Positions 1 through 64,000 are shown, counted from the first letter of the stretch. The stretch is DNA of 64,000 nucleotides from Chiloscyllium plagiosum (GCF_004010195.1 NC_057749.1:6637612-6701611), one strand, 5' to 3'. Translations and numbers: made by a program. Notes: a model not told the origin generated them from the sequence alone.

Positions 1-390
1 TGTTTTCCCTGGAGCGTCGGAGGCTGAGGGGTGACCTTATAGAGGTTTACAAAATTATGAGGGGCATGGATAGGATAAATAGGCAACGTCTTTTCCCTGG
101 GGTTGGGGAGTCCAGAACTAGAGGGCATAGGTTTAGGGTGAGAGGGGCAACTTTTTCACACAGAAGGTGGTACATGTATGGAATGAGCTGCCAGAGGATG
201 TGGTGGAGGCTGGTACAATTGCAACATTTAAGAGGCATTTGGATAGGTATATGAATAGGAAGTGTTTGGAGGGATATGGGCCAGGTGCTGGCAGGTGGGA
301 CTAGATTGGGTTGGGATATCTGGTCGGCATGGATGGGTTGGACCGAAGGGTCTGTTTCCATGCTGTACATCTCTATGACTCTATGACTCT
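1..390 (+). mobile_element. CR1-type LINE 3' end (HER1-like)
   Basis: RT C-terminal remnant ([18 protein letters not shown]...RTRGH), 3' UTR ggaccgaagggtctgtttccatgctgta and (ctatgact)n tail. Confidence 0.85.
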
Positions 391-1089
391 GAGACTCCTC
401 AGAACTTGACTTGGGGCTGGTGGTTACAGAGGCTGCACAGAAGGCCAGGCTCATGGGATTGAGGAGAAAGGTTTGGAATCCAAGCCAGAAGAATTTTGCA
501 GAGTCAACTGACTTCAGGCCTTGAAAGGATTCATTTGAAATTGTATTTCCTTGTTAAGCATACTAGAACTACGAGAAGTTGGCATGGATGGGGTTGGGGA
601 GTTGTTGGATTTGATGTGGAATTAAGTGAGTAGTCCTAAAGCAACATTAGTTGGGGGCAGCATTTAATTGGGTGAGGAGGTGGTGGGATGGGAGATTCCT
701 GTTTTCCCACCTTTGTCCTTATTAGGTCTGGGGGGTCCTGGTACTGCCAACTGAGCTGCCAGTTAATGCCCAGCATGGGCCTCACCATATTACTTCAGGG
801 ATATACTCAGCAGTGGGCAGACAATTCATCATGCTGGATCAGCGGAAAACAAAGCCTTTTGGGATTGCAGGTGATCTTCGAGGGAATTGCTGCCTCGAAA
901 GTACTTGCCTGATTGCGAGAGCTGGCCCTGGGAAATGGGGTGAAAGCTACCATCCTGCCCTTGTGGCTACACATCGCTACAGCTCGAGCCTCGTAACTCC
1001 TAACTTGCCTTTACCTAGCTTTGGCCTTGACCATTCTCAATCTTGGAATGTACATTACTAGCAGTGGCTCAGTAAGTAGTAGAGGTAAT

Positions 1090-1620
1090 ATGGTGAGGCC
1101 ACAATTGGAGTATTGTGTGCAGTTCTGGTCACCACATCGCAGGCAGGAAATAATTGTTCTGGAGAGAGTGCAGAGATAATTTACTGGCATGTTGCCAGGA
1201 CTGGAGAATTGTAGCTACAAAGAGAGATTGGAGAGGTTGGGGTTGTTTTCCATGGAACAGAGAAGGCTGAGGGGTGACATGGTTGAGGTGTACAATGCTG
1301 TGAGGGGTTGAGATACAGTAGATAGAAGGAGCCTGTTTCCCTTGGCAGAGAGTTCAAAAACCAAGGGTCATAGATTCAAGCTGAGTGGCAGAAAGATTAA
1401 AGGGGAGTTTTTTTAACAGACTGGGTGGTGAGTGACTGGAGTTAGTGGTGGAGGCAGAGACCCTACATTCTTTTTAAAAGGTACCTGGACATTAAGTGCT
1501 GTAAGCTGCAGGGCTATGGGCAGGAAGATGAGATTAGAAAGGGCATCCGCGTGTCATCAGGTCAGCGTGCACAAGAGGGGCTGTATGGTCCTCTCCTGTG
1601 CTGTATCTTTTCTATAGTTT
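1090..1620 (+). mobile_element. Older CR1 LINE 3' fragment
   Basis: Remnants of [13 protein letters not shown] and RRLRGD motifs, degenerate tail. Confidence 0.75.
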
Positions 1621-1897
1621 CTAACCCAATTGCCTAAGAATTGCCTGATGGACATTGACTATAATTGGGAGAAAGACTCTCTTGTTCCTCGGATGCTGCC
1701 TGACCGGCTGTGTGTTTTCAGTGCCACACTATTTGACACTGAATATAACTGGTGAAGTGGGACTCCCACCAGCTCTCTCACAAGCAAAAATGTTACCTGT
1801 TGGCCATTACATATCGCCTTTAGTATGGGATAGGGGCACCCCTTATGCCTTGTTTAATGCTGAGTTCAGGCAATAACAAAGGTTTTGTTTACTCTAG

Positions 1898-2023
1898 GTG
1901 GTGGACCTATTGGTCGCAATGTGTCGAGCTGCTCTGGAGTCTCCAAGGAAGAGCATTATATTTGAGCCTTACCCTTCTGTTGTGGACCCGAGTGATCCCA
2001 AAACCCTTGCGTTCAACCCCAAG
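1898..2023 (+). CDS. PARP6: PARP6 exon A (126 nt): [42 protein letters not shown]
   Basis: Acceptor ttttgtttactctag|GTG, donor AAG|gtgagc; phase 0/0. Confidence 0.95.
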
Positions 2024-5000
2024 GTGAGCTTTTACTAAACAGAAAAGCTTAACGCCAGGCTGGAACCCCATAATTGCTGCTGATCCTATGCAATTGGGTG
2101 AAACCTTCTCATTAATTTCACTTCTGTTTATCCTTCTCTTGCTGTAGGTTGGAGTCTTTAGAATTGTGCCCGTTCCAGAAAGATCTCTTTGATCACTTGT
2201 TTCATTCTGTCAACCCAGCATGTTTTTCTCTATTTCCCACCACTATTGGATTGATGTTGGGGTGGCATGGTGGCTCAGTGGTTCGCTACTGGTCCCTCAC
2301 AGCACCAGGGACCCAGGTTCAAATCCACGTGCGTGTTTACCCTCCGGTTGCTCTAGTTTCCTCCCACAGCCCAAAGATATGCAGGTTACGGTGGGATTGG
2401 CCATGCTAAATTGCCCTTTGGGTCCAAGGATGTGCAGACTAGGTGGACTAGCCATGGGGCTAGTGGAGGGTTACAGGAATAGGGTGGGTGTGGATGGCAT
2501 GTGTCGGTGTGACCTGTTTCCTCACTGTTGGGATTCTATGTTTCTAATTGCAGGTTTGAAGCAGTGTAGAAAAGGGTCATCCCGTTCATTGTAACGGCAC
2601 TGGCTATTCAAATGAGCATTATGACTCAGTGTAATTCTCCAATCTTTCTCCCATAAGCTTACAAATTGTTTCTCTTCAAATCATCATCCAACATTCTCTT
2701 AAGTACCTCAACTTAACCTGCCTCCAGGCAGCGCATCCCAGACTCTAACAACTCACTGAATGAAAAAGTATTTTATCCTCATCACATTTGCTTCCTTGGC
2801 GAATTATTTCAAAGCTGTCCCCTTCTGTTATGAGTAGGAACAGTTTCTCCCTATCTGCTCTGTCCACACCCCTTGTGTTTTTCAAATCTTCCATCAAATC
2901 TCCTCTTAATCTTCTCCTCTCCAATGATAATAATCCCAACTGCTCCAATTTATTCTCATATCTGAAGCTGATAAAGCTGGAACCATTCCTGTAAATCTCC
3001 TGCACTCTCTCTAGTGCGTTTCTACCCTTAATCTAATGTGCCACCCATAACTGTACACAATACTCCAGCCGAGGTCTAATTAGTGTTTTATTAAAGTTCT
3101 GCATAGCCTCCATGTGGCCTAAATATTTAAAAAAAGGACCTTTTTTATAGAACCCAATTTAGTGACAGCAGGTAATTTGGATGGCAAGTAGAATATTGAC
3201 CTTTGTTTCAAGAGGAATGGGGTATAAACGTAAGGAGGACTTGCTATGACGTTCCAGACTTGATGTTGCTGTGTGAGACATTCTCTCCACTGGGTTACGC
3301 TGGCACTGGAGGCAACTCAAAAAAGATTCACCAGATTTATTCCTAGTTTGAAGGTCTCGTATTCTGAAGGAAGGAGGAGCAATTTGAGCCAATACTCATT
3401 TGAGTTTATAAGAATGGAAGGAGGTTTTGTTGAAACATGTAGGTTTCTGAGGGGCATGACAGGATAGATACTGGGAACATGTTTCCCTCTGAAGGAATCT
3501 AGAGTCAGGAGGTACGGTGCAAAAACAAAGGGTGTCATAATTCAGACCACTAGCTATAGGAGCAGCCCATTGAGAGGAGTGGTGCTGGAAAAGCACAGCA
3601 GGTCAGGCAGCATCCGAGGAGCAGCCCGTTGGAGCAGCCTTCACCATTTGATCGTGGGCTGATATGTTTATGGTGATGAGGAGGAATTTCATCTCTGAAG
3701 TTTGTGAATTTTTCAAATTCGCTGTCCAAAGATAACTGTGCAAGCGGAACTATTGAATGTATTCAAGAAAAGACAGACATTTAAATCAGGTGCAAGGTTT
3801 ACAAGCAACAAGTTAGTAAGTGGAGTTAAGATCACAATCTGATTGGCTATGGTCTTATTGATGGCAGATCAGGCTTGAAAGGCTATTCCTGCTCCTAACT
3901 TTTCCATTCTAGGTTTTCCAAGAGTTGGCTTTTCAATAAGGCGTAGCTTTAAATTATACAATTAAACTATAAAATATGGCACTTTAATACATTCCTGAAA
4001 AAAGACAGATTTTGTTAAAGCATCTCACCGAGAGAAGAGGCAACATATAGGGAAACATTACTACTGAATGAGAAGAGTGTTCGTATGGTTGGCAAGTGGA
4101 CCTTGATGGGCAGAGGCAAGTGTGGTGTTGGAAAGGCACAACAGATCAGGCAGTATCTGAGGAGCAGGAGAATTGACGTTTTGGGCAAAAAGCCCTTCAT
4201 CATGCCAGCCTGCTTTTCCAGAACCACACTCTCGACTCTGATCTCCAGCATCTGCAGTCCTCACTTTCTCCTTTGTTGGGCAAATGTGTCGCCACAGAGA
4301 ATGAGCAGGCCTAAGGTCATGCTTGTTCCTGAAAAGTGCCCATCTACTTCAGAGTGGAAGACTGAGGTATCTCAAAGATTGAACAACAGGTAAAGCTAGC
4401 TGTTTCTGTGCTAGCTATGCAATAGCAACACCATGTCATGTTGGTCACTAACAGGAATGCCACCATCAAGCTAAAGAGACACACTACTCATCACACAAAT
4501 AAATACTGTGGTAGATGAATGTCAATCTCAGTGTGATGCCAGTGGGTCAGTTTTTGTAATTTGGAAGGACTGGTGGATAATAGCCCTTTTTGCTGTTTGT
4601 AACAAGCAGGGTACTGACCATCTCCCACTAGCCTATGCTTGCAGAAATCAAAACACAGTGTCCAACATTAAACGTGCTAAGAATTTAGGTTTGTTGGTTG
4701 GGTTTACAGCATGACTTACCTCCACATACCTAGATACACTAATATAATTGGCCCTATTCTTCACACTCAGAAAGAACAAGACCACATGCTGCACTTGTTT
4801 CAGATGAACTCATCAAGTGATAACCATGCACTGTGTCATTCCTCAGGGGGATGAGTAAATCTGCCTGGTTTAACATTTGAACAAACATCGGCAGTTAATT
4901 GTCAGTCATCATGTAACCAGTGCTTTCGACATAACAATGCCCCTCTCAATCAGAGCCGGCCAATCAGCAGCGGCTTCTTGAATGGTGATTTCCCATTACA

Positions 5001-8000
5001 ATTGGATTTCTTATGACTTCTCCTGATGAATGAAAAACATCGCGTTTTAGACAAAGCGCTGTATTATCAAAGAAACATTTTAATGTATTGTTTTGTTTCA
5101 TTTTTATCCAGTTATTTAAAAGATATTTTTAACCTTCAACCTAGGTACTTTTGTATAAACTCTCCTGCCAGTTACTCACAGCCACACTGTAATGGGAAAT
5201 CACCATACAAAAATAATCTGCAGATTGATTGGCTCTGATTGATAGGGGCATTGCTATGTTGAATGCACCAGTTTATGATGGCTGACAGTTAACTGCCAAT
5301 CTTTGTTCAAATGTTAACTAAGCACTTGTGACTTTATTAATATTAATTCTTTGTTCAATTTATAAGTCACCATTTCAGAGTTTTTATTTAGCAATCAACA
5401 GGCATTTTTGTTGATAACTTCTTCATTTGGACCTTCGGTAAATATGGACAAAGCTCTAGTGAATCCATAACTTAGTGTGATAAGTTGGAAGAATTATATA
5501 TAAGATTATTTAAATGTTTAGAGATGATCACTGAAGAGTTTCATGAGGTAATGTGTCTTTCTGAACTTTGACCTCCAAACCTTGTTTTCTTTAAGGGTTG
5601 GTTAGCTCAGTGGGTTGGATGGCTGGCATTGAAATGCAGTTCATACCAACAGCATGGGTTCAATTCCTGCACTGGCTGAGGTTACAATGAAAGGCTCTTC
5701 TTTGTAACCTCTCCCTTTCTTTGAGATATGGTGACTCTCAGTTTAAGGCACCACCAGTTGTCTCTCTCTATTGAGAGAGTGGTCTGGTGAGGCTATGGCA
5801 ACTCTACCTTAATGTTTCCTGTTAATGTATCAATTATATGTTCAATTTGCACCTCTCAACTGCTTGGACTTTAACTGTGAGACTTTGCCAAGGCAATTTC
5901 GGCCTCAGCTTTGTTAATGTTGGCAGCTTGAAGATGTTGTGAGTTGCTGTCATAACCGCACTATTATCCACACCATGAACTGTATCTCACTATTTTCCTA
6001 TTGCCCACTTACAGAAGAAGAACTACGAGAGGCTACAGAAAGCATTGGATAGCGTAATGTCCATCAGAGAAATGACACAGGTAGGTCAACAATGCTCATT
6101 TTCTGTGTCTACGCTCTATCTTGTTATAGTTTCTTCCTTGCAAGTATTAGATATTTACCAAATAAAATGAAACACAATGAAAATGGATCCTATACTAGTC
6201 AGTGGGACAGAACTTTAATGTGGATTAGAGCTATAATCATTGAAACCTACAAAATATTTAAAGCTATAGACATGGTTGATGTAAATAAGATGTCACCCCT
6301 GGTTGGGCAGTCTCAAGGTAAGGGCTGCAGTTTAAAAGTAAAAGTGATGACTCTGAGATCTGAGATTCCAATTTGTCCAAAGATTAATTCCTGAGATAAA
6401 AGGCTTGTCATCTGAGGAGGGAATGAGCAGTTGAGGCTAATACTCGTGAACGTTCAGAAGGATGAGCGGAGATTTGGATGGAGGTGGACAGGCTGCAAAA
6501 GGAGGTGTACAGATTGACAACGTAGCATGGCATGGGTGTTACCCCTTGTGGAGCAATCTAGAACAAGTGGTCATCGTTTTCGACTGAGGGTGGCAGATTT
6601 AAAACTGAGATGACAAGAAACTATTTCTTTTAAAGGGCTTTGGAACTGTGGCTTTTAATACCCAGAGACAATTTAAGTGGGAGATAGACAGATTTTTAGT
6701 GAGTAACAGGTTCAAGGGCATGGAAGGTGGGCAGGAGAGTGGAGTTGAGACCAAGATGGGATAAGTCATGATTGTATTGAATGCTGAAACAATATCAAGG
6801 GCCTGAATTGCCTACTCTTGCTCCTCGTCCTTATGAAATGAGGAGAAATTATTTTACTCAGAAGTTTGTGAACCTTTGCGATTCTGTGTCACTGAGGGCT
6901 GTGGAGACTCAGTCTTTGAGTAATTTTAAGATGGAGATTAATAGATTTTGGTACAGAGTGGTGTGCAGAGCTATTGGGATGGGGTGATTAAAAGGCATTG
7001 AAGTGTTCTATTGACCATGATCGTACAGAATGGCAGGGCAGCTGAATGGACTACACCTGTTCCTATATCCTGTCGCTTTGGAAACCTTAGACTTTTCATT
7101 AACATTGGTTTCACTCACAGCTTGTATTGTTTTTAAATTGGATGGCAAGTCAGAAATTAAGTTGAAATGTCTAGTTGTTCTTGGAACAATCAATACCATT
7201 CATTCTCTTCTCGGTAAAATCTCGACCTGCCAATCAAGCAAGCCACTTTATCCTGGATGGTGCCGAGCATCTTGAGTATTGTTGGAGCTGTGGCCATCCA
7301 GGCAAGTGGGGAATATCCCAACATACTCTTGACTTGCGCTTTGCAGATGGTGGACAGGCTTTGGGGCAATCAAGAGGTGAATTACCCGCTGAGGGTTTTT
7401 GGATCTTTCTTGAACAGTAAAGCCCAGAATCCCCATTGGAATAAAGATATTGATGAGAAGATCATTTATGGCCCATCCCTAATTACCTTTGAGTTAAGCG
7501 ACTAGTTAGGCAACTTTGGAGGACAGTTAAAAGTTGACTACAATGCCTGTGGATCTGGAATTGCAAGTGGGCCTGATCAGGTAAGGATGGCTGATTTCCA
7601 ATCCTAAAGGGCATTAACAAACCAGATGGGTTACATCAAAAATCAGTGAGAGTTTCATGGGTATCATTACCGAGAGTAGTTTTCAAATAATCACAGAATC
7701 CCTACAGCTTGGAAGTAGGTTATTCGGCCCATCAAGTCCACATTGACCTTCCAAAGAGCATCCCACGCAAATCCTGTCCCATAACCCTACATCTCCCATG
7801 CCTACACATCCCTGGACGCTATGGGGTAATGTAGCATGGCCAATCCACCTAACCTGCACATCTATGTACTATCAGAGATAACAGGAGCACCCAGAGGAAA
7901 CCCACGCAGACACAGGGAGAATGTGTATACTCCTCCCAGACAGTTGCCTGAGGCTGGAATTGAACCCAGGTCCCTGGTACTATGAGGCAACAATGTTAAC

Positions 8001-11000
8001 CACTGAGCCACTGTGCCACTCTTAATAGCTATTAATTGAATTTAAATTTCATCATTTCTTGTGGTCAGGTTTGAACCTACATTCCCAGAGCAATAGCTTC
8101 AGCCTTTGTATTGTTAACCCAATGACATCATCGCTACTTCAGCTTTGTTCCCCAGCAACGTTCCCATGCACTGGCTCGTGGACATGGTCCCAAAATCACT
8201 GGTTACAAATTACTTAATTCTCATGTAATGCTATCATGATTTTTATTATGTAATCACTACAAACCATTAGCTCTGCCTGCAGACTTCCAAACTAATACAA
8301 GAACACTTTTGCTGTTAGTTTGCTGAATAACCTCCAATTACCAGATTTGTGGGCCCTTTGTTAATACAAAATTCGGGAAACAAAAATATTTGGCTCCGAA
8401 TTGACTGTCATTCAGGACTGACTTATTTATTTGATGAGTATTTTGCTGGATTTGGCTGACTAGATATTCTACATTAATCTAATCTTATTTGCCAGCATTT
8501 GCCCCATATCCATCAAAACCCTTCCTATTCATTTACCATCCAAATGCCTTTTAAATGTTGTATTTGTACCAGCCTCCACCACTTCCTCTGGCAGCACATT
8601 CCATACACACACCACCTTCTGCCTGAAGAAGTTGCTCCTTAGGTCCTTTTTAAATCTTGCCCCTCTCATCTCAAACTCCCCCTACCTTGGGAAAAGAAAA
8701 TCTTGGCTGTTCACCCTGTCAATGCCCCTCATGATTTTATAAGGTCATGCCTCAGCATCCGACAGTCCAGGGAAAATAGCCCCAGCTTATTCAGCCTTTC
8801 CCTATATCTCAAACCATCCAACCCTGGCAACATTCTTGTCAATCTTTTCTGAACCCTTTCAAGTTTAGCAACATCATTCCTGTAGCAGGGAGACCAGAAT
8901 TGAACACAGTAATTCAAAAGTGGCCTAACCAATGTTAGAGCCGCAACATGACCTCCTGTACTCAATGCATTGACCAAGAAAGGCAAGCATACCAAACGCC
9001 TTCTTCACTACCCTCTCTACCTGCGGCTCCCCTTTCAAGGAACTATGAACGTGCACTTCAAGATCTTGTTCAGTAAAGTCCTCTTAGAAACATGCATTTC
9101 AAGTAAATTACACAGTACTGCCCCATTATCTGCATATCTGAAGGTGTTTCAGTTGATTTGAATGAGCTTCATGAAGAGGACCCTTTGAAAACTAAGCTTT
9201 TTGCGAAGCTTTGCTTGCCTCTTGCCTGAGAGACAGAGTAAGACATATCGCTGTCAGGAAACACCCACACATCTGAGATTTACAATATCTGGAAATGCTT
9301 GAATCTTGGTTAAAGGTCTACTTGAATGATTGGTGATTGTTAGCAAAATTAAGGCAGACATCTGCAGCTTTTAACAGCTCTACAGAAGGAGCAGACACTG
9401 TCAAATTAAATAAGTGAAGGAGGAGGAACAAAACCTGTGAAGCAGTGAGAAGTGTTAAAATAGCTGACAAGAAAACTTAAAGAGTGGCTGTGAGACATGA
9501 AGTGTGTAGTAGCCAACTTTATGTATCTTTCTGCACCTCTTGTCAGTTAAGTACTGATGAGAGGGTAATGGGGAAACCTGAAACTCGGTCCTCTGACTGT
9601 AAATAGAAGTGGAATATCCTTCAAAGGAGAAAGTGAGGACTGCAGATGCTGGAGATCAGAGCTGAAAATGTGTTGCTGGAAAAGCGCAGCAGGTCAGGCA
9701 GCATCCAAGGAGCAGGAGAATCGACGTTTCGGGCATGAGTCCTTCTTCAGAATACCCTTCAAAGTCCTAATAATTGTATTCTCTTGCACAGTTTTCCCAA
9801 ACTTGCCGCACTGACTGTACACCATGTCCCTGCTGTTCTTCCTCTCTCCACAGGTGGCAGTATTGCCAGGCCCTCACTGATCACTGCGCCATCTTTAAGG
9901 TCCCAGCTGCACAGTTGGCCAAGTGATGGCAGTCCACAGCTGTCCTTCACAGCTTGTTTTGTTTGTCCAGGCCATCAGCCTGGGGGCAATTTGCACCCCT
10001 GCTTCGTCACTTGGTCCTGCTGGGTGGGGAGTGTGTGGCGCATATGGCTCCTACTCCTGGAAAGTACCCTGAGATGATGGTGCCTCATGGGTGTTTCAGA
10101 GGAGCGAGTGGTGAGCTGGAGTCACCAGGTTATCTCGCTGCATTACTTTGATGTTGGGAACGTGTCTCCATTCAGTTTCTACTCAGCATCTGGGAGAATG
10201 GGAAGCTGCCTAATGGTGAAGATGTCGATGGACGTAAGACCATGCCTCTGTCTGCTCATTGATGAGAATTGCACCTTACTGGGTTAACGCTTGGTTGGAA
10301 AATAGAGCTTCTTACTCTCGATGGTGGGAGGCTCGGCCAATCTCCCAATTTTCTTCGATGCCTGCACCATTGGTGGCTCAGTGGTTAGCACTGCTGCCTC
10401 ACGGTGCCAGGGACCCAGGTTTGATTCCAGCTTTTGGTGACTGTGTAGAGCTTCTTTCGGGTGTTCCTCCCACAGTCCATAGATGCACAGGTTAGGTGGA
10501 CTGGCCATGCTAAGTTGCCCATAGTGTCCAGGGTTGTGCAGGCTAGGTGGGTCAGCCATGGTAAATGCGGGGTTACAGGAATAAAGTAGGGGGCTTGGGT
10601 GAGATGTTCTTCAGAGGATCGGTGCAACTCGATGGGCCAAATGGCCTCTTTCCACACTGTAGGAATTCTGTGATTCATTCAGGGGCTGGAAAGATTCCAC
10701 CCTAAGCCATTTAAAAACAATCTTTTATTTCAGTATTTCAATGTCAACATTTACTAGTTTCTCCCAGTTTACTTCATGCAAATGATGAAGAGAAACCTCT
10801 CAAACACTGGCTTCCTGGATCTCAACCCAATGCCTGCTGACTCGCGAAGGTGTGCCGAGGGAAAGTGGGTCCTTTCACACCTAAAGGTTTGCCAGCAGCC
10901 TCTATAAATGTTCAATAGGAGAGGACCAATTTTTTTTAGCATGAAAGTAAATGATGTGATTGTACTTCACAGGATCACAGCAGTCTTCTCGAACAGACAA

Positions 11001-14000
11001 ATGTCCTTTGGCCCATCATACCTGCATCCTTTATAGAATCGTATGGTATAGAAGAGGTCCTTTGACACATTGAGTCTGTACTGCCAAAGATTAATGGTAT
11101 GGAAGCAGGCCATTTGGTCCAAACTGACCCTCCAAAGAGCATCCCACTCAGACCCACTCCTCCACCCTATCCATGTAACCCTACATTTCCCACCTCGCTT
11201 GCATATCTCTGGACAATACAGGCAATTTCTCTCGGCCAATCCACCTAACCTGCACATCTTTGGACTGTGGGAGGAAACCAGAACACCCGGAAGAAACCCA
11301 CACAGACACGGGGAGAATGTGCAAACTCCACACAGACAGGTGCCTGAGGCTGGAATCGAACCCAGGTCCCTGATGTTTTGAGGCAGCAATTACTTTTATC
11401 CAAATACTCGTCTAATGCCCTCTTGTATGCTTCAATTTACATCTGTCTTCACCACACTTAAAGCACATGTATAAGCAGAAGAAATTGAAAGCATAAGAAA
11501 GGAGCTGTATATATGTAGAAATTTGCAAATCCTAAAATACAACTCTTTGAAATGTTGTCATTTGTAAATTAACATTACCTTATATAGAAAGCGCAGCAGG
11601 TCCCACAGGCAGTGATGAAGGACTCATTTATGGTGATATCGGTTGAGGACATGTCCCTGTTCATCTTTCATACTGAACAGGTACACACATACGTGCCCTC
11701 GATCACATTGCTTTAACACTGTACCACAACAAAAGTCTTAATCCAGGACCGCAACCGAATTCCATTCCCTGCTGAGTCAGAAATGGGAGTTTCTTATCCT
11801 TCTTCTTTCATTACTGTGTATCTCTCGTGCATTTCAAAGTTCAATTAAGAGTCACCCACATCGCTATATAGAGTCACAAGGAGGCCAGACCTGGTCTGGA
11901 TGGCAGATTTCCTTCCCTAAAGGATAGTGGTGGACCAGATAAGTTTTTACGACAATTGATGCTAGTTCCATGGTCACCATCACTGAAACCGGCCTTCAAT
12001 TCTCAATTGATTAGAACCCATCTCTTGTGAGCATTAACCTGGCCTCTGGATTACTACCCTATGGCATTACCATTACAGCAATGTCTCTCCTAAGTGCGAG
12101 AAAGGTACTAACTTAACCACGATGGCATATGCATAGAAATACACTTGCATTGACTGCTTTGCCAGTCTGATTCCTGGGACGGCAGGACTGAAATAGGAAG
12201 AAGATCAGTAATGATTTTATTCACTGGAGTTCAGAAGAATGATGGGCAATCTTATAGAAGCCGATAAAATTCTATCAGGGCTGGGCAGAGTAAGTGCAGG
12301 AAGGATGTGGCCAGGATGCCCAGAAATACCATCCATGAACACTGGGCAGGCCATTTAGGACTGAGATGAGGCGAAGTTTCTTCACCCAGAGAAATGGGGA
12401 GACTGTGGAATTCTCTGCCACAGAATGCAGTTGAGACAAAAAAAAATCAGGTGCTGGAATCCAAGGTAGACAAGTAGGGGGCTGGAAGAACACAGCAAGC
12501 CAGGCAGCATCAGGAGGTGGACAAGTCAACATTTCAGGTGTAACCCTTCTTTAGAAAGCAGTTGAGGCCAAATTACTGAATGTTTCCAAGAAGGGCTGGA
12601 GGGAGTCAAAGGGTATGAGGAGAATGTGGAACAGATCATCCAACTGAGTTGAATGATCAGCTATGATCATGTTGTATGGGAGAGCAGGCTTGAAGGGTCG
12701 AATGGTCTGCTCCTTCTCCTAATTTCTCTTTACATGACTCAGCCTGCTCCCAGACTTAATCACGGAAGTCAAAGCTAGCACTTCAGTGTAGTACTGAGTG
12801 AGTACTGCATTGTTCTGAGACTTAGGCAAACCAAGACTCTTCCTGTCTGCTTTGGTGGATGTGAAAGGTCCCATTTGCACTTATCTTGAAGGAGAGTGGG
12901 GGAGTTCTCTTTGGTATCCTGGGCAATACCCTCAATCAGCATTGCAAACAAAAGCCAGATTATCTGGTCACTGTCACATTACTGTCTGTAGGAGGTTGCT
13001 GAGTGCAAATTAGCTTCCAATTTCATCCCTTATCTTTCATGCATTATTCCCCACATTACAACAGTGCCTACATTTCGAAGAAAAAGTGCTTCATTGGCTA
13101 GAAAGTACATTGGATATTTTCCTGACCACTGGACGTCTCAATCATGCAAGCCTTACGTTATTTTGTGCAGAAATTTGAATGAAATGAAATGGTCTACTGC
13201 TAATTGCCACATCCTTTTACATAGAATGTAGAAGAGTACAACACAGGAATGAGCCCCTCGGCCCATGATGTTGTGACAAACATAATGCCGAATTAAACTA
13301 ATCCCTTCTGCCTGCCCTTGCTCCATATCCCTCCACTCCTTGTATATTCATGTGCTTATCTAAAAATCCCTTCAATACTCCTGTCATATCTGCCTCCACC
13401 ACCAACTGCCTCCACCAGCGTGTTCCACACTCTCTGTAGAAAACTTGCCCCTCACGTCACCATTGAACTTCCCCCTCTCATCTGAAATGTATGCCCCCTA
13501 GTTTTAGACACTTCAACTCTGGGAAAAAGATTCTGATCGTCAACCCTATTTATACACCTCGTAATTTTATAGATTCCTTTCAAGTGTCCCCTCAGCATCT
13601 ACCGCTCCAGAGAAAACAACCTGAGTTTTTCCAGCATCTTCTTATAAGTCATACCCTCTAACATCTCCTGCACCTCCCCACAGCCTCCACATCCTTCCTG
13701 TAATCTGGTGACAAGAAATGAATGCAATACGCTAAGTGTGGCCTAACCAAAGTCTTATAAAGCTGCAACATGACATCCTGACTCTTGTACTCAATTCCCC
13801 GATCAATAAAGGCAAGCATGCCATGTGCCTTCTTTACCATCCTATCTACTTACATGGCCACTTTCAGGGAGCTATGGACTTGAACCCCAAGAACCCTCTG
13901 TACATCAATGCTGTTTAGGGTCCTGTCAGTAACTGTATACTTTTACTTAATATTTGATCTCCCAAAGTGCAGCACCTCACACTTACTGGGATTAACCTCT

Positions 14001-17000
14001 ATCTGCCATTTATCCGCCCATATCTGCAACTGAGCTATATCCTCCTGCATCTTTGATAACCTTCTACTCTGTCCATGACTCTACCTATCTTTATATTGTC
14101 TGCAAATTTACTAGCCCATCAATCCACATTTTCATCCAAGTCATTTGTATATATCACAAACAGCAGAGGTCCCAGGACAGATCCCTGTGGAACAACACTA
14201 GTCATGGATCTCCAGCCTGAAGAACCCCTTTCGCCCCCACCTTCTGCCTTCTATGGGCAAACCGATTCTGAATCCATGCAGCCAAGTCACTATGGATCCC
14301 ATGCATCTCAATATTCTGGATGAACCTACCATGAGGGACCTGGTTGAAAGTCTCACTAAAATCCACATTGACAACATTCATTGCTCTACCCTCACCGATC
14401 ATTTTCATCACCTCCTTGAAAAATTCAAGACATGACCTGACCTCCACATGCTGACTGTCCCCGATTAAGCCATACTTTTCCAAATGCCCGTACATCCTAT
14501 CCTGAAGAATTATCTCCAATAGCTTCCCAACCATGGGTGTGAAACTCATCATTCTGTAGTTTCCTGGATTATCCCTATTTTCCTTCTTGAACACAGGAAC
14601 AAACTTAGCTACTCACCAGTCCTCTGGGACCTCTCCAGTAGCTATTGAGGATACAAAGATCTTGGTCAAGGCACCAGCAGTCTTCTCTCTTGCCTCTCTC
14701 AATAACCTGAGGTAGATACCATCTGGCCCTGGGGACATATCCATCTTAATGCTCTTCAAGAGAACCCAATACCACATATTTCTTGATCTCAAAATGCCTT
14801 AGCATATTAGCATGCTCCACACAAATTTCACTAAACCCCATATCCTTCTCCTGGGTGAATATCAACACAAAATACTTATTTAGGATCTCTGCCTCCAAAC
14901 ACAAGTTCGCTCCTTTATCCTTGAGTGGTCCTACTTCCTTCCTAATTATCCTCTTGTTTTAAATCTAAGAATAGAATGCTTTGGGGTTTTCTTTAACCCT
15001 TTTCTTAAGAGGGATTTTAAAAATGATCATGTAGTGATGGGACATATATAAGTCACACATAAATGGTTGTGCTTGGCCTTTTTAACCTGTAATCTTTTGC
15101 TTCATCTGCACAGCTGGAAACAGATTATTCTGAATTTTATTCCACTGAGCTGCACCTTAATGTTTGAGACTAATTTTAGTTATTGATGTACAGAATGAAT
15201 ATTCACACCCATGAATTTTATATTCATTCACGGGATGGGGCAAAATGGAGACACAAGGCTGAGCCCTAGCATGTAGCCACTAACTAACATGGAGCCACTG
15301 GAGACTTGGACTTCCCAACACCAAAAGGATATGACTTGTAGGTTACCTTAGCAATTCCTAAGATGCTAAATGGAACAGAAGGATCCTAGTGGGGCATTAC
15401 TTCAAGGTAGATCATCAGGACATGGGGATAGAGAATTAATACTGCAAAAGGTATATTTAGGACTGGTTAGAGAATCCATAAGAGTGGAGGCAAAATGTTA
15501 AAGGAAGTCTTTAAAAAGCTGCAAAACATGTTGGAAGAATGTAGGTTGGATTTGGATGGATGCACTGGGGAGGGTTGAATAGGCTTTGCCATTCTCATCT
15601 CTCTTCTGAATTCCTGACTTGGTAAAAACAATGACTGTGGATGCTGGAAACCGGATTATGGATTAGTGGTGCTGGAAAAGCACAGCAGTTCAGGCAGCAT
15701 CCGAGGTGCAGTGAAATCAACGTTTCAGGCAAAAGTATTCCTGATGAAGGGCTTTTGCCCGAAACCTCGATTTTCCTGCTCCTCGGATGATGCCTGAACT
15801 GCTGTGCTTTTCCAGCACCACTAATCCAGAATCTGAATTCCTGACTTGACTTTCTTCTGACATTGAGGATAAAGTGCATCGTTTCCCTGTAAGGTTAACA
15901 GCTTGTCATATCTCTTCTAGGGGTCGTACCTGGAGATCAAGAAACAAATGGACAAGTTGGATCCACTGGCTCATCCATTGCTACAATGGTACCTCAGTGT
16001 AGTGTGTGTGTTTGTGTGTGCACGTGTATGGTGTGTGTGTGTGTGTGTAGTGCCTTTTGATATGGCAGACACTGTGACCTTGTATTACTTAGCTAGCATC
16101 GTATGGGATAGAAAAGATGTCATCCATTTGTGAATGGGGAGATAAGTGAAGACAACAAGCCTGAATCAATGTACTAGCCAGACATAATAATGAAAGGGAA
16201 ATGTATCCAGTTATATGATGAGTTCCAGTTATGCTTCTCACCTTCTGATTGGCCAGCAGCTCTCTCAGTCAAGACTCCCTGCTGAGAAAGGGTTACAGTC
16301 TTGCTTTAAAGCAATTACCTGGCGCCTGGTGTGAAACATGCTACAGGGCCACGAAAGTGGGGTCATCCCCCAGCCGAGTTTTTAGCTGGGGTGGGTGAAC
16401 TGTGATTTTATTTTATATTCATTCATGGGAAAATGGCATCACTGGCTAGACCATCATTTATTGCCCATCCCTAATTGCCCAGAGGGCAGTCATTGCAGTG
16501 GGTCTGGAGTCACAGGTAGGCCAGACTAGGTAAGAATGGCAGTTTCCTTTCTGAAAGGGTATTAGTGAACCAGATGGGTTTTTCCAACAATTGATTCATG
16601 AGAAACACTCAATTCCAGATTTTGTTTTGATTGAATTCAACTTTCACCATCTGATGTGGTGGGACTCAAACCTGGGTTCCCAAAACATTACTTGGGTCTC
16701 TGGATTAACCACCCAGTGAGAACACACTAAGCCATTGCCTCCCCTTTATGGTAATGATATTTGTACTGAGATTTATCTGATTGGATCATCTCACATGATC
16801 TTTAAACAATGATAATCACAAAATAGTAATACAGTAGCGATAATGATAACTTTCGATAATCAGTGATTGCAGTAAAGAGTAGCCAGACACCACAACATCA
16901 TTTCCCATCCATTTACAACAACAACTTCTATTTACATAGCATCTTTAAATGACTGAGATGTCCAAAGGTGCTTCACTGGAGCATTATTGAACACGCATTA

Positions 17001-20000
17001 TACCAAACAACCTCTGGAGGTATAAAGTCAGATGAGCAAGAGATTGGTCAAAGAGATACCTTTCAGGAAGAGTTATGGATTTGGAAAGCAAAGCGAGGGC
17101 TAGGGAGGTAATCCCAGTGTTTAGGGGCCAGGGACTCAATCACAGTCACCAGTCGTGGAACAGTCGTGAAGGGGAATGCACAAGAAGCCAACATTGCAGG
17201 ATTGCAGAGGTCTCAAAGAGTTGACAGGAATGTCAAATAGCTGCACAGAGGCCAGTATCCATCACCAAATCACCATTTATTTACTTCTGCATAGTACACT
17301 GGCTGTGACCAGCTAACTCAGAGTCAGTCCCCCGAACTGAGGAGATTCTAAATCTCCTGGTTATGTTGGTCAGCCAGGGCTTTCCTGATTGGGGTGGTTA
17401 ACATGGGCCAATCAAGGACCTCGTAGTCAACAAGATCCCATTGGTTCCAATCACTGCAGAATGATGATGCCATAGAGGGATTCAAACGCAAGGTTGAGAA
17501 CTTTAAAATAAGGTGCTGCTTAAGAGGGTGCCAGTAACACAGGTTAGTGAGCAGAATGTGGGGGAGGGAGAGGGTATGGGGGGGGGGGTGTGTCACAGGC
17601 CAACTAAGCTGCTTAAAGAGGAAATTTGGGTACTGTGGCCATCCAAGCTGCTGGCCAGTGTTTCCCTATGATTGCCAATCTCCTTTGGAACACCAGATAG
17701 GACAATTAGTCTTCATACTCCATTCTGGGAGCATGACTGTCTGCTGCAGTGCATGACATCTAATGGCAGTCATACAGCCATAGAGTCACACAGCATGGAC
17801 ACAGACCCTTCGGCCCACCTAGTCCATACAGACCATGTTCCCAAACTAAACTAGTCCTGCTTGCGTGTATTTGAACCATTTACCTCCGAATGTTTCCTAT
17901 TCAAGCACTTATCTGAATGTCTTTTAAATGTTGTAATAGTAATAGCATCCATCACTTACTCTGGCAGTTCATTCAACATGCCATCCACCCAGTGGGTAAA
18001 AATGTTGCCCCTCACGTCTTTTTTCAATCTTTCTCCTCTCACCTTAAAAATATGTCCCCTAGTTTTGAACTCCTTCACATTATGGAAAAAGACCTCTGAT
18101 GTTCAACTTATCTGTGCCCCTCCTGGTTTTATAAACTTCTGTAAGGTGACCTCTCAATCTCCTACGCTCCAGTGAAAAAAGTCCCAGCCAATCCTGTCCA
18201 TTTTTGTAACTCAAACTCTCAATTCCTGGCAACTTGCTGGTAATTCTTTTCTGAACCCTGTCCAGTTTAATAATGTCCTTCCTATAACAACGCAACCAAA
18301 GCTGCACACGTACTCCAAAAGAGGCCTGTACAAACTCAACATGATGCAAAGGTCTGAGCAATGGAGGCAAGTGTGTGCTAAATACCTTCTTAACCACACT
18401 GTCTACCTGACATGCAAATTTAGACTAGATTCCCTACAGTGCGGAAACAGGCACTTCGGCCCAACAAGTCCACAGCGACCCTCCGAAGAGTAACCCACCC
18501 AGACCCACTCACCTACTCCCTACTAATGCACCTATCGCTATGGGAAAGTTAGCATGGCCAATTCACCTGACCTACACATCTTTGGACTGTGGGAGGAAAC
18601 CAGAGCACCTGGAGGAAGCTCATGCAGACAGTTGTCTGAGGCTGGAATCGAACAGTGCTAACCACTGAGCCAGTGTGCTGCCCAAATTTCAAAGAATTAA
18701 TTATCTGTACCCCTTAGGTCTCTGTGTTCTACAAAGCCACCCAATGTCCTACCATTAATTGTATAAGTCCTGCCCTTGTTTGTTTTAATAAAACGCAATA
18801 CCTCACACTTATCCAAATTAAACTCCTTCTGCCTCTCCTCAGCCCATAGACCCAATTGATCAAGATCTCTTTGTCCTGAGAGATACCTTCTTCACTGTCA
18901 CAATACCATCAACTTTGGTTTCATCTGGAAAACTTGCTTACCATGCTTCCCTTGTTCTCCCTTAAATCATTTAAATAAATGACAAACAAAAGTGAACCCA
19001 GTACCAATGCCTATGGAACACTGCTGGTCATAGGCCACCAGTCCAAAAAACAACCCTCCACCTTCGGACACCGATTGTGCTGCTTCTGGTCGGTGGTAAA
19101 GGATTTGAATTTGGTCTTGAGCAGCCCAATTTATCCTTAGAGCTCCCCCTCCTCAGCTTCTGTAATTTTGACAGTCTATGTACAAGGTTCCTGCAGACTG
19201 GTCAGGGGCATAGCTGACCAAGCCTCGAACACCACATTATCTCATAACTCAGTTGCTTTTGACCCCTTCCCGTTGTCATTTTGACTGCTTTATGTGTCTT
19301 TCAGTGGAATTGCAACATTAGACAAAGATACTTTAAGTTGAGAAATGAATTGGCCAATAGCATCTACACCTCCATTGTGGGGTTCACGCACCTTAGAACA
19401 TCCTGAGATCAAGATGACTCCATATAAATGACATTTTGTTTTCCCCAGAAAGGACTGAGACCCATTGCAGGGGACAGATTATCAGTAAGGATGTGTAACC
19501 CTACTTTTCCCAATGACAACATGGTTTTCAACAGACCATTTCTGACAATGAATCATGAATCCCATTCCTTTCAGGTATTGGGATGGATGAGGGAGGAATT
19601 TGTGGGGGGGACATGGTTGGGTGGAGAACTAAATGGAAATTTAATAATGCAATGTTCTGTGTTTGTTTTCTAGGATTATCTCCAGCAACAGGTCTCACAT
19701 CGTGAAACTACCACTCAGCAGAGTAAGTGGTTTCATTCTGTTATGTGGGCGGAATTTACCATTCTATTCCTCACGCAGCATCATTTAAAGGGCACGCCGT
19801 ATTCTGGGCTAAAACAAAATGCTGCAAACATTGCCAATTTGGAATATTGTAAAACCAGTGGAAGTACTGAGCACATCAGGCAACTTTGGTGAAGAGGGAG
19901 ACAGTTAATAGAGTCATAGAGATGTACAGCACAGAAACTGACCCTTCAGTCCAACTCACCCATGCCGTCCAGATAATCTAAACTGATCTAGTCCCACTTG

Positions 20001-23000
20001 TCAGCATTTGGCCCATATCTCTCTAAACCCTTCCTATTCATATACCATCCAGGTGCCTTTTAAATGTAATTATGCCAGCCTCTACCACTTCCTCTGGCAG
20101 CTCATTCCATACACGCACCACCCTCTGTATGAAAAAGTTCCTTTTAAATCTTTCCCCTCTCACATTCAACCTACGCCCTCTAGTTTGGACTCCCTGTACC
20201 CTGCGCAAAGCAACCTTGTCAATTTACCGTATCCATGCCCCTCATGATGTTATAAACCTCCACAAGGTCACCCCTCAGCCCCTGATGCTCCAGTGAAGAA
20301 AATCCCCAGACTGTTCAGCCTGTGGTTTGTGGCTGTTTGCATTTCATTAGATTGGTATTGGTATTTGTGGGGCCAATTGTATAATCGTTGGACAAAGTAC
20401 ACGCGTTAAAGGATTCAGCCTTATTTTAGCAGCCTGCTCTTGAGTTGTTAAGTGGGTCGAAAGGGTCATGAGGATCCGGAGCAGGGGCGGAGGGCATTTT
20501 CCTGCCGCAAAGTGACTGGCGAACGTTTCTGTGATGTGTGGTCCCATGGCCAGTCAACTGTGAACCACAAAGAGTTCCTGTTCCATTGTGCATTTGTCAC
20601 TCTCATTGTAGGTCTCTCTGCCATAATGCACGATTCGTTAATGCGAATTCACTGTAACGCGATTGATGAATTGGGGCACCTTTTCTAAAGCGCGAACTTT
20701 TAAAACATGTACAGAGGAACCTCAATTGTCTGAAGCACATGGGTGGGAGTGTTTTGTTTGGTTAAGATAACATAATTAACATAAGATAACGCCAGATAAC
20801 ATAATTAGCCAAGTGTCGGGATTTGCGATCTTGTCCAGATAATCTGAAAGTTAGTTAATCGAATGCCAGACAATCGAGGTTCCTCTGTATTATTTATTGG
20901 TTATAACGCAATTCCGGCCCCACTAGTTTAAATGGTGCTGCTATTGCGCGATTGTCTTATAACACGGGATTGCACGAGAATAGAACTTCCGCGTCAAAGC
21001 AGAACTGACTGTAAGTATTTTTGTTTGTTCACAGGATGTGGGGGTCACTGGCTAGGGCAGTGTTTATTGCCCATCCCTAATTGCTCAGAGTGCAGTTCAA
21101 ATCAACGCTATCTCTGTGGATTGTTTTTAATTCAGCAAATACTGAGGCACTGAAATGATTTGTGTACCAACGCCTAATGTCCCCTGTTGACATCCCAAGA
21201 TAGGCCACCAAGAATATGTGCTTTGGCCCAGTAGCAGCACCACTGGAAATATGCAGGGCCATGTAAACCAGGCCATCTAAGGACAACAAATTTCATTCCC
21301 TAAAGGGCATTAGTGATGGGTTTTTATGACAATCAATGTGGTTGCATAGTTGCCATTTGGCTATTGTTTTATTTTATTCCAGATTTCTATTGCAGTCAAT
21401 TTTCACTAACTGCTAAGGTGTGATCCAAATCCATGTTCCCAGGACATTCGCTTGGCTTCTGGACTGCTTGTCAATCAGTGACTTGAGCATCAGGCAAAGA
21501 CTGGAGTGGTCTCAGTTGTGGTATCCTTTTACAGTCATACAGCCATAAGGTCATAGAGATGTACAGCACGAAAACAGACCCTTTGGTCCAACTTGTCCAT
21601 GCCGACCAGATATCCTAAATTAATCTAGTCCCTTTTGCCAGCACTTGGCCCATATTGGTCCAAACTCTTCCTATTCATACACATAACCAGATGCCTTTTA
21701 AATGTTGTAATTGTACCAGCCTTCACCACTTCCTCTGGCAGCTCATTCCATACACACATTCTATACACGTACCACCCACTGCATGAAGAAGTTGCCCCTT
21801 GGGTCCCTTTTAAATCTTTCCCCTCTCACCCTATGCCCTCTAATTCTGGACTCCCCCACCCCAGGGAAAAGACCTTGTCTATTTATCCTATTCATGCTCC
21901 TCATGATTTTGTAAACCTCTATAAGGTCATCCCTTAGCCTCTGACACTCCAGGGAAAACAGCTCCAGCCTATGCAGCCTCTCCCTATAACCAAATCCTCC
22001 AACCCTGGCAACATCCTTGTAAATCTTTTCTGAACCCTTTCAAGTTTCACAACATCCTTCCAATAGGAGGGAAACCAGAACTGCACACAATATTCCAAAA
22101 GTGGTCTAACCAATGTCCTGTAGCCGCAACATGACCTCCCAACTCCTGTACTCGATGCTCTGACCAATAAAGGCAAGCATACCAAATGCCTTCTTCACTA
22201 TCCTATCTACCTGCGACTCTACGTTCAAGGAGCTATGAAATTGCACTCCAAGGTCTCTTTGTTCAGCAACACTCCCCAGGACCTTATCATTAAGTATAAT
22301 CCTCCAGATATACCAGTCCCGATTTCCCTTTGTGCTTTAGGTTTATGTTGGAGAGCACCATTTGCTGTTCACTCGTGTGACTCCTACATATTTCCAGTGT
22401 TGCAGACGTTGATAAATTCAGGTTTTCCTAGTGGCCTATTTGGGGACCTCAATAGGGGACATTATAAGTTGGTACACAAGTAGCTTTTGTGCCTCAGTGC
22501 TTGGTGAATGAAAGTAAACTGTATCTTGGGGCTTACAATGATCTGCTGTATCAAACAACTTTCTGACAATCAAGGGTTTAAGATATAAGGCAGAGGCTGG
22601 ATAGGCTGGGACATTTTTCACTGGAGTGTAGGAGGTTGAGGGGTGACCTTATAGAGGTTGTTAAAACCATGAGGGGGATAGATAAAGTGAATGGCATGTG
22701 TCTTTTCCCTCGGGTGGGGTATTTCAAGATTGTGGGAGTACTTTTAAGACGAAAGGAGGAAGATTTTAAAAAGACATGAGAGGCAATTTTTTTTTAAACA
22801 GAGACTGGTTCACATGTGGAATGAACTTTCCAGAGCAACTGGTGGGTTTGGTACAGTTACAACATTTAAAAAACGTTTAGGTAAGTACATGAGTGAGAAA
22901 CATTTGGAACTAGAGGGTATAGGTTTAGGGTGAGAGGGGAAAGATATAAAAGAGACCTACGGAACAATGTTTTCAGCAGAGGGTGATACGTGTATGGAAT

Positions 23001-26000
23001 GAGCTGCCAGAGGAAGTGGTGGAGGCTGGTACAATTGCAATATTTAAGAGGCATTTGGATGGGTACATGAATAGGAAGGGTTTGGAGGGATATGGGCTGG
23101 GTGCTGGCAGGTGGGACTAGATTGGGTTGGGATATCTGGTCAGCATGGACTGGTTGGACCGAAGGGTCTGTTTCCATGCTGTACATCTCTATGACTCCAT
23201 GACTAAGTGCAGGCAGGTGGGACTAGTTTAGTTTGGGATTATGTTTGGCATAGACTGGTTGGACCGAAGGGTCTGTTTCTGTGCTGGATGACTCTATAAC
23301 TCTATAACTCTATCCATCAGCTTCTTGAAATAAAATCTAGGTTCTTGGGAAACGCTATGGAATTCTTGCAGCTGGGCATTGTGTGCATCTCTTGGCACTG
23401 CCAATGGGAAAAAAAAACGTTGGAGGTTGTAGCAGATGTCAGGGAATTGATTTTTAATTTTCTTTTTCACGAGGTATTGCTGGTAAGGCCTGCATTTGGT
23501 GTATATCCCCTTGAACTGAGTGGCTTGCTCAATGATTTCTGAGGGCAGTTGAGAGTCAATCACATTTGTAGTGCATCTGAAGTAATGTGTAGGCCAGACC
23601 AAGTAAGGGTGGTAGAGTTCCTCCCCTATGCATCAAAAGTGGAATGTTTCGTGATCACTACTCATGAGGCTAGCTTGTGATTCTAGATTTTATTATTTGT
23701 AATTGAATTTGAATCCACCTGCTTCCATGTTGATTTGAGCCCATGTTCCCAGACCATGAAATCTGAAACAAGCATAGAGAACACTGGAGAAACTCAGCAG
23801 GTCTGGCAGCATCTAAAGAGAAAGAAAGAGTTAATATTACCAGTCCACTATGACTGTTCCATTCCAAAGAAATCCCATTGGATGGAAAGGATTAGCTCTG
23901 TTTCAGTCTCTATAGAGGCTGCCACCGAAGTTGAGTTTCTCCAGTGTTGTCTGTTTTCAATCCCCAGACATTAGCCTTAGATTGCTAGACCACTGACATT
24001 ACCACTACAACATCATCTGCCTGAATGTGATAGCCATATCTCCCTTTTACTCACTCCCAATCCAAAGGCGAGATGCAGAGGTTACATTTAAGCCCCGCCT
24101 CATCTCCTTCTGCATCCAGGTAGCTGAATGGCAACACTGGGATTGTGTTATGAACCAGGAGTGAAGCAATTAATTGTTTCAAAATAAGTCAACTCCTTAA
24201 CTGTCATTGAGATTAAATCTTGCCCTTTCTTTTGGCTTCTCTGTTAACCTGAGCGAGTACTAAGATGAAAAGCAGCACAGCCTTTAGGTTAGCATGCCAT
24301 TACAATTTCGCACACAGCTCAGCCCTTCATTTGATTGAAACTAAAGCTAAACTGTGTCATCAGGGTGGGATCTGGAATTTGGACATTATTCTCACCTGAA
24401 GAGTCATGGGCAACGTCAAATAAATTAGGTAGGTATTGCTGTCGAGGTTAAATGTCGTCAAACGTTTCAAACACAAAAATGATATTGTTTTACGGGATGG
24501 CGTGTGTTAACTATTGATTCAGTCCCTGTTTTGCCTGTTGTTGAGAATCAGTCAGAAAAAAAGTTAACAGTCGCCAAGTGGTAGTTTATGCCAGAAGAAT
24601 TCCCCAAAGCTTGCACTCCGTGAATCAGAAGCTGTTGCTATTTCCTTGGCTAGCTCAGATGGACAGCACTGTGCCATCTTTATGCCAACCCCCATCCCCC
24701 CCCTCCTCCCAAACTACTGGACCCCAGTGAAGTCACTTAGAAAGATTTCAAGAGTGAGGTTTGTGTTTGTGAACTCCCATTGTGAAGCTGCTTGGCCATA
24801 CCCTTCCCCGCTTTCCCTTGCACCCCAGTGCCACAAAAATGCTGAAGCGTGTGGTGCTGGAAAAGCACAGTAGGTCAGGCAGCATCTGAGGAGCAGGAGA
24901 ATCAACGCTTCACCAGGAATGAAGGGCCTATACCCGAAACGTCGATTCTCCTGCTCCTTGGATGCTGCCTGACCTGCTGTGCTTTTTCAGTAACACACTC
25001 TCGACTCTGATCTCCAGCATCTGCAGTCCTCACTTTCTCCAAAAATGCTGAAGCCTCAAAGGTGTAATTAAATCTCATGATATTTTGGCCATGTCATCAT
25101 GCTTTGTAGTTACAGGGAGGAATGTGCTGGTGGGGCTTAGGTGCAGAGTTGAGACCGCCACATTGTGGTCAATTATTTCAGCCAAGTTGGCATCTGATGT
25201 TAAATTCTAGGATGTTAAATCCATAAAATAATGAGTAGAAGAAAACATATATGCTGATAACATGGATGGTTTGTTGGTGAATGAATGATGTTCACATTTT
25301 AAAAACTTACACTTGCCTGTTCGATCATATTGTTTATCATAAACCCTCAGGCCAGATAGCACTTGCACAGAGCAGGAACCTGCCAACTATATACTCTGCG
25401 GATGAAAAAATTCTTTTGTTCTCACTGTCTGCCGTAAGCATACGCAGACACTTTTATAGGTTGGCAGCCAATGGGTTTAGTCACATTATAAATCGCCATC
25501 AAATCCTGAGGTGGGACTTGAACTGGGAGCATTTGGTCCAGATGCAACCCACTAGTGCAAAGCAATACAGGATAGAAGGTCCCATATTGACTCCAGGGAA
25601 TGAGTGAGTCAGCAAAGCAGTCACTGGGTTAGGCTGGAGGAAGAAAAATCAGGACGAGTTCCTGCTCTCAACTAGTACCCAGTTGGCTCCAGTGGAAGAT
25701 GCTTGAATGTAAATGGCAGCTCCTCACAGGACATTTTCTCTTCTCTCTGACCTTTCCATTCCGGGTAGTCTCCAAGATGACAGAGAGAGACACACCAGCA
25801 CAGAGAGAGAGTCCCTTCAGGGGAGGCAGCAGGGGTTTGGAACAGTTGGACTCTTACTCCCGTCAGAGAGCCCTTTGTGCAGTGACACATCAATCGGTGG
25901 CATGGAGTGACGGAGCCAGGCGGTTAGGAGCTCAGCTCAGGTTGTCTCCGATGTTGTGACTTTGTGAACCTGCCATATCTTTCTTTTCACAGCAGTTGAA

Positions 26001-29000
26001 ATTCATGCACACCTCGCACCAGTTCCTCCTGTTGAGCAGCCCCCCAGCCAAGGAAGCACGTTTTCGTACTGCCAAAAAGCTCTACGGCAGCACCTTCGCT
26101 TTCCAGTGAGTACCAGTACCTTCGCAGACAAGAACACAAAATATAAATAAAAGCTTTGAGTAAACATTTGGCCTTTTCCAAATCTTTACCAGATGTCTTG
26201 CCGATGCTATGGTATCACATTCCCCTGCGCATTACCCTTTGGTATGATGCAAAGGTTGGGTGACAGAAACAGACATTCCTGATGAAGGACTTATGCCCGA
26301 AACATCAACTCTCCTGCTCTCGGATGCTGCCTGACCCTTTGTGCTTTTCCAGCGCCACACTCCAGCATCTGCAGTCCTACTTTTTCCTACTCCCTGACAG
26401 GAACAGCGCCAGTCTTAAAAATTTCAAAAGCGAATCAGGTGGAAACACAAAAAGCAGAGAAAAAAAAACCAGCGCTGAGAAGATGGTTGTCAGTCGAGTT
26501 GGACAGCCATTTCACAGAACAAGTGCAGACATAATGATCCAAATGGTCGATGTTGTATAGTAATGTAAGGATACTTAAGGTGGAGGGTGAGCAGCCGTGG
26601 TACACATTGGTACCAATGACATAGCTAGGAAAGGGGATGAGGACCTGAAAAGTGATCATACGGAGTTAGGTTGGAAGCTAAAAGGCAGGACGAGCAGAGT
26701 AGTAATCTTAGGACTACTGGTGCCATGGGCTAGTGAGGCTAGGAACAGACAGAGAGTGCACCTGAACATGTGGCTGCAGACGAGTTGCACCTGAACTGGA
26801 GGGGCACCAATATCCTGGGTGGGATGTTTGCTAGAGCTCTTTGGGAGGGTTTAAACTAGTTTGACAGGGGGGTGGGAGCTAGGGATCAGAGGATGGGGTA
26901 GCTGGTGAACAGGCAGATACAGCGTGCAGACAGTCTGTGAGGAAGGATAGATTGTTGATAGGGCAAAGTTGCAGTTAGTGTGAAGCGTCAGGAATAAGTT
27001 TGATGAACTTAGAGCATGGATCAGTACTTGGAGCTATGATGTTGTGACCATTACGGAGACTTGGATATCATAGGGGCAGGAATGATTGTTGGATGTTCTG
27101 GGGTTTAGATGTTCAAAATGAATAGGGAGGGAGGTAAAAGAGGTGGGTTGAGTGGCATTGCTAATCAGGGACAGTATCACAGCTGCAGAAAGGGAGGTCA
27201 TCGAGGAGGGTTTGTCTACAGAGTCAGTATGGGTGGAAGTGAGAAAACAGGAAAGGAGCAGTCACTTTATTGGGAGTTTTCTGTAGACCCCCCACTAGCA
27301 ACAGAGACATGGAGGAATTGATTAGGAGGCAGATTTTGGAAAGGTGCAGAAGTAACAGGGTTGTTGTCATGGGTGATTTTAACTTCCCTAATATTGATTG
27401 GAATCTGCTTTGTGCAAATTGTTTGGATGGAGCAGATTTTATCAGGTGCGTCCGGGAAGAATGCTTGACTCAATATGCAAATAGGCCAACTAGAGGGAAG
27501 CCATATTGGATTTGGTGCTCGGCAACGAACCAGGTCAGGTGTCAGATCTCTCAGTGGGAGAGCATTTCGGTGATTGTGATCACAAATCCCTGACGTTTAC
27601 TATAGTCATGGACAAGGATAGGAACAGATGGTATGGGAAAGTATTTAATTGGGGGTGGGGGAATTCCAATGCTATTAGGCAGGAACTGTGGAGCATAAAT
27701 TGGGAACAGATATTCTAAGGGAAATGCTTGACCGAAATGTGAAGGTTGTTTAGAGAGCATTTGCTGGGAGTGCTGGATAGGTGTGTCCCACTGAGGCAAG
27801 GAAGGGATGGTAGGATGAAGGAACCTTGGGTGACAAAGGATGTGGAACACCTTGTCAAGAGGAAGAAAGAAGCACACTTAAGGTTGAGGAAGCAAGGATC
27901 AGACAGGGCTCTAGAGGGGTACAAGGTAGCCAGGAAGAAAGTGAAAAATGGACTGAGGAGAGCTAGAAGGAGGCATGAAAAAGCCTTGGCAAGTAGGATT
28001 GAGGAAAACCCTAAGATGTTCTACACTTATGTGAGGATCAAGAGGATGGCCAGAGTGAGGGTTGGACTGATCAGGGATAGTGGAGGGAACTTGTGCCTGG
28101 AGTAGGAGGAGGTAGGGGAGGTCTTAAATGAATACTTTTGCTTCAGCGTTCACTGGTAAGATGGAACTTCTCATTTGTGAGGACAGTGTGAAACAGGCTG
28201 GTATGCTTGAACTGGTTGATGTTAAGAAGGAGAATGTGCCAGAAATTTTGAAAACACGAGGATAGATAAGCCCCATGGGCCAGACGGGATACTCTGGGAA
28301 GTGAGAGAAGAGATTGCTGTGCTTCTGGCGATGATCTTTGTGTCCTCATTATCCACTGGAGTAGTGCCAGATGATTGGAGGGTGATAAATGTTATTGCCT
28401 TGTTCAAGAAAGGGAATAGGGTTAATCCTGGGAATTACACACCAGTTTGTCTCACGATGATGGTGGACAAATTATTGGTGAGGATTCTGAGAGACAAGAT
28501 TTATGATTATTTAGAAAAGCATAATTTGATCAGAGGTAGTGAGCATGGCTTTGTGAATGGCAGGTCATGCCTCACAAGCCTTATTGAGTTCTTTAAGGAT
28601 GTGACAAAACACATTGATAAAGGTAGAGCAGTGGATGTATAGTACATGGATTTTAGCAAGGTGTTTGATAAGGTTCTCCATGATAGGCTCATTCGGAAAA
28701 TAAGGAAGCATGCGACACAGGGAAATTTGGCTGTCAGGATACAGAATTGATTGGTCAATAGAAGACAGAAGCTGGAACTCGATGGAAATATTAAGCCTGC
28801 GCTCGGTGACCGCAGGGATCTGTTCTGGGACCTCTGCTCTTTGTGATTCTTATAAATGACTTGGATGAGCAAGTGAAAGGGTGGATTAGTAAGTTTGCTG
28901 ATGACATGAAGGTTTGTGGTGTTATGGATAGTGTGGGGGGTTGTTGAAGGTTGCAATGGGACTTTGTAGGATGCAGAGCTGGGCTTAGAAGTGGCTGTTG

Positions 29001-32000
29001 GAGTTCAACCTGGAAAAGTGTGAAGTGATTCATTTTGGAAGGTCAAATTTGAATGGAGATTATAGGCAGGATTCTTGGCAGTGTGGAGGAACAGAGGGAT
29101 TTTGAGGTCCACGTCCGTAGATCCCTCAAAGTTGCCAACCAAGTCGATAGGATTGTTAAGAAGGCATATGGTGTGTTGGCTTTCATGAGCTGGACAATTG
29201 AATTTAAGAGCCATGAGGTTATGCTGCAGCTCTGGTGTGACCACACATGAAATATTGTGTTCAGTTCTGGTCAGCTCACAATAGGAAGCTTTAGAGAGGG
29301 TGCAGAGGAGTTTTGCCAGGATGTTGCCTGGACTGGAGGGCATGTCTTATGAAGAAAGGTTGAGGGAGCTTGGGCTTTTCTCATTGGAGTGAAGAAGGGT
29401 GAGAAGTGATAGAGATGTACAAGATAATGAGAGACATGGATAGAATGGATAGCCAGGGACTTTTTCCCAGGGCAGAAATGGCTATCATGAGGGGGCATAA
29501 TTTTAAGGTGATTGGAGGAAGGTTTAGGGGAGATGTCAGAGGTAGATGTATTGAAGGGAAGGAATAGAATGATAAACTGATAAAGTTGGATGAATAAAGG
29601 AGGCTGTTAAGGTGGGTTAAACCATCCCAAAGGGCCAAATGCTCTCAGTCAATGCTCTGCATTAATTTGTTTTTGGTAGTTTGCAGGATGAACAGAAGAT
29701 GCATCAAATTTTCTCCTCTTCATGAAATATTTCAGATCCATGTGAATAGGGTAATAAGGCCATGACAAGCCAATCTATGGCAGATCTGCCAATACTGCTC
29801 TCTTCCATTAGCATGCAAACCCCAGGTTGTGTGCATAAATGCTAGAGAGGACCTGTAACCTGCTGACTCAAAGGCAAGACTGTCATCAGTTTACTCTTCA
29901 AAAGCCGTTTGCTATGACACTCGTCAGGATTACTGTTCTAGAGAAAGCTGTGCGTTTGCTTCCTTCAAGATGTACAGACAAACATAATTAATCCTATCAA
30001 TCAGTAATAGTGTTGAAGATTGAATGGCTTTACTGTGTAATGAATTTGTGCTTAACATTGTTTCTCTCTTTCATCCTGTAACAGTGGATCGCACATTGAG
30101 AACTGGCATTCTATTCTGAGAAATGGCCTCGTCAATGCTTCTTATACAAAATTACAAGTAAGTATTCCCTTGTGAATGGTATAAAAGAAGATTAATTATA
30201 TTCTTACTATCGCAAGAACTTTCTCTCAGTTAGAACACTGCAGCTTATTAGCCTGCATTCAAAAGATGGAGAGATTGCAGATGAGATTCATGTGAGTAAA
30301 ACTAGGCTTCCATTATAAAAGAGAAGATGGGGAAAGAGAGGGTAAGAACAGATCTGACCAAGATGTTTAAAATTATTAAGGATGTTGACGAGTTAGTTTA
30401 TTTCCACTCATTAACTGAACTGACAATGTATTTTAAAATAGCCAAAAGCATGAAAGGGTGAGGTTAGTCAGTCAAAGGAATTTTATTTTTAACAAAGAGA
30501 GCATTTAGGGAGTGGGGTGTACACCCAGAAACAGTCGAGGTAGGATCCATTGTAAGTTTTAAAAAAAATTGATAGATATTTGAAAAATAAACTTAAGAAA
30601 TGAAATGATGTGGTGAAAGAGAGTGCCTATGTTAGTTTTCAGCGAATTGATACAAAGGCTTTGGGCTGAATTCTACACTATAAACCTCTAAGATGACCAT
30701 GTTAAAATGACAGTGAGGAGCTAACCATAGAGTATAATAGGACAGCGAACTGGTCTGACATCTGATACTATTGTCATTGCAACCTTTCCCTGTTGACCCT
30801 GTCCAGCTCTGTCAGTGTGTGTTTTGCATAGGTGTAGCATAGTTATTGGATATTGGTTATTGCAGAGAGAGAATTGGATTATCTGTACTTTTGGCACCTT
30901 CAAGTAGCTTCTAATTGATCTGCCCCTGCCAACAAATGATTATTTTTAATGTCAAATCTGTCGCTGCTTTGGAATTATACTCTTTATGGTATTAAACGCA
31001 AACTGTGGCCATGTTTCCTCTAAAAACTACCCTTAGAACAAAATTCAATGATGTGGAGGTGCCAGTGTTGGACTGGGGTGGATAAAGTTAATAATCACAT
31101 GACACCAGGTTATAGTCCAACAGCTTTTGGAGTGCTACTCTTTTGTCTGGTAACTCATATCCCATTAGTTACCTGATGAAGGAGCAGCGTTCTAAAAGCC
31201 TGTACTTTCAACTAAACCTCTTGGACTATAACCTTGTGCTGTGTGAACCTAATGTGAGATGAATCTAGGCAGCCAAATGTCAACTCAGGTGCCAGATTGC
31301 TTTTGAATAATGGGGTATGTGCTCCCAACGCATTCAAAATGGGCACCTTAGAACCAACTGCGCATGCATAATTTCACACATTTGCACAAATGATTCCAGT
31401 GACACTGGAGAATATTTCTACTGCAGAATTCTAACTTCTGTAACATATGTTTCACTGCAGACTGACTGTAACTGAGGAGCTGGGCTGCCCCCAGGACAGC
31501 ACCACCTCACTAGGGAAGCAGGCTGCACAGCTACAGTCTCAAATTAAGGATAAGCAACAGCGGGTTTCAACTTGTTGTGCCACTGGTACCTACCAATTGA
31601 AGTGTTAAGGCAGTAATTATCTAAACTGTATTGTCATGTGTTGCTGTACTTACTGTTTAAAGTCACCATAGTCCCAATAGCTTCCCTCTCATCAGAGAGA
31701 GACGGCTGGTTTTGAGTTTAACCTGAGGGTGACCGCAGCTCAGGCAAAGGGGCAAAAGTGAGAAGGTGGGTCCTTCATGATAACCACAACTGGAAATTGA
31801 ACCCAAACAGATGGCATCACGATATCGCAAACCAGTCGTCAAGTCAATTGAGCCAAGTGACCCCCTTATTTACTGCTAAGAGGCTGCTGGGTCCATAAAT
31901 GTCACTTGTACATTCTCCCCCCATCCCTTTTTTCCTGCACCTATGCAGGACTTCAGATTAGATGTTGTGATTTTTGTATCTGTGGTGGTATGTTCTCCAT

Positions 32001-35000
32001 CTAGCAGGGTATTGGTCACAAGCATGATGAAGGGCTTATGCCTGAAACACCCTGCTCCTCAGATGGTGCCTGACCTTTTCCAGCTCTACACTCTCGACTC
32101 CACGAGCACTACCTTTGATTGAATGCTGTTCTCCTTTGTATGTTTCTCCCCAGCCTCAGGCTAGCTACCTTTCACAGGTGCTTCCTCTCTCCTCTGAGAT
32201 CCACACACTAATCAGGAGAGACGTGTAATAGCCTGAACCTCGAGCTTGCTGTAATCTCGTATTGATGCCAGCTGTCAGGAAGCGCATCTGTACTAGGATG
32301 AGATGACAGCATCTCCTGCTTGATGACCCTTCTCTTATCACCAACTCCACTCAACACCCACTCTACCCACCCAGTAAAAACTGATACCAGTGATTGAATG
32401 TGTGGAGCAGGAGTCGGAAGAAGCCTTGATGGAGGTGACCAACTGACTGGTCAAAGAGTGAGGTTTTAAGGAGTATAGTGAAGCAGGAAAGGCTGTGGTG
32501 AGCCAAAAGGAAGTGGGAAGAGAACCTCACACACAGAGTGTTGCTGCGAGGCTGTGGGCTTAATGGCACACCAGTATTCGGCAAGAGGGAGGGGAGGATA
32601 AGGAGCCTTGGGACTCCAGTTTCTAACATCAGAATGATAGCTCAAAGTCCTAATATACAAACTGCTGCTGCAATTAACTATAGCTTTCTTCCAAACAATC
32701 ATAGAAAGATTATCAGGACAAAGGGGAAGCCATAGAAGAGAACAACGAAGTTTCCCAATTGTCAATAATAGAGGTTAATTAACATTAACAGTTCTCCCTC
32801 CTGAGTACTTTCTTTTTGGTCAAAGCTCCATTTGCTTTAGAGTACAAGGTATACCATTCATATTCCATGCAGCTTGCTGTCCGTGCAAATGTTATGATAT
32901 ACTTAAGCCTTTGATTACAGTCCAAGTATTTGCTCACCTATAGTCGTAACGATCACACTGCTGTCTCTTACAAGCTGCACGGTGCAGCCTATGGCAAAGG
33001 AATCTATCTGAGCCCAATCTCCAGCATTTCTTTTGGATACTCAGGTAAGTGACTCTTCTCTGCACCTCCCTTCAGCTGGTCTAGATCAAGTTTAATCCGT
33101 CACCAGTTCTTAAATATAGTTCTTCTGCTTGTTTTACAAATGGTCAATCATTTTGATTTACCCCACTGCAAAAACTGATGTGGGTTTATTCCAAGAGGGG
33201 ATAATCAATATAAATGAAAAGTTAGCTTCATTGTTCTCGATTAGGACATAAATTGTTTTAGATTAGATTCACTAAAGTGTGGAAACAGGCCCTTCAGCCG
33301 AACAAGTCCACACCGACCCTCCAAAGAGCAGCCCATTCCCCCACATTCACCCCTGACTAATGCACCTAACACTATGGGCAATTTAGCATGACCAATTTAC
33401 CTGACCTGCACGAGGAAACCAGAGCACCCGGAGGAAACCCACACAGACACGGGGAGAATGTGCAAACTCCACACAGACAGTTGCCCGAGGTGAGAATTGA
33501 ACCCGGGTCCTTGGTGCTGTGAGGTAGCAGTGCTAACCACTGAGCCTCAATTGTATTGAGGTTCTGAGTGGATTCCATTTCGGATTAGTACATCAGCTTG
33601 GTACAGTGGTTCAACATTGCTAAACAAGAGGTTTTTTTCCTTCTATTAATTCATGAGATTCACACTAGGCCAATATAAATTACCTGTCCTTAATTGCCCC
33701 AGAGGAAGTTAAGAGTCAACCACATTGCTTTGGGTCTGGAGTCACGTGTCAGCCTGAGCAGGTAAAGATGGCATTTCCTTCCCTAAAAATCATTGGTGAA
33801 GTAGATGGACTTTCCCAACAATGGCCTAGTGGTATTATCATTAGATTGTTAATCCAAAGACCCAGGTAACATTCTGGGGACCCGGATTCAAATCCTGCCA
33901 TGGCAGATGGTGGAATTTTAATTCAACAAAAAATCTGGACTTCAGTGTCTAATGATGAATCATGAAACCATTGTTGATTATTTGAAAAACCCATCTGGTT
34001 CACTAATGCCCTTTAGGGAAGGAATTTATTATCTCACCTGGTCTGGGCTACTTGTGACTCCAGACACATGGCAATGTGGTTGACTCTGAACTGCCCTCTG
34101 GGCTATTAGGGACAATAATCGCTGGTCTAACCAGTGACACCCACATCAGTGATTGAATAAAAAAAACTGTGAACAGTTTTACTGCCCTTTACTGTATTTA
34201 AGGAAAAGTACAATTGCATTGAAAGCAATTTAGTGAAATCTCACTGGACTGGTTCTTGGAATGAGTGGTTTGGCATTTGAGAAAGTGGTGAGCAGTTTGC
34301 CTATGCTCAAGAGGTTTCAGAAGAATGAGAGGCAATCTTGTTGAAGCATGTAAGATTCTGAGGGGGCTTGACTGAGCTTTGACCTCTCCTGGGTGAATGT
34401 TCAGGTGGTACCATGCCGACATGAGATGTCTCCCATTTAGGCTGAGTTCAATGTTTTGATTGGGAAGGGAATCAAGGGTCATAGGGGACAAGCAGGCAAG
34501 TAGGGTACAATTCTATCAGCCATGATCTTCTTGAATGGTGGAGCAGGCTCAATGGGCAGAAGAGCCTACTCCTGCTCCTAGTTCTTATAATCCGAGTGGC
34601 AGAGCACACAACCACACAAGCTAATAAAATTTATAGTTTATATTAGTGACTACATTAGCACATGATAGCTTAATATGTTTACAAGGCATTTCTCCACTTG
34701 TTTCAATGAAAACATTAAACCATTCAATATAAGTGGATTTACATATCTTAAAGAGCTGGGGAATGGATTAAAAATGTTTGTGCATTAGTTTCACAGTACT
34801 TTCTTGCCTTAAAACATTGTTCAGAAATGGACCCCCATCATAAATATAACTTAAATTCGTTGGCAATGTAAAAGCAGTGGAAGTTTCAACTGTATTTACT
34901 GCCTTTTGGTTATTGTCTCCAGTCTAAATTCCCACAAAAAAAACCCTGCTGCTGATTTAGAATGGGGACTGTGGGCTGAACATCTACCCTGTTTTCTAAG

Positions 35001-38000
35001 GTTGACCAAACTATAGATAAACTGTCCAACTACCACTGTCACTGAAGTCAAGACCAGTCACCTCAGCTCAGACCAGTAACTGAATCCGGACCTTGCCTAC
35101 TCTGTATTCCAATTGGTGAGGCATCCATCCAATGAGGCATCATGTTACTGAGCAACATTATCAACAAACAAACAGAAATTAGACTAGATTCGGTTGCAAA
35201 CAAACTGGCAAATTTAGTGTGTGGCAGTCAATAAAAATATATTTAAATCTTTCCTTTTGTTTTTAAATTGCCCAGGGTCTTGGGAGACTGTAATTCCTCA
35301 TTGGTTTCACCATTGCAACATTTTTGTCCATCTTTGGTTGATTTGCCAATCAGACAGCACCATTTTCTCCTGCAGTATAAATTATTGTGATCATTGAAAT
35401 TTTCCATTCTTGCATTTGTCCTGATGAGCGCAAAGTGAAAACCTTGTGTAGCCTGTCTTTTTCTCTTCGGAAATAGTCATAAATGTTCACTTTTCTGGCT
35501 TTGTTTATTTATTGAACACTAGAATGTTAGTGCTATTAACCCAATTAACTAATACATTTGAGGAGATTGATCAAAGGCAATTGAATAGAGCTTGAGATGT
35601 AGGGTTTAGAGTCTAAATATTCACCTTGCTACTCAAAGTCCTCCTGTATTTTTTTTTAATGTTACGTCTCATGTTAAAAACAGAAGGTCACAACAAACCA
35701 GCTACTGGTGAATTTGTGTATCCATGTGGGTTAATAGATTCAAAACCAATATGTATATAGACACTTTAAAGTGTGTTTTCTGAACAGCAGTATTCCAAAC
35801 ATGAGTCCTGCACAGAAGCAGACTTGGTGTGCTTCTTTCAAAGGCTGCATTAAAACAAGAAAGTGGATAGCATCTGTGCACAATCCCTACCCAATTAGAG
35901 CTTGTATCCCACTGCATTTTGCTGCCATTTCCTGTATCTGTTTGCTGAGATTGATAACTATTTTATTTTCTGTTGGAAAAGAAATGTAGTAAACTGTTGC
36001 TTACTTTCTAGGAATGGGCAAAGGACAGCATCGCATGCCATCAAAGGATGAGCTGGTACTCCGTTATAACCGGATGAACACAATTCCCCAGGTATTAGTA
36101 CCCAATTTCCTTGTTGGTCTCTGCAAGAATGGAGTCTGTCTGCAAAGCTCTGCAACTGTCCATTAACCAACTTGCGTCAGGCTTCTTGTCCAGGTGGGTG
36201 ATTGAGTGGAAGTCACGGGAAGTCGGCTTGGGATCTAAGCAGGTCAGCGTCATCTGATTCTGTAGTCTAGAATCTGGGGCTCAGATCTGATGTTCAGCTG
36301 CATATTTGCTTTGAATCTCTAAGGCTGCTGCTCTATTGCGAGAAAGTGAGGACAGCAATGCTGGAGATCAGAGTCGAGTGTGTGGTGCTGGAAAAACACA
36401 GCTGGTCAGGTAGCATCCGAGGAGCAGGAGATTCGACAGTTTGGGCATAAGCCCTTCATCAGGAAGTCCTTCCAGCACCACACTCTCGACTGCTGACTTA
36501 TTGCCTCAGGCAATAGGGTCAGCTACAAGATTAAAGTTTTCTGGACTGAAATTTATCGACTATCTCACTGTTGTGACCACACCAAGCATGTTCGTAGAGT
36601 GGTCAGTGATCTGCCACTTTGTACTGCTGCTGTAGTATCCATTGTAGACAAGCAGGAGGCTGGAAGAACCCAGCACGGCAGGCAGCATTTCAGGTATAAC
36701 CCTTCTTCAGGAAAGAAGCATCCTTTAGCTTTTTCTTGCTGGTGTGTTCCAATTGAAACAGCTATAATCTGGAACAAGTTCAAAGGTTAGTTTAGGGGCG
36801 GCATGGCGGCTCAGTGGTTAGCACTGCTGCCTCACAGCACCAGGGTCCCAGGTTCAATTCCAGTCTCAGGCAACTGTCTGTGTGGAGTTTGCACATTCTC
36901 CCTGTGTCTGCGTGGGTTTCCTTTGGGTGCTCTGGTTTCCTCCCACAGTCCAAAAATGTGCAGGTTAGGTGAATTGGCCATGCTAAGTTGCCCATAGTGT
37001 TAGATGCATTAGTCAGAGGGAAATGTGTCTGGGTGGGTTACTCTTCAGAGGGTCGGTGTGGACTTGTTGGGCCGAAGGGCCTGTTTCCACACTGTAGGGA
37101 ATCTAATCTAACCTATTTCGCAGCTACTGTTGAAAATTACAAAATGAAAAAAAGTGACAGCTGTCTGCTAAAATACAGATACAAAGAGTAAAAGTAGGAA
37201 TGGCTAACATTAAAAGCAAGAGCAGTCAGTTGTTATTGCAGACCGATTGACTTGAAGATCCTTTTTCTGAGGTGTCTGAGGAGTTCTTGAAAACTTGACG
37301 TCTGAACTCAGCAGCTACAATGGCATCTGTTCTCCTCACTGGAGGACTGAGCAGACCGTGCTCTGGGAGGAAGTGAAGGTGCCTGCGTAGCCTAATTCAG
37401 TACAGCGTTCTCTTACTCCCTGTGCACCACTTGGCTGGGTATGCTGTCAGATCATGTCTGTCAGAGTCCTTTTTGGGGTTCTGAAAAACTTGGTGAGTCA
37501 AGGCCTGTCTATTCAGATCAAAGCTTAAGATGGCTATCGGGTTACCATCAATAACTCATTGCTTCATAAAGCAAGGAATTTAGAATTTTAGAATTAGGTT
37601 TATTGTCATGTATACTCAAATACAGAAGTACAGGAGTACAGTGACAAGTTCACATGATGCCATCTTCGGTACAAAGTACCTCGATCCAAATCTTAGGTAC
37701 AAAATAGAGAAATAAAGTAAACAAAAAAGTTACATTACCTTCCAGTTATTCATAGTATAAGTTAAAAAAGTAAGAAAGCTAAACATTACAGTCTCGCTTT
37801 GAAGGGTCTGCAATAGATCAGTGCAGGGACCTTCCACATGTGGTCTGACTGGGCTCGCAGGTCAGTTATGCTAGAACTTCCTGTGCTGGCCTTCCTGTCT
37901 ATACTTTGTCCCCCGAGTGTATGCATTTAAAGTGTTGTGAGGAGGGTAACAGACTGGCCAAAGTTACACAGCTTCCTTCATCTCCTGGTTTCCACAGTTT

Positions 38001-41000
38001 GTGGCATCTTACAGACCTCGGATTGATCTCCATGGTTTGTTTCGCCTCTTCCAGGCCCGGCTTTTGGGTAGGAATAGGAAAGCGTCCAGTCACAACCTCT
38101 CCAGCTGTCCGAGTGTAGGATCGTCTTATTGGAGCAGCTTGTCATTTTCCTCTCCCTCATTGTCAATTAACTAGAAACATAACAACATACGCAGTGGAGA
38201 GATTGGAGGATGAAGCAATGGTCCTGCAGTATTAAGATAGCAGTGACACACTGTCTTTTAAAGGGTGAGACATTGATGTAGTAATCTTGTTAGAATTCAG
38301 ATGAACATTCTGGGGACACAGGTATAAATCTTGGCAGCTGCTGGAAGTTTTGTTAAATTAATAAATCTCATGGGCGGCACAGTGGCACAGTGGTTAGCAC
38401 TGCTGCCTCACAGCGCCAGAGACCTGGGTTCAATTCCAACCTCAGGCAACTATCTGTGTGGAGTTTGCACGTTCTCCCTGTGTCTGCGTGGGTTTCCTCC
38501 AGGTACTCTGCTTTCCTCCCACAGTCCAAAAATGTGCAGGTTAGGTTAATTGGCCATGCTAAATTGCCTGTAGTGTTAGGTGAAGGGGTAAATGTAGTGG
38601 AATGGGTCTGGGTGGGTTGCTCTTCAGAGGGTCAGTGTGGACTTGTTGGGCCGAAGGGCCTGTTTCCACACTGTAAGTAATCTAATCTAGTTATAATAAT
38701 GGTGACCATGAAACTAATAACCCACTTGGTTCATTAATGTCCATTAGGAAAGGAAATCTACTGTCCTTACCTGGTCTGGCTGACAAGTGGCTTCAGACCA
38801 ACAGCAATGTGGTTGATTCTTAACTGTCCTCCACTTAGTACAAGGGCAGAAGAAGAGTAACAAATAAAATGAGAATCCATTCATTACTCCCACATCCAAC
38901 AACAATAATAGTGAAATGAAAAGATTGAAAATCTCCCAGTGCACACAGTTTCAATTATTTCTTCTGTTTTCACTTGACTAATATTTTCATGTTCCTCCTA
39001 CAGACGAGACCGATTCAGTCCAGATTTCTACAGAGTCGAAACCTAAACTGTATAGCACTTTGTGAAGGTATGAATCATCTTTACTTCCTAACATGCAACC
39101 TCCAAGGTTTCATTAACAGAGGCACAGAGTACAAAAGCTAGTTGCATTTATATAAAACACAAGCTCAGTCTGAACTGGAGTATTGTGTCCAGTTATGGCC
39201 ATCGCAGTTTGTATTTGAGTGCAGAAAGAATTCACAGCAATGGTTCCAGGGATTAGGAACTTCAGTTATGTGGAGAGATTGGAGATGTTGGGGCTGTTTC
39301 TCTTCAGAGAAGAGGAGGTTGAAGGAGATTTGATAAAGGTGTTCAAAATCAAGAGGGGTGCTGGTAGAGTAGCTAGTTTTCCCACTAATGGAAGCATCAA
39401 AAACAAGAGGGTGTGGACATGAGGCAAAAGAAATAATGACAACGTAAGGAAAATCTTTTTCATGTAGGGAACGTTTGGGGTCTAGACACACTGCTTAACA
39501 CTGTGGTGGATGCCGATTGAATTGAGACCGTAAGAGGAACTTGGGTTATGAGCTGAAAAGGAAGAATGTTCAATACTTTGAGGAGAAGGCAGAGGAGTGG
39601 CACTCAGTAAATTTCTTCTTTGGAGATACAGTGTAGATGTGATGGGCTCAATGGTCTCCTCCGGTGATTCCTTCACATAGTGTCGGCAGTATGTTGCCAC
39701 GTCAAGAGATTATCACCAGAGCTCTCTTTTTTCCTATTTGTGAAATAATTGCTGGGGCCAGTTAGATTAGATGGTCAGCCTGTGGTTCCAAATAATGTCA
39801 ACAGCAGATTTCAATTCCTGCTTTGGCTGAAGTAGACTTGGAGCTAGCTTCTTCAGCCACTCCCTGAAAAGAGAAGACAATGTAGGACCATCACTGACAA
39901 GAGCTGTCAATGAATACTGACAATGAGCCGGCCACGTGTCCCCATGGTGATGAGTGAAGTCATTCTGCTATCCCACTTGGTTCTCTCTTGAGGAGGGTGA
40001 ACAAGGCTCCTCTTTTTAAGCTTGCATACTGACATTTGCCAAATCACTCATATCAAACAGAGATAACAAATTTGTTTACCCACAATTTCACAGCCGAAAT
40101 AATGTTTTAGGAATCAAGAGCAGTTACCATTGTAAAACTTCCTTACTTAATTCACAAGTTCAACTTCAACCACAGCAGAGAGCAATTGCATGATCGGCTG
40201 CCTGCTTGGTACAGTCCATTTTCAAATATTTACATGTTTTATGATTGATGCATGGGATATGTGTGCCTCTAGCTAGGCCAGCATTTATTGTCCTGAGGAC
40301 AATTAAGAGTCAAACACATGCTGTGGGTGTGGAGTCACATGTAGGCCAGACCAGGTAAGGATGACAGTTTCTTTCCCTAAAGGATATTAATGAACCAGAA
40401 GAGCTTTTACCTAATTTATTTTTATTTTTATTTTTTTAAATTCTAATTTCAGATGAATCATGGAATGGTCATGCTGCAGAAAGGGATCATTTGGCCCATC
40501 TTGTCTGTATTGGCTCTCCAAATGAATATCATGACTTAGCCTCCTTCTCCTGTCTTTTCCACATATCCTTGCACATTATTTCCACCTAAATGGTCATTTA
40601 ATGCCATTTTGAATGTCTCAATTGAATCTGCCTCTGCCAGGCAGTGCATATCATACCCTAACTATTCACTATGTGAAAAGATATTTATTTCTTATCTAGC
40701 ATTTGTTACTTTAAATCTGTGACCTCTTACTTACTTATGAATGGGAATAGTTTCTCCCTACCTACGCCATCCAGCCCTTCATGATTTTGAAGATTAATAT
40801 CAAATCTCCTCTTCGTCTTCTGTGGAATTGTCTGCCACCGAATGTAGTTGAGGCCAAAATATTAAATGTTTGTAAGAAGGAGTCAGATGTATTTCTTAGT
40901 GCTAAAGGAAAAGAAGGGTGAAAGTGGGAACAGGGGACTGAGGTTGGATGGCATATTGGATGGCAGAGCAAGCTCAATGGGCGAAATGGCGTACTTCTGC

Positions 41001-44000
41001 TCACATATTCTATCTTTCAACTACACATCCAGTGACATTTGTCGCCACTTTGCCTCAAGTTAGTTGTTAGAATCAGCTACTAGTAAATTACCTTATCATT
41101 TTTGACTAGATTGAATGTAGTCCAAAGTTTAAAAAAAAATGCACAAGTCAAATATGTTTTATTGAAATGGTTGGCTTGGTATTGTTATTTTTATCATTTT
41201 GCAATTTGTTAAGTTGAGCAAGAGTGCCCCTTTCGGAATGTTCTAGATTTCTGATGAGGATGTGAATAAGAGTTTACTAGCAAATAGTTATAGTTCACAT
41301 AAAGCTATAGAAGGACCATAGAAGAGGACAACCTGCACATAAATCTCATGGAGCTTCACATCAGAATGGGAACTGGGAGGAGAACAGGTCTCCTTTAATT
41401 TGATATGGGAGAATTGACTGAAGGACATAAGGTAGAAGAGGCAGATTTTTTTTGAAGAAGCTTTTCAAGAGGATACAAGAAGGCTGAGCATCTTTGCTAA
41501 AGGAAGTTGTGAGTGCAGAGCGACAAAAGGTTCACAAGTAGGAGGAGGCTATGGGGCTCTAGCGATGAATGAAAGAGACCAACTGGGATGTCGAGCTGGA
41601 GGATATAGAGTCATGCAGAACTTATGAAGATGACAATTTTGAAGTTAATGCTTTGAGGGACAATGCTTTAGTGAGGACAGCAGTGATAGGTGAGAAAGTT
41701 AGTACAGCAAACTTTGTTTAACTGTCACTCTCGATAAACCGGCACGAAGTACATGCCTCGAATATAGCGATCTACCACGATATCCAAGTATTCATGTTAT
41801 AAATAGGCAATTGGGCATTGTTAACTAACAGGAAATTTAAAATGGGATGTTCAGTGATAGTAAGCTGATTAGAATCTCTCTTTTTGGAGGTGGTCATTGC
41901 TTGACACTTGTATATGATGAATTTAATTTGCCTTGTAAGTGCCCAAGTCTGAATGCTATCCAGGTCTTGCTGCATATCGACATAGACTGTTTCAGTATCT
42001 GAGGAGACATAAATGGTGCTGAACATTTAGGCCAATCCTTGACATTTTATTCATAATATCAATCATTAGAAGCCTAACTACTTGAAAAATGGTCATCAGT
42101 TTGTACTTTCCAGAAAACTCCGCTATTTTGAACATGAGTTGAGATTGCCAAAGAACTTGCACTGAAACAAATTGTCAATGAGACTGAAAGCATTCTTCCT
42201 TTTAACCAGATCCTTGATAATGTTTCCTTTCTTGTTTTCTTTCTTAGTTATAACTTCAAAAGATCTCCAGAAACATGGGAACATCTGGGTTTGCCCTGTG
42301 TCTGATCATGTCTGCACTCGCTTCTTTTTTGTGTGAGTAGGATCAACAACATAATCGTGATCATCTCATTGTGTTTGGCCTAATTTCAGGATTCTGACTC
42401 ATGTCACGTCAACTGGTCCATCGGTCCCCTTAGTCCCCGAGGTCTAGTGTTGAATGAGTATTAATGAGTAATGAATTCCTGATGGTGTCTAATAAGATAT
42501 CACATTTCTCCTCTGCCATCTAAACTAACCTTATGCCATATCCTTGGTGCATCCACATGCTTGATGGATACATCAACCTAGACATTGCTGTTTGGGATGA
42601 GCAATTTTGAGGTTATGAATTGAAACTGCAGGTTGACAAATAGATTCTAAATAGTCTGGTATTTCTAGGGATGTGGTTGTGACAAACTTGCCCTCTCACA
42701 ACACATCTTTAAACTTCCCCCTCTTACCTTAAACCCATGCCCCTCAGTATTTGATATTGATGGGCAAAAGACTCTGACTTTCCACCCTATCCATGCCTCC
42801 TATAATTTTAGACACTTCTATCAGTTCACCTCCTCAGCCTCCAGTGCTCTAGCAAAAATAATCCAAATTTGTCCAACCTCTCCCTATGGCGAATACACTC
42901 CAATCCAGGCAATATCCTGGTAAACCACTTTTGCACTCTCTCAAAGTCTTCACATGCTTATTATAGTGTGGCAACCAGAACTGGACACAGTATTCCAAAT
43001 GTGGCTTAACTAAAGGCTTATACAGCTGCAACATGGCTTGTCAACATTTATACTCAATGTCCTGCCTGATGAAGGCAAGCATAACACCCACCTTGTTTTT
43101 GACCACCTTATCCACTTGTATTGTACTTTCAGGGAGCTATGGACCTTGACTCCAAGGTCTCCCTGTATATCAATGCTCCTGAGGGTCCTGCCATGTACTA
43201 TATGACTGCAGTTGCATTTGACCTCCTAAATACATCAGCTTACACTTGTTCGGATTTAAACTCCATCAGCCATTTAGGCAAAAGTGAGTACTGCAGATGC
43301 TGGAGATCAGAGTTAAGATTTGAGTAGTGCTGGAAAAGCACAGCAGGTCAGGCAGCATCCAAGGAGCAGGAAAATCAACATTTCAAGCAAAAGCCCTTCA
43401 TCAGGAATCATCATTTCCTTTTAACATGAATCATCAGATTCCTGACGAAGGGTTTTTGACCAAAATGTTGATTTTCCTGCCCCTCGGATGCTACCTGACC
43501 TGCTGTGCTTTTCCAGCACCACTCTAATCTTGACTCCATCTGTCATTTGTCTGCTCAACTTTGCAACTCATCTATATCCTGCCTTATCCTTCCTCACTAC
43601 AGCATTGCTGAACAAAGAGACATAGTTCCTTGAAAGTGGAGCTATAGGTAGACAGGGTGGTGAAGAAGGTTTTTGGCTTCATTGGTCAGAACATTGAGTA
43701 CAGGAGTTGGGATGTCATGTTGCAGCTGTACAGGACATTGGTGAGGCCACTGTTAGAATACTGTGTTCAGTTCTGATCGCCCTTCTATAGGAAGGATGTT
43801 GTTGACCTTCAGAGGGTGCAGAAAACATTTAAATGGATGTTGCCGGGACAGGAGGGTTTGAGTTATGGGGATGGGCTGAATAGGCTAGACCTTTTTTTTC
43901 CCTGGAATGGCCCCCAGCCCATTCCACGTTGACTCTCAGCTGCTCCAGTCTTCCAGGCCTATTCATGTGGTTATCCAAATGTCTTTTAAACATTGTGATT

Positions 44001-44442
44001 ATACCCACATCCACCACTTCCTCAGGAAGTTCATTCCACGTGTGAACCCTCTGTGTAAAAAAGAGTCGCCCCATGTCTGTTTTGGATCTCTCCCCTCTCA
44101 TCTTAAAATGTGCTCCTTCGTCTTAAAGGGCTATCAGCAATGAAGACATTGGTATGAGGTTCTGTGTCAATTCAATTTAAAGCAAATGCTTTAACTCTTG
44201 AGTATCTCAGATTAGAGGTGCCTCACACAATCTACAGAGTTTGTGGTTCCAACATTTCCTTTTAACATGAATTGCTTCTTTAAATAAGCATCATTTTTCA
44301 TGACAGCAGTTTTGAGGCTCACGTTATTGTTCCTCGCAGGTATGAAGATGGACAAGTTGGTGATGCCAATATCAACACTCAGGATCCCAAAATCCAGAAG
44401 GAAATTATGCGTGTGATTGGAACTCAGATTTACACAAGCTGA
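1898..44442 (+). CDS. PARP6: PARP6 (ARTD17) mono-ADP-ribosyltransferase, 3' portion: 11 coding exons, 897 nt = 298 aa + stop; 5' exons lie upstream of the window
   Basis: Spliced exons translate without interruption from [31 protein letters not shown] to [15 protein letters not shown]. This matches the vertebrate PARP6 C-terminus as I recall it ([52 protein letters not shown] are PARP6-type rather than PARP8-type). All introns are GT..AG with compatible phases. Confidence 0.96.
2259..2546 (+). mobile_element. HE1/V-type tRNA-derived SINE, internally deleted
   Basis: tggctcagtgg A-box, ggttcaaatcc B-box, tttcctcccacag core, CR1-like tail. Confidence 0.75.
2600..3910. mobile_element. Decayed CR1 fragments (minus ~2600-3110, plus ~3170-3910)
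   Basis: ORF track shows [15 protein letters not shown] on the minus strand and QKRFTR on the plus strand. Confidence 0.7.
4120..4272. mobile_element. Penelope-like short repeat, inverted pair (family A)
   Basis: gtggtgttggaaaggcaca arm followed by reverse-complement arm tgcttttccagaaccacac...cactttctc. Confidence 0.65.
4862..5323. repeat. Old inverted repeat (arms ~4862-5000 and ~5188-5323)
   Basis: Arms are recognisably reverse-complementary, including perfect 19-bp atggtgatttcccattaca / tgtaatgggaaatcaccat. Confidence 0.75.
5595..5810 (+). mobile_element. tRNA-derived SINE (family D); a second copy lies on the minus strand at ~31660-31865
   Basis: tagctcagtgg A-box, ggttcaattcc B-box, body shared with the 31.7-kb copy. 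Confidence 0.6.
6015..6080 (+). CDS. PARP6: PARP6 exon B (66 nt): [22 protein letters not shown]
   Basis: Acceptor cccacttacag|AAG, donor CAG|gtaggt; phase 0/0. Confidence 0.95.
7691..8021 (-). mobile_element. HE1/V-type SINE, nested in a family-C SINE (~7445-8140)
   Basis: Full reverse-complement HE1 body; both flanks continue the family-C consensus. Confidence 0.8.
8460..9085 (-). mobile_element. CR1 LINE 3' fragment
   Basis: ORF 8729..8995: [15 protein letters not shown]...[14 protein letters not shown]. Confidence 0.85.
9627..9750 (-). mobile_element. Penelope-like repeat family A, single arm with hammerhead-like core
   Basis: Minus strand ctgaaga-a-ggac-tcat-gccc-gaaa-cgtc; flanked by gaata(t/c)ccttcaaag at 9612-9626 and 9750-9764. 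Confidence 0.7.
10371..10676 (+). mobile_element. HE1/V-type SINE
   Basis: tggtggctcagtggttagcactgctgcctcac head, CR1-like tail. Confidence 0.8.
11095..11388 (-). mobile_element. HE1/V-type SINE, 5'-truncated
   Basis: Reverse complement of the V-domain core (gtgtggagtttgcacattctccccgtgtctg). Confidence 0.8.
12438..12553 (-). mobile_element. Penelope-like repeat family B inserted in a CR1 fragment (~12155-12725)
   Basis: gtgctggaatccaaggtagacaag...gtgtaacccttct; flanked by agaa(t/a)gcagttgag duplication. Confidence 0.65.
12745..13160 (+). mobile_element. Deu-domain SINE (SacSINE1/AmnSINE1-like)
   Basis: ggtggatgtgaaaggtccca..ggagttctct..cagattatctggtca..cacattacaacagtg..cttcattggct resembles the DeuSINE core and L2-like tail as I recall them. 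Confidence 0.65.
13219..15000 (-). mobile_element. CR1 LINE ORF2 (RT) remnant, ~1.8 kb
   Basis: ORFs 14202..14594 ([13 protein letters not shown]...RSCLEFF...VDFS) and 13658..13840 (LVRPHLAYC); frameshifted. Confidence 0.9.
15622..15834. mobile_element. Penelope-like repeat family A, inverted pair with 17-bp target duplication
   Basis: tctgaattcctgacttg at 15605-15621 and 15832-15848; core ctgatga-a-gggc-tttt-gccc-gaaa at 15741-15764. Confidence 0.8.
15921..15988 (+). CDS. PARP6: PARP6 exon C (68 nt): [22 protein letters not shown](W)
   Basis: Acceptor tctcttctag|GGG, donor TG|gtacct; phase 0/2. Confidence 0.95.
15997..16048 (+). repeat. (GT)n microsatellite
   Basis: Imperfect GT run beginning 9 nt after the exon C donor. 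Confidence 0.9.
16415..16745 (-). mobile_element. tRNA-derived SINE family C; other copies at ~11845-12090, 21025-21480, 23465-24020, 33645-34165, 38695-38920, 40240-40410
   Basis: Recurrent core ggtctggagtcacatgtaggccagaccaggtaaggatggcagtttccttccctaaagg; the plus-strand copy at 33820 shows tggcctagtgg and ggattcaaatcc boxes. Confidence 0.75.
16915..17230 (-). mobile_element. L2-type LINE 3' fragment (similar piece at ~32330-32640)
   Basis: Tail aacaacaacttctatttacatagcatctttaa...gatgtccaaaggtgcttcac and tggtcaaagag motif shared with the 32.4-kb copy. Confidence 0.5.
17770..19060 (-). mobile_element. CR1 LINE 3' fragment with nested HE1 SINE
   Basis: ORF 18080..18397: [15 protein letters not shown]...[13 protein letters not shown]. 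Confidence 0.85.
18422..18682 (-). mobile_element. HE1/V-type SINE with target duplication caaattt
   Basis: caaattt at 18415-18421 and 18683-18689. Confidence 0.8.
19674..19722 (+). CDS. PARP6: PARP6 exon D (49 nt): (W)[16 protein letters not shown]
   Basis: Acceptor gtttgttttctag|G, donor AGA|gtaagt; phase 2/0. Confidence 0.95.
19908..20320 (-). mobile_element. CR1 LINE 3' end
   Basis: atagagtcatagagatgtacagc tail in reverse complement. Confidence 0.85.
20609..21011. mobile_element. Older pogo/Tigger-like MITE hosting the 20712-20887 element
   Basis: Right end gcagaactgactg|ta; degenerate left end tctgccataatgca; CpG-rich internal taacgc motifs. Confidence 0.5.
20712..20887. mobile_element. 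176-bp Tc1/mariner (pogo/Tigger-like) MITE
   Basis: TA|CAGAGGAACCTCAATTGTCTG ... CAGACAATCGAGGTTCCTCTG|TA: 21-bp TIR with 1 mismatch and TA duplication. Confidence 0.85.
21531..22295 (-). mobile_element. CR1 LINE 3' fragment
   Basis: ORF 21934..22185: [15 protein letters not shown]...[16 protein letters not shown]. Confidence 0.9.
22590..23313 (+). mobile_element. Two CR1 3' ends, one (22907-23204) embedded in the other
   Basis: Two tails: ctatgactccatgact at ~23204 and (actctata)n at ~23313. Confidence 0.8.
24849..25040. mobile_element. Penelope-like repeat family A, inverted pair with 15-bp target duplication
   Basis: caaaaatgctgaagc at 24834-24848 and 25040-25054. Confidence 0.8.
25993..26105 (+). 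CDS. PARP6: PARP6 exon E (113 nt, or 110 nt from the distal CAG): [37 protein letters not shown](H)
   Basis: Acceptor ttcttttcacag|CAG|TTG (tandem acceptor), donor CA|gtgagt; catalytic His codon is split across this junction. Confidence 0.95.
26273..26394 (+). mobile_element. Penelope-like repeat family A, single arm with hammerhead-like core
   Basis: ctgatga (26279-26285)-a-ggac-ttat-gccc-gaaa-catc; tgacag(a/g)aacag duplication. Confidence 0.7.
26565..29548 (+). mobile_element. Long decayed CR1 LINE: ORF1 SGNH/esterase tail plus ORF2 APE endonuclease and RT
   Basis: VHIGTND (ORF1 esterase), GVFCRPP and [11 protein letters not shown] (APE), [24 protein letters not shown] and aagtttgctgatgac = KFADD (RT); many stops and frameshifts. 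Confidence 0.92.
30085..30157 (+). CDS. PARP6: PARP6 exon F (73 nt): (H)[24 protein letters not shown]
   Basis: Acceptor tttcatcctgtaacag|T, donor CAA|gtaagt; completes the FHGS motif of the PARP fold. Confidence 0.96.
31050..31247. mobile_element. Penelope-like repeat family E, inverted pair
   Basis: Arms caccaggttatagtccaacag / ctcttggactataaccttgtg; degenerate core ctgatga (31173-31179)-a-ggagc-agc-gttct-aaaa. Confidence 0.6.
32975..33044 (+). CDS. PARP6: PARP6 exon G (70 nt): [23 protein letters not shown](G)
   Basis: Acceptor ctgtctcttacaag|CTG (AAG), donor CAG|gtaagt; contains the YGxGIY NAD+-binding motif. Confidence 0.95.
33257..33547 (-). mobile_element. HE1/V-type SINE
   Basis: Reverse-complement HE1 with (tagat)n tail; possible aattgt duplication. 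Confidence 0.85.
36012..36091 (+). CDS. PARP6: PARP6 exon H (80 nt): (G)[26 protein letters not shown]
   Basis: Acceptor ttactttctag|GA, donor CAG|gtatta; phase 1/0. Confidence 0.95.
36338..36492. mobile_element. Penelope-like repeat family A, inverted pair (short second arm)
   Basis: gagaaagtgaggac...agcccttcatcagga followed by ttccagcaccacactctcgact. Confidence 0.7.
36796..37111 (+). mobile_element. HE1/V-type SINE, full length
   Basis: gggcggcatggcggctcagtggttagc head to gggccgaagggcctgtttccacactgtagggaatctaatctaa tail. Confidence 0.9.
38372..38689 (+). mobile_element. HE1/V-type SINE, full length
   Basis: gggcggcacagtggcacagtggttagc head, (taatc)n tail. Confidence 0.9.
39004..39067 (+). 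CDS. PARP6: PARP6 exon I (64 nt): [21 protein letters not shown](V)
   Basis: Acceptor gttcctcctacag|ACG, donor AAG|gtatga; phase 0/1. Confidence 0.95.
42248..42332 (+). CDS. PARP6: PARP6 exon J (85 nt): (V)[27 protein letters not shown](V)
   Basis: Long pyrimidine tract ending ttcttag|TT, donor GT|gtgagt; Ile in GNIWV occupies the position of the catalytic Glu of poly-PARPs. Confidence 0.95.
42685..44125. mobile_element. Cluster of CR1 fragments in both orientations in the last PARP6 intron
   Basis: ORF 42849..43034 ([13 protein letters not shown]) on the minus strand; plus-strand fragment ~43600-43905. Confidence 0.8.
43276..43533. mobile_element. Penelope-like repeat family A, inverted pair nested in CR1
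   Basis: Arms end at cccttcatcaggaat and restart at attcctgacgaaggg; actccatc(a/t)g(c/t)cattt duplication. Confidence 0.8.
44340..44442 (+). CDS. PARP6: PARP6 last coding exon: (V)[33 protein letters not shown]
   Basis: Acceptor gttcctcgcag|G; TGA at 44440-44442. Confidence 0.95.
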
Positions 44443-44800
44443 GTCCTGGAGGGATGATTAAGAAAAATTCCAAAGGATTCCCCCACAGACTTGAGACCTG
44501 TCACAATCATTCCCAATCTTCCTATCCTGGCTTTTGCAAGGAGTCTTTATAAATATTTTCAGCAGAGAAAGCTTTTTTTAAAGCCAGGATAAGAAAGACG
44601 TCCGTTTGTCCTTCATGATGCATCAGTGCTGTAATGGTGTTTTATATATCTTTAAATATACATATAATCGTGCTTTTTTTGTATGACTGTATTGTGTATG
44701 TTTGACAAGAAAATATCATCAGTTTCATTAAATTATGTGTACGAAAAATAAATATTTTGCACAATTTTGACTGGAAATGTGGTCTTTTAATTGGTTTAGT
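44443..44800 (+). terminator. PARP6: PARP6 3' UTR with polyadenylation signals (ATTAAA 44727-44732, AATAAA 44747-44752) and downstream GU/U-rich element
   Basis: Repeat-free AU-rich stretch after the stop codon; hexamers are followed by tgtggtcttttaattggttt. Confidence 0.7.
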
Positions 44801-44847
44801 TACACAGGAACATATGAACTCATTCCAGGATAGGCCATACGGCCCTG

Positions 44848-44940
44848 TTCCTGATGAAGGGCTTTTGCCCGAAACATCGATTTTCCTGCTTCTCAGATGC
44901 TGCCTGACCTGCTGTACTTTTCCATCACCACTCTAACCTC
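44848..44940 (+). mobile_element. Penelope-like repeat family A arm with intact hammerhead-like core
   Basis: ctgatga 44851-44857, a, gggc-tttt-gccc 44859-44870, gaaa 44871-44874, catc. Confidence 0.75.
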
Positions 44941-45169
44941 ATTTGGCCCACCTGCCCTGCTTCATTAGTCCATAAGATCATGGTTGATCTGATTGTGACC
45001 TCAACTTGACATTCCCAACTACTTCCCAATTATTTATGGACTCCCTTCTCAATCGAGAACCTGTCCATCTCTGTCCTAAAAATATTTAAAGATCCCTCTC
45101 CACTGGTCTTTGAGAAGGAGAATTACAAAGATGCCTTTCCTCTGGGACTCAGAGTTTTTAAAGTCTGCT

Positions 45170-45400
45170 CCCCGTTCAGACCTGCATATCCCTGGATACT
45201 ATAGGCAATTTTGCAAGGCCAATTCACCTAACTTGCACGTCTTTGGACTGTGGGAGGAAACTAGAGCACCTGGAGGAAACCCACACAGACACGGGGAGAA
45301 TGTGAAAACTCTACACAGAGAGCCACTGAAGGCTAGGATCGAACCCAGGCCCCTGGCACTGTGAGGCAACAGCGCTGCCCATGAAGCCACAGTGCTGCCC
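45170..45400 (-). mobile_element. HE1/V-type SINE, 3'-truncated (a 3'-half copy lies at ~46550-46735)
   Basis: Reverse-complement V-domain and tRNA head. Confidence 0.8.
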
Positions 45401-48149
45401 CTTGAGATGAGTAAAATAACAAACCATTTTGGTGGACTGGGTGTTGCATTGCTGTAGTATTAGGCCAAAAAGTTACCAGTTTCAGGAAACCCATCCTTTC
45501 CCATGATCCAAGCAACCTGTGACCTGGCCAATCTAAAAACCAGCATCGATTCCTATTTAGTTGGACACTGACAAGACAAGATGGTACTGCTTCTTGTCGT
45601 CTGTCCTATACTTTTTTTTAAGATAAGAGAAAAGAAACCAGATCCAAAATCTGGTTTGGAATCTGTGCCCAGGTTCCAGGTTGTGAAACATTGTCATCAT
45701 ATTCAAAAATGATAGATATTTAAGATGACCAATAGCAGTGTGGGGTGAGGTAGTTAGCAGCAAGAAAATCAAATGTTGACAACTCAATGAAAGTCACCAA
45801 AGAGCCTTCCAATTACAGCACCTTCTAAGCCCATGACCGTAACAAGGGCAGCAGAAAAATGGGAACACAACTCCATACCAGTTCCCCTCCAAGCCACTCA
45901 CCATCCTGACTTGGAAGTACATCACTGTTCCCTTACTGACATTGGGTCAAAATCCTGGAATTCCCATCTTCATGACATTGTTGGTCTACTGATAGTATAT
46001 AGACTGCTGTAGGGTCATAGACATGTACAGTATGGAAACAGACCCTTCAGTCCCACTTGTCCATGCCGACCCAATATCCTAAGCTAATCTAGTCCTATTT
46101 TCCAGCACTTGGGCCATATCCCTCTAAACTCTGCCTATTCATATACCCATAGCAACTCGAGTCAAGGCCATATAAGAGTGCCATGCATTGTGAAGCAGTT
46201 GGAAAAAACTGTGATTCTGATATGGAAATACCATTGTGTTTCATTGCCCAGAAAAAGAGAAATAAAACCTTTAGGGTTAATAGTTCCACTTTAGTTGGAC
46301 CCTTACAAGGCAAGATGGTACTACTTCTTGTTGTCTGGCCTATACCTTTTTTAAGAGAAGAGAAAAGAAAAAAAAAGCACTGAATTCTAGCTCCATTAAT
46401 ATCTCTAGCTTTCACATCAGCAGTAAATGGAGATTGAGGTACATTAAGGCAGATGGGTGTTTACTGAAGAGAAACATAGTAGTAATTTGCATTAATAAAG
46501 CTCCTTTATTGTAGCAAAATGTCCCAAGCACTTTACAGGGGTGTTACTCGATTAGATTATATTAGATTCCCTACAGTATGGAAACAGGCCCTTCAGCCCA
46601 ACAAGTCCATACCAATCCTCTGAAGAGTAATCCACCCAGACCCATTCTCCTACCCTATGTTTATCCCTGACTAATGCACCTAATACTTTGGTCAATTTTG
46701 CTTGGCCAATTCACCTAATCTGCAGATTTTTGGATACATACAGAATTTGACACCAAGCCACTTTCAGAGTGATAGCTGTTGCTAAGGGTTGATGTGGAGG
46801 GATACCTTAATCACTGACCAATATAGAACAATACAGCACAGTACAGGACTTTCTACCCTCAATGTTATGCTGACCTCTTATAAACAAAATTGCATGGATT
46901 TGGTGGGGGTACATAGATTTGCATCTTGAAGGATTAAGATTGAACATCCAAGTTTCCCTTGCAGTTATAGTGGCTAAGATCTAGATATCCCAATGACCAG
47001 AAAGTCTTTGGAGAAGCTTAGCCTGGAATTGTGCAATGAGACCATGAAGAATCCATGGACCATGAAGAATCCATGGTGCAGCTGACTCTGTGGGAATTGC
47101 CAGAGAAATTGAATCTTCCAATGAGCAATTCCCCGGCATCTGGAAGTCTTTAAAAAAGTCCCTTGGAGTCAGAGAATGTTTTGACTGACTTAAGCTACCC
47201 AACAAAAATGAAGAGGATTACAAACTACTTATATCTCTGGTATCAATTGGACTGAACTCCCAATTCTACAATAACCAACAGTCCGCAACCTGACCTTGCC
47301 AGCCACGATAAGCACAGACCTCCCAAACTTGTCCGATCTAAAACCAAATACTCCTGACTGAAATGTGTTGACTCCACCCTGACCTGAATCTGACAGATCC
47401 AACATCCACATCCATAACAACACCTTTTGACCCAACTGTGAAGGAACCAAAACCCTGGATCCAACACCTAAAGTTGCCCATCCATCCACTTTGATGGAAC
47501 CCCATACATCTTACCTATCAGGCACTACAGCCGGCTAGCCCTCTCAACTGCCTCGTGCACAACCCCTATGACCGTCCACATACACCTCACTACCTTATAC
47601 GTTTACCTTCCCTTAATCACTGTCAAAGTACCTTTGGGACTTGTAAGTAGATTTCTTGGTTTTCTGCAATGGTGCCTTCAGGACACTCTTCACCTCCTGA
47701 TGCTGCCTGGCTTACTGTGTTCTTCCAGCCTCCTGCTTGTCTACTTAGGATTCCAGCATCTGCAGTTTTCTTTGTCACTAGACTTAGGATCTTGGCTGAA
47801 AACATCAGCAATTGGGAAGTGGGCAATTGTAAAGAAGCTTATTGTTGGTTAAATCTGTTCTGATGGTAATCAGAATACTGGGTTAATGACATGCAATAAA
47901 CTACATGTTGAGGAAGAGCCTCTTCTGATTGGACTCAATGATTTTCTGCTATACTTGAGCATGCATGGTCTGTTAGGGGGAATTGAATAAGAATGCTGGG
48001 TACATTTTGCAAGGTGGGAAAGCTATAAGCAAGCAAAGTGCTTACAGCTCAGATTGGGCATTAGTGCCACAGTGTGTAGGTATCATCAGGGTACAGTATG
48101 GGAAATCAAGGACAACTCAGGCAATTTATGAAATAGCAATAAGTGTGAC

Positions 48150-48600
48150 TTGATTTGATTTGATTTAATATTGTCACATATCCCTAAGTACAGTGAAACG
48201 TTTTGTTTTGCATGCAGTACAGGCAGATCATAACAAACAAGGGCATACAGATCATAGGGTGATTGAAGAGCGCAAAGCATATTCAGTTATGGTTATATTG
48301 AAGGTGAAAAAAAAGCAAAATCAACCTTAGATTTGAAATTTGAGAGGTCCATTCAGCAGTCTAATAACGGCGGGGAAGAAGCTGTTCTTGAACCTGTTGC
48401 TGCGTATATTTAAGCTTTTGTATCTTTTGCCTAACAGAAGAGATTATAGCTGGGGTGGGGTGGGGGTGGAGTGGGGAGGGAGTTGTACTGATGATGCTGG
48501 TTGCCTTCCTAAGGCAGTGAGAAATATAGATGGAGTCAGTGGATGGAAGGTTGGCTTGTGTGATGTATTGGAATGTGTTCACAACTCTCTCTGTAGTTTC
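48150..48600 (-). mobile_element. Rex1/Babar-like LINE 3' end
   Basis: Minus-strand remnant DSIYISHCLRKATSII, gaagaagctgttcttgaac (FKNSFF on minus strand) and (atcaa)n tail. Confidence 0.55.
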
Positions 48601-49379
48601 TCATCTCATTTGGAAAAGAAACAAAATTATTAGTTGCGTTGCAGTGTGAATCATCTCAAGAAAGCTATTGGGGAACAGGATACATTTGATAGAGCTATGA
48701 AGAACAGGATGTGGAAGATTCAACTTCAAAGATGGGCTAAAGAGAATGTGGAGTTGGATATTCTAAGGAATGGATCTTTGGTCAATTAGAAATGTTACAG
48801 GTAGTTTCAAACTAAGAGAAAAAGAACATAATTGGGCAAAGGCAGCCGGTAGGTCTGAACGGAATACTTTTAAAAAAGCAAATAATACACATAAAAAATT
48901 AATAAGTATGAGAAAAAGCCAGAAACTCAGTGTAATTAGACCATACACCAGGTAGCGATGGTGCCTGAAGGCACTCAGCAAGGCAGCTAAGTTAAAACAT
49001 ACGAGGGGAAAAAAATACAAGTGAGCTAAACAGTCCTCCAGGAAGTCCACCAGTAGGTGATGACAGTTACGGAGAGCAGCTGGAGCAGTTCAATGGACTC
49101 TCATTGGAAAGAAAGTCTGGCTTTGGCAGAGAGTGGATCAATGGAAAGGGCAAACATAAAAGGAATAACTCACTGCAATATAACACACACAATCATTCAA
49201 TGCACTTAGTATAAGTAGTTCCTTCTTTATCATTAATCTCCCTTCTTGTTTGTGATCTGATGCCAGTAGTAAAATGAATTATTGTTCTACAATCATTGGG
49301 CCATCCATGGTTTGAAATCTCATGTTACAACAAAAACAAATAGTAAGAGTTTTGATAAATATTTAAAGAAGAAGTAAGT

Positions 49380-51030
49380 GTTGGTCCTGTGGAATGTGAG
49401 TTTAGTGGATTAATAATGTAACATAAAGGTGAATTGAATTGGCATTTTGCATCAGTCTTCACTAGAGATTGGAGCTAACATCCCAGTAATGGTGATAAAT
49501 CAGGAAGTTGGATAGAGCGAGGAATTATGGAAAAGCATCATCGTCGGAGCAAATGATATTGAGCAAGAGGTTATTTGTTGTAAGGTAGAGGTGTTGAACT
49601 AGCTCCTGAAGACAACTTCAGTAAACAACTTGTGAGGCTTTGGGTGTTTCTTTTTAAAGTTGGACCAATGGAAGCAGACAGCATGTGACCAGCTGTCTCA
49701 CAGACCAGACCTTATTATATTTTAACTTTAGCAGCAGAAGCTGTTTGTGGTCTCAAAAGAGTTAGAAGCTTCAGTGAATGTCTCTTGGTTGCTACAATCT
49801 CTGGATTTTCTCTTGATGTTTCTTCCTCCTGGATTGGAGAACTGCATGGAAAAATCTCTGCCTGAATTTGTCTTTTTGCCAAGAGGTGTGTTTATGGGAT
49901 GTTACAAAATTGAAACAATTAATTATTAATAGGTATTGTATTCGGTTAAGTTTTCCAATAGTTGGAATATTTTCCAATAGTTCCAATACATTCCTCTTTT
50001 GTTTTTTTAACTATAGTATTTAAATTGCTTTTTGCTTAACATCAAGTAGTTTATTGCATCTGGAACACAGTGTTTCACATCTATATTTAAAACGAGAACA
50101 ACTTGGGGTCTGGGCTATCTTATTAAAATATTTTGAGGGGGGTCTGATCCCCACCAGAGCAGATAAATGCTCAGGTCCTGATAGACTTCATCTTCAGGTT
50201 GTAATCAGTGAGATAGTTGATACATTGCTTCTCATTTTCCATTGATTTCAGGGATGGTCCCATTAAATGGGAAGATAGTAAATGTAACTCCTTTATTCAA
50301 AAAAGGGGAGACAGGAAACTACAGGCCTGTTAGTTCACACCTGCCATGGGGAAAATTTTAGATGCCAATATTTAAAAAGTTGTAACCTGGGTATGTTGAA
50401 GCTAACTGGGATAGAATCAACATGGTTTTGTGAAAGGGAAATCATGTTTGGCCAGTCAGTTAACTCTGTGGATACCTAGGTTCCAAGAGGTATTTGATGA
50501 GGTGCCATATTAAACAATAAACCCCATTTGGAGTATAGTAAGCAGATTTGGACACCACACCATAAGACAGTATATTGGCTTTGGAGGAATATGATGTAGG
50601 TTTATAAGAATGATACTTGGACGTTACGGGTTAAGCTATGAGGAAACATTATAAAAATTAGGCCTGTTTTCTCTAGAATTTAGGTGGTTAATGGATGTTC
50701 TGATTACTACCTTGTAGACTTCAACAGGATGCGACAGGGTAGGTGAAAATCGACAACTGGGGGCATAGCCTAAAAATTAGGACCAGACCATTCAGGAAAA
50801 ATGTTAGGATGCACTTCTACACACAAAGAGGGTGGTAGATGTTTGGAATCTTGTCCACAAATGGCAACAGATCCTAGATCAGTTATTAACTTTAAACCTG
50901 AGACAGATAATTTTCTGATTTTACTTTTTGTTTTAAAGGATATGGGCAAATGGAAGGTATACGGAGTTAGGCCACAGATCTCAATGAATGGCAAAACAGA
51001 TTTGAGGGGCTGAATGGCCTCTTCCTGTGT
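49380..51030 (+). mobile_element. Highly decayed CR1 ORF2 interrupted by an LTR-like element
   Basis: ttttgcatcagtcttcact, gtaactcctttattcaaaaaagg (VTPLFKK), ggttttgtgaaagggaaatcatg (GFVKGKSC). Confidence 0.7.
49579..50156 (+). mobile_element. Solo-LTR-like element
   Basis: Begins TGTAAG, ends ..CCA, interrupts CR1 collinearity, shares motifs with 63445-64000. Confidence 0.45.
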
Positions 51031-51304
51031 TATGGCGACTAATAAAACTTTATATTGAAGGATACAGCATTTTACAACAGAGAGTAAATTTGTTGGTTAA
51101 GAGAAAACAAAGGGTAGACATAAATGGATCTTTTTCAAACTGACAATGTGTAATGAACAGTGTTGCATAGGGCCCAAGTAGCCCATGCTATGACCATGAG
51201 TGGTGATGTGCTTACAATAGGGGATAAGCAAAGGGCCACAATTGAAGGAGAAGCAGAGATCTTAAAGAGCTCTTACACTTGGATGGTTTGCTTCCATGTT
51301 GGTC

Positions 51305-51645
51305 TAATATGGTTAGCACTACTACCTCATAGCACCAGGGACCCATGTTTGATTCCACCCTCAGGCGACTACCTGTGTGGAGTTTGCACATTCTCCCTGT
51401 GTCTGCGTGGGTTTCCTTTGGTTCTCTGGTTTCCTCTCTCAGTCCAAAGAGGTGCAGGTCGGGTGGACTGACCATGCTCAGTTGCTGACAGTGTCCAGGG
51501 ATGTGCAGGCTAGGTGGGTTAGCTGTGGGAAATGCAGGACAACAGGGATATGGTTAGGCGAATGGATCTGGGTGGGATGCTCTTCGGCGAGTAGGTGCGG
51601 ACTCAATAGGCCAAACTGCCCGCTTCCACACTGTAGAGATTCTAG
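51305..51645 (+). mobile_element. HE1/V-type SINE
   Basis: tggttagcactactacctcatagcaccagggac head and V-domain. Confidence 0.8.
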
Positions 51646-54388
51646 GAATACACTGAAATGCACAGTTAATATCTTAATCTTCAGGAAAGTTATGAGCAAG
51701 GGTCACACAATGAACTCTGATTTCTCTTCACAGATGCTGCCAGACCCGAAGAAATTTTTGTTTTCGTTTCCAATTGACAGCATCCACAGTTCTTTCAGTT
51801 TTTCTTAATCTTCAGGGTGGTCAATCAGCATGTATTGACTGACAAAGACCTTTTATTACATCTTTGAATAATGAAACACAACACAGAAGTGAAGCTTTCC
51901 ACTGGACTGTGCTTTATTTCAGTCGAAGCAGAATAGCATTAACTACAGAACTACTGCATTTTTACACTACATTGAATTGTCAGAATTACAGGGCATGTTC
52001 TGCTTGTGTATACAATCTCTAATTTAAATTACATCTCTGGCAAGAAAGAAAATAGGGAGGGAGGATGGGGGGAGTAGAGAAAATCTCGCCATTCCCCCCC
52101 AAAAAATAAATACCAGCAGTTGTGACAATTAAATTATTAAAATTCAAGAAGCAACAATGATAACAAATTACACCCAGAATACTTTAAACCTGATCATAAA
52201 TAGCAAATAATAAATTATTTAAATATTGGATCTTAAATAGACAGACCATACAAATATCCGCGGTGGCCTGGACTTTTTTTTTTCATTTCATTTAATATTA
52301 TTCCTCATGGTAAAACACTGAAAATCTTAAATTCTTTGTTTTTTTTCTGTGAATTATAAAGAAAACCATTGTTAAAGAAAGGAAAAAAATATGCTTTCGT
52401 ATATATACAAGTGCAGCAAGATCTCAGTAGCTAGTTTGCAGTACCTGTAATTAGAGGAATTCATTAATTAAAAGCTCTTATCTGTTATGCATTTTCTTTA
52501 CCGCTGGCTTAATGCGAGTGAGATCACCTTTTATCCTGGCTGACTTTCATGAATGTAAAGTCTGTGCTGAGCAGAAGCAAAGGCATTTACAATAATCTGT
52601 GGTAATGTAAGATATGTTATTCCTCTTTGTTAATTGCTGACTTCTTTTTACATGTTACTGCTGTTTACTGTCTCTCTTCAGAATAGAAAAATGATTAAAA
52701 TAAGGTCCTACAATGTAAATCATTTGTTTCTCAGGCAATGTATCAATTCATTAGTATTAAAAGTCAGGGAAGCTTGAATTGATGATATGATCAAACCAGT
52801 CTTGCATTTTGTCGTGTTAACATTGATGACATTGTGTCATAGTTCACTCCGAGTTCAGATCATATGATAACATGCACACTGTAGTGCCAGAGCTCTGGTA
52901 AAACTCCATAGTTCTTTCCATCACATGGATGACCAGGAATGAGGATGACCCTCTCTTATCGGCTACCAATGATATGTTGGAAGGATCAGGTTGTGTTATT
53001 ATCACACCCTCCTTGAACATTGAGTCCTGGAGTAGACCTTGAATCCAGAACTTCTGGCTCAGAAGAAAGGACACTGCTGAGCGTTCAATCAGAACTTCTA
53101 TATTACAATTAGAAGGCCCGTAATTTTGTTAGTGCGTTTTGATACATTATATCGTCTAGTTGATCTGTTACTGGTAATCCACAGAACCTGATTTCAGGTC
53201 CCACCATGGCAGTTTGAGACTTTGGGGATTGGTGGGGAGGCTAGGTAGGGTTTTCTGACCATCATGAGTGTGGAACAGACTTAATGGACCAGTTGGTCCT
53301 TCTCAATTGACCACTACTTTCAGTTGGCAATAATGTAAGAAGGTAGTTAATGCTCTTCAGCAAGGCTTGGGTTACCCAGGGCTACGTCACAATCTCACAG
53401 CAAGTAATGTGCGAAATGGTTTCAATCCAAAGACAACTGCTGCCTTAAATCAATTAAGAAGGAATGGTTTTCCTTTGTTGCATAAATAAATGGGGTGTGT
53501 GAACTCTTCAAGGCTTCCTATTTTAATATTTCCAATATCTGCAGTTCTTTTGTCTTGTATTTCCTATTTTAATGTTAGTGGTGATTGAATAACTCTGGAA
53601 CATCAGAAACCAAAACAGAAAGTGCTGGAAAAGCTCAGCAGGTCTGGCAGCATCCTTGGAGAGCAATCCAAATTGACGTATCAGGTCCCTTCTTCTTTCA
53701 CGAATGTTGCCAGACCTGCTGAGTTTCTCCAGTGATTCTCCAAGTGGGACCTAATGAAAGGTGAGTTCTGTGTAAATCATAATGCAACATCAAAACCCAA
53801 CATATTTAAAGGGGCTTTGCTCATGGAGCATCTTATTGGTACTTACCTACACCAATAATATGCCAAGAATAGCATAGGTGGCTAATGATAGATATGTCCA
53901 ATTGAATTTGAATTGTACTCCTCAGTAAAAGGTGAACATTAACCTTAGGGGCGTTTCTAAGTTAACAAACAACATGTGTTCATGTCCCAAGCTGGGAAGA
54001 ACTACATTCCCCTTCTTTCACTTGGCACAAGAAAAAAACTTACAAAATGGCACAAAAAGTAAATGCCTTGAGGCACAAGGTGGTAATACAATTAGACAAT
54101 TTGCTGTTTGTATATAAGAATATTTAACTTTGTAATCCATAAATTTCTCTAACAATGGCACTTTTAACTTGCCAGAGTTGGATGTCCTTTCTCATAAATT
54201 AGAAAAAAACTGAAGCAAGACAAGGATTTAAAAATTAATTTTGATTTTTGATACCATGGATCTATATTGCGTAAGTGTACTGAAATTACTTATCTGTATT
54301 ATTAGATGTTCACCTATTTGTTATGTTTAAGCATTGTTGTCAGGCAAGGGAGGGTTTGATCAGGGAAATTAAACTGATACTGCAGCAA

Positions 54389-54512
54389 GCCTGAAGAAGG
54401 GTTACACCCGAAACATCAACTTCTCCACCTCCAGATGCTGCCTGGACTTGCTGCGTTCCTCCAGCCTCCTGCTTGTCTAATTTGGATCCCAGCATCTGCA
54501 GATTTACTGCCT
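54389..54512 (+). mobile_element. Penelope-like repeat family B arm with hammerhead-like core
   Basis: ctgaaga 54391-54397, a, gggt-tac-accc, gaaa 54410-54413, catc. Confidence 0.7.
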
Positions 54513-54774
54513 TGATAATTGGTGCATTTTTCTAGTCATTGACTAACTTTGTTGGGAGTGACTTTCTGTCTTGTTAAAAGGGAAGAGCATCTACGTGGTG
54601 ATGCTGGAGCCATTAATAATGAGATGAACAGTGCTGACCATGTTCAAACATGGATACAATCATGGACAATAAGGGATTGCTTTGTCCATTCCACTGAAAT
54701 GTTTCCAAACAGACATGATAATAAGACATCAGAATATCAGTTCATTATAATCTGCTAATCTGAATCACCAAGGC

Positions 54775-55770
54775 CTTTTCCCTGGGTTAGGGGAGTCCAA
54801 AACTAGAGGGCATATGTTTAAGGTGAGAGAAGACAGATTTAAAACGGACCTGAGAGCCAATTGTTTCACACAGAGGGTGGTGCATGTATGGTACAAGCTG
54901 CTAGAGGAGGTGGTAGAGGCTGGTACAATTACAACATTGCAAAGTTATTTGGACAGGTAAATGAATAGGAGAGGTTTAGAGGGTTACGGGGCAAATGAAG
55001 GAAAACTGGACTCATTCAGTTTAGGAAACCTGCTCTCCATGGATGGGTTGGGCTGAAGGATCTGTTTCCATGCTGAATGACGTTGGATCTTGGAAGGGCG
55101 TTGTGGGTGAATTTGATACCCTTAGCAGATATGCTGCAGGATGCAAAATTTCCCTGTGCACTTAGCCAGCAATGCCCACATTCCCTGAACGAACAAAGGA
55201 AACAAAATGGAAAGGTAAGCACTGAAACTGATCCGAGCATGTGTGCACTCTGTACACGCTTGCCTCAAAGTGTCTGCAGCTAAGTGTAGTGAATTGTGGA
55301 ACATGGGACTAGATTGGGTTGGGATGCCTGGTCAGCATGGATGAATTGGACCGAAGGATCTATACCTCTCTGACTCTATGACTCAAAGTGTTGGTATCTG
55401 ATTTGTCCCTATGTAGAGACCTTATTTTGAAACATTTATGTACGTGATGAAAGGCCACTCCATTACCTTACATACGGCAGCAGCTCAAGCAGGTCATAGA
55501 GTCATAGAGCTGTCCAGCATGGAAACAGACTCTTTAGTCCAACTCATCTAAGCCGACCAGATATCCTAAATTAATCTAGTCCCATTTGCCAGCACATGCC
55601 CCATATCCCTCTAAACCTTTCTTATTCATATACCCATCCAGATGCCTTACAAATGCTGTAATTGTACAAGCCTCCAGCACTTTCTCTGGCAGCTCATTCC
55701 ATACACACATCACCCTCTGTGTGAAAAAGTTACCCCTTAGGACCCTTTTAAATCTTTCCTCTCTCACCCT
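54775..55770. mobile_element. CR1 3' ends: plus ~54775-55080 and ~55300-55385; minus ~55493-55770
   Basis: Standard CR1 3' UTR and (ctatgact)n tails. Confidence 0.8.
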
Positions 55771-57550
55771 ACTCTTGCCACTACTCTTCCAAAGGGAATC
55801 AAGAGATAAATGTTGGTCAGGTCAGCAAAGCCACATCCCATGAAAGAAATAAGAATAGAATTTCTCAGCTTAAGATCAAAAAAGGAACAGCAATTATCTG
55901 AGTTGCTCTTTATCCCGAACTTTGTAGGGGCCTCAATTTTATCCTTCCTGATTAAATAAAGATAATAGAAATGGTATAAATGTTGAAGTCGGCTAATTCA
56001 ACTAGTTCAACAATTTGTCTTGAGATTTTTTAAATATTTAAAGATATATCTGTCCTATTTAAGATGTAATACGCAGTATGATCACCAATTTGATAAGTGG
56101 AGTGTCAGGGCAATGGATATGAATCAGGGAGAAGTGTACAGCCATCTACAGCCCATCATGAGGTGTACATCTTGGGAGACACTTACCAAATGCTGGAGAG
56201 TAGACTGAATTGTACTGTCAAGCCATGTTTGGGGAACTGTACCAATATGCCAGGACTCATTGGCAATGCATGCAAAGCACAGAATTACTTCATTCATCAT
56301 TGCTGGTTAGCTATTATCTTAAAGCAGGCAAAAGAAATGAGCAATACAGGGAGAATTGCTAACTTAATTATACAAGCTGAAACTTCACCCTCCTCAAACC
56401 GATCACCGAAGCCAACAGTTCCACTTTTGTTACCCTTCGGTTATGTGCTAAGGGCACCTTAACAATGGATGGTGCTGTAAAAGACAAGTTCACTCTTGTA
56501 CCTTTTATGGTGTGCGAGAACATCACCTCAAGTTTGGTCCTAGCAACAGTGGTAACAAGGTCATATAACTCCAGAGCAACACAATCACTTCATTGCCTGA
56601 GAAACGAAATGTCAGTCAACATTCGGCTGATTTAATATGAATAGATTTAGTATTTATAGTTTGAAATAAATACCTGGGAACAGCAACAGCAGCGTTTCTA
56701 TATGTTACAAGTAACCGCTAGTGCTTTAATGGTGATAGTTTCAATATCTCATCAGCTACTGTATATAAGGACATAGCTCATGAGCCAGCTCTTCAGTAAT
56801 ATAAAATGAATGTTCCGCTCCCATATATTTGCAGAATCGATTGTCTCTCCACTGTCTGAGTGCCTCCCAAATTACTTAAGTGTTTCTAAAATGACTCTTA
56901 AATCCTATGAAGCCGTTTCTTGTATGCAAGTATTTTTCCCTAAATCACCATGAAATGTTATGATCTTTTTTGTTTTTACTTACAACTATAAGATAAGATT
57001 TAAAAAAAGTTTGGTCCTTTGGTCCCTAATCATCTAAGGAATGATATGACTTTACAGTAGTAGAACTTTTATATCCCTGTGCCAGCTTTCGAAATGTCCC
57101 TTTATTCCGTAATATTCTTCCAGTTTCAGAAGCAAGGATGTGTTGTGTTGGCTGTAGGCACACAAACTCTTCCAGCTGGCTTTGGTTTTTTTTTCTTAAA
57201 AGTCAGTATTTACCATTTAATCCTCTGAAAAACAGTTATTCAGTACTTGTGGATTAATTCAGTCGTGGTGTGTCACAACGTCCTCATCATAGTTCCAGTG
57301 CGAATATGATTTTTTTTGTCGTCTTTTTTTTGTGTTTTTGTTTTTTTTTGTTTCCATCCAACTTTCATCCATTTTTGGTTTCCCCCCCCCACCCCCCTCC
57401 CCCCTCCCCCCCAGTTGCTCCTGAAGTGTCTCCCCCTTTTGAAATCTAATCTGTCGTCTTCCACAGTGATACAGAGCAAAATAAAAGAGTCATAGTTTTC
57501 AGACTGTAATTGTGACAAAGAATCACTGAATGCGGTGATGCTTCCATCCT

Positions 57551-57604
57551 GAGAGAGAAAGAGAGAGAGAGAGACAGAGAAAGAGAGATGGACAGAAAAG
57601 AGAA
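57551..57604. repeat. (GA)n-rich purine tract, a polypyrimidine tract on the minus strand
   Basis: gagagagaaagagagagagagagacagagaaagagag. Confidence 0.85.
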
Positions 57605-57961
57605 ATACGGTGAATTAATAAAACAGGAAAACAGTAACTGGCAATATCAAACAATTCAGTGGCAAAGCCAGACCCTACAATTATCCAAAATGAATGTTTT
57701 AAATGTGCCATCATGAATTTTCACCATCTCCCTACAGTGTTAAATGCCTCATTAATGATTGGTGAATGTCAGAAATGGAAGGACTTTCTGTGAAAGAAAA
57801 ATGGGACTTTTCCCTTTTTCTCTTGCTCCCAGTGTATGTAGCAAATCTTTCTAACTCAGACACAACACGGAGATCCCTTTATTTGACCCTGGCAACAGCA
57901 AAATCAAGAACAAATACTGTCACTCCAGTATATCAGTTTCCTTGTTGGTACTGAGATGTTG

Positions 57962-59533
57962 TATAGAGTCATCGAATTGTACAGCACGGAAAGAGACCCT
58001 TTGATGCACCTCATCCATGCCAGCGAGATATTCTAAATTAGTCTCTTCCCATTTGCCAGCACTTGGCCAATAGCCTCCTAAACCCTTCCTATTCATATTC
58101 ATTCTGATGCCTTTTAAATACTGTAATTGTAACAGCCTCTATTACTTTTTCTGGCAGCTTGTTCCATACATGCACCACCCTCTGCGTGACAAAGTTGCCC
58201 CTTAGGTCCCTTTTAAATCTTTCCCCTCTCATCTTAAACCCATGTCCTCGAGTTTTGGACTCCCCTACCTTTGGAAAAAGATTTCGGCAAGTCCCCCTAT
58301 CCCGGCCCCCTCATGATTTTATAAACCTCAAAAGGTCACCCATCAATCTCTAATGCTCCAGGGAAAATAGCCCCAGCAACATCCCTGTAAATCTTTTCTG
58401 CACCCTTTCAAGTTTAACAACATCTTTGCTATAGCAGGGGACCAGAATTGAATGCAATATTCCAAAAGTAGCCTAACGAAAGTTCCTGTACAGCTGTAAC
58501 ATGACCTCCCAACTCCTCAACTCAATCCATTGAGTTAGGATGTCATGTTGTGACTATACATGATTCATAGCGAGCATTTAAATATAATCACAGGTGACTC
58601 CAAGCTAATTCCTTTGATCTATGAGAGGACTGCAAAATCTAAAAGAATGGGATACTTCAAACACCAAGCCGGGCATTGGGATAAACAATGAGTTCACGAT
58701 GGATTTGTGGCAAAACATACTCTTTGTTGGCAGAGTTCTGAGAGGTAAACAAAACAAACTAAAGACAAAAAGGTGTTTAATGTGTAACTAAACCTTTCAA
58801 TGACTACCAGAAATCCTCAAGTTCTTGAGAACGATTTCAGAATTTTGTTAAAACTCAGGTAGCTAGGGCATAGAATGACTCACAAGTTTCACAAAGTTAA
58901 AGAAAATAAAAGATGGAGAAACCTTTTCTCTCTCCACGGGTTAAGGTTTTTTTAAACAAAAATTTCCTCAGAAAGAGTTGTTTTGAGGTCAAACTGGCCT
59001 TTGAGACGTTACTGAGAAGGGGAATACAGAAATTTACAGTGTTTCTTTATTTACTTTATAATTATGGAAATTGTGGATGAAAATCAGTGTTCTGTGAAGT
59101 AAGGGATAATTGATTTTCAAGTTATGGGAAGAGACTGGATAGGCCGGGATGCTTTTCCCTGGATCATAGAAGGCTTGGGGGCAACTACAGAGAGGATTAA
59201 ACAATCATGAGGAGCATAGATAGAGTGGATAGCCAAGCTCTTTTCCCCAGAGTAGGGGAGTTCAAAACTGGATGGCATAGGTTAAAGGTGAGAAAGAAAA
59301 GATTTAGAAGAGACATGAGGGGCTACTGTTTCATACAGAGGGTCGTGCGTATCTGGAACAAGCTGCCAGAGGAAGTGGCAGAGGCGGGTATAATTCCAAC
59401 ATTTAAAAGACATTTGGGCAGGTACATGGTAAGGTTTGGAGAGATATGGGACTAGTTCAGTTTCTGAAACTTGGTCAGCATACATGTATTGGGTTGAAGG
59501 GTCTGTTTCGGTGCTGTGTGGCTCTATGACTCA
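57962..59533. mobile_element. CR1 3' fragments: minus ~57962-58530, plus ~59120-59533
   Basis: ORF 59207..59455 (RVVRIWNKLPEEV) and tails. Confidence 0.8.
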
Positions 59534-61248
59534 ATGTAGCTTAAAATTCCATCATGAACAGAGTCTGATGCAATAGATTAGATGGGCTGAATGGCATTTC
59601 CTTTCTGTGTAACGTTTCAGTTCTCAAAGCCAATTTTGACCTATTATGACACTTTACCAAACTGCAGCCCCAGTAAGATGCCTCATCTGCTGGGACCGGA
59701 TTTTGGGAATTTCAACTGGTGCCTGACATGACCTTCAACCTCGGAAGAAAAGCAAAATTCACCTAACTGCCTGATTTTCTCTGCCAGTAGCTGATCCCTT
59801 TGAAAATGACTGTGACTGACTCCTGTGGCACTTGCATTGTTTCAACACAGATAGACAACCGACAGACAACCATCCCTGTCTTATCACTGGTTTCACTCAT
59901 GACAATAATCTGCATTCACAGGAACAAGGTCCACAAGTTTAGGTAGGACATTTATGTTGACCCCAGGAATAGATTAGGTGAAAAATGACAGCCAAAAGGG
60001 CAATGAGTGGACAGCTGAGCCTCATTTCATCGTGACCTTAACATTTCCCTTGTCCCCCTGCTCAGGGAATCATCCCCTTATGCTTTCTGACCACCTCTAA
60101 CATAACCGGCGTCGAATAATTGTGTCTCATAATTCACTGAAAAGCTTATTGAGCTAACTGGGCTTCCTTAAACACGACCTCACCTGAGTTATGAAGTATC
60201 TGTGTTCCCATCAAGTGAGTGCTAAAGTAATTGTGTTCCCATCAAGTACGGCAATCAGGAAACAGGGGGGAGCTGACACTTGGAGCTCTCCTAAAGCAGT
60301 AGAGATAACTAAGAATGGAGCTGCCCAACAGGTTGCCTGTTTGAATGAAGTTTATAAGAGTGATGACATTCTTAATGGCCAGAGTGCTAACTGGTGAGCT
60401 ACATTTGTGATATCTGAAGGACCTTTGCCGTACGCTAGAGGATGTCTGAGAAAAGTAATCTGAATGGGATGCAACAGATTTTCAAGAAATAAAAAGTCGA
60501 CAGAAGGTGCTTAATGTAAGGGATTGAATCATGAAAATGTGAAGACTGGAATACTGTTGTATTCATAGATCTAATGGTGGAATGGTTGAATAATGAAGGT
60601 GACATTTAAATGCAAGAGTGTACATGTTCAGAAAATAGCTATTTCTATTCAGTTTTCAATTGAAGAAATCTCGTATCCTACTGCATCTATCATGTTCCCC
60701 TTCCCAATTACACTCTCAGTATTTTTCCTAAACTGATGTGATGAATACCATTCTCTCTGAGCCTGTCCCCTCCCCCCATCCCAAGCACTGCACACCTTTG
60801 GCACAGACCCACACATTTAATCACTCTTTAAATTCCACCTTCCCTTTTACCTTCTAAATTCTTGTACAATGTGCTATTGTTTTGAAAATTCTGACCAGAA
60901 ATCCCACCAAAAGAGCAAATCTTGCTGTGAGCTCTGTGATCAACCCTATGATTTATTTCATCCCAGCTGGATTGATAAATAGTTTTGTGTGATTACAATG
61001 GACAGATTACAACACACAAACAGCACACAGTCCACACAGCCTCATGGGTGTGGATATCTATCACATGACTCTGCTGACCTCGATGTATTCCAGCTACAAA
61101 TCTACCTTCCCCATTCCTTCATTTCTTCTCCCAAAAGTGACATTCTTCCAATATGATTCGTGACAATGAGAGGCATTGGCTGATTTGCTTTTGGGAAGTG
61201 TGTGGACATCAACTGACATACCAATGGGGCAAACTGGCAGCTTTCAGA

Positions 61249-61385
61249 TTCCTGATGAAGGGCTTTTGCCCGAAACATTGATTTTTTTTTCCTGCTCCTC
61301 AGATGCTGCCTGACATGCTGTGCTTTTGCAGCACCACTCTAATCTTGACTCTAATCGCCAGCATCTGCAGTACCCACTTTTGCCT
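61249..61385 (+). mobile_element. Penelope-like repeat family A arm with hammerhead-like core
   Basis: ctgatga 61252-61258, gggc-tttt-gccc, gaaa 61272-61275, catt; agc(t/c)ttcaga duplication. Confidence 0.75.
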
Positions 61386-62607
61386 AGCCTTCAGAAGCAG
61401 CAGCCCTTATCAATTTTAATTCCCTCTTCCAACTCTGCTACATGGCCTGTTTGAAGGCACAGATGCCAACTAAAGGGCCCATTTCCCAACACAGCTGAGA
61501 GGAGTCATCTTGCCAAATGACCAATGCCAGATCTTCCTGTCCTGTGCCAGTTAGCTCACAGAAACTAGGTATCCCTGAAGCGCAAGGAAACAAGGTGCCA
61601 CATTCCTCAATGTTTACTAGATTGACGTTACAGAAAGCTTAAATGGGTGTCTACTTCATTGTCTTTGTGCAGAATATCACTCTTAGGATTCAGTTCGGAA
61701 TGTTTCTAATTAAAGCCATGAGAGTGGTGGGGATGGTGGGAATATGAATGCTTCAGTATATTTGTTATGTGCATTGATTGTCCATTGTGAATTCTAACAT
61801 GGGGCTACACATGTAGCAAATGGAATGACAAAATCTGAAGGAATAGGATGTTCAAATGTCAACCGGTCTGGCTTTGCCACTGAATACCAGCTTAGCTACT
61901 CATCCAATCTCAAGGATCCACTGTACCTGAGGGTTACAGAGACATCCAAGCTTCTTCAATTAACAATTTTCACCAAAGATAAATTTAAAATGAACAAAAC
62001 AGAACAAATTAAGTGGTTCATATGCTGGCACTTATGCATGCTGGGATAGAAATAACAATCATGCTCATTTTAGTCTCCATTGAACGCAAACACTGCAGCT
62101 TTTTCTGATACCAGAAATGAAACACAATCACGACTGGCAACCCCACAGCAACACCAATATCCATCGGAGGACCCTTTTCATTTGCTTTGCGATCTTCGCA
62201 GAGCTACAATGAGCTACAGTAAATGAGGTAACACAAAATTGCCTTGCAGTATGCAACCCTTGGCCTGTTAAACCCTGCCGCTCTCACTCACGCCTTGCAC
62301 TCTTCAACTCTTGTTGAAGTTTATGTTAAGCTTAATGGACTCTCCCGGGTTGAAGGGGGAATGCAATTGTGGGAATATTGCTTTGCACAAGGTTTTGTAG
62401 CGTGCCAGGGGCAATTGTGAAGACGGTCTTAAGTTAAAGCAAAGGAAAATTGCAACATTTTCTTCCACCTTCACAATTTTTTAATCTTTTCTGATCAACT
62501 GGTTCAGAGACGTTATTGCACATGTCTGGAGTAGGTGGGTACTGAACCTGTCTCCTGGTAGGGACCCTACCATTGTATCACAAGAGTCCTGACTGCACAG
62601 TTTTGAT

Positions 62608-62769
62608 CCAAGGAGCAGGAGAATTGACATTTCGGGCATGAGCCCTTCTTCAGGAATTCCTTCAGAAACGTCGATTCTCCTGCTCCCTGGATGCTGCCTG
62701 ACCTGCTGCACTTTTCCAGCAACACATTTTCAGCTCTGATCTCCAGCATCTGCAGTCCTCACTTTCTCC
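62608..62769. mobile_element. Penelope-like repeat family A, inverted pair with 15-bp target duplication (a second copy at ~62914-63018 has a 16-bp duplication)
   Basis: ctgcacagttttgat at 62593-62607 and 62769-62783; aaa(c/t)gttttgagcagg at 62898-62913 and 63019-63034. Confidence 0.8.
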
Positions 62770-63444
62770 TGCACAGTTTTGATGACTATATCCCACCAGA
62801 AGCTTTATTTCTGTGCTATGTTACAGCATGATCTTGCAGGAGAAATCAATTTAGATCAAATATATTGAAATATTTAGGAGAGGAATAAAAAACAATCAAA
62901 CGTTTTGAGCAGGAGGAGAATCAATGTTTCGGGTACGATGCTGTCTGACCTGCTGTGCGTTTCCAGAACCACATCCATTGACTCTGATCTGAAGCATCTG
63001 CAGTCCTCACATCCTGCTAAATGTTTTGAGCAGGGACATTAAGTAAATTTCTAAGTTGGGGATGGACATGCTTTATTCAATTTAATTTTGAATGGAAGGA
63101 GAGACGAGCCAGAATTGAGGGCCAGTCTTAGGGTTTTTGGATGAAAATTCTAAGTATTGAAGCATTTTAGTGCCTGAGGGGTTTTATTTCTGCGCATTAA
63201 ACTCTGTAACAATTTCTTTAGCAGATGTCTTTTATAGTGTGGATGTGGACTCCGGGAAGAGATGGGACTGGTCTAAAGGCAGGCTAATTCTTCAAGAATC
63301 TGAACTGATTTATGGGTTTTATGCTAAAAAATATTTTACCACTGAATGTAAATCCCGAGGGAAGCAAATAAGTCCTGACGTTCCTTTCCAGCTGCTTGTT
63401 GCTCTATCTCAATTGCACTCCTTTCCCATTGCCTATATTGTGAA

Positions 63445-64000
63445 TGTAATGAGGTCAGGCAAGTAGACCTCTGTCCTTTAACAAGGTTATGTTGTCCTTG
63501 GCTTTTTTTTTCAGTGAGCTTGTAAAAGACAGATTCCAAAAAGTCCAGGTTTTGATAGGTCTTAGAGCCAATTTGATTACAGCTAACAGACACTGCCTCA
63601 GGCAAAAGGCTTTTATGTTTTAAAAAATGTTGCTTGTACACTGAAAGGGGAGTGGTCAGTTCTCCCAGCTCAGCTCTTCTCTGGTTTGGCTTGTTGTAAA
63701 AGCTACTGGACCCAAAGAAACAGGTCCAGGCTGACACTCTCTGACTTCTCTCCTTTAAGACCCTGTGTTTGATTTTACCTTTTGTGCCAAACGGGTGTTT
63801 ATTTGAAGTGTTGCAAGTATTTGTTACGGCATCATTAAGCTGGGAAAATTTGCTGGGTTTGCGGAAAGGTTAAGTTATTCTATATTCTGGTCTCTCTTGT
63901 TTGTGTTTCATTTGGTAACCTTGTAAATAAATGCTGTTTTGTTTGAAACTAAGTGGTTTGACCAGCAGCATTTCTCCTGGAATATCCACCTTAGATCTGC
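63445..64000 (+). mobile_element. LTR-like element running off the window end
   Basis: Begins TGTAATG, has AATAAA at ~63926, shares tttgtgccaaacgggtgtttat with tttttgccaagaggtgtgtttat at ~49873. Confidence 0.45.

Follow-up and report, generated by a model that had tools for sequence, protein, structure and literature searches.

The closest described systems are the minimal type-I hammerhead ribozymes of Penelope-like elements (PLEs), defined by Cervera & de la Pena 2014 (PMC4209133). Their published consensus reads NNN CUGANGAH G…C GAAA N-palindrome-N U H NNN, with helix I lengths of 2-6 bp. Four of their features fall outside the descriptor used in that search, namely covarying consensus families, an extra base after A9, a G10.1-C11.1 pair and palindromic positions 15.2/16.2. 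In vitro these hammerheads cleave poorly (PMC4209133), and parts of PMC11167929 describe the hammerhead of the anole element as dispensable for insertion in vitro. PLE insertions, as portrayed in sections of PMC8557442 (Craig et al. 2021), are heavily 5'-truncated and may be accompanied by a neighbouring copy that is inverted and itself 5'-truncated. A 30-40 bp 'tail' that may or may not be present is mentioned both there and in sections of PMC11167929.

We analysed a stretch of 64,000 nucleotides (hereafter the window) from the shark Chiloscyllium plagiosum (GCF_004010195.1 NC_057749.1:6637612-6701611), whose genome assembly has a size of 3.56 Gb. The dispersed short repeats of this window very probably represent the 3'-terminal (pseudo-LTR) part of canonical endonuclease-positive (EN+) Penelope-like retrotransposons carrying a hammerhead motif, with the window copies themselves being dead. 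Like the PLE minimal hammerheads (PMC4209133), the shark motif has both catalytic boxes, an unpaired base after A9, the G10.1-C11.1 pair, palindromic 15.2/16.2 without helix III and a putative short helix I. It likewise lies close to the 3' end, within the pseudo-LTR of an element with reverse transcriptase (RT) and GIY-YIG domains, and occurs as thousands of dispersed single copies, with opposite-strand copies close together. It differs from the published families in that helix II of the shark main family has 4 bp compared with 5-8 in most of them, and helix I has only two contiguous pairs. Poseidon PAc of Anolis carolinensis, as described in parts of PMC11167929, shares with the shark element a pseudo-LTR hammerhead adjoining the ORF start, two classes of 3' ends some 30-40 nt apart (the 'tail') and insertions involving both target strands. 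However, the PAc ORF begins inside the hammerhead, whereas the shark ATG lies ~175 nt downstream of a motif whose activity is predicted only. The same catalytic boxes and type-I topology are also found in animal retrozymes and Schistosoma Sm-alpha (RF00163), but unlike those hammerheads the shark motif has no loop-loop tertiary contacts, helix III, tandem arrays or Rfam match.

The exact 21-nt core occurs 33,354 times genome-wide, which is a lower bound because the pattern was anchored on a three-letter set; reversed-pattern controls for all core counts gave 0 matches. This single core outnumbers the ~9,000 descriptor matches of Xenopus tropicalis (PMC4209133), although the two counts were made differently. 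The host lineage is absent from the species table in part 2 of supplement file 2 of PMC4209133. A full-text literature search found no paper on PLE hammerhead motifs in cartilaginous fishes, and the sole 'shark' match in PMC6155905 describes the shape of a ribozyme. A 2026 preprint covers one chondrichthyan among 31 vertebrates. Penelope minimal hammerheads gain a further host with our results, a large vertebrate genome in which the copies number in the tens of thousands.

Read directly, the plus strand at 15741 is CTGATGA-A-GGGC-TTTT-GCCC-GAAA-CCTC, and the identical core recurs at 44851 and 61252. The pattern CTGANGA-N(8-22)-GAAA has 14 matches in the window, compared with 4.0 +/- 1.9 (maximum 9) in 100 dinucleotide-preserving shuffles of it. 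Nine of these matches are members of the repeat (9727-, 15741+, 26279+, 36688-, 43381-, 44851+, 54391+, 61252+ and 62630-), and the remaining five are close to the chance expectation. Allowing up to three mismatches, the 25-mer of 15741 has six window matches against 0 expected. Every main-repeat site named by the initial annotation is indeed there, and a direct check of its family B copy at 54391 (CTGAAGA, GGGT-TAC-ACCC) returned the same sequence. A profile of the last 296 element positions, which served purely as a ruler, recognized 24 window fragments, all of them short and none reaching upstream of position 141. On this ruler C3 is at 171, the unpaired A at 178, helix II at 179-182/187-190, GAAA at 191-194 and CGUC at 195-198, so that the first base past the predicted cut is 199. 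The fragments are given below together with family E and an unrelated repeat; 'hot spot' denotes an A four bases upstream of C3, at which copy 5' ends concentrate.

1675..1731, plus strand: coreless fragment, beginning at the base just past the predicted cleavage site
3577..3626, minus strand: coreless fragment
4122..4261, both strands: head-to-head pair, minus-arm core decayed to ATGATGA
9635..9754, minus strand: short copy, CTGAAGA subtype, helix II mismatched in the core at 9727-9750
12447..12557, minus strand: family B copy, core decayed to CTAAAGA
15621..15836, both strands: head-to-head insertion, minus arm 15622-15736, plus arm ~15737-15836
24851..25030, both strands: head-to-head pair, core truncated in each arm
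26275..26384, plus strand: short copy from the hot spot, core 26279-26302 with helix II mismatch GGAC/GCCC
31085..31260, both strands: family E head-to-head insertion, plus-arm core 31173-31200
31995..32092, plus strand: decayed copy with an internal deletion, C3 changed to A
35421..35440, plus strand: CTGATGA…GAAA in an unrelated repeat, outside the finding, no helix II
36352..36465, minus strand: short copy from the hot spot, GAAA box gone
36626..36716, minus strand: family B-like copy with an internal deletion, core 36688-36710
43286..43536, both strands: head-to-head pair, arms 43286-43408 (minus) and 43438-43536 (plus) with ~29 nt of filler between
44833..44936, plus strand: short copy with the short 3' end, intact boxes and helix II in the core at 44851-44878, CATC
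47698..47767, plus strand: coreless fragment
53614..53721, minus strand: strongly decayed copy
54388..54502, plus strand: family B copy, core 54391-54413, helix II GGGU/ACCC, loop UAC
61247..61371, plus strand: short copy from the hot spot (ATTCC), core 61252-61279, CATT
62579..62759, both strands: head-to-head pair, minus-arm core 62630-62653, boxes and helix II intact, TGTC
62937..63007, plus strand: coreless fragment

The motif is reached by 17 of the 24 fragments. None of the 17 has the full consensus any longer, apparently through CpG decay, and all have lost the ACGU palindrome; both boxes and a pairing helix II (G-U allowed) survive in seven. The suspicion that most copies are decayed is borne out. 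After GAAA the window copies show CCTC, CATC, CATT, TGTC, TGTT and so on, and GAAACGTC is absent from every one of them. CGTC is the consensus genome-wide only, where a 30-mer bearing CGTCGA is present 15,996 times. The proposed GUC triplet after a palindromic ACGT holds for the genome but for no copy in the window. The window variants look like CpG decay of the CGTC consensus, since both CpGs of CGTC|G are mutable.

The insertions have the anatomy of PLE insertions, the signatures seen being 5' truncation, head-to-head copies, two classes of 3' ends and target duplications around whole pairs. Head-to-head pairs account for five places among the 24 fragments, near 4.2, 15.7, 24.9, 43.4 and 62.7 kb. 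In the pair at 15.7 kb, the minus arm (15622-15736) extends to the full 3' end of the element, and the plus arm (~15737-15836) carries the hammerhead-like core at 15741-15768. Since a 15-bp direct repeat, CTGAATTCCTGACTT, flanks both arms (15606-15620 and 15833-15847), 15621-15836 constitutes a single insertion. Both arms of the pair at 43286-43536 begin at the hot spot, and the minus-arm core (43381-43404) has a damaged helix II. A family-C head-to-head pair with a 13-bp flanking repeat is found in genomic locus L032. The 3' ends are either full or ~35-45 nt shorter, with some intermediate. Truncated and fold-back copies of this kind would have been made during target-primed reverse transcription. 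The window copies, being either 5'-truncated ends or head-to-head fold-back pairs, would then have been dead on arrival, would since have been eroded by CpG decay and are probably inert passengers now. Intronic motifs of this kind are very probably relics here rather than ribozymes of the host. Among the window ORFs of at least 110 aa there are LINE-type RT and AP-endonuclease fragments only, and no PLE ORF.

Judged by sequence criteria, the motif is a member of the PLE minimal type-I hammerhead class. All four of the features lying outside the published descriptor are present in it. Its elements follow each other in the order CUGANGA, a single unpaired A, a helix II that begins with G10.1-C11.1, GAAA, palindromic A-C-G-U, C17 and a putative helix I of 2-3 bp, and the CUGANGA and GAAA boxes are correctly spaced. 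The unpaired base between A9 and 10.1 is A in 55 and U (T) in 4 of 59 structure-filtered motif copies. Helix III is missing; in its place the main family has ACGU-C and family E has AGCU-A/U. In the main family helix I consists of UC/GA, two contiguous pairs, near the bottom of the range in print (PMC4209133), and one subtype adds GUA/UAC past an internal loop. In family E it has 3 bp that covary between subtypes (UAC/GUA vs CAC/GUG).

Helix II differs between groups, reading GGGC/GCCC, GGGU/ACCC, GGAGC/GCUCC or GUUACCU/GGGUGAC, with differing loops of 3-4 nt. The last of these, with 7 bp, belongs to a third type that was sighted once, at locus L044. Between subfamilies, changes are confined to N7 (U or A), the paired positions of helix II and loop 2, whose variants are UUUU, UUAU, UCAU, AUGU, UUAG, UAC and AGC. 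Covariation of helix II is stronger between groups than inside the main A/B/C group, where a single pair covaries (C-G to U-A in family B). Several subfamilies do exist, as had been proposed. The accompanying claim that the core is retained while stem II varies but stays paired is correct between groups; however, inside the main group it has one covarying pair behind it, and it fails for the repeat at 35421, which is unpaired. Pairs were taken from a structural parse that required a paired helix II, and the parse is therefore no measure of how frequently helix II pairs. They were not counted from a MAFFT alignment of 53 motif copies, in which family E is one column off register and L044 is misplaced.

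The motif is outside the Rfam hammerhead families as modelled. A scan of the whole window at gathering thresholds returned no hammerhead model, and neither did searches at E<=10 of 15500-16000 and of the consensus-perfect loci L007, L059 and L044. Weak miRNA-like Rfam matches reflect the long hairpins of inverted pairs. For the monomer, the predicted optimum is a rod with UGAUG paired to CGUCG and the core buried (-11.4 vs -7.2 kcal/mol for hammerhead-like pairing). The predicted cofold of two monomers is a strand-swapped rod and not a double hammerhead. In addition, a very young subfamily, with copies 97-99% identical, has a helix II mismatch (GGGA/GCCC). Missing Rfam matches, the rod optimum and the mismatch in the young subfamily all weaken a confident reading as an active ribozyme. 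By analogy with described PLE hammerheads, the element RNA would cut weakly after GUC as a dimer that builds helix III across two copies. Alternatively, as the literature would suggest, cleavage after GUC might be aided by the protein of the element.

The parent element is evident in longer genomic copies. In many of 30 such copies, coding-like sequence precedes the motif in the same orientation. The full unit is ~3.5 kb long and consists of a 5'UTR of ~45 nt, an ORF, a 3'UTR of ~230 nt, the motif and a further ~130 nt, so that the motif is on the sense strand, ~130 nt before the common 3' end. The single ORF encodes an N-terminal region, a reverse transcriptase, a linker and a GIY-YIG endonuclease, in that order. 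Locus L032 has, in one open frame, RVT_1 (E 2.8e-6; 27.6 bits against a cut-off of 29.6) followed by GIY-YIG (E 6.5e-4), both about 2 bits below the Pfam cut-offs. GIY-YIG is also matched in locus L020 (E 2.6e-4), and YIDD and DKG motifs are visible in translations. The RT region is observed in few copies because many ORF stretches in the loci read N. A protein search of the genome gave 113,414 first-look candidates. In L025 and L051 the ORF begins with an ATG 41-45 nt past the end of the terminal module. Such tandem-type insertions, with a terminal module directly before the next ORF, correspond to the pseudo-LTR-ORF arrangement of PLEs. An upstream pseudo-LTR was not found in three further long copies, and one apparent upstream match turned out to be the end of an older, unrelated copy. 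Taken together, the features of canonical EN+ PLEs are found here: an ORF with RT and then C-terminal GIY-YIG, a pseudo-LTR, an inverted 5'-truncated partner and a variable 'tail'. Extending copies in search of an RT/GIY-YIG-bearing parent, as had been proposed, succeeded for the main family. Its suggested link to Penelope is upheld by the RT + GIY-YIG ORF upstream on the same strand and by the module repeated as a pseudo-LTR before the ORF.

While this kind of motif is already known, the less expected part is the pile-up of copy 5' ends at its edge. Ruler positions 165-168 are the 5' start of 21 out of 102 fragments from the window and the loci, 10 of them at 167. Such starts are found in the CTGATGA and CTGAAGA subtypes and in family B, and head-to-head pairs are often joined at the hot spot. 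Four of the 102 fragments start at 198-200, just past the predicted cut, including the window fragment at 1675 and the inverted arm in L032. This pile-up and the faint cluster at the cut site could bear on what the hammerhead does for the element and on cleavage in vivo. The hot-spot sequence, TTA|TTCC or TCA|TTCC, reads like an initiator. It is tempting to speculate that the hot spot might be a true RNA 5' end within the pseudo-LTR, that the hammerhead would thus sit at the 5' extreme of the transcript and that the ends at 198-200 might be a footprint of cleavage, but we offer this idea tentatively and consider it rather unlikely to be right. If it were, the start site would leave room for a 3-bp helix I only, and short copies would come from reverse transcription starting at an internal site on short pseudo-LTR transcripts. 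The 198-200 cluster would then record in the genome that the hammerhead cleaves in vivo, a trace which according to the literature has been missing. A stop of the reverse transcriptase at the motif or at a small hairpin just upstream is an open alternative explanation of the hot spot. An extra G derived from a cap is absent: in ~14 hot-spot copies counted by hand, the base before ATTCC is A in 7, C in 4 and G in 3. Single-cell polyA reads from one run, a library ill-suited to mapping ends, start sites or cleavage, cover both strands about equally, show no pile of ends on the element, and 96% of them continue into unlike sequence.

The end shared by the copies was also the reason to suspect a quite different origin. 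Window copies taken alone have the motif-side end in common and vary at the far one, which is why the motif could at first be taken for a LINE/SINE 3'-tail stem-loop read in antisense, with the 3' end of that element at the fixed end. This is next to impossible, since the motif is preceded, on its own strand, by an ORF and a 3'UTR, and the common terminus of long copies is the far end. Another question is whether the short copies are an independent, SINE-like or retrozyme-like, non-autonomous lineage that uses the PLE machinery. Many copies do have one defined 5' end four nt upstream of the core (the 21 of 102 above), and among the first 100 exact cores listed genome-wide (counted by hand, roughly +/-3) ~24 break within 5 nt of the motif. 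The 2026 preprint argues for an origin of animal retrozymes in PLE pseudo-LTRs, and in family E 38 of the 40 best matches begin within a few bases of a point ~200 nt upstream of the core. However, ~64 of the same 100 cores extend at least 14 nt upstream (another ~12 break at 7-13 nt), and no tandem arrays were seen. Furthermore, both short subtypes of the main family, …GATTTTAC… and …GATTTTCC…, also exist in long form, attached without a break to 3'UTR and ORF sequence. We therefore regard a separate lineage as improbable. Because both subtypes also occur long, the main-family short copies resemble by-products that autonomous elements leave through 5' truncation or fold-back. The earlier description of the repeats as non-autonomous thus does not apply to the main family but is possibly right for family E with its shared 5' end.

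A further possibility, which we find doubtful but deserving of more weight than a separate lineage, concerns function and not origin. The conserved hairpin might have a non-catalytic role in the element RNA, for example as a protein-binding site, an RT stop or template-switch point or a promoter-proximal element, its hammerhead look being inherited but idle. The monomer's preference for the predicted rod, the clustering of copy 5' ends at the 5' edge of the motif, head-to-head junctions at or within it and the helix II mismatch tolerated by the young subfamily all speak for such a role, and parts of PMC11167929 report that the anole PLE inserts in vitro without hammerhead activity. On the other hand, the positions fixed across unrelated families are exactly those of the hammerhead core, with N7 as the sole free core position, and the rod pairing is not preserved in family E.

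Family E, as far as its sequence goes, is a second real hammerhead repeat, the RT + GIY-YIG link being established for the main family only. Its form is GGAGC-AGC-GCUCC-GAAA-GCU-A/U. The plus arm at 31173-31200 reads CTGATGA-A-GGAGC-AGC-GTTCT-AAAA, just as initially annotated, and is a decayed form of the GCTCC-GAAA of the family. Genome-wide there are at least 2,697 candidates, and a degenerate pattern of the core has 8,976 exact matches; the family also occurs as head-to-head pairs. Because 38 of its 40 best matches share one 5' end, family E may be a discrete short element. The supposed fourth family at 35421 proved to be a different repeat and was excluded as a hammerhead. In an alignment of 17 rows (the window copy and 16 other genomic copies), CTGATGA and GATGAAAAG are conserved, and stem II pairing is absent throughout. 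The repeat that contains it has at least 826 candidates.

The trinucleotide GAC directly precedes the 5' end of six copies of the CTGAAGA subtype:

genomic locus L086
genomic locus L087
genomic locus L027 (two copies)
window 26275, forward strand, short copy
window 36465, reverse strand, short copy

In L086 and L087 the target-site duplication ends in this flanking GAC, suggesting either microhomology at the 5' junction or a target preference.

A very young subfamily, whose copies are 97-99% identical (loci L081-L093), carries GGGA-TCAT-GCCC, which is also found in 35 exact matches genome-wide; helix II then has either three pairs or an A-G mismatch. A third minimal hammerhead type, in which helix II is 7 bp and helix I is 3 bp (CCA/UGG), is represented by a single motif:

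L044:1165-1198, CTGAAGA-T-GTTACCT-AGTA-GGGTGAC-GAAA-TGTC (n=1)

Most of the Penelope ORFs in the genomic loci analysed are hidden by long runs of N (in many loci, for example L016, L018, L025:2198-3104 and L051), and statements about the RT region are therefore limited. These runs may be gaps in the assembly or withheld stretches. Within the N-terminal coding region of this ORF, some 100 nt 5' of where the query begins, several copies (L046-L052) contain CTGTAAGTA…, which could be a retained intron donor. Retained introns have been reported for Penelope-like elements.

The window also holds LINE-type fragments with open frames, which are unrelated to the Penelope copies:

window 14202-14612, reverse strand, LINE-type fragment, open frame
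window 27243-27593, forward strand, LINE-type fragment, open frame

One open frame of these fragments matches RVT_1 (E 4.2e-7) and another matches Exo_endo_phos_2 (E 9.9e-8).

At the insertion of two head-to-head arms, window 15716-15773 gives a weak match to the Rfam family mir-722 (26.7 bits versus a cut-off of 81 bits). This match arises because the head-to-head arms form a hairpin, and it does not identify a microRNA. Just downstream of the same insertion (15621-15836), the segment 15930-15990 contains an AG and, after it, an open coding-like stretch (…GGGTCGTACCTGGAGATCAAGAAACAAATGGACAAG…), which may be a host exon. Elsewhere in the genome, the sequence at L047:556-700 is tRNA-like (…GGCACAGTGGTTAGCACTGC…GGGTTCAATTCCCGCC…) and resembles the head of a tRNA-derived SINE.
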